The notes: generated from the sequence alone by a model not told the origin. Shown: positions 1 to 64,000, numbered from the stretch's first letter. The stretch is DNA of 64,000 nucleotides from Monocercomonoides exilis PA203 (GCA_001643675.2 LSRY02000042.1:682001-746000), one strand, 5' to 3'. A program made the numbers and translations.

Positions 1-1190
1 CCAGGCAGCTTATTGTGTCATCATTATTCACTGTTGATCCACGAACATCCTCAAAAAAGAAACTTATTACTCCTCCACTTAAAATATCTTCTATGCAGAT
101 GCGCTTTTTATACATTATAGATTTAAAAAGATGAATGCACTTATCAGCTGTTGTTTTTTTGTGCTTCTTCATTCTTCTGCATGTGCATACGAGGCAAGAA
201 ATCACTTCAACGCAATCTGATTTGCCATTCGATGTTCTTAAAGAAAAAAATACATTAAGCACGTTTAACCATCTCATAATCACATGAGTGACTTTCTTTT
301 CTTCTTCTCCTTTTTCATTTTTCTTCAATTCCACGCATTTCGACAGTTCTGCCAATTCTTGTACCGCCTCTCTCGCAAAATGAAGCTCATTAGCAATCAC
401 ATATTCCAAACTACTTTCGAAGAAAAATCTGTTGATCAAAAATTGCCAAGCAGACTGATAGGCAAGTTGTGTCAGGTTGTGATGTTCCTGATGATAATGA
501 ATGATTTTTTTGACTTCATTGATATACATGATTTTGTTCACTTTCTAAAAAGTACATAAATTGATAAAACATATGAATGCATGTCCATTGATCTCAAAAA
601 GCCATCATACAATATTGTTAGGGAAGCAGCTCAAAGCCAGCAAATCTATTTCGGTTTCCTTTTGTTTTCCCTCGCTTTTATCATTGCATAAAGCAACTTT
701 CATAAGGCAAGACGCGCAAACTGGAATCAATTCATCTCTCATCTTTATTTCATTTTCAAAAAGCATGAAGCAGCATTCGCAAAGATCAATCAACAATTTT
801 TCCCTTCTTTCTTCTTTTTTCTTTAATTCCATTAAAATTAAGCTTTCAAATTTTTCACTCAATGAAGAAAAGCAAAAAGAACTGTTGTATATGTCTTTCA
901 TCACTTTGCAATATCCAATCTGTTTTATCAGCGAAATGGCATTTTCCAAAGATAAGTTCTTTGTTTCAATCATTAAATTAATTCTATTTAATATGTCTGA
1001 ATCCAAAATTGAACACAATTCATTTCCGTTCATTTTTATAATCAATGTAATCATTTCTTCAACTTTCGCTTTTCGTTCAATCAAAGGAGTTTTTCCAATC
1101 TGCAGCAAAATATCTAATTGAAAATGTATTTTTTTCAAAAGTTACCGTTCAATTGAAAAGGAAAGTGGATGGGTACAAACTCATAAACAT
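1..1190 (-). CDS. Expanded helical/ARM-like family member, copy 1 (3' end beyond window edge)
   Basis: ORF 605..1138 has family motifs LLIDLCEC and KETEIDLLALS. A GT-AG intron at 610..545 joins to KVNKIMYINEVKKIIHYHQEHHNLTQLAYQSAWQFL...ELHFAREA...IMRWLN...SGGVISFFFEDV, which stays open to base 1. The short first exon (ATG 1190, donor 1180) is tentative. Confidence 0.8.
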
Positions 1191-1522
1191 TTTTGATGAT
1201 GAGCACTTGAAAAATACAAGTGTTCATATTTCAATTCGAATTGCAAAAATTATAATTTTATTCGGTAAATCATTTTTTGAATTTGATTTTCTCAAAAAAC
1301 TTTAGCAATTAAAATGCAAACCTTTTCTAATTTCTTGCTTGCAATCATTTTGTTCAGTTAACTGAATATAACCCAAATGCAAAAAATGGTCCAAAAAGAT
1401 CAGGTGATTTCTTAATATTGTAAAATTCATTAACGTTTATAGCTTTAATATCATTTATTTTTAACTATTCAAGTGGTATTGATTGAACATTTATTGATTT
1501 ATTTTTCAAAAAAGTTCAAAAA

Positions 1523-1783
1523 ATGGGTGATTATTTTTGAAATCATATTTTTTCATTTCTAATTTTCGGTTCGAAAATTTTCATTAAATGCCAGTAAACG
1601 AACACTGAAAATTGAACAGGCTAATCCAAGAAATGTTTTTCTTTATTTTAGCTCAAATTTTTTGCTTTTGTAACATAAAAAATTATTTTCTCATTTGAAT
1701 TCAAAATCTTTTATGAGTGACAAAGAACCTTAAAAAACCAACAACCCGAAAAAAGTTATGATTTCAAGAATTATTACCCAAAT
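1523..1783. mobile_element. ~260-bp MITE-like element with terminal inverted repeats, copy 1
   Basis: Ends are ATGGGTGATTATTTTTGAAATCATA and TATGATTTCAAGAATTATTACCCA. A diverged copy lies inverted at 2487..2747. An 11-bp direct repeat GTTCAAAAAAT occurs at 1514-1524 and 1784-1794. Confidence 0.6.
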
Positions 1784-1850
1784 GTTCAAAAAATATTATT
1801 TAAAATATTATTAAAAAAGTTGTTCATTTCATCTCATGAATATATATATA

Positions 1851-2260
1851 TATAGTTAGCGTTAAAAATGGTGGACACTTTCAATAACTGTGGGCAGTCG
1901 AATTTTCTCAACAACCTTTAAAAGTCGCATTTTGACAATAAACCCAATTATTCCCTCAATGAATGCAAGCTTTTGGAACACACATTAATGAAACAACTTT
2001 CACTGAAGAATTTAGAAATAAACATCTTCAATTTTTGGAGAAACATGAATAATCTTATATCTCCGAATTTCTCTGAAAATTGAAAATGTTTATTTCTAAA
2101 TTCTTCAGAGAAAGTTGTTTCATTAATGTGTGTTCCAAAAGCTTGCATTCATTGAGGGAATAATTGGGTTTATTGTCAAAATGCGACTTTTAAAGGTTGT
2201 TGAGAAAATTCGACTGCCCACAGTTATTGAAAGTGTCCACCATTTTTAACGCTAACTATA
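1851..2260. mobile_element. 410-bp near-perfect palindrome (foldback/MITE-like element)
   Basis: 1851-2043 is the reverse complement of 2068-2260 with only ~4 mismatches and a ~24-nt loop. Ends are TATAGTTAGCG...CGCTAACTATA, adjoining a (TA)n run on the left. Confidence 0.8.
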
Positions 2261-2486
2261 CAAACTGCTTTTGACCTTTGATCAAACTTTTGTTATTATG
2301 ATGATTTCTAGACAATAAGAAATTTATTATATTTAACTTTTAATACACATTTTTATCATTATGTTTATTTTTCAAATGGGGGAAAATACGGACTTTCAAG
2401 TTTTTCATGCACAATCATAAAAAAAATTGTTTCACTCATAACTTTATTTCGCTTTCTCAGATTTTGAAATAAATTTGATTATCATA

Positions 2487-2747
2487 TGGGTGATTATTTT
2501 TGAAATCATAACTTTTTTCGGGGTGTTGATTCTTTAACTGTATCATTAATTTGTAAAAAGTATTTTCAAACAAACGAATGACAGACAACAATAATTTTCT
2601 GAAACAATGTTTTCGATTCAATGCTTGATGAAATTGTCTCTATTTGGAGTATTGACTTTTAAGCGTTCATTTTTATATATTTAAAGATAATTTTTCAACC
2701 GAAAATTTTAACAGAAAAAATATGAATTCAAAAATAATCACCCATAT
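2487..2747. mobile_element. ~260-bp MITE-like element, copy 2 (inverted relative to 1523..1783)
   Basis: Ends are ATGGGTGATTATTTTTGAAATCATA and TATGAATTCAAAAATAATCACCCAT. The internal sequence aligns by eye with the reverse complement of copy 1. Confidence 0.6.
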
Positions 2748-2771
2748 CCGAAAACAGGCATCGTTGAAATC

Positions 2772-2812
<41 letters not shown>

Positions 2813-3372
2813 CTTGAGATGTGATTTGTATTTGATATGATGGACCTGTTTTGTTTATATTTTTCGATAACAAAAGGTTAACAAAAGTGCCTCATTTTTC
2901 TGAGAAAATGTTTGAATTTTCATATTTTCCCTCAAATGAAAAAAAAAAGAAAAGGCTGATTGCGTAACTTTTGATCTCAGCACCTGATTGATTATTCCTT
3001 TTATTAATCCATGTAATTATGAAATAGTGGATTTTTTGTCACAAACAAAATCTATAACAAAATTATGGGTGGAACATAATTTAGAAAAAAATTTTTCCCC
3101 ATTTCAGTTTGTTTGATCAAGGTTCAAAAATTGCTTTTCAAAAGTTTGAAAAGCCAAGATCATTTGTTTTTTGTGGTTTCTTTTATTTTGTAAATACCAG
3201 AATTATTGAAGTTTGAGAGCTGAGAGTTTTTTTTTTTTTTTTGAAAAGCGATTTTTTTGTAATTTTATGATTGTATTTGATTACCTGGAATATTATCAAC
3301 GAATCGATCGTATTTCTTATTAACAGGATGGATATGAAGATTTGTTGTAAGCCAGTTCGTGATATTTCGAAG

Positions 3373-4769
3373 ATGCCATTAGCGGAAAGATTTTCCAGTT
3401 TGTTCATGTTTTTCTTTTGCTAATTTGAATATTTTTGAAAAATATTTTAACACATAAAAGTGTTGATTTCGATGCTTAGTATATGTAGCGAAGCACAGCA
3501 GATGGTTACAATCATAGAATTAAACGCAATGATGGAAAAAATGGAAAAAACTGAACTTAATGATGCTTTAACAGTTGAACTGTTTAACAAAATCAATGGA
3601 ATGATTGGCGGAAACAAAATAATTCCAAATGAAGCTATCATCTTGATAAAGCAAATCGGATATTGGAAAGCAATGAAAATCATCTCAAATTGTAATTTCA
3701 AATCTTCTTTATTGAGCAAAAGATTTGAACTGATGATTTCTGAAGAAAAGAACGAAAAGATTCTAGCTGATCTTTGTGAATGCTATCTTTTGCTTTATGA
3801 TAGCCACATTAGCGAAGAAATGAATTCGACATGCTTGTCTTACCTTCTGAAAGTTGCATCAGACAAAGAGGAAAGTCCAGAAGCACAAAAGGAAGTGGAA
3901 CTGGCGTTGTTGGCGCTGAGTGAAGCCAGTCGAGTGATGGTTCGACTTTTTTAATTTTGCTTTAAATTTTTTTTTGATTTTTTTATTCTTTTGAACAGAG
4001 AGTTAAACAAGAAGATCATCTGACCGAAGTGGTGAAAATCATTGTTTATCATGAAGAGCATCACAATCTGACTAAATTAGCATTTCAGTCAGCTTGGCGA
4101 CTTATGATCTTCAACTTGCCCAACGATGTTGGGTTGCAATTTATTGTTGTGAATATGATGAATTTTGCAGGAGTGGCGAAAAGAGAACTGGAAGAGCTGG
4201 CAAAAAGTTTGGAATGGAAGAGGAAAAAAGAGGGAAAAGAGAAGAGCGGAGCAGAAACAGGAGCAGCACAACTGATGATACGGTGGTTTGTTGTGATAGA
4301 CACTTTCTTTGTTTCATGCAGCTTATTTGACAAAGAATACAGCGAATTGATCCGTTTCATTGTTGAGCTGTACAGAGCAGCAAGAGAGAATGAACGAGAA
4401 ATACTGGACAGGTGCAATTTTGTATTATTTTTGGTATCGCACAAGCTCAACATTGGAATCGATACTTTGATGGAGTGTGGGGTTTTGGATGTGATTTCAG
4501 AGGAGCTTCTGCAGCTGAATTTGGAAGACAAGGTGATTAGAGATTGCCTGTCGATCTATTTGCATATAACAAGAAGATTGAGCAGTAAATGTGAAGATGA
4601 AACTGAAGAAGAGAAAAGAAAGATAATCAAAAAGAAGATGGCAGAAAAAATAGAGGAAGAAGGATTGGAAGATGTTATCACAAGCCTTCATGAAACATTT
4701 GATTATTATAACAGAGAATACGATGCTTATTTATCGTTGAACATTTCTGAATACTTTGTGAATCTTTGA
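3373..4769 (+). CDS. Expanded helical/ARM-like family member, copy 2 (intact, 3 exons)
   Basis: Exons 3373-3397 (MPLAERFS), 3461-3939 and 3999-4769; both GT-AG introns preserve frame. Motifs ILADLCECY, QKEVELALLALS, YHEEHHNLTKLAFQSAW, EEEGLED, ISEYFVNL. Confidence 0.85.
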
Positions 4770-4799
4770 GGAATATAAATATTTTGCGCTTTGTAACTC

Positions 4800-4907
4800 A
4801 AAAAAAAAAAAAAAAAAAAAAGAAAAAAAGAAAAAAAGAAAAAGAAAAAAGAAAAGAAAAAGAAAAAAAAAAGAAAAGAAAAAGAAAAGAAAAAGAAAAA
4901 AAAAAGA

Positions 4908-4995
<88 letters not shown>

Positions 4996-5050
4996 GAAAG
5001 AAAAGAAAAAAGAAAGAAAGAAAGAAAGAAAGAAAAAGAAAAAGAAAAAT
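4800..5050. repeat. Poly(A)/AAAAG tract plus (AAT)n microsatellite
   Basis: Directly visible: A-run from 4800, AAAAG units, ~27 AAT units at 4908-4991. Confidence 0.95.
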
Positions 5051-6509
5051 TATTATTAATTTATTATTTATTTTATTTTATTTTCTATTTTTTTTTATCA
5101 CTTCATAATTTGATAAATATTTGTGGCTTTTGTGGAAATTTTCGAGAAGGATTATTTTCTATGGAATATTAAAAGATAACTAAATTATATTATCAACAAA
5201 TGTGTTTAATTTCAAAACATTTTATAATCACTCAAATAACAATTATCACTTCCATTATTGAGAAAAGTCATTATGCATTTCTTCTTTCTTTATCTTAAGC
5301 AAACTCTTTTCATCTGCGAAATCTTCTTCATCTCTTTGAACCTTTGAAACACCAAAGGAATTCAGAAGAGCGAAGTTGACAGAGAATGAGAGCTGTCCCT
5401 ATTAAATAAACGAAAATGAGAAGAAGTTGAAACATCCTTCTTTCAAACAGCAGGAACAGAAAAAGCTGAAAAGAAAAGTGATAATACAGAAAAATGTTTC
5501 AATTTGCAATCAGTTTTTCAAAGAAGCAAATGAATGAATATCGTTGAAAAAAAGTGTCTTTGGAATGCCAATTTCATGATCTTCAAGATGAATGTTCAAC
5601 ATCCCTCTCAAGTCTTCAAAAAAGCCGATGCTTGGCAAACACAACACAAAACTCTAAGTTTTTCTTGTTTATGTGTTTATCATTTCAATTGTTTCCAAAT
5701 GATAAGTCAACCGTATTTCATTCACAATGAATGAAAATAAAAAGACCAATTATTGAATTTTCTCAATTCATATGAAAATATCATCGGGCCATTCATAGCT
5801 TGTTGAGAAATTGAATCCCTTTCATTTTGATGAGTGATATTTGATGTTTCTCTTTCTCTTTCTTTCTTTCTTCTTTTCACTATTTTCAGCATTTCCTCAA
5901 TAATTTTTTGTTGACTTTCTGCTTCAAACATAAATAAGTTAAAGTGAAACAGAGAAAGACAACTTTTGAAAGATATGCTTGAACAAAACAGTGGAGTTGA
6001 GGAATTCTCTTGAAAAATGAAGAATTCGGAATTGTGTTGAAATTCAGTTCTCTCTTGAATTAATTTGTTTGGACTGATTGAGTCGTAGAAAGCAATGATG
6101 AGCGAATGGAATATGATGATTGTTTGAAGTGAATTTTGGAGAAGAATGGCAATAATCAACCATTCAATTCAGTTTGGCATATTTTTTCTTATTTTCATCT
6201 TTTTTTGTGTGTGTTTGTGTTCTTCTGATTAGCTTGATTGCCAAAATCCTTCAAACACTCCTCAATTTCCTCTCTTTCTCTTTCTCACTCGCTTTCGTTC
6301 TCCTTCATCCACCTTTTCTTCACTTGTTTCACTCAGATATTCTTTCATCCAAAAACTCTTTTCACCATAAACCTTCAAAAGGCATTAGCACAATGTATTT
6401 TTCTCCATAAATCCAGAAGCTTCTTCCTCTTCTCAGACTTGTCTCTCTTTCGTTATCCTTTTCCATTTTTTTTATGAATTCTTCCAAAGGTTCAAATCCT
6501 ATTTTTTCT

Positions 6510-7128
6510 GACTCTTTTCCAAATCCATTCAAACCCTCTCCCTTCAACAGAACTTTTCGCAAAATCAATTCAAAAAGTTAAAAATGACAGCAGCAAACTT
6601 TCAGAAAGGTTGAAGCCTGCTTCAATGTTGTATTCTTCAGACAATGTTTTGTTTCCTCATCAAAAATTCATTTTTCATTATTTTTTCAAAACTCTTTCAC
6701 AAAGCTTCACCAACCATTCCTTTTCAGCCATATCCCACATTTGAATGAGTTGCTTTCCAACTTTCCAAATAAGTAAGACTTTTTTTTCTTTCTCAAGAAA
6801 TGTTTACGCCAGACGCACTATCAATCCATTTGTTCTGTTTCATTTAATATGTCCTTTACTGCATTCAAGAAATATTCTCCGAAGAAAAGAAGATATTCTC
6901 CTTTTTTTGAAACAAATCTGATTTTTTTGTCAATACAAATGAGATGGATGAAAATATCTTCACAATGAATTGAATAATAATAAATGCAAACATTTGTTGA
7001 TTTTCATATTTATTAAATAATTGTTGTGAATACTTTATCAAACAAATAATATAATAATCAGACAGAATTTAATGGTTTGCATCGTCTTTCCTGTGATTCT
7101 GTCAATCCAAGGTATTTCTGGAATATAT
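6510..7128. repeat. ~620-bp dispersed repeat, inverted copy of 27085..27710
   Basis: For example CCTTCAACAGAACTTTTCGCAAAATCAATTCAAAAAGTT at 6541 is the reverse complement of ~27635-27673. About 90% identity by eye over the block. Confidence 0.9.
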
Positions 7129-7418
7129 CGCAGTTAGTGATCACTCACCAAACATTCATTTTCATGTTCATTTTTCAGTTCAAAGAAACTATTTTGATCT
7201 ATGAACCCATAACAACAAAAATTTATTTTTAAAACTCATTCTTTCTCCGTTATTGATTGCCAAAAATACAAATGCTAAAAACGACGGTATGAGTGTTGAT
7301 ATTATTATTTCTGTATTGAGTTTCAAATTATACACAAACTTTATTTTATCAAACATGAACACTTTCAATGTAAATGATATAAATTGCTTTGTTTTCTGAA
7401 TGAAATAAATTTTCAAAA

Positions 7419-8031
7419 ATGCAGGAGACAGACAACACAAAAAAATTCAATGGTGTGCATTCACTGTAGCATGTGAATTCTTATTGATTGAATTTCTTTC
7501 TTTCTTACTTTTTTATTGAAGAATTGTTCAATGAACTGAAGATTGCGATGAGGAAGATCAAAGACAGAAAATCATTGAAATGAGCAAAGTGTTGGAAAGG
7601 ATGGACAAAGGAGATTTCTATTTTATTTTCACGAAAACGCTGTTCGACAAAATATCCATAATGATTGAAGAAAATAAAATATCAATTAATAAAACAGCGA
7701 TGATGTTGAAACATGTTGGATATTACAGAGCATTAAAGCGATTAGACACATTTTGTTTTGAAAGATCTTCATTGAATCAACGATTTGAAGAGATGATAAT
7801 AGAAGAAGAAAAGAAAAAGGAAGAGAAAAATGAAAAACTTTTAATTTTTCTTTGCGAATGCTATCTCACATTAAATAAATATCCTTCTTCGAAATTCATA
7901 TTGGTCTGTGTTCCCTGTCTTCTGAAAGCTGCATTGAAGAAAGGGAACGATGAGAATACTCAAGAGGAAATCGAAATGGCTTTGCTGGCTTTGAGACAAG
8001 TTGAGGAATATGATGTTTGTTTTCATTTGGA

Positions 8032-8068
<37 letters not shown>

Positions 8069-8893
8069 TTGCAAATTGTTTTTGCTGCATTTATTATTAT
8101 TATTATTATATTTTATTAGATTATTGAAAGAGATCTTTTCTTGGATAAAATCAAAGAGATTATTCAATATCACCAGAAACATCACAACCTCACTCATGTT
8201 GCGTATCAATCTGCTTGGAAGTTTTTGATAGACAGATTTTTTAACGATAAAGTCTTGGAAAGAATTATTGTCAATGAACTTCATTTTGCAAGAGAGGCAG
8301 CAAGAGAACTAGAAGAGCTGGCAAATGGTGTGGATTGGAAGAGAGAGAAGGAAGAAAGAGGGAAAGAGGGAAAAGAGACAGAAGAAGATCAAGTCTTATT
8401 GAGATGGCTGCAAAAATTGAAACCTTATTTTATCAAATGCTAGTTGTGGAATGAAGAATTTCCTGAGCTTTTGAGCAGCATTGTTCGTGTGTATCGAGCA
8501 TCGAGGGACAATTCCAGAGAAATCAGCGAGCAGTGCATTAGTGTATTTGAAGCAGCAGCAGGCAACAGAGATATGAAAATTGATGGCCTGCTGAAAAGTG
8601 GGGCTGTTAATGTTGTCTTGGAGGAGATTCAGCGGCCAACGTTGAATGACAAGATGATATTTGATAGCTTATCATTTTTTGTTGCGATTCCATTGCGAAT
8701 GAAAGGAAAAAAGAGAGATGAAATGGAAGAAGCGAAAAGAAAGGAAACGAAAAAGAAAGTATTTGAGAAGTTGGAAGAAGAGGGATACGAAGATGAAATA
8801 ATTTGTTATTATGAAATGTTTGATTTTCTTAACGAAGAAAATGATGATGATGTATTATCATGGGACGTTTCAGACTATTTTGTAAATGCTTGA
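7419..8893 (+). pseudogene. Expanded helical/ARM-like family member, copy 3 (probable pseudogene)
   Basis: Exons 7419-7452 (MQETDNTKKFN), 7522-8014 and 8120-8893. A 1-bp deletion lies near 7538 (ELEDCDEE expected), and an in-frame TAG at 8441-8443 (KC*LWNEEF versus HCKLWNEDF in copy 4). Confidence 0.8.
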
Positions 8894-8952
8894 GTAAATG
8901 AAACATTCATTCTTTGTTTCCGAGAGTTTCAATTTTTCTTTTTTTATTTTTC

Positions 8953-8983
<31 letters not shown>

Positions 8984-9476
8984 TTTTTTTTCTATTTCAC
9001 AATTCAACAAGTTTTCATGTTTTTATTGAAGAGTTCTTTCACTCCATCAAATGGAAGCAAAGTGATTGTGAAAAAATAAATTAAATGATTGTTCAATTTG
9101 CGCTTCTCTTCTGTCTTTCTTTTCCTCTGATTAATTTATTCCATTTTTCATCAAAATTGTTAATTGACTATTTTCATAAGTACCTCCCTACGTTCGTCAT
9201 TTAATTTCTCTTTCAAACTTTCTTTTTTTTCTGTCAAATTTCTTTTGTATTTCCCATTTATTCTTTGACAATGTCATTGTGAATTTTAAGGATTGTTTGC
9301 CTCCACTTTATCCATTCAAATTTGTACTTTCAAATGCTAGCTTTGAAATGTAATTCTTGATTTCTTTCTTTTCTTTTCTTTTCTTTTTTTCTGTTCATTT
9401 TGTTCCATTTTGAAGTAATGAAAAAATAGCTTTTGAAAAAACATTTTTAACTTTCCGAATTGTGAAATGAAAAAGG

Positions 9477-9507
<31 letters not shown>

Positions 9508-9523
9508 TAAATGTTTCATTTAC

Positions 9524-10334
9524 TCAAACATTCACAAAATAGTATGAAACATTACATGCCATTCTATGTTCATAATTCATACAAAGAAAATACAGCATTC
9601 TCTTAAAGCAAAAGATGGTGTCTTCATATCCCTCTTCTTCCATCTTTTCATATATATTCCTTTTTGTTATTTTTCTTTTCGCTTCTTTCCTTTCATCATC
9701 CTCTTTTTTCAAACGATTTGAAATATTGTAGATGAATTCCAAGCTTTTAATTGTTATTCTGTCATTCATTGTTGATTTGTGAATCTCCTCCAGAAAAACA
9801 TCAACAGCCCCACTCCTCAACAAATCATCAACTGTCACACTTCTATTTCTTGCTGCTTCTTCAAGCACATTAATGCATTCTCCACTTATTTCTCTGTGAT
9901 TATCCTTTGCTATTCGAAATACCTGAACAAGGCTGTTAATTAGATCAGCAAAGTCTTCATTCCACAATTTGCAATGGCGAAAATAAACTAACAATGTTTC
10001 AATCCATTTCATTAAAAGAAGCTCTTCTTTCGTTTCTTTTCCTCCTTTCCATCCTTCTTTTCTCTTCCCATCAACACATTTCGAGAGTTCTTCCAGTTCT
10101 CTTCTTGCTTCTCTCGCAAAATGCAGCTCATTCACAATAATTTCTTCTAAACTGTTTTCAAAGATTATTCTTTTTATTAAAAACATCCAAGCTGATTGAT
10201 AGGCAATTCGTGTCAGATTGTGATGTTCCTGATGATATTCGATGATCTCCTTGATTTCATCAAGGAAAAGTTCTTTGTCCAGTTTCTTATAAAAAATAAA
10301 TAAATAAAATAAAATAAAGTGAAGAAAAAAATCG

Positions 10335-10401
<67 letters not shown>

Positions 10402-11047
10402 AGAGAGAGAGAGAGAGGAGGTAGGATATTAGTATCACAATTGGAAAAGAAGTTTTCATACGCAATATCCAGCTCCGCTTAATGCAAGCAAAGCCACTTC
10501 CACTTCTGTTTGGGCCTCTTTGTTTTCCTCTTTGTTTGATGAAGACTTCAAAAGGCAAGGAACGCAAATTGAAAGCGAGTTTAGTGGGAAACAAAAGTTA
10601 AGCAAAATGAAGCACTCAAAAAGGTCAACAAGAAGCTTCTCGTTCTTCTCTTCTTTTTTCAGTTCTTCTTCAATAATCATTTTCTTAAATCTTTGATTCA
10701 ATGAAGATCCACGAAAACTGTAATCATGTACATTTTTCAGTACATTCCAACATCCTATGCTCTTCAGCAACACAAACGCATTTTCCAAACATATTTCCTT
10801 TTCTTCAATCATTTTGTCCATTTTGTCGAACAATTCTTTTGTGAAAATTAAATTGGAATCTTTTTCGTTCATTTCAATAATCATTTCATTAATCTCTTCG
10901 ATTGTCCGTTTCTGCTTGTCAGCTGAGTTGCTGCTCAACCGGGAAAATAATTCTTCAAAAAACAAAGAAAGAAGTCCAATCAAAAAGAATTCAATGAAAC
11001 AGTGAATGCACACCAGTGAATTTTTTTGTGCTATCGATATTCTGCAT
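9524..11047 (-). CDS. Expanded helical/ARM-like family member, copy 4 (intact, 3 exons)
   Basis: Exons 11047-11014 (MQNIDSTKKFT), 10952-10462 and 10285-9524. Intron 2 contains (CT)n and a ~65-nt poly-T, which explains the poly-Phe in the ORF track. All family motifs are present. Confidence 0.85.
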
Positions 11048-12399
11048 TTTTGAAAACACATTGCATTCAAAAAAATACAAAGCAATTTTTATCATTCACA
11101 TTGAATTCGAATGTGTTTGGATAGAAGAAAGTTGCACAAATTTATTTCCCAAATAATCATGAAAATGCAAGTATTCACACCGTAGTTTTTTGCATTAATA
11201 TTTTTGTGTTGGAATAAAGGAGAAAAGCTACTCTTAACTTGAAAAAGATTAATTGTTATGGATATTCGGATCATCAGATTTGAAAGAAATTCATTTTCCA
11301 AAATAACATATGGAAATTATAGTGTATGCATTTTTTATTATTCTTATTCATTGCGAAAAAACTCATATAAATAATTTTTTCAGAGTTAAAGAATCTGATA
11401 AATTACACAAATGACCATTCCTTTGCTTTTCTGAGCAGAGCACCAGAAGAAAGCTTGATAGCGAGATATAATCAGCAAAAACGAATCACATATATTGCAT
11501 TCAATTGGAACAGGGGATGAAAATAAATTCAATCTCAAAGCATTTTGGGTAAGAGCAGAAGAAAGGGGTACCTAAAAATCTTAAAGCTAAACATCCATCC
11601 TGCATAATAATCGAGCCACATGCTATTTAAAAGATAAATAATGACAATTTTTTAGGTTTGGAGAAAAATTAGTGTGCATCAATGAATAAATCATGTAAAA
11701 AAGAAACCCAGAATATTAACTTAAAAAAAATTTTGAAGCATCACGGTTATCCACAACTTCAAAATCTTCTTTAAATGTAACACCATTGAAAAGCATGATA
11801 TTACGTCCTGTTACAAGGTATTTGACGGTTATTATTTAACTTTTCCTTTTTATATCAAACTTAATAAATGGAACAAAACATAAAAAAACTGAAAATAAAT
11901 TGGAATATGAAATTGTTTCTTTCATATTTCCTTCATAATTTTCTAATTTGATGTGTCACTTATATGCAACACATGAATGAATGTGAATTTGATTTTAATT
12001 TCAATATATAACAAGATAATGAAAAAATTTAAGTACCCCTGTTTTCTGCATTTACCGCCTTTTGATGAGAGGAAAAAGAAATGACAGCAATTGAACAGCA
12101 CTTGAAAAGAAAAAATGAAAAGATATTTTTTTTTTTCGGAAAAAAAGTGGATGAGAAGATCGAAAGCAGGATATTTGTGGGGGGAAAGGATGAATGGAGA
12201 AAGGAGCACTGAGAAATAAGGGAAAAGGAGAATGGCAGCATCAGAGATCAATAATCCTGTGCATTTGAGACTGGATTGTGATGTGTGTTTTTTTCAAAAA
12301 TTTTCGAAATCAACTCAAAACAAATTTCTTTTCTTTTTTTTAAATAGATCATATTTCCATTCCAACCAACAGTTTTTATTTCGTTGAGCATTATTGTGC

Positions 12400-12880
12400 A
12401 CACGTATTAATAATAATTCAGAAGAAAACCATCCATCAAGCAAAATATAGCATTCGCAAAGATCTATCAGAAGCTTTTCATCCTTTCCTTCTGTTTTCTC
12501 ATTTTCAATAATTATCTTCCTCTCAAATCTTTTCTTCAAGGAAGTGTCTGTAAATATTGAATGCCGTGTTGTTTTTATTGCATTTTCGTACCCAACATGT
12601 TTCAGCAAATCAAGCGCTTTTTCAAATGGATATTTGTTTTTCAAAATCAATTCATAATTTTCATCAAATTCTTCTTTCGAGAAAAATGGCTCACTCTTTC
12701 TTTACCCATTTTTTCCAGCATTCCGTTCATTTCTTCTTTCATCAGTCTTTCCTCTTCTTCTGCAAAATCAAATTCAGGAAACATATCTTTTTTTTTTTGG
12801 AATAAAAAAAAAATTATTAATTGGAACCTCCACTCCTTCAAGTGAATTCAAACGCACACACCAAAAAATTGTTCAATGCC
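12400..12880 (-). pseudogene. Expanded family, copy 5: frameshifted 5' fragment
   Basis: ORFs 12647..12841 and 12315..12650 carry EEMNGMLEKM, ALDLLKHVGY and KDEKLLIDLCECYILL in different frames. Similarity stops at ~12400 and there is no exon 3. Confidence 0.75.
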
Positions 12881-13699
12881 AGCATTTTCCTGTCCTTGTG
12901 CAGAATCATCACAACCAATAAATGTCCATATTTTGTCATTCACACAAACACAAAGATACAAAATGATGAGAAAATTGATGAAAATAAAAACTCGTTGAAA
13001 TCCAGAAACAACATCATTGATACCATTCCTCCTATTTTTCTTGGAAGAAAATACGGATTTGTGCTTTTGAAGGCTTCACAAAAATGATCTGATTGCATTA
13101 TTTTTTAAATATGAAATTTGTTTGGTTTGTGTGTTTTCATTTCTTCTTTTTCTCAAAAAATGCATTGGCCATTTTTGGAGATTTCAAAGCAGTTGAATTT
13201 GGAAAAAATACAGATAACAACTTCGTTGTTTGATGAATCGAACATCAAAAGAAGAAAATCAAAACTTTTTTTATTTTGACCGAAGGAAAAGTTTTGAAAA
13301 TAACATTTGATTTCTTTTCATAACAATGGGGCAATCATTTGTAAAGAATTCAACTTGAAATCATATGTTTGAGTTTTCAAGAGATGAAAAACTCAAAAAT
13401 GAAGAATAATCCTAATTGATTTGTAACAAGGCATTCAGGGAAGTGACACTGATTGAGATGCTTTTTTGCTGAGAAAATGGTTAACGAAATGAAAAGCATG
13501 ATAATTGTTACAAATGAGAAGAGAAAAGGAAATCACTCAATTCTTTGTGTTAGAGAATTATTTTCTCACAAGGATTGGACAATCTTCTTCTTTGTGCAAT
13601 AAAAATGACAGCTTTGAAGTTTACGTATAAATGACAAAAAAGGAAATGCATTTTTTCTTTATTGATCAAAAACCGAGAGATAATCTACCAGTTCAACAT

Positions 13700-15100
13700 T
13701 AGACCAGTTGCTGATGAGCTGCGTTGATCTTTATGAGCAGAGATATTTTGTTTCTCATTTTCATTTTCAGACGTGTTTCAGTCTGAATGTGAAAGGAGAG
13801 AATCACTCGACTTTTTAACTTCTTCAGAAGCAAGCTGAAGATCAGACAAAAAGAAGATTATTGTTTTCATTGCATTAATCATTCATTAAAGTTCAACTTC
13901 AATGTTCTTCTTCAGGATTTTTTTCATTAATTGGTGGTATTTTCCAAATGTTTTCTGTTTTTCAACGTCACTCACCCACAAAGGCATATGTGTTGCTGTG
14001 TTCCTCAGAAATCAGACATCTTTTGTTGCAAACAGTTTCTCCCACTTTTCAAATGCCTATCGCTGTCCAATGTTAAAAAACTTGAAAATGTGTTCATCTC
14101 TTTTTTCACACATGATTATCATCATTTCACTTGAAAAGAATGAGGCAATTCTCTCAGAAACTTCCAGACGGTCAGAGGAACTTGGAGCGATCAAAAAAGA
14201 AGAAGAAACAATATGTTTGATAGATGTTTTTGGAAGAAAAGATGCAAGTGAACTTTCTTTCATTGGAACCAACGTTGATAATGCTTTATTGAATAATCAA
14301 CAAATTCATTCGTATTTCCTTTTCTGTAGTTATTTTGAGTTGCTGTTTTCTTGATGACAATTCGTGGAAAAGAGATTGGAGAAGCTCGAAAAAGAATTGT
14401 TTTGGAGTGAACGAAGACCAATTGACTTCGACTGATCTGTGGTGATTCTCTCTCTTTTCTGAAGAAGATAAAGCAATCAAATGATAATCAAATGTGAGGA
14501 ACAGAACAGGGAAAGCTTGTTCATTTGCAAAATTGTTATGAATGTGGTAAGAGTCATCGAAATGAAAGAAGAAAGAAGAAATGCGTGTTAAATGGATGTT
14601 CGCCTTTTCTTGCCAGATCATTTTTGTAAAAAAAAGCAACCATCTTCACATTTATCATCGTTTGATACTTTTTCTTCAAGAGCTTTCAACAACCTTCCAC
14701 TTCCTTGTTCTCTTCCTATTGAATAATCAGAAACTCTATCTGACGAATGAAGGACGATTGCACATGTTGGAAGTGCTTCCAACAAATGGACAAGTTTCAA
14801 AAATCCTTGAAAGCACTGGAATAATCCTTGCAGTTTCAATTGATAACGAAGATTTCAGTGTCATGTTTGAATAAAACATTCATTTATTCTAACAATGTCA
14901 AATACACTCCATTGAATGAAACACTTTCACTTCTTTTTTGGAGCATGTCACATCTTGAACAACGTTTGCTTTTTGAAATCACTCCTTTCATGAGAAACAA
15001 CTTCTTTTATTGTCTCTGTCATTTCCTTTGAAAAACAAACTTTTTTGTTTGAATTGGTTCCTTCTCCTTCTTCTTCACTTTCTTTTTCCATTTTGGTTCA
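13700..15100 (-). pseudogene. Possible decayed coding sequence of unknown family
   Basis: Higher GC and complexity than the flanking intergenic DNA, with short protein-like ORF pieces (e.g. 14057..14272). No recognisable motif and strand uncertain. Confidence 0.25.
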
Positions 15101-15559
15101 ATCTCTTCATCTTCCATTTATTTGTTTTCTTTTTCTCTTTTTTGAATCCTTTTGGCATTTGATAATAACATTCATTTCAACAGACAATACTTATTATCAA
15201 AATATGTTTTGTTGAAAAAAAATATAGTAATTTTTTATAATCTGGATTAAAAATCATTACAGAATGTGTTGTTCTTCACATCCACTTTCCTTCACTGTTG
15301 AGATTAAATAACAATGAATGTTTCCAAATACTTTTTGATCACTTTCATCCTATAATAACAAAAGAGTGATATAGAAATATTTGTTTTTGGAGCATTGCTT
15401 TTGAAAGAAGCATGCAATCAGAAGCACAACAAGTATCTTTCTGTTTTTTGAATTGATTGCGATATTTTTTTCCTGTTTTTTTCTCAATAAAATAATGTTG
15501 CTTTTTAATAAAACCGAATTCATCTTGTTTTTGTTGATGAAACGAAGGTGGGAGGCGAG

Positions 15560-16993
15560 ATGACTTTTGCAGAAAGGTTTTCGGGTTTGCTCTTATTGGA
15601 CTTTTTTATTTCTTTGTTGAAATAGAACAAAATAATCTTTTTTGCATTGAAAAAATCTGATGGTCGTCAATTGAACAAAGAAATGTTTTCGCAATTGAAA
15701 AATTGTTCAGCGGAAGAGCAAATGCATGTGATTGAAGAAATGATCGTATTGACTGAAAAAGCGGAAGTTGAAAGAGAAGAACCAATTTTGACAGATGAAT
15801 TTTTCAAAGAAATGGACAAGATGGTGGAAGAAAATACTATGCCAATGGAAAATGCGCTATTGTTGCTGAAGCACATGGGGTATTATAAAATGCTGACAGA
15901 ATTATGTTGTAATGGATTTTGCTATTCTTTTCTTCAGAAAAGAGTTGAGAGAATGATTGATGAAGAAGAGAAGAAAAAAGAGGAGAAGAATGAACAGCTG
16001 CTGATTGATCTTTGCGAAAGCTATCTTTTGCTTTTTGACATTATCATTTCTGAAAAAATGATTATATTGTGCGTGCCCTTTCTTCTGAAAGTTGTGTTGA
16101 AGAAAGAGGAAAACGAGGAGACTCAAAAAGAAGTTGAAATGGCTTTGTTGGCACTGAGCAACATCAGCAAATTTAATGTGTGAACACTTCTGCTTCCTTT
16201 TTCATGCAATCGTTTGTTTCTTAATTTTTTTGATAAGAAAATGGAAAAAGACTTGTATTTGAACGAGATTACGGAAATCATCGAATATCATCAGGAGCAT
16301 TGCCATCTGACGCATCTGGCTTATCAGTCAGCTTGGAGGTTTTTGGTTTGCAGGTTCCTGGATGAAAAAGGATTGGAAGATCTTATTGTGAATGAGCTTC
16401 ATTTTGCGGGAGAGGCAGCAAGAGAGCTGGAAGAACAGGCAAAAATTGTGGATTGGAAGAAAAAGAAAATGGCGAAAGAAGAATGGTTCATTTTCAACGG
16501 ATGGATTGATTCTGTGTCTGATTATTGTTTCTTTCAGTTGGAGGGGAAAATAGATTCTGCTGCATTGGTTGAATGTTTGTGTCGAATCCACAGACTGGCA
16601 CAAGCAAATTACAGTGAAATAAGCATCAAGTGCATCAGAGATTTTCATTCAATGCTTTTCAAAAACGTTGCAAGTGTGGATGAATTGGTGAAAGGCGGAG
16701 CTATTGATGCTGCTTTGGAGGCTGCATTTCAGCCAACAGCTGGATATTACTCAATGGAAATGAACATCAAATTCTTTCGTCTCTTTTCGTCTGGGCCGAG
16801 CACACAACCGGATGGGAACGAACATTGGAGCACAGGCGAAATGAAGGTGAACAAAAGAAGGCTATTTGAAAAACTGGAAGAGGAAGGATATGAAGACTTT
16901 ATTGTCAGCTGCAATTACATGCTTCTTCAGCTCAATGACAGCTATGGAGAGTATTTTTCAAGAAATCCTTCTGATTATTGTGTGGCTTGCTGA
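15560..16993 (+). CDS. Expanded helical/ARM-like family member, copy 6 (intact, 3 exons)
   Basis: Exons 15560-15584 (MTFAERFS), 15681-16177 and 16238-16993, with frame-preserving GT-AG introns. Motifs LLIDLCESY, ETQKEVEMALLALS, YHQEHCHLTHLAYQSAW, EKLEEEGYED. Confidence 0.85.
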
Positions 16994-18119
16994 TGTTCTG
17001 AAGCACGTGTTTTATTTCTTGTCAATCTTGCTTTCTTTCATTTCTCCTTCTTCATTTTGTCTGCCCTCAAAAAAGAATAAGGTCAGAAAATGCTGAGATA
17101 AAACATTCAGTTGTTTTGCATAATTCGTTGGGCAGTGTTGTTGTTTGACCATTTTGCCGAATCAACATTTTCTGCACAGGATCAGAAATGTGTTTGTTCC
17201 TGATTTTTGTCTCTTTTGTTGTGATAAATATGCATTTTCATGATTTATTTATTTTGTCATTGAAGCATGAACATTATGCAAAAGTGGTTTTTTCTTTTCT
17301 TTTTTTCAACAAGCTCTTGATTTTTTTTATCTTTTTATCGATCAAGGGCATGCCCGTATTCACGCGAGCATGCTGAGTTGAAGATTTCTCATGAAGTTAT
17401 TTCCAACAAGTACCTCTTTTCTTTATTTCTTATCGTAAAATAACATTAAAAACTCTTTTCATCCAAGAACTAGCTGCTTACGAACTTTCTGAAAAATGAA
17501 ATATCTTTTGAATATTCGACTTTTCAGCAATTTCATATGATAATAAAAGCTGAAGTTTGTTTTATGAATTTTTGAATCGTTGAATATGAAGTGGACCACA
17601 CAGAAGGATGCTTGCTCAGTTTAATGAACAACAGGTAATTTCTGATTGCAGCTTCAATAAAAAAAATGTTCATTGAAGTGATGCATGAGAGAAAAGGGAA
17701 ACTTGCTTTTCTGGGTTTCATTCAGAGTTTTTGAGTTACCAAAAGTGAAGCAAGTATTTTTTTTCTTGTTTGAGTGATGATCTTGGAAGTTGTCATAAAT
17801 GTTGCTCATCAAGCAATCATTATTTTCTGAAACAGGTTTTTTGTCAAATATTTTGTAATCGAAAGGATTTTTCTTTTTTTCAAGAGAATGTTATTCCGTT
17901 CATTTTTTGATTTTTCTCCTTTTTATCTCCATTCTCTTGCTCGCCAAAACAATCCAAAACGCAAACGTTCATAATAATATGCAAATATATTAATGGAGTT
18001 TTATCTTGTTATGGAAACGGAAAGTTTCTTGCAAAGCTATTGTGGGTTTCATTTTGATCTTTTCAGTATTTTTCTCGCAAAAAGGCTCGCAAGTTTTCGC
18101 TTCGAAAGCAGATAAAGAA

Positions 18120-21100
18120 ATGAAAGACGACATCAAATCGAGGAGTTCAATTTCAAGCGGAATGTCAATTGGCTATTCCCAATCTGAAGGACTGAACAAA
18201 CTCGAAACAATTCTGTTCTCCATTTTTTCGCCACTTTACGATCAGCCAAAACACACAAGCAGGAAATGGGAAATATTCGTTTGGACAGTGACAATGCTCC
18301 AGATGATGACGATCAGCCTTTTTCGAATTGACATTCCTGCACAATCAGTGAACCATTTTTCTTATGTATGAATTTTTTTTTCAAATAATTAGAAAAAATT
18401 AATTTTTTGAAAAATATTTATTATGCTATTTTTTTTTTATTTGCTCCTTTGGATGGCTTGTTTTTTTTGAATTTTTGAATGAAAATGTTTCAGTATATGT
18501 GCTTTCTGGACGGGACATCGATTGGGTTAGTAGCAGGAAAAATGAATTCGTATGTGATTATGGGATGTTCAGGATATCTGATCTTGCTTGATTCGTATCT
18601 GCTGGTTGTGGCTGCTTTTCAGGGCGTTATTGCTGGGACGCAGCCGTGGGTAATATCGTTTTTGCGATGGATAACACATTTGACATTTACCATTTTATTT
18701 ATTCCGTTTATTTCTTTGTGTATCACTGGTTTTGATTGTTATCACTCGGGAAAGCAAATGCTTCATCGAGGATATGAGGGTGTTTGTCTGGGTGATTTGC
18801 TTTCGATTTTGGGGTTTTGTTTTGGAATAGTCACAGTTTTTTATTTGTTGTTGATGTGTTTCATGGTGAACAATATGATTTTCAATAACAATCAGAAATA
18901 TGGAGGATTGATGTCGTCGTCGAGCGGGCTATGGAAGGGAGTGGATTCGTGCATTGTTTTTGGGTGTGTGTTTGCGATGAGGATGCTGTATGGGTGGCCG
19001 TTCTGGCGAGGAGCTGTGACGATTGGCTCGTCTCTGGCGATGGCCGTGTATTTTGTGTGTGTCCAGCCGATATACAAGCTGGAGGGGAATCTGCTCATGG
19101 GCGCGAAATGGTGCATGTTTGGGTGCTTGAGGCTGTTTGGTGAAGTTGGATATGCAGTTGAAAGGGCAACACGCAACTGGATTGGCACAGTTGTGTTTCA
19201 AGCGGTTGGGTTGATTGGTGGAATTGTTGTGTGCGCAGTGGTGTTGCCTACGATAGGCCGAAAAACGAGAGAGAAAAAGTATCTTTTGTTGGCTTTTGGG
19301 AGTCAGGTTTCTGAGACTAGCAGCGATAATCCGTCTTTACCTTTGACTTTGCCTTCGCTGAAAAGGCCCGAAAGAATCGAGTCATCGCTGCGATTTGTGC
19401 AAAAGGAGGAGTATCAGACGATGGCGCATCTGACGTTTGCAGATTATGTGTACACACAGGGGCTGAAGACGAACAAGAGCAGCAGCATGCTGTGCTTCCA
19501 GTATGCGTCGTTTCTGTCGGCATATCGGAAAAACCACATGAAAGCGAGCATGCTCATTCGGAAGGCGCGGACGCTGTCTCCGAGTCTGTTTCTGAGCTTT
19601 GTGCTGTTCTGCAAGGCGAAGGAGAACGGCGGGAGAGCGGGCGGAGAGAACAGCCAGAACGGAGCCAGCGAACTGAATTCGTTTGCCTTCACTTCTCTTT
19701 TGGCAAAAGCGGAAAAGCACCACGAGATGGCTGTGAGTGCGATGAAGGACTTTTTCGAGAACGTGACGGCAATCCAGCCAGACTACAAGTCGATTCCAGT
19801 TCATCTGAATTTGATTGTGAAGAATGAAGAAATTGCCCGAAAGAGCTATGAGGAGCTGATATCATCTCACGGGCAGAACACAGCGGTGCTGCGGAGCTAT
19901 GCACGCCTGCTGCTGGACATCTACAACGACGAGGACGAGGCAGAGATGATTTTGAACAGAGCGGATCGGATTGAGGAGGAGTCTACTTCCGTCAGCGAGA
20001 CGACAATGACACAGACACACACAGCAGCCACAACATCGACTGACACGCTTCCAGATTTCCCGCTGGGTGCAGTTGATACAGAATACATGGGCAGCAAGAA
20101 AAGCGAGAGAAGCAAGAAAACAGGAGCTGAAGGTGAGGCCAACACCGAATGTGAATCTCATTCTGTTCGTGTTGCGATGCACAGGAGATTTGAGGTGCAG
20201 ACTGGGAGAGGAGACGAAAGAACAAGCACACAAAGAGGGTTGGAAGGCAAATTGGGAGCAAGCCAATCATTGTCTGAAATGGCGAATTTGGAGAGAAGCG
20301 AGGCGCAACTGCAGAAAGCGCTGAATGACACAGAAAAGAACAAAAGAGAGAGCGAAAGGAAGAGGAAGAGTGAGAGGAAGAAGAAGAAGAAGAAGAAGAA
20401 GAGGAAAGACATGATGATTATTGATCTGATGATGGGAGGGCGCAACAAGAGCATGAGTGGAGGCGCCGGGCTGGGGATAATGAAGTGTGCGGTGGTGTCT
20501 CTGCATCTGGTGGGGATAGCAGCGCTGGCGGTGGGGCTGGTTGTGTATGTGGTGATGTCGAATGCGTATCAGAACAACCTGGACACGCTGCGGAATGTGT
20601 GCGACTTGTCGTACCACACAGCGCGGTCGGCGGCAATCGGGTACAACTTCTTTGTGTACGACGTGAAGTACAAGTTTGCGAATCAGACGGTTGTGGATGA
20701 GTGGATGACGACGATGGTGCGCAAGGCGCAGCTGCTGGAGATGCTGCGGGAGACATCGGAGAGCCTGGCGTCGATGCTGGGGAGGGTGCATGAGACGACG
20801 TCGAACATGGATCCGTGGGAGACGGCAGACGTGGACACGTATGTGTTCATATTCACAACGAAGAACGAGACGCAGGCAGACGGGAGCACAGAGGAGGTGG
20901 TGGACACGAAAAAGCAGATCCTCCACCCGACGTCGATGATCGACATCCTGTCGACGCTGTCGCAGATGATCCACCACCTCTCGATTTCAGACATGGCCGC
21001 CCGCCCGGAGTATCCAGACTATCTGCCGAGCATGCAGTATTTGGTGTTCAACTGCCCTGTGCCGATCTTGGACGGGGCGAAACGGGTGATCATGTCGTAT

Positions 21101-24037
21101 TTCGAGCTGATGAACACAGACTGCGACAAGATCGTTGCAGTATTTGTGCTGATCATCGTGCTGTTCCTGGGTCCTCTGACAGCTGGGCAGCTAGTGATGT
21201 TTGTGAAGGTGACGAAGACAGCAGTGGAGAACAGGGAAAGAGCGCTGCATGCGATGCTGGATGTTCCGAAGAACAAGATGCAGAGTGTGATCCGGCGGCT
21301 GCTGAGGGCCGACGATGTTGATTCGGAGGATTGTTTTTCTGTGACAGCGTTGCTTCGGGAGAACGAGGACTCGAAACGTTCAGAAAGCTGTGGGAGCAAC
21401 CGAGACGAGCAGTGGGAGGAGGCTGGGTCGCTGCTTTTGGAGGAAGGGAAGGACGAGAGCATGCAGTGTTCGCATCGAAAGAGAAGCAAGCAGTGTTCTG
21501 TTCAGCCTCTCCATCTGGCTGAGGAGAAGCTTACAGACAGCAGCAGCAGCAGTGCAAGTTCATTGCCTGGAGTGCAGATGATGAATACATCACAGCAGCA
21601 GAAGGAGAAATGTCTGCCTGTGTTGAGCTTATCTGAAGGAGAGCTTGGAGTGACTGGATCGTCACCTTCGATGCTTCCTGGGGCAGAACCAATGGATGAG
21701 TCCAACATAGACACCTCGCCTTCGTATTCTTCTTCGAAATCGCTTTTTGGAGAGCAGACTTCGACAGCACTGACTTTTGGTGCATCGCATTTTGTGTCTC
21801 CGAGAATGGGCGAAGAGAGTGCGAAAGGCACACAGAAATATGAACCTCATTTTGAATCTCCAAAATCACCCAGATCGATGCCATCAGATATTATGCATTC
21901 TTTGAGCAAGTCGAAAAGTGGGTGTGATGGGGCAACAGGGGAGCTTCCTTCATATCTGTCGAGAAACGATGCTCTGCTTGTGGAGCATCAGAATTTCAAG
22001 ACAAGTGTCAATGGAAATGTTGGCCAGGAGATGGGATTTGAGAAGAGCGCAGAAGAAGAAGGCATTCTCACAGCTGACATCAAAAAGCTGACAAGCATTG
22101 GAAGTGCATTGAAGTCTCAGCCGGTGCCTTTGTTTGATGGTCGTGGATATTCACTGCTTCCGATGCGCAAGCAGCATATGAACACAAACAGCCAGGGAGT
22201 TGATCTGACCAGCGATGCACAGTCGATTCAGTTTCTTCCTGCTCTTTCGACTGGAAGCAGGTATTCAAATGGCTGTGGTATTGGAAGCACCAATGTTGAT
22301 GGGAATGGAAGTCAGTTTCATTCCGCTGCGTCTGCAAACGGGTTGTTCTCCACTCAATCTTCGAGCATGGAATATGAAAACAGCCCTGCTTTCAGCACGA
22401 TGCAGCTGTTGTCTCCGGCAGCATCGCCTGTTCTGTTCCGTCAGAGCCAAATGTCTTCGAATGAGCAAAGTGGGCTGCTTCCAGAAACAGTGCCTTTGGC
22501 TCCAGCTCAGCCAGTGATAGTGGCTTATTCAAAAGCAGAACATGTTCATCGGAGCAGCAACGAGCATCTTGCTCAGAAAGCGCAAGTTCAGCTCAAAGGA
22601 ATGTCAGAAGCTAAATACAGTTTGGATGAGGAAGACACTGAAGAAGCAGAGAAGAGCAGGCAGATGGGACTGATAAGAAATGCCGTTGAGGATGCAGCTT
22701 GGGAAGAAGGAATGGAAAAGGAGATGGAAAAACTGGAAGCAGCATACAAGCAGCTGCCGAGTCCTGTCACACCAACGATTCTTGTCACCACAGTTCTTTC
22801 AGCAGTGCTTGGTGTTGTGACAATTGGAACAACGATTGCGTTGGTGTGCATTTTTGTGAACAGTTTCAAACCTACCTCTGCGAACATCATCCTGTCTGGG
22901 ATGCGTGCATCGATATTGTTCCAGATCCAGTATCTGCTGCTGACTGTGCTTCAGCCGCTGGCTCTGCTGAAGACAGACCAGTCCGTCACGTTTGCCACAT
23001 CGCACAATCCCATTTTGAACAGCTCTTCGCACTGCTCAGGCTCACCGGCTGTTTCCCGCGACTTGCTTGTTCCGATGTCGCGCTATTTCGAAGCGGTGCA
23101 TCTGGGCTGCCATTTTGGCGATTCGAAGTATTCGCACTCGGGAGACTACACATACGACTCGGTGTCTGTGAAGCGGATGAACACTGCCATCAACCGTGAT
23201 ATGCTTCTGAAGGAGGCGAAGTGCTATCTAGCTGACTCTGACGACTGCTCGGAGGCTGACCCCTTTCGGATGTACGGGGTGAAAGGAACGATATACGGGC
23301 TGACGACGCTGCTGGCGCGGCTGAGAGTGAATCTGGAGAGGATCTCGAAGATGGATGTTGAGGATGTGAATGTGATGAATGCTGATGCGCGCTTTGCTCT
23401 GACAGCGCTGAGGAGCGACATTGTGGCTGGGATGAACAAGATGACGAACATGATTCTGGCGACAGGGAAGGAGGAGGTGCAGGAGTCGATAACGATCCTG
23501 ACGGTTGCTGTGGTGTGCTTCTGTGTGCTGTATTTTGTGTCGATGTTTGGCAACGGGATGAGGTGGATCGGAGAGATTGGGTTTGTGGAGAATGTGTCGA
23601 GCAAGCTGTTTGAGCTGCTGCCGACTAGAGAAGGCGAGAAAGAGGTTGAGTTTCTGCAATCGATGGCGACAGGGCAGGGCTCGTTTGACAGAGGAAGAGA
23701 GGCTGTTATGGATGCGGTGCAGCAGCTGCTTGTGTGTGTGAAGCAGAACGAGCATTTTGAGCTGGTGACTTCGGCGTTTTACCAGCTGACGTCGACTGTG
23801 GAGAAGGTGTTTGGGGAGGAGGAAAAGGAGATGGCTGAGAGGAGCTATGTTGGGGCAGAGAAGCATCAGAAGGAGCACACACTGATCAGACAGAGGCTGA
23901 CGCTGATTGGAGACCAGCTGCGCTCAAAGAACGAGGTGGCGAAAGCAGTCGGGAGGAGAAAGCTTTCTTCGCTGTTTGACATCCACTTCAGTGACGAGGA
24001 CATCACGTTTGCTGAGGCTGCATTTGGGCTGAATTAG
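18120..24037 (+). CDS. ~1930-aa multi-pass membrane protein, TmcB/TmcC (tiny macrocysts)-like, with C-terminal hemerythrin-like domain
   Basis: Exons 18120-18365 and 18494-24037. An N-terminal bundle of hydrophobic helices is followed by a TPR-like region (YEELISSHGQNTAVLRSYARLLLDIYNDEDEAEMILNRADRIE) typical of TmcB-like proteins, then two TM-ectodomain-TM modules separated by a Ser-rich disordered linker. The last ~125 aa follow the hemerythrin pattern (TG..FD, F.EEE..M....Y....HxxxH, HxxxxD). Confidence 0.85.
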
Positions 24038-25361
24038 AATCATTGCAGCAGCAATAGCAATCATTATAGAATTAATTAAATGAAAATGCTGATAGCAGCA
24101 GGTGGGAGGGGGTTAGAATATGTGATAGAATATGTAGCTTGTCTGTATGCATGAGGTATTTTTTATTTTCACTGAAGTTTATTACAAAAAAGGTGATTGC
24201 ATAGTTGCATTGGAGACTTAATGTGAAAACATTTATTGAACATGCATTGTTTTCTTTTCTTTTATATTATTATCTTGTGAACTTCTTTTATTTGCAATTA
24301 TTATGTCTCCTTCATCATTATCTTCATTTTGTTGGGATGTTTCATCGTCTTAATTTTGAATCAACCATTTCTTTTTTTTTTTTCTTTCATTATTTCTCTT
24401 TTCTAATTGGATGCATATGCTTTTTTGTCAGCGTAAGCACCTATTTTTGCGAAATTTTTATTTCTTTTTTATAAGTCATATGGATGTTGATATGTTTGAT
24501 GTTGAAATTTATTAGTGTGTTGTTTGCGTGGAGTTGTGTCAAATTTTGATATTTCTCAACACCCAATCATTCTTGATCTGTGTTTCTTTTCATTTCTTTG
24601 AAAAATGATACTCAGATTGTATATTTAGCTCATTTGCTTTCTGACTCCAGCTTTCAGCTATTTTTCTTTCATATTTTTGTGAAATTATTTTTGCTGTTTG
24701 AAAAAAGTCAGTTTTTTATTTTCCATATTAATTTGATTTCAAAGTTTAACTGATGAAATGCATGCAACATAAATGTTGTTTTTATTGTTTAATCATGTGG
24801 TTTATATTTTTGTTTTTTTAAAAGTCCTCTGAATTTTTTTTTTTTTTTATTGTTTTGTTTTGTTTTTATTTCCCTGTTGAAATGAATGTTCAACTTGAAT
24901 GTTTTGATTTGGAAGAGAAAAATGAAAAATGTCTCCAAATCCTTTTTTTCATTTTGATTGAATTTTATTTTCATTACGTAAGTTTTCAGATTTGTTCATT
25001 TTAAAGTTTTGATTATTTTTTACACGCAATTGATGGCTGATATACCAACAATAAAAAAACAAAATTGTCCATGTGTGCATCACTATTTTTGTAATTGCTT
25101 TGATTCACTCTTGACTTTGGAGGTTTGTGTGAGATTGCACAAACATAGAAATGAGAAATGAATCATTTATTCATTTTCACATTGAAAATCAAAAAATTGT
25201 AATTTTTTCATTATTATTTTTTTGGTTTGATAAAAATTAAAGTCATTAATTTATCAGCACCTTTTTTTATGCATTTTGCATTTTGTATTTTGCGAAATGA
25301 TGAAGAAAGAAAAAGACAAATAAAAATAAAAGGAAACAAAAATCAAATTCATTTCATTTCC

Positions 25362-26794
25362 TCAAACATTTACAAAATAGTCTGAAATGTTCAACGAGAA
25401 ATCAAAACCAAATACATCGTCAAGATCACACAATCTTTTATAAAAGCTTGCAACGATATCTTCATATCCTTCCTCTTCCTTCTTGTCGAACATCATTCTT
25501 TTCAACTTCATCCATTCTTCATAATCATTCCTTCCCATTCCATTTCCCTCAATATCTTTCAAAATTTTGAAAAGAAATTCAAGAAATGAGATGCCATGTA
25601 GTTTTTGAACGAATAGTTGTTAATTTCCTCCAAAAAGAAATCAACTGCTCCGCATTTCAGTAAATCATAAACAACAGGAAAAATTGATTGGTCATTCACC
25701 AAACCCTCAAAATAAATGCAACACCTAAAGACAATTTCTTTGTGTGCATCTCTTGCTTCTCTGCATATTCTGATTATGCAACCAAATAAACCAACAAACT
25801 CTTCATCATGAGACTTGCAGCACAAAAGGAAACAGAAAATATCGTCCAGCCATCTTTCAATCATCACGATATATTTCCTTTCTTCTTCTTCAATTTCCTC
25901 TTCTTTTCTCTTCCAATCAACACATTCTCTCAGCTCTTCCAGTTCTCTTGCTGCTTCTCTCGCGCAATGCACCTCACTGGCAATAACTCTTTCCAAGTTA
26001 TTATCATATATCACCCGATACATCAAAAACTTCCAAACAGACTGATATGCGAGTCTTGTCAAATTGTGATGCTCCTGATGATGTTCAATGATCTCCTTGA
26101 TCTCATTCAGATACAATTCTTTATCCAATTTCTTATCAAAAAACAAGAAAAAAAGTTAAAAAATATCAAAATGAGAAAAATGCTCTCAAACATGATATCC
26201 AGCATTGCCCAAGGCAAGAAGAGCTATTTCCACTTCTGTTTAAGCTTCCTCCTTTTCCTCTTTGTTCAAAGCAACTTTCAGAAGGCAAGAAACACATATT
26301 TTCATCGTGTCATCGCTGATAGCACAACCTTTTTTGTGCAAGAATAAATAGCATTCGCAAATATCAGCCAGCAGTTTTTCATCCTTTTTATCTTTTTTCT
26401 GATCTTCTTTAATTATCATCTTTTCAAACATTTTGCACAACGAAGATCGTTCAAAAGTCGAAATCCGAGCATCTTTCATAATTTTCCAATATCCCAGGGA
26501 TTTCATCAACAATATTGAATTTTCCAATGAAAATTTCTTTTCTTCAATCATTTTGTTTATTTGATTGAAGAATTTAATGGTAAGTGCGGATCTAAATTGC
26601 GCTTCATTCATCTTGTCAATTAACTCATTTATTTCCTCAATTTTCTGTTTCTGTTCATCGTTTGAACAATCTCCCAGTCCATTCAGCAATTCTTCAACAA
26701 AAGCAAAGAAATGAAAGAAATCCAATCAATAAAAATTCATATGCAACTTCAACAGCGCACCATTGAATTTTTTCGTGTTGTTCGTATCCTGTAT
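25362..26794 (-). pseudogene. Expanded helical/ARM-like family member, copy 7 (pseudogene)
   Basis: The start codon position reads ATA (ATA CAG GAT ACG AAC AAC ACG AAA AAA TTC), with a TAA/frameshift at ~26240 and a frameshift at ~25560. Family motifs and exon layout are retained. Confidence 0.8.
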
Positions 26795-27084
26795 TTTTGG
26801 TGAAAAATTTCATTCAGAAAACAACACCATTTTCAGAATTTATATTAAATTCGTATATGTTTCGATAGAAGAAATTGATGATTTATTAAAAACTCTAAAT
26901 AACTACAACATAATCAGCACTCATACCATTTTTCCTTGCGTTGACATTTTTGACTCCTGCCAACAAAGAAAAACAGCGCTTCCGATTATTCAATTATATA
27001 ATAATGGACTCTCAGATCTGATAGATATTCAAGTTGCTTTTCCACAACATACTGAGAATTCTATGAATGTTTTATCACTTCTAT

Positions 27085-27710
27085 ATATTCTTGCTATTCC
27101 TTGGAGCAAATTGAATCACAGGAAAGACGATGCAAACCATAGGATTCTGTCTGATTATTTTATTGATTGTTCGACAAAGTATTCACAACAATTATTTGAT
27201 GAATATGAAAATCAATATACGTTTGCATTTATTATTATTCAATTCATTGTGAAGATTTTTTCATCCATCTCATTTGTAATGACAAAAAAATCAGATTTGT
27301 TTCAAAAAAGAGGAGAATATTTTCTTTTTTTCGTAGAATATTTCTTGAATGCAGTAAAGAGCATTATCAATGAAACAGGACAAGTGGATTGATAGTGCGT
27401 CTGGCGTCAACATTTTTTGAGAAAGAAAAAAAGAGTCTCACTTTTTTGGAAAGTTGGAAAGCAACTCATTCAAATGTGGGATATGGCTGAAAAGGAATGG
27501 TCGGTGAAGCTTCATGAAAGAGTTTTGAAAAAATAATGAAAAATGAATTTTTGATGAGGAAACAAAACATAATCAGAAGAATACAACATTGAAGCAGGCT
27601 TCAACCTTTCTGAAAGTTTGCTGCTGTCATTTTTAACTTTTTGAATTGATTTTGCGAAAAGTTCTGTTGAAGGGAGAGAGTTTTAATGGATTTGATAAAG
27701 AGGGAGAAGA
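27085..27710. repeat. ~620-bp dispersed repeat, inverted copy of 6510..7128
   Basis: Direct reverse-complement match to 6510..7128; overlaps ORF 26763..27392. Confidence 0.9.
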
Positions 27711-28320
27711 AATAATTTAAATCAATACATATTTGAGAGAACGAGAGAACTTTCTTCAGTTTCAAAAATCTCAAAAATTCTCTTTTGAACGTTCATTTTC
27801 GTTCATTGAAAATTGAATTCCATTTTATTTTGAGAAATGCATTATCATGTACTCTTGAATTTCTTGTTACGCAACAATTGCTTTTCACAAAATATCAAGA
27901 TAGCGAGACCAATATTGATACAGAAGTTTCACTGTCTTTGAATCAAAAAGTGTACTTTTTCACTAAACGCAACAAGTGATGAATTCAACAAAAATGTTTT
28001 GGAAAATAATTATAAAGGAGTGTATGTCAATCATATTTTTACAAGAAAATTCATCTTAACAGAGCGTCAAAGATCGATTTTCAATTTTCTCGAAGTTCTT
28101 TCCTTCTGATTGAATAGATTAAACATTTAGGGTTTAATTTTTGCATTTATGAAAGATATAATAATTTGTTCAACACTGTTTCTGCTTTCATATCATTATA
28201 ATTCTCACGTTCTCACGAAAAAATAAAAATAGAATTATTATAAAATTGGAAAAAATATTACAAAATATTGTGTGTGTGGAACAAAATCTATAATGCAAAA
28301 TATTTCGTCCCATATTGATT

Positions 28321-30177
28321 TTAAATATTGCGCTCATTTCTTCCTTCAGCTCTGTGCTGGTGCCTTGAGCGAATGTCAGACGGTGGAAGTTCAAATGCTG
28401 CTTCAGTCAGACCATTAAATGCACTCGTCTTGAATTCGAGGATGCTTCGAGGCGAAGCCAATTTGTTTTTCGAAGGCAGGCAGCCAGAGCACAGCCAGAA
28501 CGGCTGCAAGCCACTCTTTTGTGGAGTAGCTTCGATGCGGTCACGCAGCCCTGTTTCTTCGAGCTCGTCTTCAATCAGCCTGAGGAGGCGGACAGCCCCA
28601 TCATCCGCTCCTTTCATCAGCTCTTCCTCGTCTTCTGAAAAGTCTGCCTTTTTCAGCGAGGGCAACTGCTTCGTCGTGGGGAAATTCAAATAAAGTGAAT
28701 ACATCCCATCGTAGCACATGCTCATCTCCAGCAAGGAAAGAGTTTTAAACTGCTCATATTGCGGGCCAGGCATCCCATATGCAAAATTCCTTCTGTTATT
28801 TCTGCCTTCACTGTTGTCCCTGTTGTGCACTTCCACATTGCGATTGTAGACAGAAGCATTTTTCACCCTCATCTCCCTTGCAATGCGCATGAACATGATG
28901 CACGTCTCTCGGATGATCTGCACCGCATAATACGCTACACGCCCTTTCACATCCCTCCCAGCTGCCAGCCACTCAAACAGAACATGCACAAACCCCATGG
29001 CAAATGCAAAGGGCAGCTCCTTCTCCACATTCGTCATCGTCTGCAGCACAAACGCATCAATCGAGATCTGAACAGACTCCAGCGACTGCAGCTGATACGC
29101 CCTGCACTCAATCTGCTGCACAGTGATGGGGGCAACGAGAGGAAAAGGATGCGCCATCTTGTCGACCAGCCTCTTATAAAACGGACGGATTGCAAGCTCA
29201 TCGCAGCTGTTGCTTTGGATGCAGAAGGCAGCTGCAATGCAGCTGAGGGAATGGTTGAAGCGGAGTGCTGCTGAAGAATAGTGGTACAGCGGAACAGTCA
29301 GATGCGATCTCTTCTCAGCTTTCAGCGTGGGGGTAAAGGGGTTCATCTGATCAAACATGGCATCTTCCTCGTCTTCTTCTCCTTCTCCGTTCGCAACTCC
29401 ATTGAAGTTCCGATTTCTTTGGATTTCGATGTTTCTGCGGCTGAATTCACGAGTAGTTGCAGCCAAGCTCTTTCTGACCTCCAATTTGTGTGCTTTCCAG
29501 CTGCTCTTGCAGTCAAACTCGAACTCAACTGGAGAACTGTATTTTTCCAAAGAGGGCTTGCAAATGTGGTGGAACGGGTAATAATAGCTGATGTCGTTGT
29601 CAAATTGGAATGTCTTTGATGTTATGGACTCAACCTGTTTTGTGCTAACAATCATCGTTTCTTCTTCTTCTCCTCCTTCGTATCCATCAGTTCTATTCTT
29701 CTTCTTATTATTCTTATTCATTTTGCTTCTTTGTTGAATTGCTTCCCTCATTTCTTCCTCCACTTCGTCCAAAGACTCCATCAGCTGCTTCTCAAACAAT
29801 GGGAAGAACAATCGTTTCATCTGCTTTTGGCAGATTATGCAGATGTTTTCAATGCAATGGCTCGACAAGCAGAAGAAGAGCTCGTCTGGAAAACTGATTG
29901 GTTGGTTGTAAATGTGAAGGGAAACACAAAAAGATTGAATAAAATAAAAAAATATGAAAAATTGAATAAGAATAATATTAAAAATTATAATTTTAAATTA
30001 TACGCAAAAAGAAAGGAAAAAAAGAGATAGAAACAGAAATAGAAAATTTAAATGGCAAACTTATTCAGCCGAAGCAGCATCTCAACAAGAATTTTCAATT
30101 GTCGATCAGACAAAAATTCAACATTTTCTGAATAAGTTGACATCGTTGCCTTTCCTATGATTATTAAAAGAGAATAA

Positions 30178-30231
<54 letters not shown>

Positions 30232-31739
30232 CAAATTTTTTTATTTTGTGCAAAAGAATTTGAGCAAAAACTGCATACGATTTTGTCCAAACAATGCATC
30301 AATGCACAGAATGCAGCGTCTGACTTGCCAAATATCAAACTTGTCAGCCATCATCTCTGCAACATAATCTTCGTCAACTTCAACTTTTGCCTCTTCTGCC
30401 TCTTCTGCCTCTTCTCTTTCTTCTCTTTCTTCTCTTTCTTCTCTTTCTTTCCCTCCTTTCCACAGCTGATTTTTCCTCCTCAAATATTCCTCTTCAGCAT
30501 CCTTCGGAATCATAATCCCTGCAATAAGCACACGCACAATGCTTTTGATCGGATTAATTCTCCGAAAAACACACCTCGCTCCTGTCGAATAAAGCGCAAG
30601 AACAGCTTTGATACGCACTTCCATCGGAAGAAATGGCTTTTTCGCTTTTTTCTGCATTTTTTCTATCGTTTTTGCTGACGAACTGGCTGATGCTGAAGAC
30701 TGGCAATATTCTGTCTCTTCCATTTGTTTTCGTTTGCTTCCTTCACTTTGCTCAGCAGGATTCTTCTTTTCAGTTTCTTCTTTTCCCTCCTCTTTTATTT
30801 CTTCTTCTTCTTCTTCTTCTTTTTCTTCTTTTTCAGAGTCGTCAATCTCTTCTGCATCATTTACTTCGCACTGCACATTAATCCCGCTTTCTTCTACTGC
30901 TGCTCGAAGGCTCAGCTTCGTCCGTGCAATTCCTCTTTTCTTGTTTCCCATCGCAATTTCAGCCAAAACTGCCTCAAAATAATGCGCATCGTATTCAATC
31001 AGAAAGTACTCATACGACTTCTTCGACACGCACCTTCTTCTGTTGTACATCAGCTGCAGCACTGCCATCGCATCACTCAAACCGCAGCTACTTTGGGAAC
31101 GCACCAGAATCGAGTCCACCCCATCCAGCACACTAAGCCTCTCCAGCGCTTCCATCCCGCTCATGTCAGCCATCTTCACAATCTGAAGAAATGCTCTCGC
31201 AGCAACGCACATCACAGCCTCGCTCTCTGTTGCACAGACACGCTCCACCAGTGCCCCAACCATGCTCCCCTCCAAAATTGCTCGTTGAAGAATTGAAGTT
31301 GAAAGAAATGAAGATAAAAGTTGCACCTTCGTATTTGGTCTTTCCTGATCAAAATGATTGCGCATCCACCGCCTTTCGAAGCCTGTTAATAAAATTTCAT
31401 TCTTCCTCAGCTTGGTGAATGGTGCAGAATAGGATTTTGCATCAATGATTTGGATAATCGCCTTGACAAATGAAACCACTATCTCCTCGTTATCAACTAC
31501 CTTTAAAACTTTTACGCATTCCTCAAAAGCATGCTTTATAAAGTTGGGAGACAGTGTTTCCATTTTCCCAGCATGTTGCGATAGAATTTCGTGGATTTGC
31601 TTGGAAGCATTGCGATATTCCTCAATTCTGAACTTTTGAGATCTGAAAGCATGTAAAATAATTTAGTATTCAAATTACCGTAGAGATACTGTGAATTTTC
31701 TGGTGAGTCTTCAGGTGTCTGAACTACAAAAATTTCCAT
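28321..31739 (-). CDS. ~1000-aa hypothetical protein, probably helical (ARM/HEAT-like) with acidic insertions, 4 exons
   Basis: The model 31739-31690, 31642-30279, 30154-30061, 29893-28321 joins the 440-aa and 515-aa ORFs in frame through GT-AG introns. Amphipathic helices; C-terminal IEDELEETGLRDRIE motif. First exon tentative. Confidence 0.7.
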
Positions 31740-32436
31740 CCGGACAAATCAAAAAAAATATCAAAAAATGAAAAATGCATGCGTTTATCGCTTCTTGTCT
31801 CTGCATTCGCAGCCTTTAGCATAACGGTGTGGTTAAATTATTGTTCATAATTTTCAGGGTTATTATATTCAAAACATAAGAAGTCAAATTTATTTTTATA
31901 TTTCAATATTCAATAAAAACGCACATAAAGAGCGTTAAAGGAAAAGTTTCTTAAAGATTAGATAGGATCATTCAAACCATGTTGTTGGCTATTATTTGGT
32001 TGTTTCTTTGTGCTGTAAGCATTTGAAACCTTCGAACATGCAAAAGACACGATTTTATCATAAGTCATTATGGTTCTGTTGTTTTGATTAATGAATAACA
32101 GTTTCATTTGAGTTCGTATTCAAGTGACTTAATGAGTGATATTACAAATTTTCAACTTATTAAATATATAAAACTAATTATCCATTTTTCTTTTGAAAAA
32201 ATTCCGAAAATTATCTTAATTGGAAAAAAAAATATTCGAATTCTAAAAAAATCTTCATACCAGTTTGAAAAAGAATATTTCAATTTCGGAAAGATTAAAA
32301 ATTAGGCTAGCTTAATGACTTATTGGCAAATAATACTTATAAGCCACTTCACAAATCTTTATTAAACAAAGAAATAATCAATAATAGCATGTTGTATTTT
32401 AAAATTAAGATAAATGATGTGTGGAAAAATCGGTAT

Positions 32437-33588
32437 TTATTTATCAGCCTCCCATTCAGATGCATCAGCTATATTCCCAGCCCCATCAGATGATGATCTG
32501 TTTCAAGTTCGTATTCTGATTCTGAAGATTCTTCTTCGTGAAGAATTTCTGATCCAGTCTCTTCTTCCTTTTCTTCTGGACCAAAAGCTTCTTCCTCAAG
32601 AGCTTTGTATTCTTTTCATTGCATTTCATGATATTCAACACAAAAATGGAAAAATCAACATTTCGATTTCTGAAAAAAACAAAAATGACTAGATATATTC
32701 TTGCATTCTATTTATTCTCACTCCATGTGAAGGCATGAACTTTCGAAGAGCAGCTCACTTTGCTTCAACAAGATTTGTGCAAGCATCGGTAATTGGATCT
32801 GAATAAGTGAGAAATAACATTTCATGAAAAAAGACAATAAAAAGAGAAAATTAAAACCCACAAAATGCTCCGAATTATTGACAGTCCAGTGTGTCAATCC
32901 ATTCTCACTTAAAGAAGAATAAGCTTTCCATTGATCAGAGGAAATTTCTGTTCCGGGACGAATATGTTTTTTAATAAACGGAATTAATACTGAAGCAGAT
33001 TTGTTGGACACAGGATAAACAAATGCTTTTCCTCCACGTTCCCGAGCACCGAAAATCCATATTTGCTTCTTCGCACGTCCTAATAAAAAAAAGTTCAATT
33101 GATAATTAAGTTTCAAAAGATAAAAATTCAAAACCTCTCTTATATTTTTGCCTACTCCAAACAGCTTCATCAATTTCAACAATGCTGCCAGGACCTCCAA
33201 TCGGAGTTTGATATTTACCAATCATCTGAGCACATGTTCTCCGGCAAATGCAATAATAATTAGAAAAACAATGTCTTTCGCATGAAGTTAGAGATGATGT
33301 TTATTTTATATTGAGATGATGTTTAAAGAAGTGAATGATCAGAATAAAATTTATATTTGAAAGCTTCGATTTTGAAAACGGAGTTCCTGTTCTATAAGAG
33401 ACTTCTTTTCGGCATTTGCGGCATCTAAAGAACTTTTTCCCCACACTTCCTTTTGGAAAAACCACAAATGAACGACAAGTACCAATTGGGAATCTTCTGA
33501 CAGAATTAATCATATAATCGTGTTGCCATTGGATGGTTTCTCCATTTTCGCAAAAAATCTTCAATAAATTCTGTTTTTCCTCCATCAA
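32437..33588 (-). mobile_element. Decayed Merlin-superfamily (IS1595/ISXO2-like DDE) transposase with two spliceosomal introns
   Basis: N-terminal Cys motif FRCRKCRKEVSYRTGTPF, then IGGPGSIVEIDE, KYKRG|RAKKQIWIFGARERG, IRPGTEISSDQWKAY, HWTVNNSEHFV|DPITDACTNLVEAK*. Introns at 33134-33080 and 32857-32799 restore the motifs. Several in-frame stops and an acidic tail. Confidence 0.9.
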
Positions 33589-33919
33589 ATGATTAAATGT
33601 TTGACATTCGTTATTGTATTTGGAATAATATATATACTCATCTATATTAAAATCAATTATTTTAGTGCATGCAAATATTTTGAATTTTTTTATGGATTGA
33701 TCAAAAAATATTATATATAAATCAGATTTTTTTACTAATTAACGATTGAATTATCTTTTCAAATGTGCATTTAAATTTTGATCTCAAGTTTATCTTCAAT
33801 ATGGCAAGGTGGCGTATTAGTGCCATATGCTAAAATGAATCGAAAGCATAAATAACATCATGAAAACCTTTTTTTTTTAAATTATTTTCAATTCAGTTTC
33901 AAAAATCATTGGAAAACCT

Positions 33920-34369
33920 GGCTGTTCCTTTATGAAATCACACTTTCGTTCGAGTTATGACAAAAATTTTTATCTCGATTGGATTTTGAAAATTTTGAGT
34001 TGAAATGGGGAACACTTATTGTTAACGATATTGCTATTGCAAAAACAAATGGGTATTTCTTTTTGAAAAGTCGCAAATGTTTAATTATCAAATAAATCGA
34101 AAATTTCATATTTTGCTCAAATTTTTGTTTCCACTCAAAAATCTTCTTAAGAATGTTTGAAATAGCACCATCAAGTTATTGATTCCATATTAGAGAAGTT
34201 TGGTGTCTGCCAACGAAAATTTGAGTCAAATATGAAATTTTCGATTTATTTGATAATTAAACATTTGCGACTTTTCAAAAAGAATTACCCAAATGTTGAT
34301 AAAAATCCCATTGAATACGAAATTTAGATCAAAACTCGAACGAAAGAATGATTTCAAAAATGGTCAGCC
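33920..34369. mobile_element. Nested imperfect palindrome / MITE-like element(s)
   Basis: Inner arms 34050-34129 / 34212-34291 (TGGGTATTTCTTTTTGAAAAGTCGCAAATG...) are nearly perfect. Outer arms 33920-33987 / 34301-34369 read GGCTG...TGAAATCA..CTTTCGTTCGAGTT. Confidence 0.75.
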
Positions 34370-34659
34370 TTATTCTCTTGCACAGATAAATCATCCCATT
34401 TATTTATTTTTTGTGTAATTTAAAAAAAATGATGAAATAATAAAGTGAATTGCATTCCAAAATATCAAAAAACATCAAAAAAAGATAAGTGAAGAAACAG
34501 CAACAACACTTCAGACTCTTGAAACAAAAAGCTCGAGATAATATGAGCAAGTTTTTGATCGATAAAAATAAAACAGAAAACTCCGGATCTTTTCACAAAA
34601 ATTAAAAAATTCGAAAATATTTTCAGGAATAGTAAATAAAAGATTTTTAAATGTTTCCT

Positions 34660-34700
34660 GTTATTTATTTATTTATTAATTAATTAATTAATTAATTAAT

Positions 34701-34747
<47 letters not shown>

Positions 34748-34750
34748 TTT
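34660..34750. repeat. (ATTT)n/(AATT)n microsatellite
   Basis: Directly visible. Confidence 0.95.
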
Positions 34751-35080
34751 TGTGCTCTGGAGAGCCAGAAATTTCAGTTCCCGATAAAAAATGGGGAATG
34801 ATATATTTCTTACCCTACGATAATTCAAATGAAAAAAACAATCATCAAATAAGAACACAAAAACAATTATTCTGTACATAGCCTTTCTTTCAATAAAAAA
34901 ACATCAAGATAATCACACTTAACGTGTATCTTTTGCGAATCTTTGATGTAAAAGCATCAATAAAAGTCTTTTCCTTTCAATTCTAAAAGAATTACAAAAA
35001 TAAAAGAAGATGAAATGATTGGTGAAATGCTTATAAAGAATTTTTTAAAAATTACGAAGAGAACAATTTTCACATATAAC

Positions 35081-35827
35081 TCATTTCCCTGCTGCTTCGA
35101 CTTGCCCAGCCAATCGAATTTTCGCCACCTTCCGATGTTCTCTCATTTTTGTTTTGGGGCATTCCATTTCTTCCCAAGAAATTGGATACATCACCTCTCC
35201 TGCAATGCTTGTTGCATAAACAACACCAAGATCAATTTCTGCAGTTGAAAGAAAGTAAGAACGTGTATCTCCAAGAGAAATCTTAAATATAAAGAGTTGA
35301 ATTTCCAAGAAAGAAAGAAAGAAAGAAAAAGAAAATAGAATCAAAATTTATAAAACTTTGAAAATAAAAAATTTCTTGCAAACAACTTTACATCTTACAA
35401 GATCACCAGGACGAAAACAATTCCAAATTTCAACTTTATCTATTTCTGTTTTCCTAACATCTTGCTTTCGAATAATTGCAGGGAAAGGATCAGGAAGAAC
35501 AGTTTCATCAATGCTCAAAATCATGCACGTTGCAAATCTTGTATTAATTTTTGTTACTCTTGTCAGAACAATTGAACCAATTTGTGGAACCAATAAAGAA
35601 TCCTTCTTTCTAATAATTTGCACTTTTTTTTTACCGAATCCAGATGCAGACGTTGTTTCCTCAAGAACACCTGAAACGCTTGCAAAGATACAATCTCCTC
35701 TCACATAAGTTCCAGGTCCTGATTCATATGTTCTTCACAGCATAAAAAATATCAAAAAGGAAGAAAATGTGAATTTTAGTTACCTTATTGAACCTAGTTT
35801 TTGCCCTGGAATGTAAATTGAACTCAT
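35081..35827 (-). CDS. CSL4: Exosome complex component CSL4 (EXOSC1)
   Basis: Exons 35827-35784, 35732-35384 and 35281-35081 give [112 protein letters not shown], the Csl4 signature. Confidence 0.95.
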
Positions 35828-36385
35828 AACTTGATCACTAAACCTTATTAAAATTTATTTAACTCATGAAGTTTTTTAACGTAAAAACAAAAATTAAATA
35901 AAAGGTTAACGAATGATGATTAATTATTCACAAGTGAAATGTGAAGTGCTGTAAACAAGGCAATGAGGAATACAAACATTGTAACAAGCTTACAATGTCA
36001 AATATCCATTCTAAAAATATTCATAAACATAAAATGTTTTGAGAGCCAGACGAATTTCGGGAAAATATTAATAAATATCGATTGTGTGGAAACGAGGGCA
36101 TATACTCTTGCAAAAGACTAGAAGGAGATAATGCCATTGTCAAAGACAAGATAATCATAGAAAGTTTAAACAATCACAGAAAGAGAAGAAATAGAACATA
36201 TTTATGCATTCCATAGAGAAAGAGAATGTGTTTGATGAAGATGAAGAAAAGGCACAAGAACAGAAATGAATGGCAAATGACCATAAAAAAATTGTAATGC
36301 GCCTCTTTTTTTTATGAAAAAAAATACATGCTGGATAAGAAAAATGCAAGTTAATCATAAGCATAGAAAGATTACACACACAGAC

Positions 36386-36462
36386 AAATAAAATAAAATA
36401 AAATAAAATAAAATAAAATAAAATAAAATAAAATAAAATAAAATAAAATAAAATAAAATAAA
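36386..36462. repeat. (AAAAT)n microsatellite
   Basis: Directly visible, ~15 units. Confidence 0.95.
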
Positions 36463-36700
36463 GTGAAAATGAATGAACATATTTCAACAAGAAGATGACA
36501 AGTTAACTTGCATTCACAGAAACAATAGCTATGATAAGCATTTAGACATTACAAATCACAAAAAAAAAAAACTTATGCATGAGGCAAGAGAATATGGAAA
36601 GGAAGAAGAAGAAGAAAGAAAGAAAGAAAGAAAGGGAGAGAGAGAAGAATTGTAATAGGCAGGTGTGGCTGTAAAGATGAAGGCTTTCTGTTTGTGAGTG

Positions 36701-38033
36701 TTAGTGAATTGATGTGAAGCACCAGTCTGTGCAGTCTCTGTATCCACCTGAGAAGGTCCCTCCAACTTTGTTGCTCCGCTTAACTCCAACTGAAAATAGA
36801 GAAAGAAAAAAATTTTTACAGGTGAATGGAAACGTTGTCATTTAATGTTATGACAAATCAAAAAAAAAAAAAAAGAAAGAAAGAAAGAAATAAAAAAAAA
36901 TAAGGAAATAGAAAAGAAAAATGAATAACATAAATAAATAAATGCATTGAAAAAATTGAATTATGAGTGAATTTGCATAGAAAGGATTTCACATTACCAA
37001 ATGAAAAGCATGAAATAGAAGGAAACACAGAACAATGTCAAACCAGTAGAAGGAGGAGAATATGAGCCAGGGCCTGGCACTTCTGCGCTTGCTGAGTCCT
37101 TTTTGAATCTTCCATCTTTTTTGAACCCAACAGTCGGAGCACTTAAAATAATTATTATGTCAATAAAAAGAATGCAAATATAATCGTGTTATCAGTTGGT
37201 GAAATTTTACATAAATTGGTTTTATTTTTTCAATTTTTAACTCATTTTGTTTTGAAAATAATTAATATCGTCAAACCTCGAAGTTGTCGAGCAAACAGTT
37301 GGCTTTGGCAAAGTGTGATAATGACCTTCAAAAGCTGTCTTCTTTACAAACCAAGATTTTCGTTCTTCTTTACCAAATGCCGGCTTAGGTGATGCTCTGT
37401 GCGCAGTGGTGGTATCATCTTTTGGATCATACTTTGGACCAGGATACAAAGCAACTGTTTGAAAATATTTTTCTCTACTATCCGAACCAAATTTTGTTGT
37501 TCCTGTTCTTGGCATAACAACTTTACTGGATTCATCAACCTGATAAATAGGGCCAGGCGAACGAGAGACTCGTTCAATGTGCCGATGATGACTTTATAAA
37601 AATAAAGTACATATTCTGTAAAATAAAAAGTATAATTTAATGTTATACAATTCTTCTTCTTCTACGATAGTTCGTCCCGGGTGAAATGGTGATCCAGCTC
37701 TCTGAGTTCGTGAAGAAGTTGTGCCGAACCTTCTTGTGTCACGGCTCGGACTACCGACTCTTGAGCGAGTTCTTCGTCCATCATATGTTGGAGTTCGAGT
37801 CTTTCTTTGTGTCGAACTTGGAGAACGTGTATTTGACCTGCTGTCATAAGATACAGCACTAGATAAAGTACTTAAAAATTCGAATACATGTTTTATGTAT
37901 CATTATTTTTTGTTGTATTTCAACACATTTATCAAAGGTGATGGAAAAAAAGTTAAACGAATTGAAATTTTTCTCTGATAACTTCAAAAATAACTTCAAA
38001 CTCGTTAAATTGTTGTTTCTCTGGTTCAGCCAT
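36701..38033 (-). CDS. SHIPPO/PGP-repeat protein (ODF3/CIMAP1/STPG-like, putative axonemal), multi-exon
   Basis: Three PGPx(x)Y repeats across exons (SPGPIY, YPGPKY, VPGPGSY), with FG...R spacer motifs (TKFGSDSR, PAFGKEER, VGFKKDGR). Last exon ends CFTSIH* at 36701. The 5' exons are uncertain. Confidence 0.65.
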
Positions 38034-38370
38034 TAAAAATGCGAATAATACAAAGAGTTGAATGAGAAATCAAAAGCAACTCTCGATCTGAGTTTTTATT
38101 TAAATATGGAAAAAGATGAAGTTTCAATGAAAAAACTTATGTTATGCTTGAAATGATTTCAAAAACACAGTATTTTTTTTAATAACAAATTTCACATTCA
38201 AATCAAATTCAAAAAAAAAAAATCACCATAATCTATATTTCAATTAATAACGAACCAGTTTCAACCAGAGTGTTTAAGAGTTTAGTCCACAAATTTGAAG
38301 TATACAGAGATATACTTTATTTTTTTATTTGTCATCATTATTAATTTTTTAGGATTGCACACCAAATACT

Positions 38371-40656
38371 ATGGAAAATGCATTTGAATTGGAACATCAA
38401 AATCAAATTGTCTGAAAATTTATCCTTTTTTTATTATCAAATTTTCTGTCAACAATAAAAATTTAAATTTTTTTAGGAAAAATCCGCTCAACATGTAACT
38501 ATCTCGGCCCCCCCAAAAAATAATTTAATCAGACCAACTGCAAAACGTCCTCGCTCTCAATCACCTCGACAGCGATTTGCACAAAACGAAAATTCATTGT
38601 CAAAAGAAATGAACAGTCAAATTTCGTTGGAAAGTTCAAAAGTTGAGCAGGCGGTAGGCTATATACCTTCATCTCACCCTGCTGTTAGAGATCATATTCC
38701 ACACTCCAAAACACCACCTCCATCTTTTAAAGAAAATCAAATTGCTGGAGAAAAGAAAGATAGACCTGCATTTCATCTTCAAATACAAAAGACAGCACAA
38801 TTTTCAACAAATCCCACATCACTTTATCCTCCTTCGTTTCTTCTTCCCAGTCTCATTCACAGAGGACACCAAACAGCAGCCTTTAGCAGAAAACGTTTGG
38901 ACGGAACCGAAAAAGCTGAGCTGTTAGATTTTTCTCTTAGTAGTCGTCCACTGACAGCAAGAACTTACGGAACGACTCCACTTCTTCCATCCTCAACTGC
39001 AATCAACAAGCAGCAAACATTTACGATATCCACATCATCGATGGCAGCACCTTCAATAAACAGCCAACCTTCTTCTTCGAATGCGCCTTTGCTCCCACCG
39101 CGCTCCTCCGATAGCAAAACACACGCGCTTTCCAGAAAGCGTCTGGAAACAGCAGCCAAGCGTGGCACTTCGAGTGAACGGTGCAAGCTGCCGAGTGTGG
39201 GAGATGCAGAAGGCGCGAACGAAGGAGCAGGCGAGAGAGAGTGGAGAAGAGAAGGGAGGGGGGACATGGGCAGAAGGGCAGAGAGCGAAGACAGGCGAGA
39301 GCAAGAAGGGGAACAAGAAGGCGATGGACTGATGCTGACTCCCAGAGGAAGAGAAGAAAACAGAGGAGATAGCAGAGGAAGAAAAGGGATAGAGAAAGAA
39401 AAGGAGAAAGAGAAAGAGAGTGGGAAGGAAAGAGAAGAGTGTGCTGACTCAAAAGGAAGAAGCACAGAGAAGCAGAGGCAGGCAGTGCACGAGGCAAGAG
39501 CTGCTGTTGGAATGCGCTCCCATTCATTCAATGGGACACGCCCATCTCGTTCTGTCTCTCCACTCTTCCTCTCTGGCTCTCCTTCTTCTTCTTTCTCTTC
39601 TTCCTTTTCTTCTTCTTCTTCTTCTTCTCCTTCTCCTTCTTCTACAGTCCCTGTTATCAACACCCTCAATGCAGCATTCACCTCTCAGCCTGCCTCTTCC
39701 TCTGTCTCTCCTATTTCCATCCCTTCCATCTCTTTCCCTCACTTCTCACCCGACGGCTCAGACACTTACATGCCTTCTGCTGCACTCCTCTCTTCTTTGG
39801 CCAATGGAAATAACACATCATCATCTTCTTCCTCTTCCTCTTCTTCTTTTTCATCTTCCACCACAACCACCAATCTCGCACCTTATCCCGTTCCTCCATC
39901 AACCACTGCCTCTTTGTCTTCTTTTCAGCCTGAATATACTTCTGACCCATCAAACTCTTCTTCTTCTTCTTCCTCTTCTTCTTCTCCTGTTCGCAATAAC
40001 ACCCTTTCCTCTCCTCTCTCTCCTCGCTCTTATCCTTCTTCTCCACGCTCCCCTCGTTCTCTCTCCCCTGCCTCTTTTCCTGCCCCTTCCTCTCCTCGTC
40101 TCAATCCATCATCATCTTCCTCTTCCTCCTCTTCTTCCTCTTCTCCTTCTCCTTCTTCCTCATTATTCCCTTCCTCTTCTTCCTCTTCTTCCTCCTCCAC
40201 CTCCACCTCCCTCACAGCCAAGCCCCAGTCTCCCTTCCAACCTTCTCTCTCTGCTTTCTCTCAGCAGGCAGATCACTTCCTCTTCCCTCCGATGCATCCT
40301 TCTCCTCTGTCTCATCTTCCTCTCCAGCAGAACGACCTCTTCCTCCGCCCACACACTCAAACACGCTCTGCTAATGCATCTAATAAGAATTCACGTGCTT
40401 CTTCGGCTTCTTCTCATTCTTCTTCAAATGATAATTCTTCTTCCTCTTCTTCTTCATCTGAAGTGAAATTTTCTTCATTTGCTCTTCCTTCATCATCATC
40501 ATCATCATCTTCTTCTTCTTCTTCAGATGCTGTCGATGTTCTTCCTCAGCATCACAGCAATTTATCTGCTCCTCTTCTTTCTTCTTCTTCTTCTTCCTCC
40601 TCCTCTTCTTCAAATAGCTCAAATGCATCTTCAATCACATCACCTCATTCGCCTAA

Positions 40657-40690
<34 letters not shown>

Positions 40691-41840
40691 CCCTCTCCCT
40701 CTTCCTCTTCAATGGAGTTATCAGAAATACAACAATCATCATCATCATCATCATCTTCTTCTTCTTTGTATTATTCCTCGCCCAATTGGAAAGTGTCTAC
40801 ACCACTTCGCTCTTCTCTTCAGAACATTCTGCAACAAGATAACTCAACCAATTCTTCTTCTTCTTCTTCTTCTTCTTCTTCTTCCAATCTGTTTCAATCT
40901 CAATCACAACAACCTCTTTCTCTTGATCCATTTGATGTTCCTTCCTCCTCCTCCTCCTCTTCTTCTTCTCTTTATCCTTCTTCTTTCAACAATCCTTCCT
41001 CTTCTCCTTCTTCCTCTCCCTCTCCATTGGATGTGGCTGAGTCAACAGTGTCTGCAGCGCAATCAATGGGAATAGACATGACAAACCTGGAGAATGCGAT
41101 CAGAGGATGGAGAAGACCTACACTGGTGGCAATGAAGAGGAAGAAGACAAGAAAAGAAGGAAAAGAAGAGAAAGAAGAGAAAGAAGGGAGAATGGGGAAG
41201 AGGAGGATGAGGAGGATGATGAAGAGGAAGAGGAAGGAGGAGAGGAGGAGGAGTGTGTGTGTGGGTGGAGGGGTGAATGAAGAAAAGGGAGAAGAAGGAG
41301 AAGGAGAAGATGATGATGAGATGGATGAAGAAGAAGACGAAGAAGAAGGTTTTACTGAAGACGATGAAGATGCGTTTGATACACTTGAGGCAGTGAATGA
41401 AAGAGAATGGAGAGAAAGAGGAAGAGGAAGAGGCAGAGGCAGAAGCAGAGCAGAAGCAGAAGTGCCTCTTTCTCCACCTTATGTTCCGCCTGTGTCGCCA
41501 AGCAAGACTCCCTTTGCTGATCCCGACAGAGGGATACAGGGAGTGACTATGACATTGTTCCCATTCAAAGGTGTGGTTATTATTGTGATATATAATTATT
41601 AATATTATTGTTTATATATCTTGTATTTATTTTTGCATATCATTTTTATGTGTTATTATTCAATCTTCTATTTATTTAATTATTTAATTATTTATTTATT
41701 TATTTATCTATCTATTAATAAATGAATCAAACAGAGTCAGTGAAGGATAATCCGATGAATATTGTTCTGCCTCCACCACCGAAGACAGAGACAGTGCGAA
41801 GGCTGATGACACAGGAAGGGAGAAGAGAAGAGAGGGAGAG

Positions 41841-41877
<37 letters not shown>

Positions 41878-44800
41878 GAGAAAGAGAGAGAAAGAGAGAA
41901 GGAACAAGAGATTGCGAGGTTGAAGGCGCTGGGGTTGTGGAGAGAGAAAGAGAAAGAGAAAGAGAAGGAGAAGGAGAAAGAGAGAAATCGAGAGAGAGAT
42001 AGAGATAGAGACAACAATCAGTATGGAGAATGGAGAGAAGGAGGATATTCAGATGAAGAAGATGGAGAAGGAGGAGGAGGAGAAGAAGGAGGAGGGGTGA
42101 TGATGATGAATGATGGGACTGTTAATAGTACAGTTAATAGCAACATGAGTGGGATGACAATGGGAAGCAGAGGAAGAAGCAGACAAGCAACGTCAAAGAC
42201 AGACAAAAGAAGAAGAAGCAATTCGAGCAGAAGAGGAGGAAGTGGAGAGGGAGAAGGGAAAAGAGATGGAGAAGATGGAGGAGAAGGAGGAGAAGGAGAA
42301 GGAAATAGAGAGAATGAGAAAGGGATGATGAAGAAGAAGGAGAAGAAGAAGTCGAGGAAGAAGAAGAAGAGGATGATGACAGATGAAAACAGAGCGATTT
42401 TGGGGTTGTTTGGAGTGGATGCGATGGACGATGAAGGGAAAGATGATTCAGATGAGAGTGAGAGCGATGGAGACACAGAAAGTGACAGCGGCTATGAGTC
42501 ATACAATGCATACAACAGAAGAAATAGAGAAGAGGAGGAAGAGGACGATGAGGAGGAAGAAGAAGATGATGAAGAGGGAGGAGAAGGAGGAGAAGGAGGA
42601 GGAGGAGGAGAGAGAAGGAGGAAAGGAGGAGCGAAGAAGGCGAAGAGGAGGAAGATAGTGCAGTTTTCTAAGCTTGGGCCTCGTTTTGGGCAGAGTGAGA
42701 AGAAGCTGGAGAACACATTGAAGAGCGAGATAGAGAGGACGAAGGAGATGGAGGAGGAGAGGAAGAAAGAAGAGCAGAGAGAGAAAGAAGAGGAAAGGCA
42801 GAGGAAGTTGGCTATTCAGGAGCAGCTGAAGGCGAAAGTGCAGAATTTTGATGTGGTGATGGCGAGGTTTGCAGAAGAGACAGGGAAAAGCGAGAAGCAA
42901 ATCCATTCTGTTCTGAAGGGAGCATTTCGAACAGGGCTGTTGGATGGACAGTATATTGCGCCTCCTCTTCCGCACAGGCAGAGGAAAAGGCTGTTTGACA
43001 AGAAAGGAGTCACCCCCACGCCGTCCATTGTGTTTGGGTGTTTTGAGACAGACGAATACATCTCACCAGCAGCCTTTGCAGAGTGGCAGGAGATGCTGGG
43101 GATGAAGAACATTCTCTATGCTCAGTATCTGTATTGGGTGATGGTGGTGGCTGGGAAGGAGCTGATGACACGGAATGAGCAGCCAAAGGTAGGTGCAGTG
43201 AAGAACGGGATCGACTGGCACACGGCGCCGATTCCGCTGTGTGAAGTGATGGAGGCAGCAGAAGCGAATGAGAGGAGGGCGAAGAGGAAAGAGGAGAAGA
43301 GGAGGAAGGAAATGGCGATGGGAATGGGAATGAATAAAGTGGAGGATTTCTATGTAGATGCGCCAGAGAAGAAGGAAGGAGGAGAAGGAAGAGGAGAAGG
43401 GAAAGGGAAAAATGGGATGGATTCAGAGTCAGATGAAGAAAGCGAAGAAGATCAGCAGAATGGAAGTGGAGGAGGAGCAAATGAAGACAATCAGAACAGT
43501 TCAGTGGAAGGAGCATTGGCGAGGTGCTTTGTGTTTGGTGGGCAAGTGAACCAGCTGAACTTTCTGTCGCCTCAGATTGGAGAAGAGGAAGGGGGTGGAT
43601 ATGAGAGAAGACGATGGAGTGGCACTTCTGTTGGGAATGTGCCGTTGACTCCCACAACACCACTGACACCCACCACACCCACTGCTTCTGCATTCCCTTT
43701 GTCATCATCATCATCTTCTTCTTCTTCATCTTCCTCTTCTTCTCCAAGGCAACAGCAGATTGCTCGGCAGAAGCAGCGGAAGAAGGAGCAGCGGAGGGCG
43801 AACAGGCTGAGAATAGAACAAGATTATTCGTGTCCCATCGATGCCTCCTCGTTCTACATGACTCTTCGCTCTCTGCTGGCTGTCATTGGCAGTCTGAGCG
43901 TCATCACTAAGGCTTCTGCCTCTGCTGCTGCCTCAGCCTCTCCATTCAGCTTCTCTTCTCTTATCTCTCTTTCTTCATCATCATCATCATCTTCTTCTTC
44001 TTCTAAATCTTCTAATTCTTCTTCCAATTCATCATCATCTTCTTCTTCCTCTTTGCCAGATGCTAATTTCGTACCCTCTCACGAGCTTCGTCTCTATCTT
44101 GTGTCTCGCTATCTGTTCCGCCTGTTTGATTGGGACCAGGACTCGTTCATCAGTGGGAATGATCTGTACAACGTGATCTCTTCGCTGCACAGTGGCATTG
44201 AAGAAGAAGATTTGATCGCTCTGCTTCAGATGGTGTTTGCAGAGTGTGACGAAGATGGCGATGGGAAGCTGTCTTTTTGGGAGTTCTGCCGAAGAGGAAG
44301 AGGACCTCACCATCGGCTGCTGGCATTTGTGATGGATGTGTTTGCAGCGATGGGGGGAGAAGAAGAAGGGGAAGGAAGAGAAGAACAAGAAGGGAATGAG
44401 AATGAGAATGGGAAGGGTGAAGGGAAGAGTGGAAGTGCAGAAAAGAATGCGAGAAAGGATGGAGAAGCAGGAAGTGATGGGGCTAATGGAGAACAAAACC
44501 AGGATGAGAAAGGGAGGGATTTGGCGACACCTCCTCCGCTGGTTGATGTGAATGGCTCTCAAACAACAGCATCATCAGCAGCAACAACAACAGGAAAAGA
44601 TAACAATTTATCCTCTTCCTCTTCTTCTGCTCCTTCTTCCTCTCTTTCTTCTCTCCCTCGTCCTTCCACCCCTTTCCACTTCGATCCGAACTCCGATGCC
44701 TTCTATGGAAGGTGGCGTCTGCGCGATCCAGAGCAATGCGACCCGCTCACCTTCCGAAAGCGCTCGGGGACACACGGAATCTCTCTTGTGCTGAGTGAGA

Positions 44801-45951
44801 ACAGGAGGACAGGGACAGATGTGGTGCTATCTCTTCTGTTTGACCGGCAGATGTGGAGTGAGAGGGATGCGTCGGCGTGGTGGTACTCAAACAGCCACCG
44901 GTTTGTGAGGGAGTGGCACAGCGGGATGTGGAAGGAGAGGGGCATCAATCCGAAGAAGACGATTCCTGCGCCTTATCGAATGCCAGCCTCAGAGCAAAAA
45001 GGGAAGATTGAAGTGGCTGTGCCTGATACGATTGAGAGGAGGCTGAAGGAGAAAGAGGAGGACAGGAAGAAGGAGAAGGAGAGGGTGCAGAAGGAGAAGG
45101 AAGACCAGGAGAAGCTGGCGAAGGCGAATGAGAAGCTGTTGGAGAAGATGAAAGCGCATCCGAACAAGAAGCTGGCAGGGACGAGTACATTGGCTGGAAA
45201 GGAATCTCCTTCGAAGCACCGGCTCATTTGCGAGGTGGCTGTTTCTTCGACTTCTTCCACGACGACACTCACCACGCCCAGCCAGCTGACAAGCAGAAGC
45301 AACATGTCAAAGCCCAAAACGAGACCCCGGCCGATCATTGTGCCGACAACTGGGTCGTCGAATGCATCGTCCTTTTATCGCCAGCCTCCACTCACAGCAA
45401 AGGAAACTAGAACAGCTGGAAGAGGAAGGATAACAGCTTCTTCTTCTTCAAATTCTTCATCTTCTATTTCTTCGAATTCTTCATCTTCTTCTTCTTCATC
45501 ATCACCTTCTTCTTCTTCTTCTCTTCTTCCCAGGCGCAGTTCATCTCAGCCTCGTTCCTCTGCCTTTCGTTCGGCTTCTCCGCCTTCTCTTTCTTCGTCT
45601 TCTGGTTCTGCCTCAAAACATCCATTGACTCCAACTGATGTTACTCATTCTGATTCATTGCTTTCTCCAAAGTCATCAACATCAACATCATCATCAACAA
45701 CTGCTGCTACAAATAATAATAATAATACAAACACATCTTCTTCTTCTTCTTCTTCTTCATCATCATCTTCTTCTTCAGTTAAAGTGAAACTTTCATCAAC
45801 CACTTCTTCTTCTTCTTCTTCTACTTCTTCTTTGTCTTCTGTGAATTCGTTGTCTTCCACTCTTTCAAGTAACAGTTCTTCTCTTCCGCCAAAGCCAAAG
45901 GCAAAAGTGAAACGGACAGTTGCTTTTTCATCCACCTTTACATCGCCATAG
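38371..45951 (+). CDS. Giant (~2400 aa) Ser/Glu-rich low-complexity protein with an EF-hand pair
   Basis: The 1001-aa and 1409-aa ORFs are joined in frame by intron 41571-41734. EF-hands FRLFDWDQDSFISGNDL and FAECDEDGDGKLSFWEF lie at ~44115-44290. The start and 5' exons are uncertain. Confidence 0.8.
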
Positions 45952-46912
45952 AGAATTGTAGGTGAATAAATAAGTTTGTATAGAAATGGTTGAATGATGT
46001 ATAGGATTTCTTTCTTTATGGCTTGTAAGTTATGTAAAGTTTATATTTGAATGAAGAAATTATTTCAGATGATTTAACAAGAAATGGAGTGATGTTTGAA
46101 TAGAGCAACTCGAAAGGAATACACGAACACTAAAAAAAAAAAAAGTGAATGAAAACTCAACAAAAAAAGCTATTGAAAGAAATAAAAACGTGTGTTGGTG
46201 CCTCAGAAATTTCATTATGTTTCTCTCTTTTCTCTCTCTTTTCTCTCTCTGTTTTTTTATTTCGAATAAATTGATCTGTCAACATTCTCTTGTGAACCTT
46301 ATTTATTATTATGATTATTATTATTATTGTTATTATGTTATTATAAATAACTGTTTGTTATGTGGATATGTTTCTTAATTAGTTTCGCACACTTTGAACA
46401 ACCTTTTCTTTCTGTTTCTTGTATTATTATTGTCACTTTTCTATGATATTATCAACTTCACTTTCGATTGTCTCTCTTTTTAAATTTTTTCTTTTTCAGA
46501 AAAATTTCATTTCATTTTCGTTCATTTTTTTTTATTTTCGTTGATTATCTGCATAATTTTTTATATTGAATGAATCGAAAGTGATATGACATAATTTTTT
46601 CATTGTGATTAATAAGAATTCAATTTTTTCTATTCTTTTGCCTTTGAGTGTTTAAACAATGAAAGTGAAGCAAATTTGAATAAATAATAATAATAATAAT
46701 AATAATAATGACAAAAATTCCAGTTATTTTGATTAAGCGAAAATGCTTTCATTGTAACATGAACTTAACGGATTTAGCAACTTTTGAATCAAAAATTTCT
46801 TTGAGATTTTATTAATGGTTGATCTTCGATCAATTATTTATTAGTTTTTGTTTTTGATTTTTTTCATTGTCAAAAGTTATTTGGGCTTGCTATTTTCTCA
46901 ATACGAAGAAAG

Positions 46913-49900
46913 ATGTCAAGTCTACCTAAAAAATCATTTACAGCAAGAATGGCAGACACTACATCAGTTGTCATTCAAAAAACAGCATCATCAATTATTG
47001 AGCCAGTTAGATGGCTGACGTCAAAGGATGGAGTTGCAAAAAAAGGTTCCACCGAAAAAGAGCTTGATACTGAAGATGAACTATGGCTAAAAAAGCATCC
47101 TTATCCAATTCTTCTTCGTTACGGCTCAATCGGTAAACGGGAATTTAAGCCTCAGCAAGAACAAGCATCTAACTCTATTTCATCTGCTTCTTCTTCTATC
47201 TCATCTTTTCCTTCTTCTGAAAGCAAATCTGCTTCTGCTTTGATGGCGCTTTTGAACAATGCATCAGTCGACGATGATATTGAAGTGAAATTTCCTCTTA
47301 TGCCTGGAATTTTCACTGCAAACGGTGGAGTACGTATCTCAGATTGCGGATTTCGAACGATGATGAAGCAACAACGGGCGCTATTTGAAGCTGGGAAATG
47401 GGAGGAGAAATTTATTGATCGACATTGGAGAAGAGTTAGACGCGTTCGGAGGATAGAAAGGTTGAACGGATGGGCTGATTGGAGGGAGAAATGCAAAGAA
47501 GCTAAAAGGAAGGAAAGGAAGGAGAAGAAAGAGCAGAAAAAGAAATTGTTGAGCCAAAATAAAAGCAAAAGCAGAAGTGGAATGAATTCTGAAAGAGAAA
47601 AAGAGAATATCGATGATTTTGAAGAAAGCGACGAAGACGAATGGAATCCAAAGCCAATTAAAAAAATGTCTTCTTCAACAGCCTACACAAAACATAAATT
47701 GCCCAAAGGAAAAGATGAGATTTCCTTTGGGAAGAAAATGGGAAAGCCATTTCGAATTGGAAAAGAAGACGACGAAGAGGAAGATGAAATTGAATACAAG
47801 AAAAATATCGAAGAAAGCGACAGCGAAGAAGAACTGAGTGAAAGTGAGTTTACAGAAGATCAGGAATTCATTGAAAAAGAAGAAGAAAGCCTGGAAAAGA
47901 AGCGTCTTGGAATGATAGCAGACTTGTTTGAAGGCGACATTTCATTCACTTTCACATCAGCGCCTGAGAAGGAAGAGGACGAAGACGACAGCCGAATGAG
48001 TGAGGAAGAGAGGAAGAAGATTCTGTCACTTTATCACGACCCATTTGAAAGCTCATTCAGAAAGGAGAATGAAAAGGGAGAGAAAGACGGCCAAATGAAG
48101 AAGAAACATAAATCAAAAAAGAAAGCACATGATGATGATGATGATGATGATGAAAAGGAAGAAGGAGACGAAGACGAAGAAGCAGAAGAAGACGCAAAAG
48201 AAGAATTAGACAGAACAAAAGAGACAAGTTTAGAGAAAGTTCCCGAGTTTAGCACAGCGACATGGTATTTGAACAGAGAGAAGACGAAAGAGAAGAACAT
48301 TGCTGTGTATGTGCTCTCGTTTGACTCTGCTCTTCAGCCAGTGTGGGAAGAGGAGAATGAGGAAGAAGGAGAAGAAGCACCGCAGCCACTTCAGAGTGAG
48401 AATGAGGAGAATGCTCTGTCTCCTTCAAAGACACAACAGCAGAAAGAAGGAAAAGAGAAGAGAAGAGAAGAAGAAGACGATGAAGGAGAAAGAGAAGGAG
48501 AAAGTGAAAGCAAAGACAAAGACAAAAAGAAAGAAGAAGACGGGATGCAAGTGGCGACGAAAGCGGTTGCGTCTTTTTGGAATGCGAGTGTGAATCTGAT
48601 TGCAGGCTTCATCCAAACAGCCTTCTCTTCCCAGCCGTCTTCCACCCCGCCCACAAAAAGCGAACTGTCTCTGCGCTTCTTCTGCCGCTCGCTTCGGATG
48701 GAGATGAACAGCATTCTGGTGGATGCAGTGACGCTGATGGTGGGGAAGACGCTTATCTCTGCATTCTCCTTCTTCTCCCTCACATTCTCCCTCACCCGCT
48801 CTGTGCCCCGTGCGCTTTCTGCTGCCACTCTGGCTGCCACACCCGTCGATGCAGATGAGGAGACCATTCGACATGTGTTTGGGATGAAGAAGAAGCCGAA
48901 AAGAATGAGTGGCGATTCGAAAGGAATGAAAGGATTCAGCGAGTATGTGAGCAGACTGTCACAGGAGCAGTTTCTGTCTGAGGGGAAGAGCGATAACAGC
49001 AATAGCAATAGAGATAGAGATAGAGATAGCAATATTAGTGGTGGTATTAGCAGCATCAGCAGTGAACAATCACCTTCTGCAAAGAGACAGCAAGGGCAGG
49101 CGTCGTTTTCTATCACAGGGATGCTGAAGAAGATTATGAATGCATCGCAATCTTCTTCGCCGAATGGGGCAAAGAGAAATAGTTCAGCAGCGTCTGCTTT
49201 TGAAGATCTGGTTGCTATTTCAGAGGAGAATGAGAGGAGGTACTCGAAACATGGCACTCATTCAAAGGATGATGAGGAGGATGATGATGATACTTTTGAT
49301 GGCGTGAATGCATCTCATATGTCATCTGCATCTTCTTCTTCTTCTTCTTCTTTCTCATCTGTCTCTTCTCGTTCATTTGCCCCTGCTAAATCATTATCTT
49401 CTTCTTCTTCTTCTTCCTTCTCTTCCTTCTCTTCTCAATCAAAATCCAAATCTCGTTCTTCTCTTCATCCAAGCACAGCCACAGCCACAACAACACCCGC
49501 AATGCCATTTTCTGTGCCGGCATCGCATTCATTGGCAGCTCCGAAGACATCAACAGACTTTTTCAGCCAATTTCTTGGAGGAGAAGGAGGAGAAGGAGGA
49601 GGAGAGGAAGAAGAAGGAGAAAAGAACAGAATGAAGAAGAATGAAGGAAAGAAGACAAAACAAGGGGTGAGTAAGAAAATAGAGACGGAGAAGGAAAAAG
49701 AAGAGGGAGAGGTTGATGAGGATGAAAAGAAAGATGTGCAGAAAAAGAAAAAGAAGATTGTTATAAAAGAAGAGGAAGAAGAAGAGGAAGAGGAAGAAGA
49801 AAATGAAACAAGAAAACAGGATTCAGATGAAGAGAGTAAGAAAGAGAAAGGAAAAGAAAGCAAAAAAGAGGAGGAGGAGGAAGATGATGAAAAGGAAGAA

Positions 49901-51935
49901 GAAGAGAAAGAAGAGAAAGAGCTAAAAGAGATTGAAGAACAAGAAAAACAAGCACAAAATGAAGAAGAAGAGGAAGGAGAAGAAGAAGGAGATGTGAAGT
50001 TTGATATATTTGAGTTTTCTTCGTGTTTGACCAACAATGAGATAGCGTGTATCAGTGTGTCTGGTGACTGGGATGATTACAAGACGAGCATTCCTCTCTC
50101 TTTGCACAAAAACAGATGGGTTTTGAGAAGCAGCGAGAACGAATTGAAAGAGAAAGAGAAGGAGGAGAAAGAAGAGAAAGAGAAGGAAATGAAGAAAGCA
50201 GAGGAAGAGAAGAAAGCAACAGAGAATGAAGAAGCAGGAGGAAAGAAGAAGAACAAAAGAAAGCAGAATAAGAAAGGGAAAAGGAAAGCAGAGCAGAATC
50301 AGAAGAAAGAAGAAGAGGAAGAAGAAGTGAAAGTTGAAGCAAAAGAAGGAGAAGAAGAAGAAGACAAAGCGAAGAAGGAAGCAAAAGCGAAAGAAGAAGG
50401 ATTCAATTTGCTTCAACTTGATGGGAAAAGAGTGAAGTTCAGATTTCTTGTGAATGAGGCATTGCAGATGACATCGACGAAATACGAGGAAGAGAAGAAC
50501 GAAGAAGGGGAAGAGTATAACATTGCAACAATACACTTTGAAGAGCTTATTCAGAAAGAGAGAGAGAAGAGAGAGGAGAGAGAAAGGGAGAAGAAGGAAA
50601 GAAGAGAGAGAAAGAAGGAACTGGAGAAGAAGAGAGAAGAGAGAGAAAGAAGGAAGAAGAAGAAGATGGAGGAGATTCAGAAGGAAAAAGAAGCAAAAGA
50701 AAAAAGAGAAGAGGAAGAGAGAAGAGAGAAAGAGAGAAAGGAGAAAGAAGAGAAGGAAAGGAAAGAGAAAGAGAAGAAAGAAAGAGAAGAGAAAGAGAGG
50801 AAAGAAAAGGAAGAAAAAGAAAGAGAAGAAAGAGAAGAAAGAGAGAGGAAGAAGAGAGAAGAAAAGGAGAAAAAAGAGCAAGAAGAGAAGAAGAGAAGAG
50901 AAGAAGCTCAACAAAAGAAAGAAAAGGAGAAGAAAGAAGCATCGCAGCCATCGAACTCTAAAGCAGCCAAAGGCAAAGAGAATGCAAATTCCAATATGAA
51001 TGTCACGAAAGGGAATGAAGGAGCAGCAGGAGAGCAGGAGAAGAGAGGGAAAGGGAAGGGCAAAAACAAAGGGAAGCAGAAGACAAATGCTAATGCAGAA
51101 GCTGCAGCTCAAAACAAACAGGAATCTGAAGCGAATAAACAGACACACGAGATAATTGAGGCAGCACCAGTTGTGCAGACGAAGAGGAAAGGGAAGAGGA
51201 AGATGATGATTGAAGACGATGATGAAGAAGAGATTGAGAAGAATGAGAGGAGCGAGAAGGAGAAAGAGACAGACGGTGAGTCTGTTTCGAGTGTGTCAGC
51301 TGAGCGAGAAGAGAGTCCATCGAAGGCGAATGGCGGAGAGAGCTCGGCTCATTCGTCGCCTGACAGGGCATCGCAGACAGGAGAGTCAGCAGAGCAGGCA
51401 GAGAGTGCTGGGCAGGGAGAGCACAGGAACAGCAACTTGGCGTCGTCTGCAAGTGCCACGGCGTCTGCGGCAGCGAGGTGGGTGTCGAATACTCTGTCAT
51501 TCTTCCGCCACAAGAGAAGAGAGACGAAGTGGGGCGGAAGGGTTGGGGAGATTAAGAGCAGATATGCACAGCACGTGAAGGAGGAGGAGGAAGAGGACGA
51601 GATGCAGAGGGAGGGAGATGGCAGTGAGGACGAGGAGGAAATCGAAAGTGCATCGAAAGCAGGGCAGCAGCAACAGAAGAAGAAGAAGAAGACGGCGAGT
51701 GATGCGAAGAGAGGGAGATGGGGGTGGGAGAGGAAGATGATTGCAGAGATAAGACGCATTGGGTTCTGTTTTGAGAGAGGGCTGGATGCACTTGTGATGA
51801 GCCATGCAGAAGAGCTGAGAGAGAATGAAAGCAGAAAACGTTCTGAGAGTGGCAGCGATTCAGACATGGATGGAAGCATGTCTGATGAAGATGGCATTTA
51901 CAGTGACAAGAAAATGTGTGTATTTATTTTATTGT

Positions 51936-51982
<47 letters not shown>

Positions 51983-52023
51983 TTAATTTATTTATTTATT
52001 TATTTATTTATTAATTTATTAAT

Positions 52024-52054
<31 letters not shown>

Positions 52055-52288
52055 TATCCACTTTTCATAATGTCACTTGCGAAATTTGATGTCATTACAG
52101 ATTGGAATTGCAGGAGAAGGTTTGTATAAATTTTCTTTTGAGAATATTTGTTTTAATATTTAATTTCGATTCTATTTTCATTGTTTTGTTTATTTTCTCA
52201 GTTTGCACCGTGCTACAAATACATATTTGATGACACTGATTCTGCAGTGGATTGCATCTCATACTTCTTTGATGTTCTGACATCCTAA
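46913..52288 (+). CDS. ~1700-aa Glu/Lys-rich protein with an interrupted AMPK-beta-type CBM48 domain
   Basis: Exons 46913-51915, 52101-52119 and 52202-52288 are in frame. CBM48 halves ISVSGDWDDYKTSIPL...RWVL and VKFRFLVNE...EEGEEYNIATI. The IYLF tail in the ORF track is an intronic (TTTA)n. Confidence 0.75.
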
Positions 52289-53088
52289 TTATATCTCAAG
52301 TCGTTTCACATTGTTCTCTTTTTTATTCACTCACATCTTTCTTTCTTTCTTTTCTTTTCTTTTCTTTTCTATTTATTTATTTATTAGTTTTGCTCTTCAT
52401 GTCAAATTTTTCATATTTATTTGAGAGGGAGAGAAGGAAGAGGGAGAGGGAAGAGGAAAAGCGTTTTTAAAATGTTTTGTCAAAAAAATGCGAATCTTTG
52501 AAAATGAAAGCGTATTTTACTTTTTATGTTCGCATTTTTTTAATCCAATCATCACTCAATTCATGACTAGAGAGTTTTTGTGAAGTCATATTTTGTTTTT
52601 CTTCATGTTTGCAGACTGTTTATTCTGTCGGTTAAAGAAGATTATATCAGATTAAACGAATTCAATTTCAACTTTGGTATATTTTTAAAGAAAATTCTCA
52701 ATCTTAATCGCACAATTCAAAAGGAATTCTTTCTGAGTTTATTTTTTATTTTTTATTTTTTATCCGTTTTCGTTTGAGGAAAACAATAACAATATTTCAT
52801 TTTGAAGTCAATTTTGAAATTATTGCTGTTTAAACAAATTTTTTGAAGCAATAGCTGGAGCATAATCAAAAAATTAATTAGTAACAAAACGTATTAAACA
52901 TTATTTTTTTAAATGAACAACACAAAGCCATTTCAATTTTTCTTTCAGAATTATCAAACAAAAAGATGCATATTTCATAGGAAAGGAAATAACAACTAAA
53001 ATTGCAAAATAAATCATCATTACAAATCCCTTTTTCATGATGTTAAAAAAAAATGTGTTTATCATTTTGTAACAAACATACAAATTCA

Positions 53089-54846
53089 TCAGTAAATATC
53101 AGGAAATTCATAAAATTTGCCCATATTATATTCAACAGAAAATAACTCGCCAATCCCCATCAATTTTGCGCAATTAAAGCTCTTCTTCAGCAGTGGAAGA
53201 TGTTCAGTGACTTCATAATACCCAATATCAAATTCTTCTGTGTAATCGCACTGAAACTTCACGAGCCCAAGCGTTGTCAGCATGTCTGCCACTCCAAGTT
53301 CCTCGCATCGCTCAACCAGCCTTCTCATTTTGCTTCTTTGGTCGTAAGCAAATCTCATGAGCTGATTCTCCAGCTCCATCAGCGCAATTGTTGCTGCATC
53401 CTGATGAATCACACTTCCCTCTCCACAAAGATACCTCAAAATGACATCAATATATTCAAACAACAACTCCTCCTCAGAAGCAATGCCTTCTGCGTTTTCG
53501 CTATTTTCCGTGCAATGTGCTTTATTCAGGATGTACGACACAATCATAAGTGAGTCAAATAAATAGTCCTCTTTTGGCATCAGAAGAGGCGGAGGTTCCT
53601 CTCCATGCAACAGCGAGCGTGCCAGTTTCAACGTCTGCTCGATGTTTTCTTCATCCATCTTGCCTTGCGTTGTTGCTTTGGCTGATTCTATCTGATTCTT
53701 TAGGATTGGAAAAATATCTTTGTACTCGGTCAAAGAAGAAGGGCGATAACCCAAAGTGAATAAATCGTATATGCTATTCAAAATATAGCATCTGCTCCGT
53801 TGTAGATAGAAAAATTGCACATTGTTATCAACAGCAATCTCTTCTGCACTGCTACTAAACAGGTACAATGCAATGTTCTTTGCGTCGCTGAGCGGATCAG
53901 TCCATGGTTCTTCTTTTATTGCATGAAATTGAGATTCTGATTTGTTGCGTGTATAAAAATTTAGCACAACCGAGTCGATCATTTTCCGAAATAAACAATT
54001 AACATCAGAGCAGCTTGTTGTTCCCTTTTCATTTTCTTTGCAGTTTTTGCTGCATGTTTTTTCCAAATAGAATGAAGTGCATTTCACAGTGTTATATAGT
54101 TTGATTATTCTCATAGGAAGTTGTAAATCAATTTGATTCTGAAATTTTTCTATTGAGAGGAAAGATTATTTTTTTTTCAAATAATAATAATAATAATAAT
54201 AATACCTTCACATTGTATTCCACTGTTTGAAGATAGTTGGATTAATGCACAGAAGATTAAATAAATCTCAAGCAAATGAGAATGGCTATTGCAGAAAGAA
54301 ATAATGCTTTCCTCGAACCACTTTGTTAAATTTAAAGCTTCATAATGTTGTATTTGCATATGAGATTTTAAGAAAACAAATGCAAGTGCTGCTTCTAATA
54401 AAATTGAGTTGTTTTCTTGTTTTTGTTGAAAAATTTGAAGAAGTTCCTCGCTCACTCCTGTTTTCTTATTAATGCAAAGCACTATTTTATCATATTTCCC
54501 ATGCTCTGATCCTTTATGAAAAAGGGCCCGAAGTGTTCGAAGAAGAAAAAGTTTAAATTTTTGATCACGAATTTCGAGTGATGTCAAAATGTCTTGAACA
54601 AATATCTCATCAAAATGTTTGAATAAAATGTTATCGGACATAAATAGAATAATTGCTTGAAGCGTTTTTTGAGCATCAAAACTTTTTTGTGCATCCAAAT
54701 CAAGAGTCTGTTTCAGCAATTCTGCGATTGTAACAAAGTTCTTTTTATCTGCAAATTGTTTATTATGAAATCAAACTCTTTATTGTTTGCTCAATTTCTT
54801 TGCTCTGAATGGAGAATAAATCCAATCTTTGATTCAAACTCTCCAT
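53089..54846 (-). CDS. ~560-aa hypothetical helical protein, 3 exons
   Basis: Exons 54846-54777, 54748-54205 and 54149-53089; both introns restore frame. C-terminal LVERCEELGVADML motif. Confidence 0.75.
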
Positions 54847-55152
54847 TATAATTACTAAAATAAATTGTGGGAATAGCATCAGAACTTGAATATCTTCTTT
54901 AAAAATGTTCAATTTGATGGAAATTGTAGATTTCAAGAACCAAAGGGGTTAATAAAAGAGAATAACGTGAAATACTATTTTTAAAATGAAAAATTCGTGA
55001 TGATATGAACTGAATTATTTCTGTGAATAAATGACAAACTAGCAAATGTCACAAAACTAATTCATAACAATATATATTAAAAGCAAACAAGTGCATTTGC
55101 ATAAAAAAATTTCCCCCTTTGAAAGACTTGAAAATCACTATTTCCAAAATAT

Positions 55153-56182
55153 CTATGGTTTTTCTGCTGAGCATCTGAAACAAGATGTTCTAAATGCATA
55201 ATTGTGCTTTAAGATGAAAAAAAATAAAAAGTTGCAAATACAATTACTTCACAATAAAAGTATGTCAATCTTATCAAACTGCAGAGCATGACGGGCAATT
55301 CCAGTCACCGGGTCGTGTCTGATATGACTTCACTCCGCTTGCAGCAATTTGTTCAGCTGATATCACACGTGACGCAGATGATTTTGGAGCAGAACATTTC
55401 TGACAAGTATCTCTAAACGAATAATTGAAATTATCGCAACCTTCAAAAAAAGAACAATAATAAATGTTCAATTAATTCATTAAATCGAAAAAATAAAGTT
55501 AGTTTTTTGAGATTATATTGTATTCATACTTCCGCAATACCAATCACCTGTCAATGAAAGGAAAGTTATTCAAATTCACAAAAACGAAAAATATTATATA
55601 TGAACGAGAAATGTCGCATCAAAGAAAAATTACCACCTTCTCTCATAACTTTCTCTCTTGGCTTCCTCTCTGACCCTGCCTTCCACTGACTGAAACGTTG
55701 CTCTCCACAAATAAAACACTCCATTCTCGAAAAAAGAAAAAAAGAAAACCGTAAAACGGTATCAACAAAAAGCCCTATAAAAATGCCTTTAATGCACATC
55801 ACTTTACAAACCTAACAGGAGCATTTATACTTCTGCAACGAGCGCAAACCCTTGAATTATTAAAATTTTTTGCGCAATTAATAGAAAATATGAAATTCAT
55901 CAAAAAATACAAACCACTGTCCTTGATACGGATCGACTGCTCCATCAAATCCAATAGAAGGTTGCATTGACATTGGAGAAACCATTGACCCAGGCATTAC
56001 TGGCTTTGGTGCCGAGCATCTAAAGCAAACGCTTCGTTTGGAATAATTGTGTCCACCACAACTCTATCAAACATTTTTTTAATTTTATTAAAAGGCATCA
56101 ATAAAAGAGAAAATATTTTAGTTGACGATCAAAATATTTATCAAACCAAGCAAAGCCAATCTCCTGGTCGAACTTCTTGCAT
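55153..56182 (-). CDS. Multi-RanBP2-type zinc finger (zf-RanBP) protein, likely ssRNA-binding, many short exons
   Basis: Fingers RPGDWLCL|SCGGHNYSKRSVCFRCSAPK, REG|DWYCG|CDNFNYSFRDTCQKCSAPK and RPGDWNCPSCSA|HNYAFRTSCFRCSAEKP* match W-x-C-x2/4-C-x3-N-x6-C-x2-C. A further degenerate finger lies in the middle. Confidence 0.85.
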
Positions 56183-56357
56183 TTCAAATTTTGGTTAGAT
56201 CATATTTTGGTTAAAAATAAATAGACATTTCTATTTTAAAAAAACAAGACTGTGAACTGTGTTAATGAACACGGGATGTTATGACAAGGAAAAAAAAGAA
56301 GATTAAATTGAAAATTAATACAAAAACGTAAATAAAAGTAGTTGTAAGTGGTTAGAA

Positions 56358-59300
56358 TTACTTTCCAGCGTTTCTCTTTCTTTCCTTTGCTCTTTTGCGC
56401 TGTTCTCTCTTTTTCCTCCGTTTTGCCTCTTCTGCAGTTTCCTTGCCTTGTTGTGCTGTATTTGCCTCTTTATCTTCCTCAGAGTCATCTTCGTCATCTT
56501 CCTCTTTCTCCGCCTCTTTCTCCGCCTCTTTCTCTTTTTTATCTTTTCCCTCATCCTTCTTCTTCCCACATCCAAATTTGAGGATGTTATTCATATTCCC
56601 CTGTGCATCTCCAACCTGCTTTATCAGCGGAGATGCTATCCATCTGCTCCCATCAAGCACAAACTTGAACTGCCACTCCTTTTCTGTGCCTCCAACAATT
56701 CTCTCAAACTCTTCGTTTCCTCTCTTCAGCACCCATCTTTGCAAAGAAGTGTCATCAGAAAGAGGAATCTTCCGTGTCCATTTGTCCCACTCGCCACACA
56801 CAGCCACACGCTTCGCATTGGCACACTGAGAATAGGGGAGAACAAGAAGGGGCTCTTCTTCTTCCTCTTTTTCTTCTTCTTTTTCTTCTTCTTCAGATAT
56901 TGATGATGAGGATGAGGATGATGAAGGTGAAGGTGAAGGTGACGTTGAAGAGGAAGAGGAAGAGGAAGATGATGATGAGGATGAGGATGAAGGTAAGGAA
57001 TCGGAAGGTGTTGTGTCTTCTTCTTGTTTCTGTTCTTTTTCTTCTTCAACTTTTTCTTCTTCTTTTTGTTCTTTTTCCTCCTTCTTTTCTTCTTCTTTGG
57101 CTTCTTTCTCTTCCTCTTTACCTTCATCTTCAATTAAAGCTTCTGCCTTTTCCTCTTTCTTTTCTATTTCATTTGGTTCTGTTTCTTTTATTTCTTCTTC
57201 CTTTTCTTCTGCTTCTTCTTTCTCTTCTTTCTCTTCTTCTTTCTCTTCTTCTTTCTCTTCTTCTTTCTCTTCTTCTTTCTCTTCTTCTTTCTCTTCTTCT
57301 TTCTCTTCTTCTTTCTCTTCTTCTTTCTCTTCTTCTTTCTCTTCTTCTTTCTCTTCTTCTTTCTCTTCTTCTTTCTCTTCTTCTTTCTCTTCTTCTTTCT
57401 CTGTTTCTTTCTCTGTTTCTTTTTCTTTCGTATTTTCATCAATTTCTTGTTTCTCTTCTTTTTCTTCCTCCTTTTGTATCTCTTCATTCTTGATTTCTTC
57501 TTTTTCCTCTTTCTTTTCTTCTTCTTTCTTTTCTTCTTCTTTCTTTTCTTCCTGTTCAATTTTTTCCTCTTCTTTCTTTTCTTCTTCATTCACATTCTGT
57601 TCCATACTTTCTTTTTCAACTGTTTCAATCTTTTCATCATCAGCTTTCTTTTCTTCTGCTTCTTCTGTTTTTTCTTCTGTTTTCTCTTCTGTTTTCTCTT
57701 CTGTTTTCTCTTCTGTTTTCTCTTCTGTTTTCTCTTCTGCCTTTTCTTCTTCTGTTTCTGCTTTAGTTTCAGTCACATTCTGTTTCTCTTCCTGTTCCTT
57801 CACATCCCTTTCTGTCTCTTCCATCGAAGCATTCTCGCTTTCTTTCTCCTTCTTAATCTCTTCATACAAGCGATCCATCTCTTCCTCTATTTCCTCTTCC
57901 TCTTCTCTCTCTTGCTTCACTTCATTCGCATCTGCCTGCTTGGCTCCATCTTCTTCTGCATTCACATTTTTTGATGAAGGTTTACCAACTACAGTTGAAG
58001 AGCAAATAAATGTGATGGAAAGAGAGGTGAGTCTTTTAACTCTTTTTATTTCTCCATTCTCTTCTGTCTTCACACTTTCTGTCTGCTCCTCACTTCCATT
58101 TCTGCTTTGAGATGCATCTGCCTCCGTTTTGTGTGAAGTGTCTTCGGTGTATTGTGCATTCTCATCAGGACTGCTACACTCTGCTTGTTCTTCTCTATCT
58201 TCCTGTTTCCTTTCTTCCTTTTCCTCTTCTTCATTTCCCTCTTCTTCTTGTTTCCTTTCTTCTTGTGCTCCTTCTTCCATTTCCCCTTCTCCTTCGTATT
58301 GTCCCTCTTCCTCATACTGCTCATCCAAGTATTCGTATTCAGCCAGCTGAGGGAAAGCATACTTCTGTCTGATCTGCTCTGGACTCAGCGACAAGTCAGG
58401 CGGATGGGAAGAAGTCGGGCGGAAGGGGATGGGCGGAGAGAACGAGGCAGTTGTCGACTGAAAACACTCAGCCAGATGCTGCTGCAGAAGCTCAGGAGAG
58501 GAATAAAACGAGGGCGGGGGGTTGATCAGGGACTCGCTGATTGTGCCGTCCCACTTCTTCCGAAGGATCTTGTCAACACGCTCCTTTTCCTCGTTCTGCT
58601 CTGCCTCCTTCTTCCTCAGCTTGTCCTTCACATACATCTCCCTCAGCTTGGCTGAATAGGTCGATGTCGGAATGCGAGCCGACGAAGCTGTCTGAGAAGA
58701 AGAGCGTGCCAGTGGCGCTGTGGATGCCCTGGCTGTCTGCTCTCGTGTGGTCATATCTCCACCCAGCTGCATTTTGACAGTGTTGTCAAGCTCCTTCATC
58801 ATCCTGTCTCTTTCTTCGAGCTTTCTTTTGGTTGTTGGCTTAAACAAAGTAACAGATCCAACGATTGAAGGGGTGTATGGCTTGACGCGGCGACGAGTTG
58901 TTAGCCCTCCTCTGGCTGTTGTCGCTGATGTACGTCTGGTTTGCGACTGAGGATAAATCTCTGGTGAATATTCTTCAATTTCACTTGAAGAATTTAGATC
59001 TGCTTTTTCTTTATCTTCCTTAATTGGTGATTCTTGTTTGCTTTCTGAGTCTTCATCCCCTTCATTTTGCATGTACATGCGAATTGATCTTTCTTTTTGA
59101 ATTGATTGGAATCTTTGTAATTCCTTTTCATTTTCCATTTCGAGTTGTGCAGCTAAAGCTGCTTGCGAAAGTTTCCTTGGAGTTTGAGCTGTGTATGATT
59201 TCTTTTCTATACTTCTTCTTGGAGTCAGGAATGGATCCAAATCTTTCTTAGGAACCGGTTTTGAAGGCTGTTTTCCAAGATATGCAGTCATCTCCTTTTC

Positions 59301-59689
59301 CAGTTGAGCTTGAAGATGTGCTTCCTTTTCCTTATTACGTTCCTGCTCCAATTTTCTTCGCTCCTTTAAGTTGGAGATTTTTCAAAAGTTATCGAAATAT
59401 AGTGAAAAGAGAAGCAAACAAGTTCTTCTTCTAATTCTTGCTTTCTTCGCTGCCATCGCTTCATCTCCATCTCTTCTTTACGAGTCTGTTTGTCTAATGC
59501 TCGGAGCTCTTCAACAAGAGTTGTTCCTTGTTTTTCAATTATCTCTTATGACATAAGAAAAAAATAAATTGAAATATTGTTAATTATTTTCGCAAAAGAA
59601 ACATTACCCGCAAGCAAAGGATCATCAAAATTATTCTTTGTTGTATTTGTTCTTGAAGTGAGAAGCTGAGATGATTGAGTTTTGTTCAT
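56358..59689 (-). CDS. ~1070-aa Glu-rich protein with C-terminal AMPK-beta-type CBM48 (glycogen-binding) domain
   Basis: The 997-aa ORF plus two short 5' exons (ATG 59689). AKRVAVCGEWDKWTRKIPL...RWVL...WQFKFVLDGSRWIASPLIKQVGDAQGNMNNIL matches the AMPK1_CBM pattern. Confidence 0.85.
57225..57420 (-). repeat. Coding 12-bp tandem repeat (EEEK)n; related (EEKT)n at ~57665-57735
   Basis: TTCTCTTCTTCT repeated about 14 times on the + strand. Confidence 0.95.
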
Positions 59690-59818
59690 AACGCAGGATA
59701 AATCTTTTCAAAAACAATGAGAACCATTGATCCTTTTTGTGATTTTTTGATCTGTTTTATAATTAAACAATATTTCTGTTTCGGCTGGATTTATTCGAGT
59801 CTCAAGAAGTTTATCAAA

Positions 59819-62207
59819 ATGTCGGACAACAAAAAAGATACAGAAAAATCTAGTTCTTCTTCAGATGATGATATTATACCAGAGGACCAGCCTGAAACAC
59901 AACCAAAAAAAGATATACGACAGTTCAAGTTTATCCTTAAAAATATCCAGATATACAATGTTAAGGCTTTTGATGCAACGACCAGTGATCCTTTTCTCAC
60001 TTTCACTCTTGGAGGTAATTATAAGGTTGAAGATCTTCGGCATCGGTTTGTGTTTTTTTTGTTCCCTGAAAGATGTTATTCTTTATGCTTCAAAAAAAAA
60101 ACTGGCTTAGGGGACTTGGTCTTGTTGTAAGCGGAAAGCAAGGTCCAAAGTATAGAACTGAAACAATGAAGAAAATAAATTCTCAAACAAGAGGTTTTTC
60201 AGATTATATTTTTTAATAATTTTTTCATAAAAGTTTTTTGTTCCTTTTTAAAACAGCTACTTATCCTGATCAGTGGCTTACATATTGGCAAGGAACTTTT
60301 GAAGAGCTTAAAGAGCAATTTTTTAAAATTGAAGTATTTATATTTATTTTTTAATTCGTAATTTGCTTTATTGCTTATTTTTCATAAATATGAACAAGTG
60401 CTGGGATTGGGATTGCATTGGAAGAGATGATTTCATGGGTGAAGCTAAAATCAAGCTTTGGGATATGGCGACAGGGCCTGTTGTGCGAGATCATGTTGAA
60501 ATACAGCTTCATCAAAGAGGAAACAGGCACGAGACGACAGCCATCATTTCATTTGAAGCGTATTTTCAGGAAGTGTTTATGTTCCAGCTGTCGCTCCACG
60601 ACTGGCGCGGGGAAGATCTCCTGCCGATGGACTTGGGGGGCACGAGCGATCCGTATGTGACAGTGCGCTTTATGACTGGGGGCTCAATCAAAATGAAGTC
60701 CATCAAGTCGACCAAGTCTGATGCCATCCCTTGCACTCTGTTTCCTGAGTGGGACGAGGTGGGAACGCTGACATTCCCAGGCATCCGGAGCGAGCTGGAG
60801 AATGACGATCTGAAGATCGAGGTGTATGACAAAGATGTGCTGTTTGACGAGATTATGGGTAAAGCACTGCTTCCACTGAGGGGTCTGCTGGAGATTGGGC
60901 AGTTCAACACGGAATTAGAACACAAAGGGAAACAGGCAGGGTCGATTAATGGCTTCATTGATGTGATGTCTTTACCGAAACTGCACCAGTCGATGGACAA
61001 AGTGGAGCTGAAGCCGTATTATCGGTATTTGTGTGTGGAGGTGAGGAGATGCTGTGACATGATAGCGATGAAGAACACAGGGTACTCAGATGTGTTTGTG
61101 GTGTTGGAGTGGGATGGCACGAAGCAGCAGACGCGGGTGATCAAAGACAACATCAACCCAGTCTTCAACGAGTTTCTGTTCATTCCTGTGAAGATTGTGG
61201 GAAACACACTCTCCAAAAGCGTTCTGCTGAAGAAAGGGAACATCAAGCTGTCTGCATTCGATTTTGACGAGGCAGGCAACAATTACCTCGGCAGCTGTGA
61301 GATTCCTCTGCACGACGTGACTGTTGCTGAGCTTGACAAAGACCCCCTCGACCACTCAATGAAGACGAGAGTGTACTGCCCAAAAGATGGGCTGTTCCTG
61401 ACGAGCGGAGGACAGAAGAGCGAGAAGGAGAGCAAGATCGTGTTCTCTGCCTTCTTCCACCCAGATTTCCCACACAAACTCGTTCTGGACCCACCTGAGG
61501 CAAAGGAGAAAGTGGGCATTCCACCCGCATATGCAGAGCGAATTGAGCAGTGGAAGTATCAGCTTCCTCATCATCTTGTGTCTGCTTCACCTTATGAGAC
61601 ATTTGCAACCAATGATGAAAATGATGAATTCTTCCTGCCTTGTTTCCTGACAAATAACATTCCTCTTCCGAAGGCGCTGAAGCACCCTCGTCTGATCATG
61701 CGGATGGTGCATGCGATGACCTTTGCGGCTGACTCAGAATCTTTTCAAGGGTTCGGAATGCAGGACAAGCGAGTGTTTATGTCCCCACCGTTCATTCTGA
61801 AGATCCGAAAGGGAGATGATCAAGACCACTCCATTCTTCTGGCCTCTCTCTTCCTGTCGATGGGCATCGATGCCTATTTGTGTCTGGGCACCACAAAGAA
61901 AGGCAATCAGCATGTGTTTGTGCTCACGAGGGAGTTTGATGGGACTGTGCTCTTTTGGGAGTCTACAACAGGGATGGCCATTGCAGCGCCTCTGCGGTGG
62001 GGCGGGAGTGACGAGTGCCCACCAGATTATGTGCTGTACAGGAATGAGCTGCTGGGGATAAAAGGGCCCTGCCATCCGCTCATCAAAGACTGGAGAGATT
62101 GGAAGGAGATGCAGGGGAAGTCGTTCCTGTCGAGACTGCCAGGGATGATTGGAGGAGGAAATGGGAAGAAGGGGAAGGGGAAGAAGAAGCAGGAGAGCTA
62201 CGAAGAT

Positions 62208-62243
<36 letters not shown>

Positions 62244-64000
62244 AGTTCAAAAAGCGGGACTGATTCAGATGAAGGAACAGGAGATGAGGATTCATCGAGA
62301 GGAAAGAAAGGAAAGAAAGGAAAACAACAGAACAAAAAAGGGAAGAAAGGAGGGAAAGGGAAAGGGAAAGAAGTAGAGATGGAGGAGATGGACTATGACG
62401 AATATGACGATGATGACGAAGACGAAGCACCGCCGCCAGGATTTGATCCAGAAGAGGCAGAAGAGAGGAAGAGGGACATTCAGCTGAAGATGCTCAGGCA
62501 GAAAGCGAAGCTGAAGAACAAGCTGCTGACACCAGAAGAGATTGAAGAGAGAGAGCAGAAGTGGAGGGAGATGGGCGGAGGAGCAGCAAGAAAGGAGAGA
62601 GAGACGAGAGTGTTGGAGGAGAATGAGGAAGGAGAAGGAGGGGCTGAGGGAGGAGAAGGGAAGAAAGGAGATGGAGAAGAAGGAGAAGAAGAGGCAGAAG
62701 AAGAAAACGATGACGAAGCCAACGACCTTCTTGGATTTTCATCTGGGCAAGCATCTTCTTCTTCTCGTTCAGGAAAAGCACGCCTTGATCTTGATTTTGT
62801 GGAGGATGATGAAGAAGCGATTGATTTCCCTTCAGCAGGTGCGGCTGATCCATCGATGGGGATTGGGATCGGGCAGACACACATGCAGAGCCTGACACCT
62901 GTGCCTGGGATGGCTATTGGGGTGACGCAGAGTGGTGTGGGTGGAGTGGAGGCGCAGAAGTACAATGCGATGCTGTCGTCGGAGGATGTGGAGAAGTCAG
63001 ACATGATGGAGATGGGTGGAGGGATGGGATATGGAATGGGAGGGATGGGAGGCATGGGAGCGATGGGGGGAATGGGGATGGGGATGATGATGACAGAGCA
63101 GCAGCTGATTATGGCTGGTGGAGGGACAGCACAGTTCTACCCGACGTGGCATTCGGATGCAGCTGGAAACGGGATGGAAGGAGGAGACATGATGATGTCA
63201 TATTCACAGGCAGCGCAGATGGGGATGGCTAGTGAGCCTTCACTTGCAGCAGCGGGTGTGGGCGGAATGGGGTCGATGTACAGCAGTGATCAAGATGCAC
63301 AATTGCAAGACAATGCAGACGACTCGGCAGCAGCTGCGGGATCCTTCCAGCAGGAGGATATTCAGCTGTGGGAGTGCACTCTTCCGCAGGTGATTCTGCC
63401 ATATGCTACTTTGGATGTGGTGGTGAACAACAAGAATATCTGGGGCAATGCACAACATCTCGACCCAGCGCTGATTGAGTATGACTTTGAGAACACAGAA
63501 CACTGGAAGCCGTTTATTGACAAGGACTTCTGCGAGACAGAGTCATATCCCATCAAGCCGTTCTACGAAGGCGGCACAGAAAAGATCAGACTTCCCTCGC
63601 CAATCTCACCTGCGCGGCTGGAAGTGCTTGAGAAGCAGATCTACGACGAGATGAAGACGGCGTTTCTGAACTGGCGGCATGCGAAGTACATGAAGACATT
63701 CTGGTTTCCGGAGCTCGACTACATCCTGCGGAATGGCTTGATCACGCTGGAGTATCAGGAGCTGACGGGCATTCCGAACGAGATTGGAATCTCGGCGTGG
63801 AAGGCAGACATCACACGGCAGGTGCCGAAGGGCCATCATTATCAAGGGCAGGCATTCAACTTCTGCTTCACCGATGCGAAGAAGATCCGTCACGCCATTA
63901 TGGACAAGTTTGACTTCCACAAGCACAAGTCGAAGACTCCCAAGTATTCGTTTGGCACTTATGTGTGCTCGCATTATTGTGGTGTGTGTTCTGTGTGGGT
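59819..64000 (+). CDS. Triple-C2-domain protein with CEP76/CC2D2A-like transglutaminase-like and C-terminal domains (3' end beyond window)
   Basis: Exons 59819-60045, 60111-60193, 60257-60333 and 60399->64000; the last is absent from the ORF track because no stop lies in the window. C2 motifs DATTSDPF..WDWDCIGRDDFMG, PMDLGGTSDPYV..VYDKD, GYSDVFV..FDFDEAG. Then KGDDQDHSILLASLFLSMGIDAYLCLG..HVFVLT..VLFWESTTG, LPYATLDVVVNNKNIWGNAQ..WKPF and GVCSVW. Confidence 0.85.

Follow-up and report, generated by a model that had tools for sequence, protein, structure and literature searches.

A hemerythrin domain lacking both histidines of the O2-binding iron is conserved on TmcB-family receptors of oxymonads

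The Monocercomonoides exilis gene MONOS_3782 encodes a TmcB-family membrane receptor that ends in a half-site hemerythrin domain: five of the seven diiron ligands are kept, both histidines of the second iron (Fe2) are lost and an arginine is fixed at the first of the two lost positions. The same state is found throughout an oxymonad family of such domains. From the residue pattern and by analogy, we consider it rather probable that the domain forms a mononuclear site of three histidines and two carboxylates with Arg1740 standing in for the second iron.

The domain lies at positions 23630-24034 (residues 1718-1852) of the window, by which we mean the whole 64,000-nucleotide stretch of DNA that was analysed; all positions are window positions on the plus strand. 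The last 153 residues of the window gene are 100% identical to MONOS_3782 in a homology search. We examined its two exons one by one. Exon 1 (18120-18365) is an open frame of 82 codons, and RNA contigs link its end at 18365 to 18494 across a 128-nt GT..AG intron (18366-18493), a joint present in contigs of three RNA runs from one study. Exon 2 (18494-24037) carries the rest of the gene up to the TAG stop, for a product of about 1929 aa. The mechanical ORF (18479-24037) starts within the intron, and the true start is probably the ATG at 18120, as in the NCBI model. The spliced joint demonstrates that MONOS_3782 is transcribed, as judged from contigs that give no expression level. RNA-library contigs also cross the R1740 and V1777 codons with 0 differences, so these codons are not assembly errors. 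An 81-nt 'joint' at 22513-22595 was rejected as an intron; it ends GT..TC and probably comes from a paralog's contig.

By descent and fold the domain is a homologue of the hemerythrin/HHE superfamily, its extent being given by profile, fold and structure matches. Matches to TIGR02481 (E 3e-11, 43.3 bits vs a curated cut-off of 51.75) and NF033749 (E 4e-10, 39.9 bits vs 84) both score below the cut-off. The Pfam PF01814 match proposed as a check in the earlier note was obtained (E 0.0045), but its score falls short of the gathering cut-off (17.9 vs 25.3). A single-sequence search of PDB sequences with the domain gave no match and a family profile was required; the profile of 52 domains matched hemerythrins only, with McHr at E 6e-10, DcrH-Hr at E 5e-8 and myohemerythrin at E 7e-5. 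Structure prediction, also suggested by the earlier note, returned the four-helix hemerythrin fold: the AF2 model of the domain (pLDDT 95.6) is an up-down bundle with a hemerythrin-type N-terminal loop. Its top structural match is DcrH-Hr (2avk; Z 17.3, TM 0.83, rmsd 2.4, 131 aligned), followed by McHr (Z 16.2) and invertebrate hemerythrin (Z 15.9), while unrelated bundles reach at most 12.7. All Atlas structure matches are bacteriohemerythrin domains. An HPt-like phospho-His domain was considered and rejected, the conserved histidines forming an inward HxxxH metal motif and the HPt fold matches being poor.

The seven ligand codons are in frame with the ORF at a spacing of 37-4-15-4-36-5, exactly as the earlier note had placed them, and the bacteriohemerythrin layout that it read from them is borne out by the profile register, the fold and the DcrH-Hr match. 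The register, which is anchored by D(-3), a hydrophobic residue at +3 and F-x-x-E-E-x-x-M, sets R1740 against His22 and V1777 against His58 of Methylococcus McHr; it is confirmed because histidine occurs in the R column of three family members and in the V column of one.

The two histidines that are missing we take to be those of Fe2, in agreement with the textbook His25 and His54. In an HxxxH (i/i+4) pair both histidines bind one metal. Canonical hemerythrins hold Fe1 with three His and Fe2 with two, Glu and Asp bridging the irons and O2 binding at Fe2 (PMC9388753), and in DcrH the C-terminal His is a ligand of Fe1 (PMC3947700). Among 53 complete family domains, the first Fe2-His position (Arg1740, 23696-23698; His25/His22-equivalent) is Arg in 50/53 and His in 3/53, with one change on the tree. 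The second (Val1777, 23807-23809; His54/His58-equivalent) is unconstrained, with 23 changes; it holds Val in 22 domains, Gln in 9, Thr in 7, Glu in 4, Ile and Ser in 3 each, Ala and Tyr in 2 each and His in 1. The other five positions are retained almost without exception: the former bridging carboxylates Glu1781 (23819-23821; 52/53) and Asp1841 (23999-24001; 53/53), the Fe1 ligands His1796 and His1800 of the HxxxH motif (23864-23878; 53/53 each) and the third Fe1 ligand His1836 (23984-23986; 52/53). Since the last histidine is on Fe1 and the HxxxH pair shares a metal, the two missing histidines belong to Fe2, which upholds the earlier assignment of the first two histidines to the O2-binding iron. 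As a single event, loss of exactly both Fe2 histidines among seven ligands has a 1/21 chance. On the alignment, the decisive evidence for selectivity is the family-wide conservation rather than the pattern in a single gene.

We assembled the family from a profile search of 1.84 billion representatives and two homology searches, which yielded the 53 complete domains plus about 15 fragments among the matches listed. The named members are all from oxymonads (M. exilis, Blattamonas nauphoetae and Streblomastix strix) and the others lie on short metagenome or run contigs. M. exilis has more than 20 paralogs, B. nauphoetae nine with the domain and S. strix at least four. Pairwise domain identity ranges from 20% to 87% with a median of 33%. 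None of the 53 domains carries all seven ligands. The bias of the search against intact sites is small, the two histidines costing 7 bits vs family scores of mostly 50-300; a far more diverged intact sister might escape the profile. A domain-length homology search for stand-alone relatives returned only one fragment, of the same family. Weak pattern scans, which do not show absence, found no relatives in 185,579 prokaryotic genomes and only canonical bacterial hemerythrin in metagenomes. The long canonical-site matches listed are all of bacterial type (MCP, GGDEF/EAL, SpoIIE, tandem hemerythrins); the TmcB TPR occurs in none of them, and they include no TmcB fusion with an intact site.

When the seven ligand columns are excluded, the 53 domains form one clade against 49 canonical hemerythrins (100/98); the forks of the tree single out no bacterial donor. 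Over a total family tree length of 32 substitutions per site, the five Fe1 and bridging ligands changed 0-1 times each, compared to a column median of 21, and rank among the 12 slowest of 127 sites. Arg1740 is the 10th slowest with its one change, whereas the second Fe2-His column, in which the histidine is lost in 52/53, evolves at about an average column's rate. The three members with histidine at the first position, among them MONOS_2207 and MONOS_4271, form one nested clade (99/92) and represent a reversion from Arg to His; the sole member with histidine at the second, BLNAU_6807, has Arg at the first and is also nested. Reversion suggests that the Arg1740 column still faces the site, while the second column, being aliphatic in 27/53, cannot be a ligand position. 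The losses are shared by oxymonad paralogs and orthologs and do not show the random scatter that the earlier note named as a refutation, and its contrast between selective loss and random decay is resolved by these rates in favour of the former.

Neutral decay of an unused hemerythrin domain, with the two histidines lost first by chance, is hardly credible. The domain does score under curated family cut-offs and the M. exilis model MONOS_12628 is truncated within it, but the five ligands and the arginine hardly vary among three genera whose domains are 20-35% identical, MONOS_3782 is expressed and the rate analysis already refutes decay. As the tree portrays it, the half-site arose once, in an ancestor, and long purifying selection has since kept the new state across oxymonads; neither decay nor many independent losses describes it. 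This single origin, the constraint on the arginine and the aromatic refilling of the O2 pocket go beyond what the earlier note saw. Several members have long helix B-C insertions and keep all ligand, pocket and motif features.

The same columns bear on whether a second metal could still be bound. It would be held by both carboxylates together with solvent, helped in some paralogs by a polar residue (Q, E, T, S, H) where a histidine used to be. The second Fe2-His position is polar in about 24/53, three members have regained histidine at position 1 and one has done so at position 2, and altered-ligand diiron proteins are known, such as Mka HLP (PMC6993866) and the P1B-5 ATPase domain (PMC9388753). 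We nevertheless regard a dinuclear site as very unlikely: MONOS_3782 and its closest paralogs have Arg and Val and thus no second-metal ligand, a fixed guanidinium would repel a second metal and no new conserved His, Cys, Asp or Glu on the inner face serves as a replacement.

Arg1740 is, judged from its column, a gained and constrained feature rather than a mere loss, and it is accompanied by a remodelled O2 pocket around His1836 (Leu1832, Phe1833 and Phe1837; 23972-23989). The canonical hydrophobic pocket (I, F, F/L, W, L, I) is not kept. Leu1832 replaces the canonical Trp four residues before the last histidine, a Trp present in 86% of the canonical set and absent from the family, which has Leu, Ile or Val there. 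Position 1833 (Leu98/Leu114-equivalent) is Phe or Tyr in 88%, and position 1837 (Ile102/Ile119-equivalent) is Phe in 53/53. The changed positions coincide with those of the solved O2-pocket and tunnel variants L98Y, L114F/Y and I119H/E. With ligand set, pocket and sequence cut-offs all failing, the domain is by its sequence outside the O2-binding hemerythrins and bacteriohemerythrins. Classical O2 binding by the family domain is unlikely, and hemerythrin-style binding, which needs two irons, would not be expected of a single-iron domain whose pocket is packed with Phe.

It is conceivable that a mononuclear iron instead offers an open site to a small ligand, and that the domain senses a gas or an anion or acts as a small oxidase. 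NO, nitrite, sulfide and O2 are candidate ligands, as are carboxylates and other anions; they would occupy the space vacated by Fe2 and its histidines, where Arg1740 would anchor an anion. A cavity could arise where the second Fe2 histidine and the conserved Trp were lost, and the sixth position, that of the old bridging hydroxide, would be free. The mononuclear site of FlcD binds substrate and forms {FeNO}7 (PMC11363339), canonical chimeric hemerythrins are O2 or redox sensors (PMC9388753), and Dictyostelium tmcB, which has a role in cAMP-dependent macrocyst formation, is slowly induced by hypoxia (PMC12750705). Against this, the canonical ligand pocket has little room left beside the invariant Phe at the Ile102/119-equivalent and the Phe or Tyr at the Leu98/114-equivalent, and the residue at the second Fe2-His position varies freely among V, Q, T, E, I, S, A and Y, unlike a shaped ligand pocket. 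We consider both the open site and these ligand assignments unlikely. This is the redox/NO-sensor idea of the earlier note, and it has its single-metal premise in common with the reading we prefer; a redox or NO sensor appears as one of several options, not favoured over a metal-occupancy or a structural docking role.

Helix C carries a further gained feature, the motif R-Q-R-L-T-x-x-x-D (residues 1804-1812, 23888-23914). Its residues are highly conserved in the family (R1804 88%, Q1805 100%, R1806 98%, T1808 85%, D/E1812 98%), Gln1805 being the slowest of the 127 sites, and are not conserved in 92 canonical hemerythrins. By helical-wheel arithmetic Q1805, T1808 and D1812 face opposite the His ligands, which suggests that this stripe is a candidate docking surface.

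Strong conservation away from the ligands raises the alternative of a metal-free pseudo-hemerythrin, in which His, Glu, Asp and Arg form a buried network of hydrogen bonds and salt bridges and the RQR stripe serves only as an interaction module. The strongest new conservation is indeed on the surface, at Q1805, and the non-ligand core residues D1737, M1785, F1778 and E1782 are conserved as strongly as the ligands, so that ligand conservation alone is no proof of metal. The arginine could also neutralise a carboxylate. Class Ie ribonucleotide reductase R2 is metal-free and keeps several dimetal ligand residues, and metal-free descendants of dimetal folds also include PqqC, a member of a dimetal family with several ligand residues kept (named in PMC11363339). 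These precedents count against a metal requirement. However, one metal's full set of three histidines and two carboxylates has been kept over 32 substitutions per site, and one Arg balances just one of the two buried carboxylates; we therefore rate a metal-free domain as improbable. That the five conserved residues are exactly the ligands of one coordination sphere argues for a single metal.

The receptor that carries the domain has the traits of the TmcB/TmcC family. A multi-pass membrane region is predicted from hydropathy at its N-terminus (ORF residues about 26-256, 18554-19246), followed by TmcB TPR repeats (PF25474; residues 396-503, 19664-19987; E 6.9e-17) that score above the gathering threshold (62 bits vs 27). 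Hydropathy and analogy with the second module point to a first TM-ectodomain-TM module at residues about 671-903 (20489-21187). The second such module (22769-23614), with a conserved Cys pair, was modelled within the last 422 residues (AF2, pLDDT 88): TM1 leads into an extracellular four-helix bundle, whose final helix continues through TM2 into the cytoplasm as one long helix. This signalling helix ends at a juxtamembrane L-x-x-L-x-P motif (23606-23623; 91-98% conserved in 44 members), then a short linker leads to the hemerythrin domain. Between the two TM helices there is no Pfam match. The best structural match of the ectodomain is PilJ (8wdf; Z 12.0, rmsd 2.4, 128 residues), which is middling for helical bundles, and the unit from TM to TM resembles the histidine kinase QseE (9m08) with Z 10.1 over 156 residues, in the range of common helical bundles. 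The nearest neighbours of the module by ESM features are clusters from ciliates, chytrids and parabasalids, with PilJ as nearest named family (0.88). As a lead only, these model comparisons suggest a PilJ/NarX-type, sensor-like module. A domain scan of MONOS_3782 and six other full-length or long members detected no PAS, cyclase or kinase domain. MONOS_3782 is without a catalytic output domain, which counts against a signalling explanation by leaving the route without an obvious output.

We hypothesize that in an ancestor of the sampled oxymonads a bacterial-type hemerythrin domain was added to the cytoplasmic end of a TmcB-family receptor and its diiron centre was turned into a single-metal site. 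One divalent metal would be held by His1796, His1800, His1836, Glu1781 and Asp1841, with Fe(II) most plausible by descent and Mn, Zn, Ni or Co possible. Arg1740 would stand where the lost second iron stood, supply its charge and pair with the oxygens left free on both carboxylates. Selection on the second Fe2 histidine would have been lifted and Phe residues would pack the old O2 pocket, such that the domain would no longer perform two-electron hydroperoxide O2 binding. The metal-loaded bundle may show the R-Q-R-L-T..D surface of helix C to a partner, with the TPR region of the same receptor, a further subunit or an effector as candidates. The continuous helix couples the bundle to the extracellular four-helix module that resembles PilJ, and receptor signalling would thereby be gated by whether the metal is bound or by its oxidation state; the simplest such role would be to read the labile metal of the cytosol. 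The sensor-like membrane module and the more than 20 M. exilis paralogs count in favour of this reading. The most economical function, and the one we favour, would be a metal-dependent docking module that the metal stabilises or switches. We give somewhat less than even credence to the wider proposal that this is the first natural mononuclear hemerythrin, with Arg replacing the O2-binding iron, on a receptor that senses labile iron, NO or another small ligand.

Among known systems, DcrH (a Desulfovibrio vulgaris MCP with a C-terminal hemerythrin) and Methylococcus McHr (4xpx) share the fold, the ligand spacing and the N-terminal loop, and in DcrH too the hemerythrin forms the cytoplasmic end of a membrane receptor that carries a sensor module outside the cell. 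Unlike both, the oxymonad domain is without the two Fe2 histidines, one being fixed as Arg, and without the pocket Trp; it has Phe for Ile/Leu and a family-only RQR motif. Unlike in DcrH, the carrier is a eukaryotic TmcB scaffold that lacks MCP, GGDEF and any other catalytic output domain. The TPR, multi-pass N-terminus and TM-ectodomain-TM repeats are common to the TmcB/TmcC family (PF25474; Dictyostelium tiny macrocysts protein B), whereas the oxymonad members scanned lack PAS and cyclase domains and end in hemerythrin.

FBXL5 and BRUTUS are eukaryotic iron sensors; together with mycobacterial HLP, the P1B-5 ATPase domain and RIC/YtfE they likewise depart from the 5-His/Glu/Asp motif. The altered-ligand HLPs that have been characterised are still diiron and belong to other HHE branches, and none is reported to lack the whole His set of one iron. 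The closest precedent for a single metal is FlcD, a mononuclear member of the heme-oxygenase-like diiron oxidase family with the motif E-H-X-H-V-R, whose Arg281 blocks the Fe2 site and forms a hydrogen bond with the Glu that was once the bridge (PMC11363339). The resemblance would lie in the reduction of a diiron scaffold to one metal, Val and Arg having taken the second-iron positions; FlcD has an unrelated fold, is a soluble enzyme and its old bridging Glu no longer binds metal, so the likeness is one of analogy only. In a survey of hemerythrins, 106 bacterial single-domain sequences showed ligand variation that was uncharacterised and that the survey did not interpret (PMC4919030), and the M. 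exilis genome paper refers to a hemerythrin solely as an LGT oxygen-stress gene (PMC6759080). In the openly accessible literature that we searched, we came across neither a TmcB-hemerythrin fusion nor a mononuclear hemerythrin. Database labels read 'putative hemerythrin' on one Blattamonas member and 'hemerythrin' on several JGI entries.

Taken together, the comparisons point to a half-site family that is real, family-wide and apparently undescribed within the literature searched. Hemerythrins are defined by their diiron centre, and all characterised variants that we found in the literature are dinuclear. The oxymonad domain probably holds a single metal and has a job unlike that of any described hemerythrin. 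If true, a single-metal form conserved throughout a lineage would give the fold a cofactor type that is new to it and would offer a natural experiment on how a dimetal site loses one of its metals, with Arg as a charge stand-in convergent with FlcD. Automated 'hemerythrin' annotation would wrongly imply O2 binding. To our knowledge, the TmcB receptor family is widespread in protists and biochemically unexplored, and the domain is a small, soluble, well-predicted 135-residue handle on it. Oxymonads are amitochondriate and without heme synthesis (PMC10703272), and the finding bears on how they may sense iron, redox state or gases.

The NCBI model of MONOS_3782, the gene of the half-site hemerythrin receptor, shows an alignment break before exon 2 residue ~138, and about 82 codons are apparently spliced out at 18650-18896. 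Since an RNA contig runs ungapped across 18582-18983, spanning this annotated intron, the intron is probably spurious. Its excision takes membrane helices out of the annotated protein.

Further downstream, the extracellular module of the receptor (22769-23400) carries the conserved polar residues H1518, H1541, H1545, D1556, R1597 and D1647 together with a conserved cysteine pair, C1582 and C1590. These residues possibly constitute a ligand or metal site.

MONOS_3782 is apparently flanked by copies from an expanded M. exilis gene family, namely three fragments of acidic helical repeats at 15647-16993 (+), 25559-26146 (-) and 9524-10594 (-) that resemble each other. Elsewhere in the window, a 1409-aa ORF at 41722-45951 (+) contains an EF-hand pair (Pfam E 3e-7) and a 997-aa ORF at 56358-59351 (-) contains a glycogen-binding module of the AMPK type (PF16561, E 1e-9). 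The latter ORF also has low-complexity sequence with strong skew. Pfam at E 0.001 returned no match for the long ORFs at 38597-41602 (+), 46913-52129 (+), 28321-29868 (-), 30241-31563 (-) and 53089-54114 (-). Several of these have extreme GC/AT skew.

Within the family of half-site domains, the paralog models P0010 (MONOS_12628), P0014 (MONOS_15063) and P0018 (BLNAU_6765) break off either inside the hemerythrin domain or ahead of it, which may reflect a pseudogene, a frameshift or a gene-model error. In the 3353-aa Blattamonas protein P0023, both the TmcB TPR and the C-terminal membrane module occur twice, and the protein looks like a tandem duplication or a fused gene model. Helix B-C insertions of up to ~60 residues are found in the hemerythrin domains of P0019, P0044, P0045, P0055 and P0058, all of which retain the five ligands.

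Substitution of one or both Fe2 histidines has also occurred independently in non-family hemerythrins, where the pair reads R-H in P0120, N-Y in P0148, Y-A in P0154, N-H in P0126 and H-N in P0108. The Fe1 ligand set is intact in all five. These sequences suggest that it is the Fe2 side which proves dispensable time and again, beyond oxymonads too.

In the family itself, P0062 (BLNAU_6807) of Blattamonas combines Arg at position 1 with His at position 2. In a nested clade of P0033, P0039 (MONOS_2207) and P0020 (MONOS_4271), the first of the two Fe2 histidines has been restored (W-D-x-N-H), with the second still absent. These three members are natural revertants that can be used to test the role of Arg at position 1.
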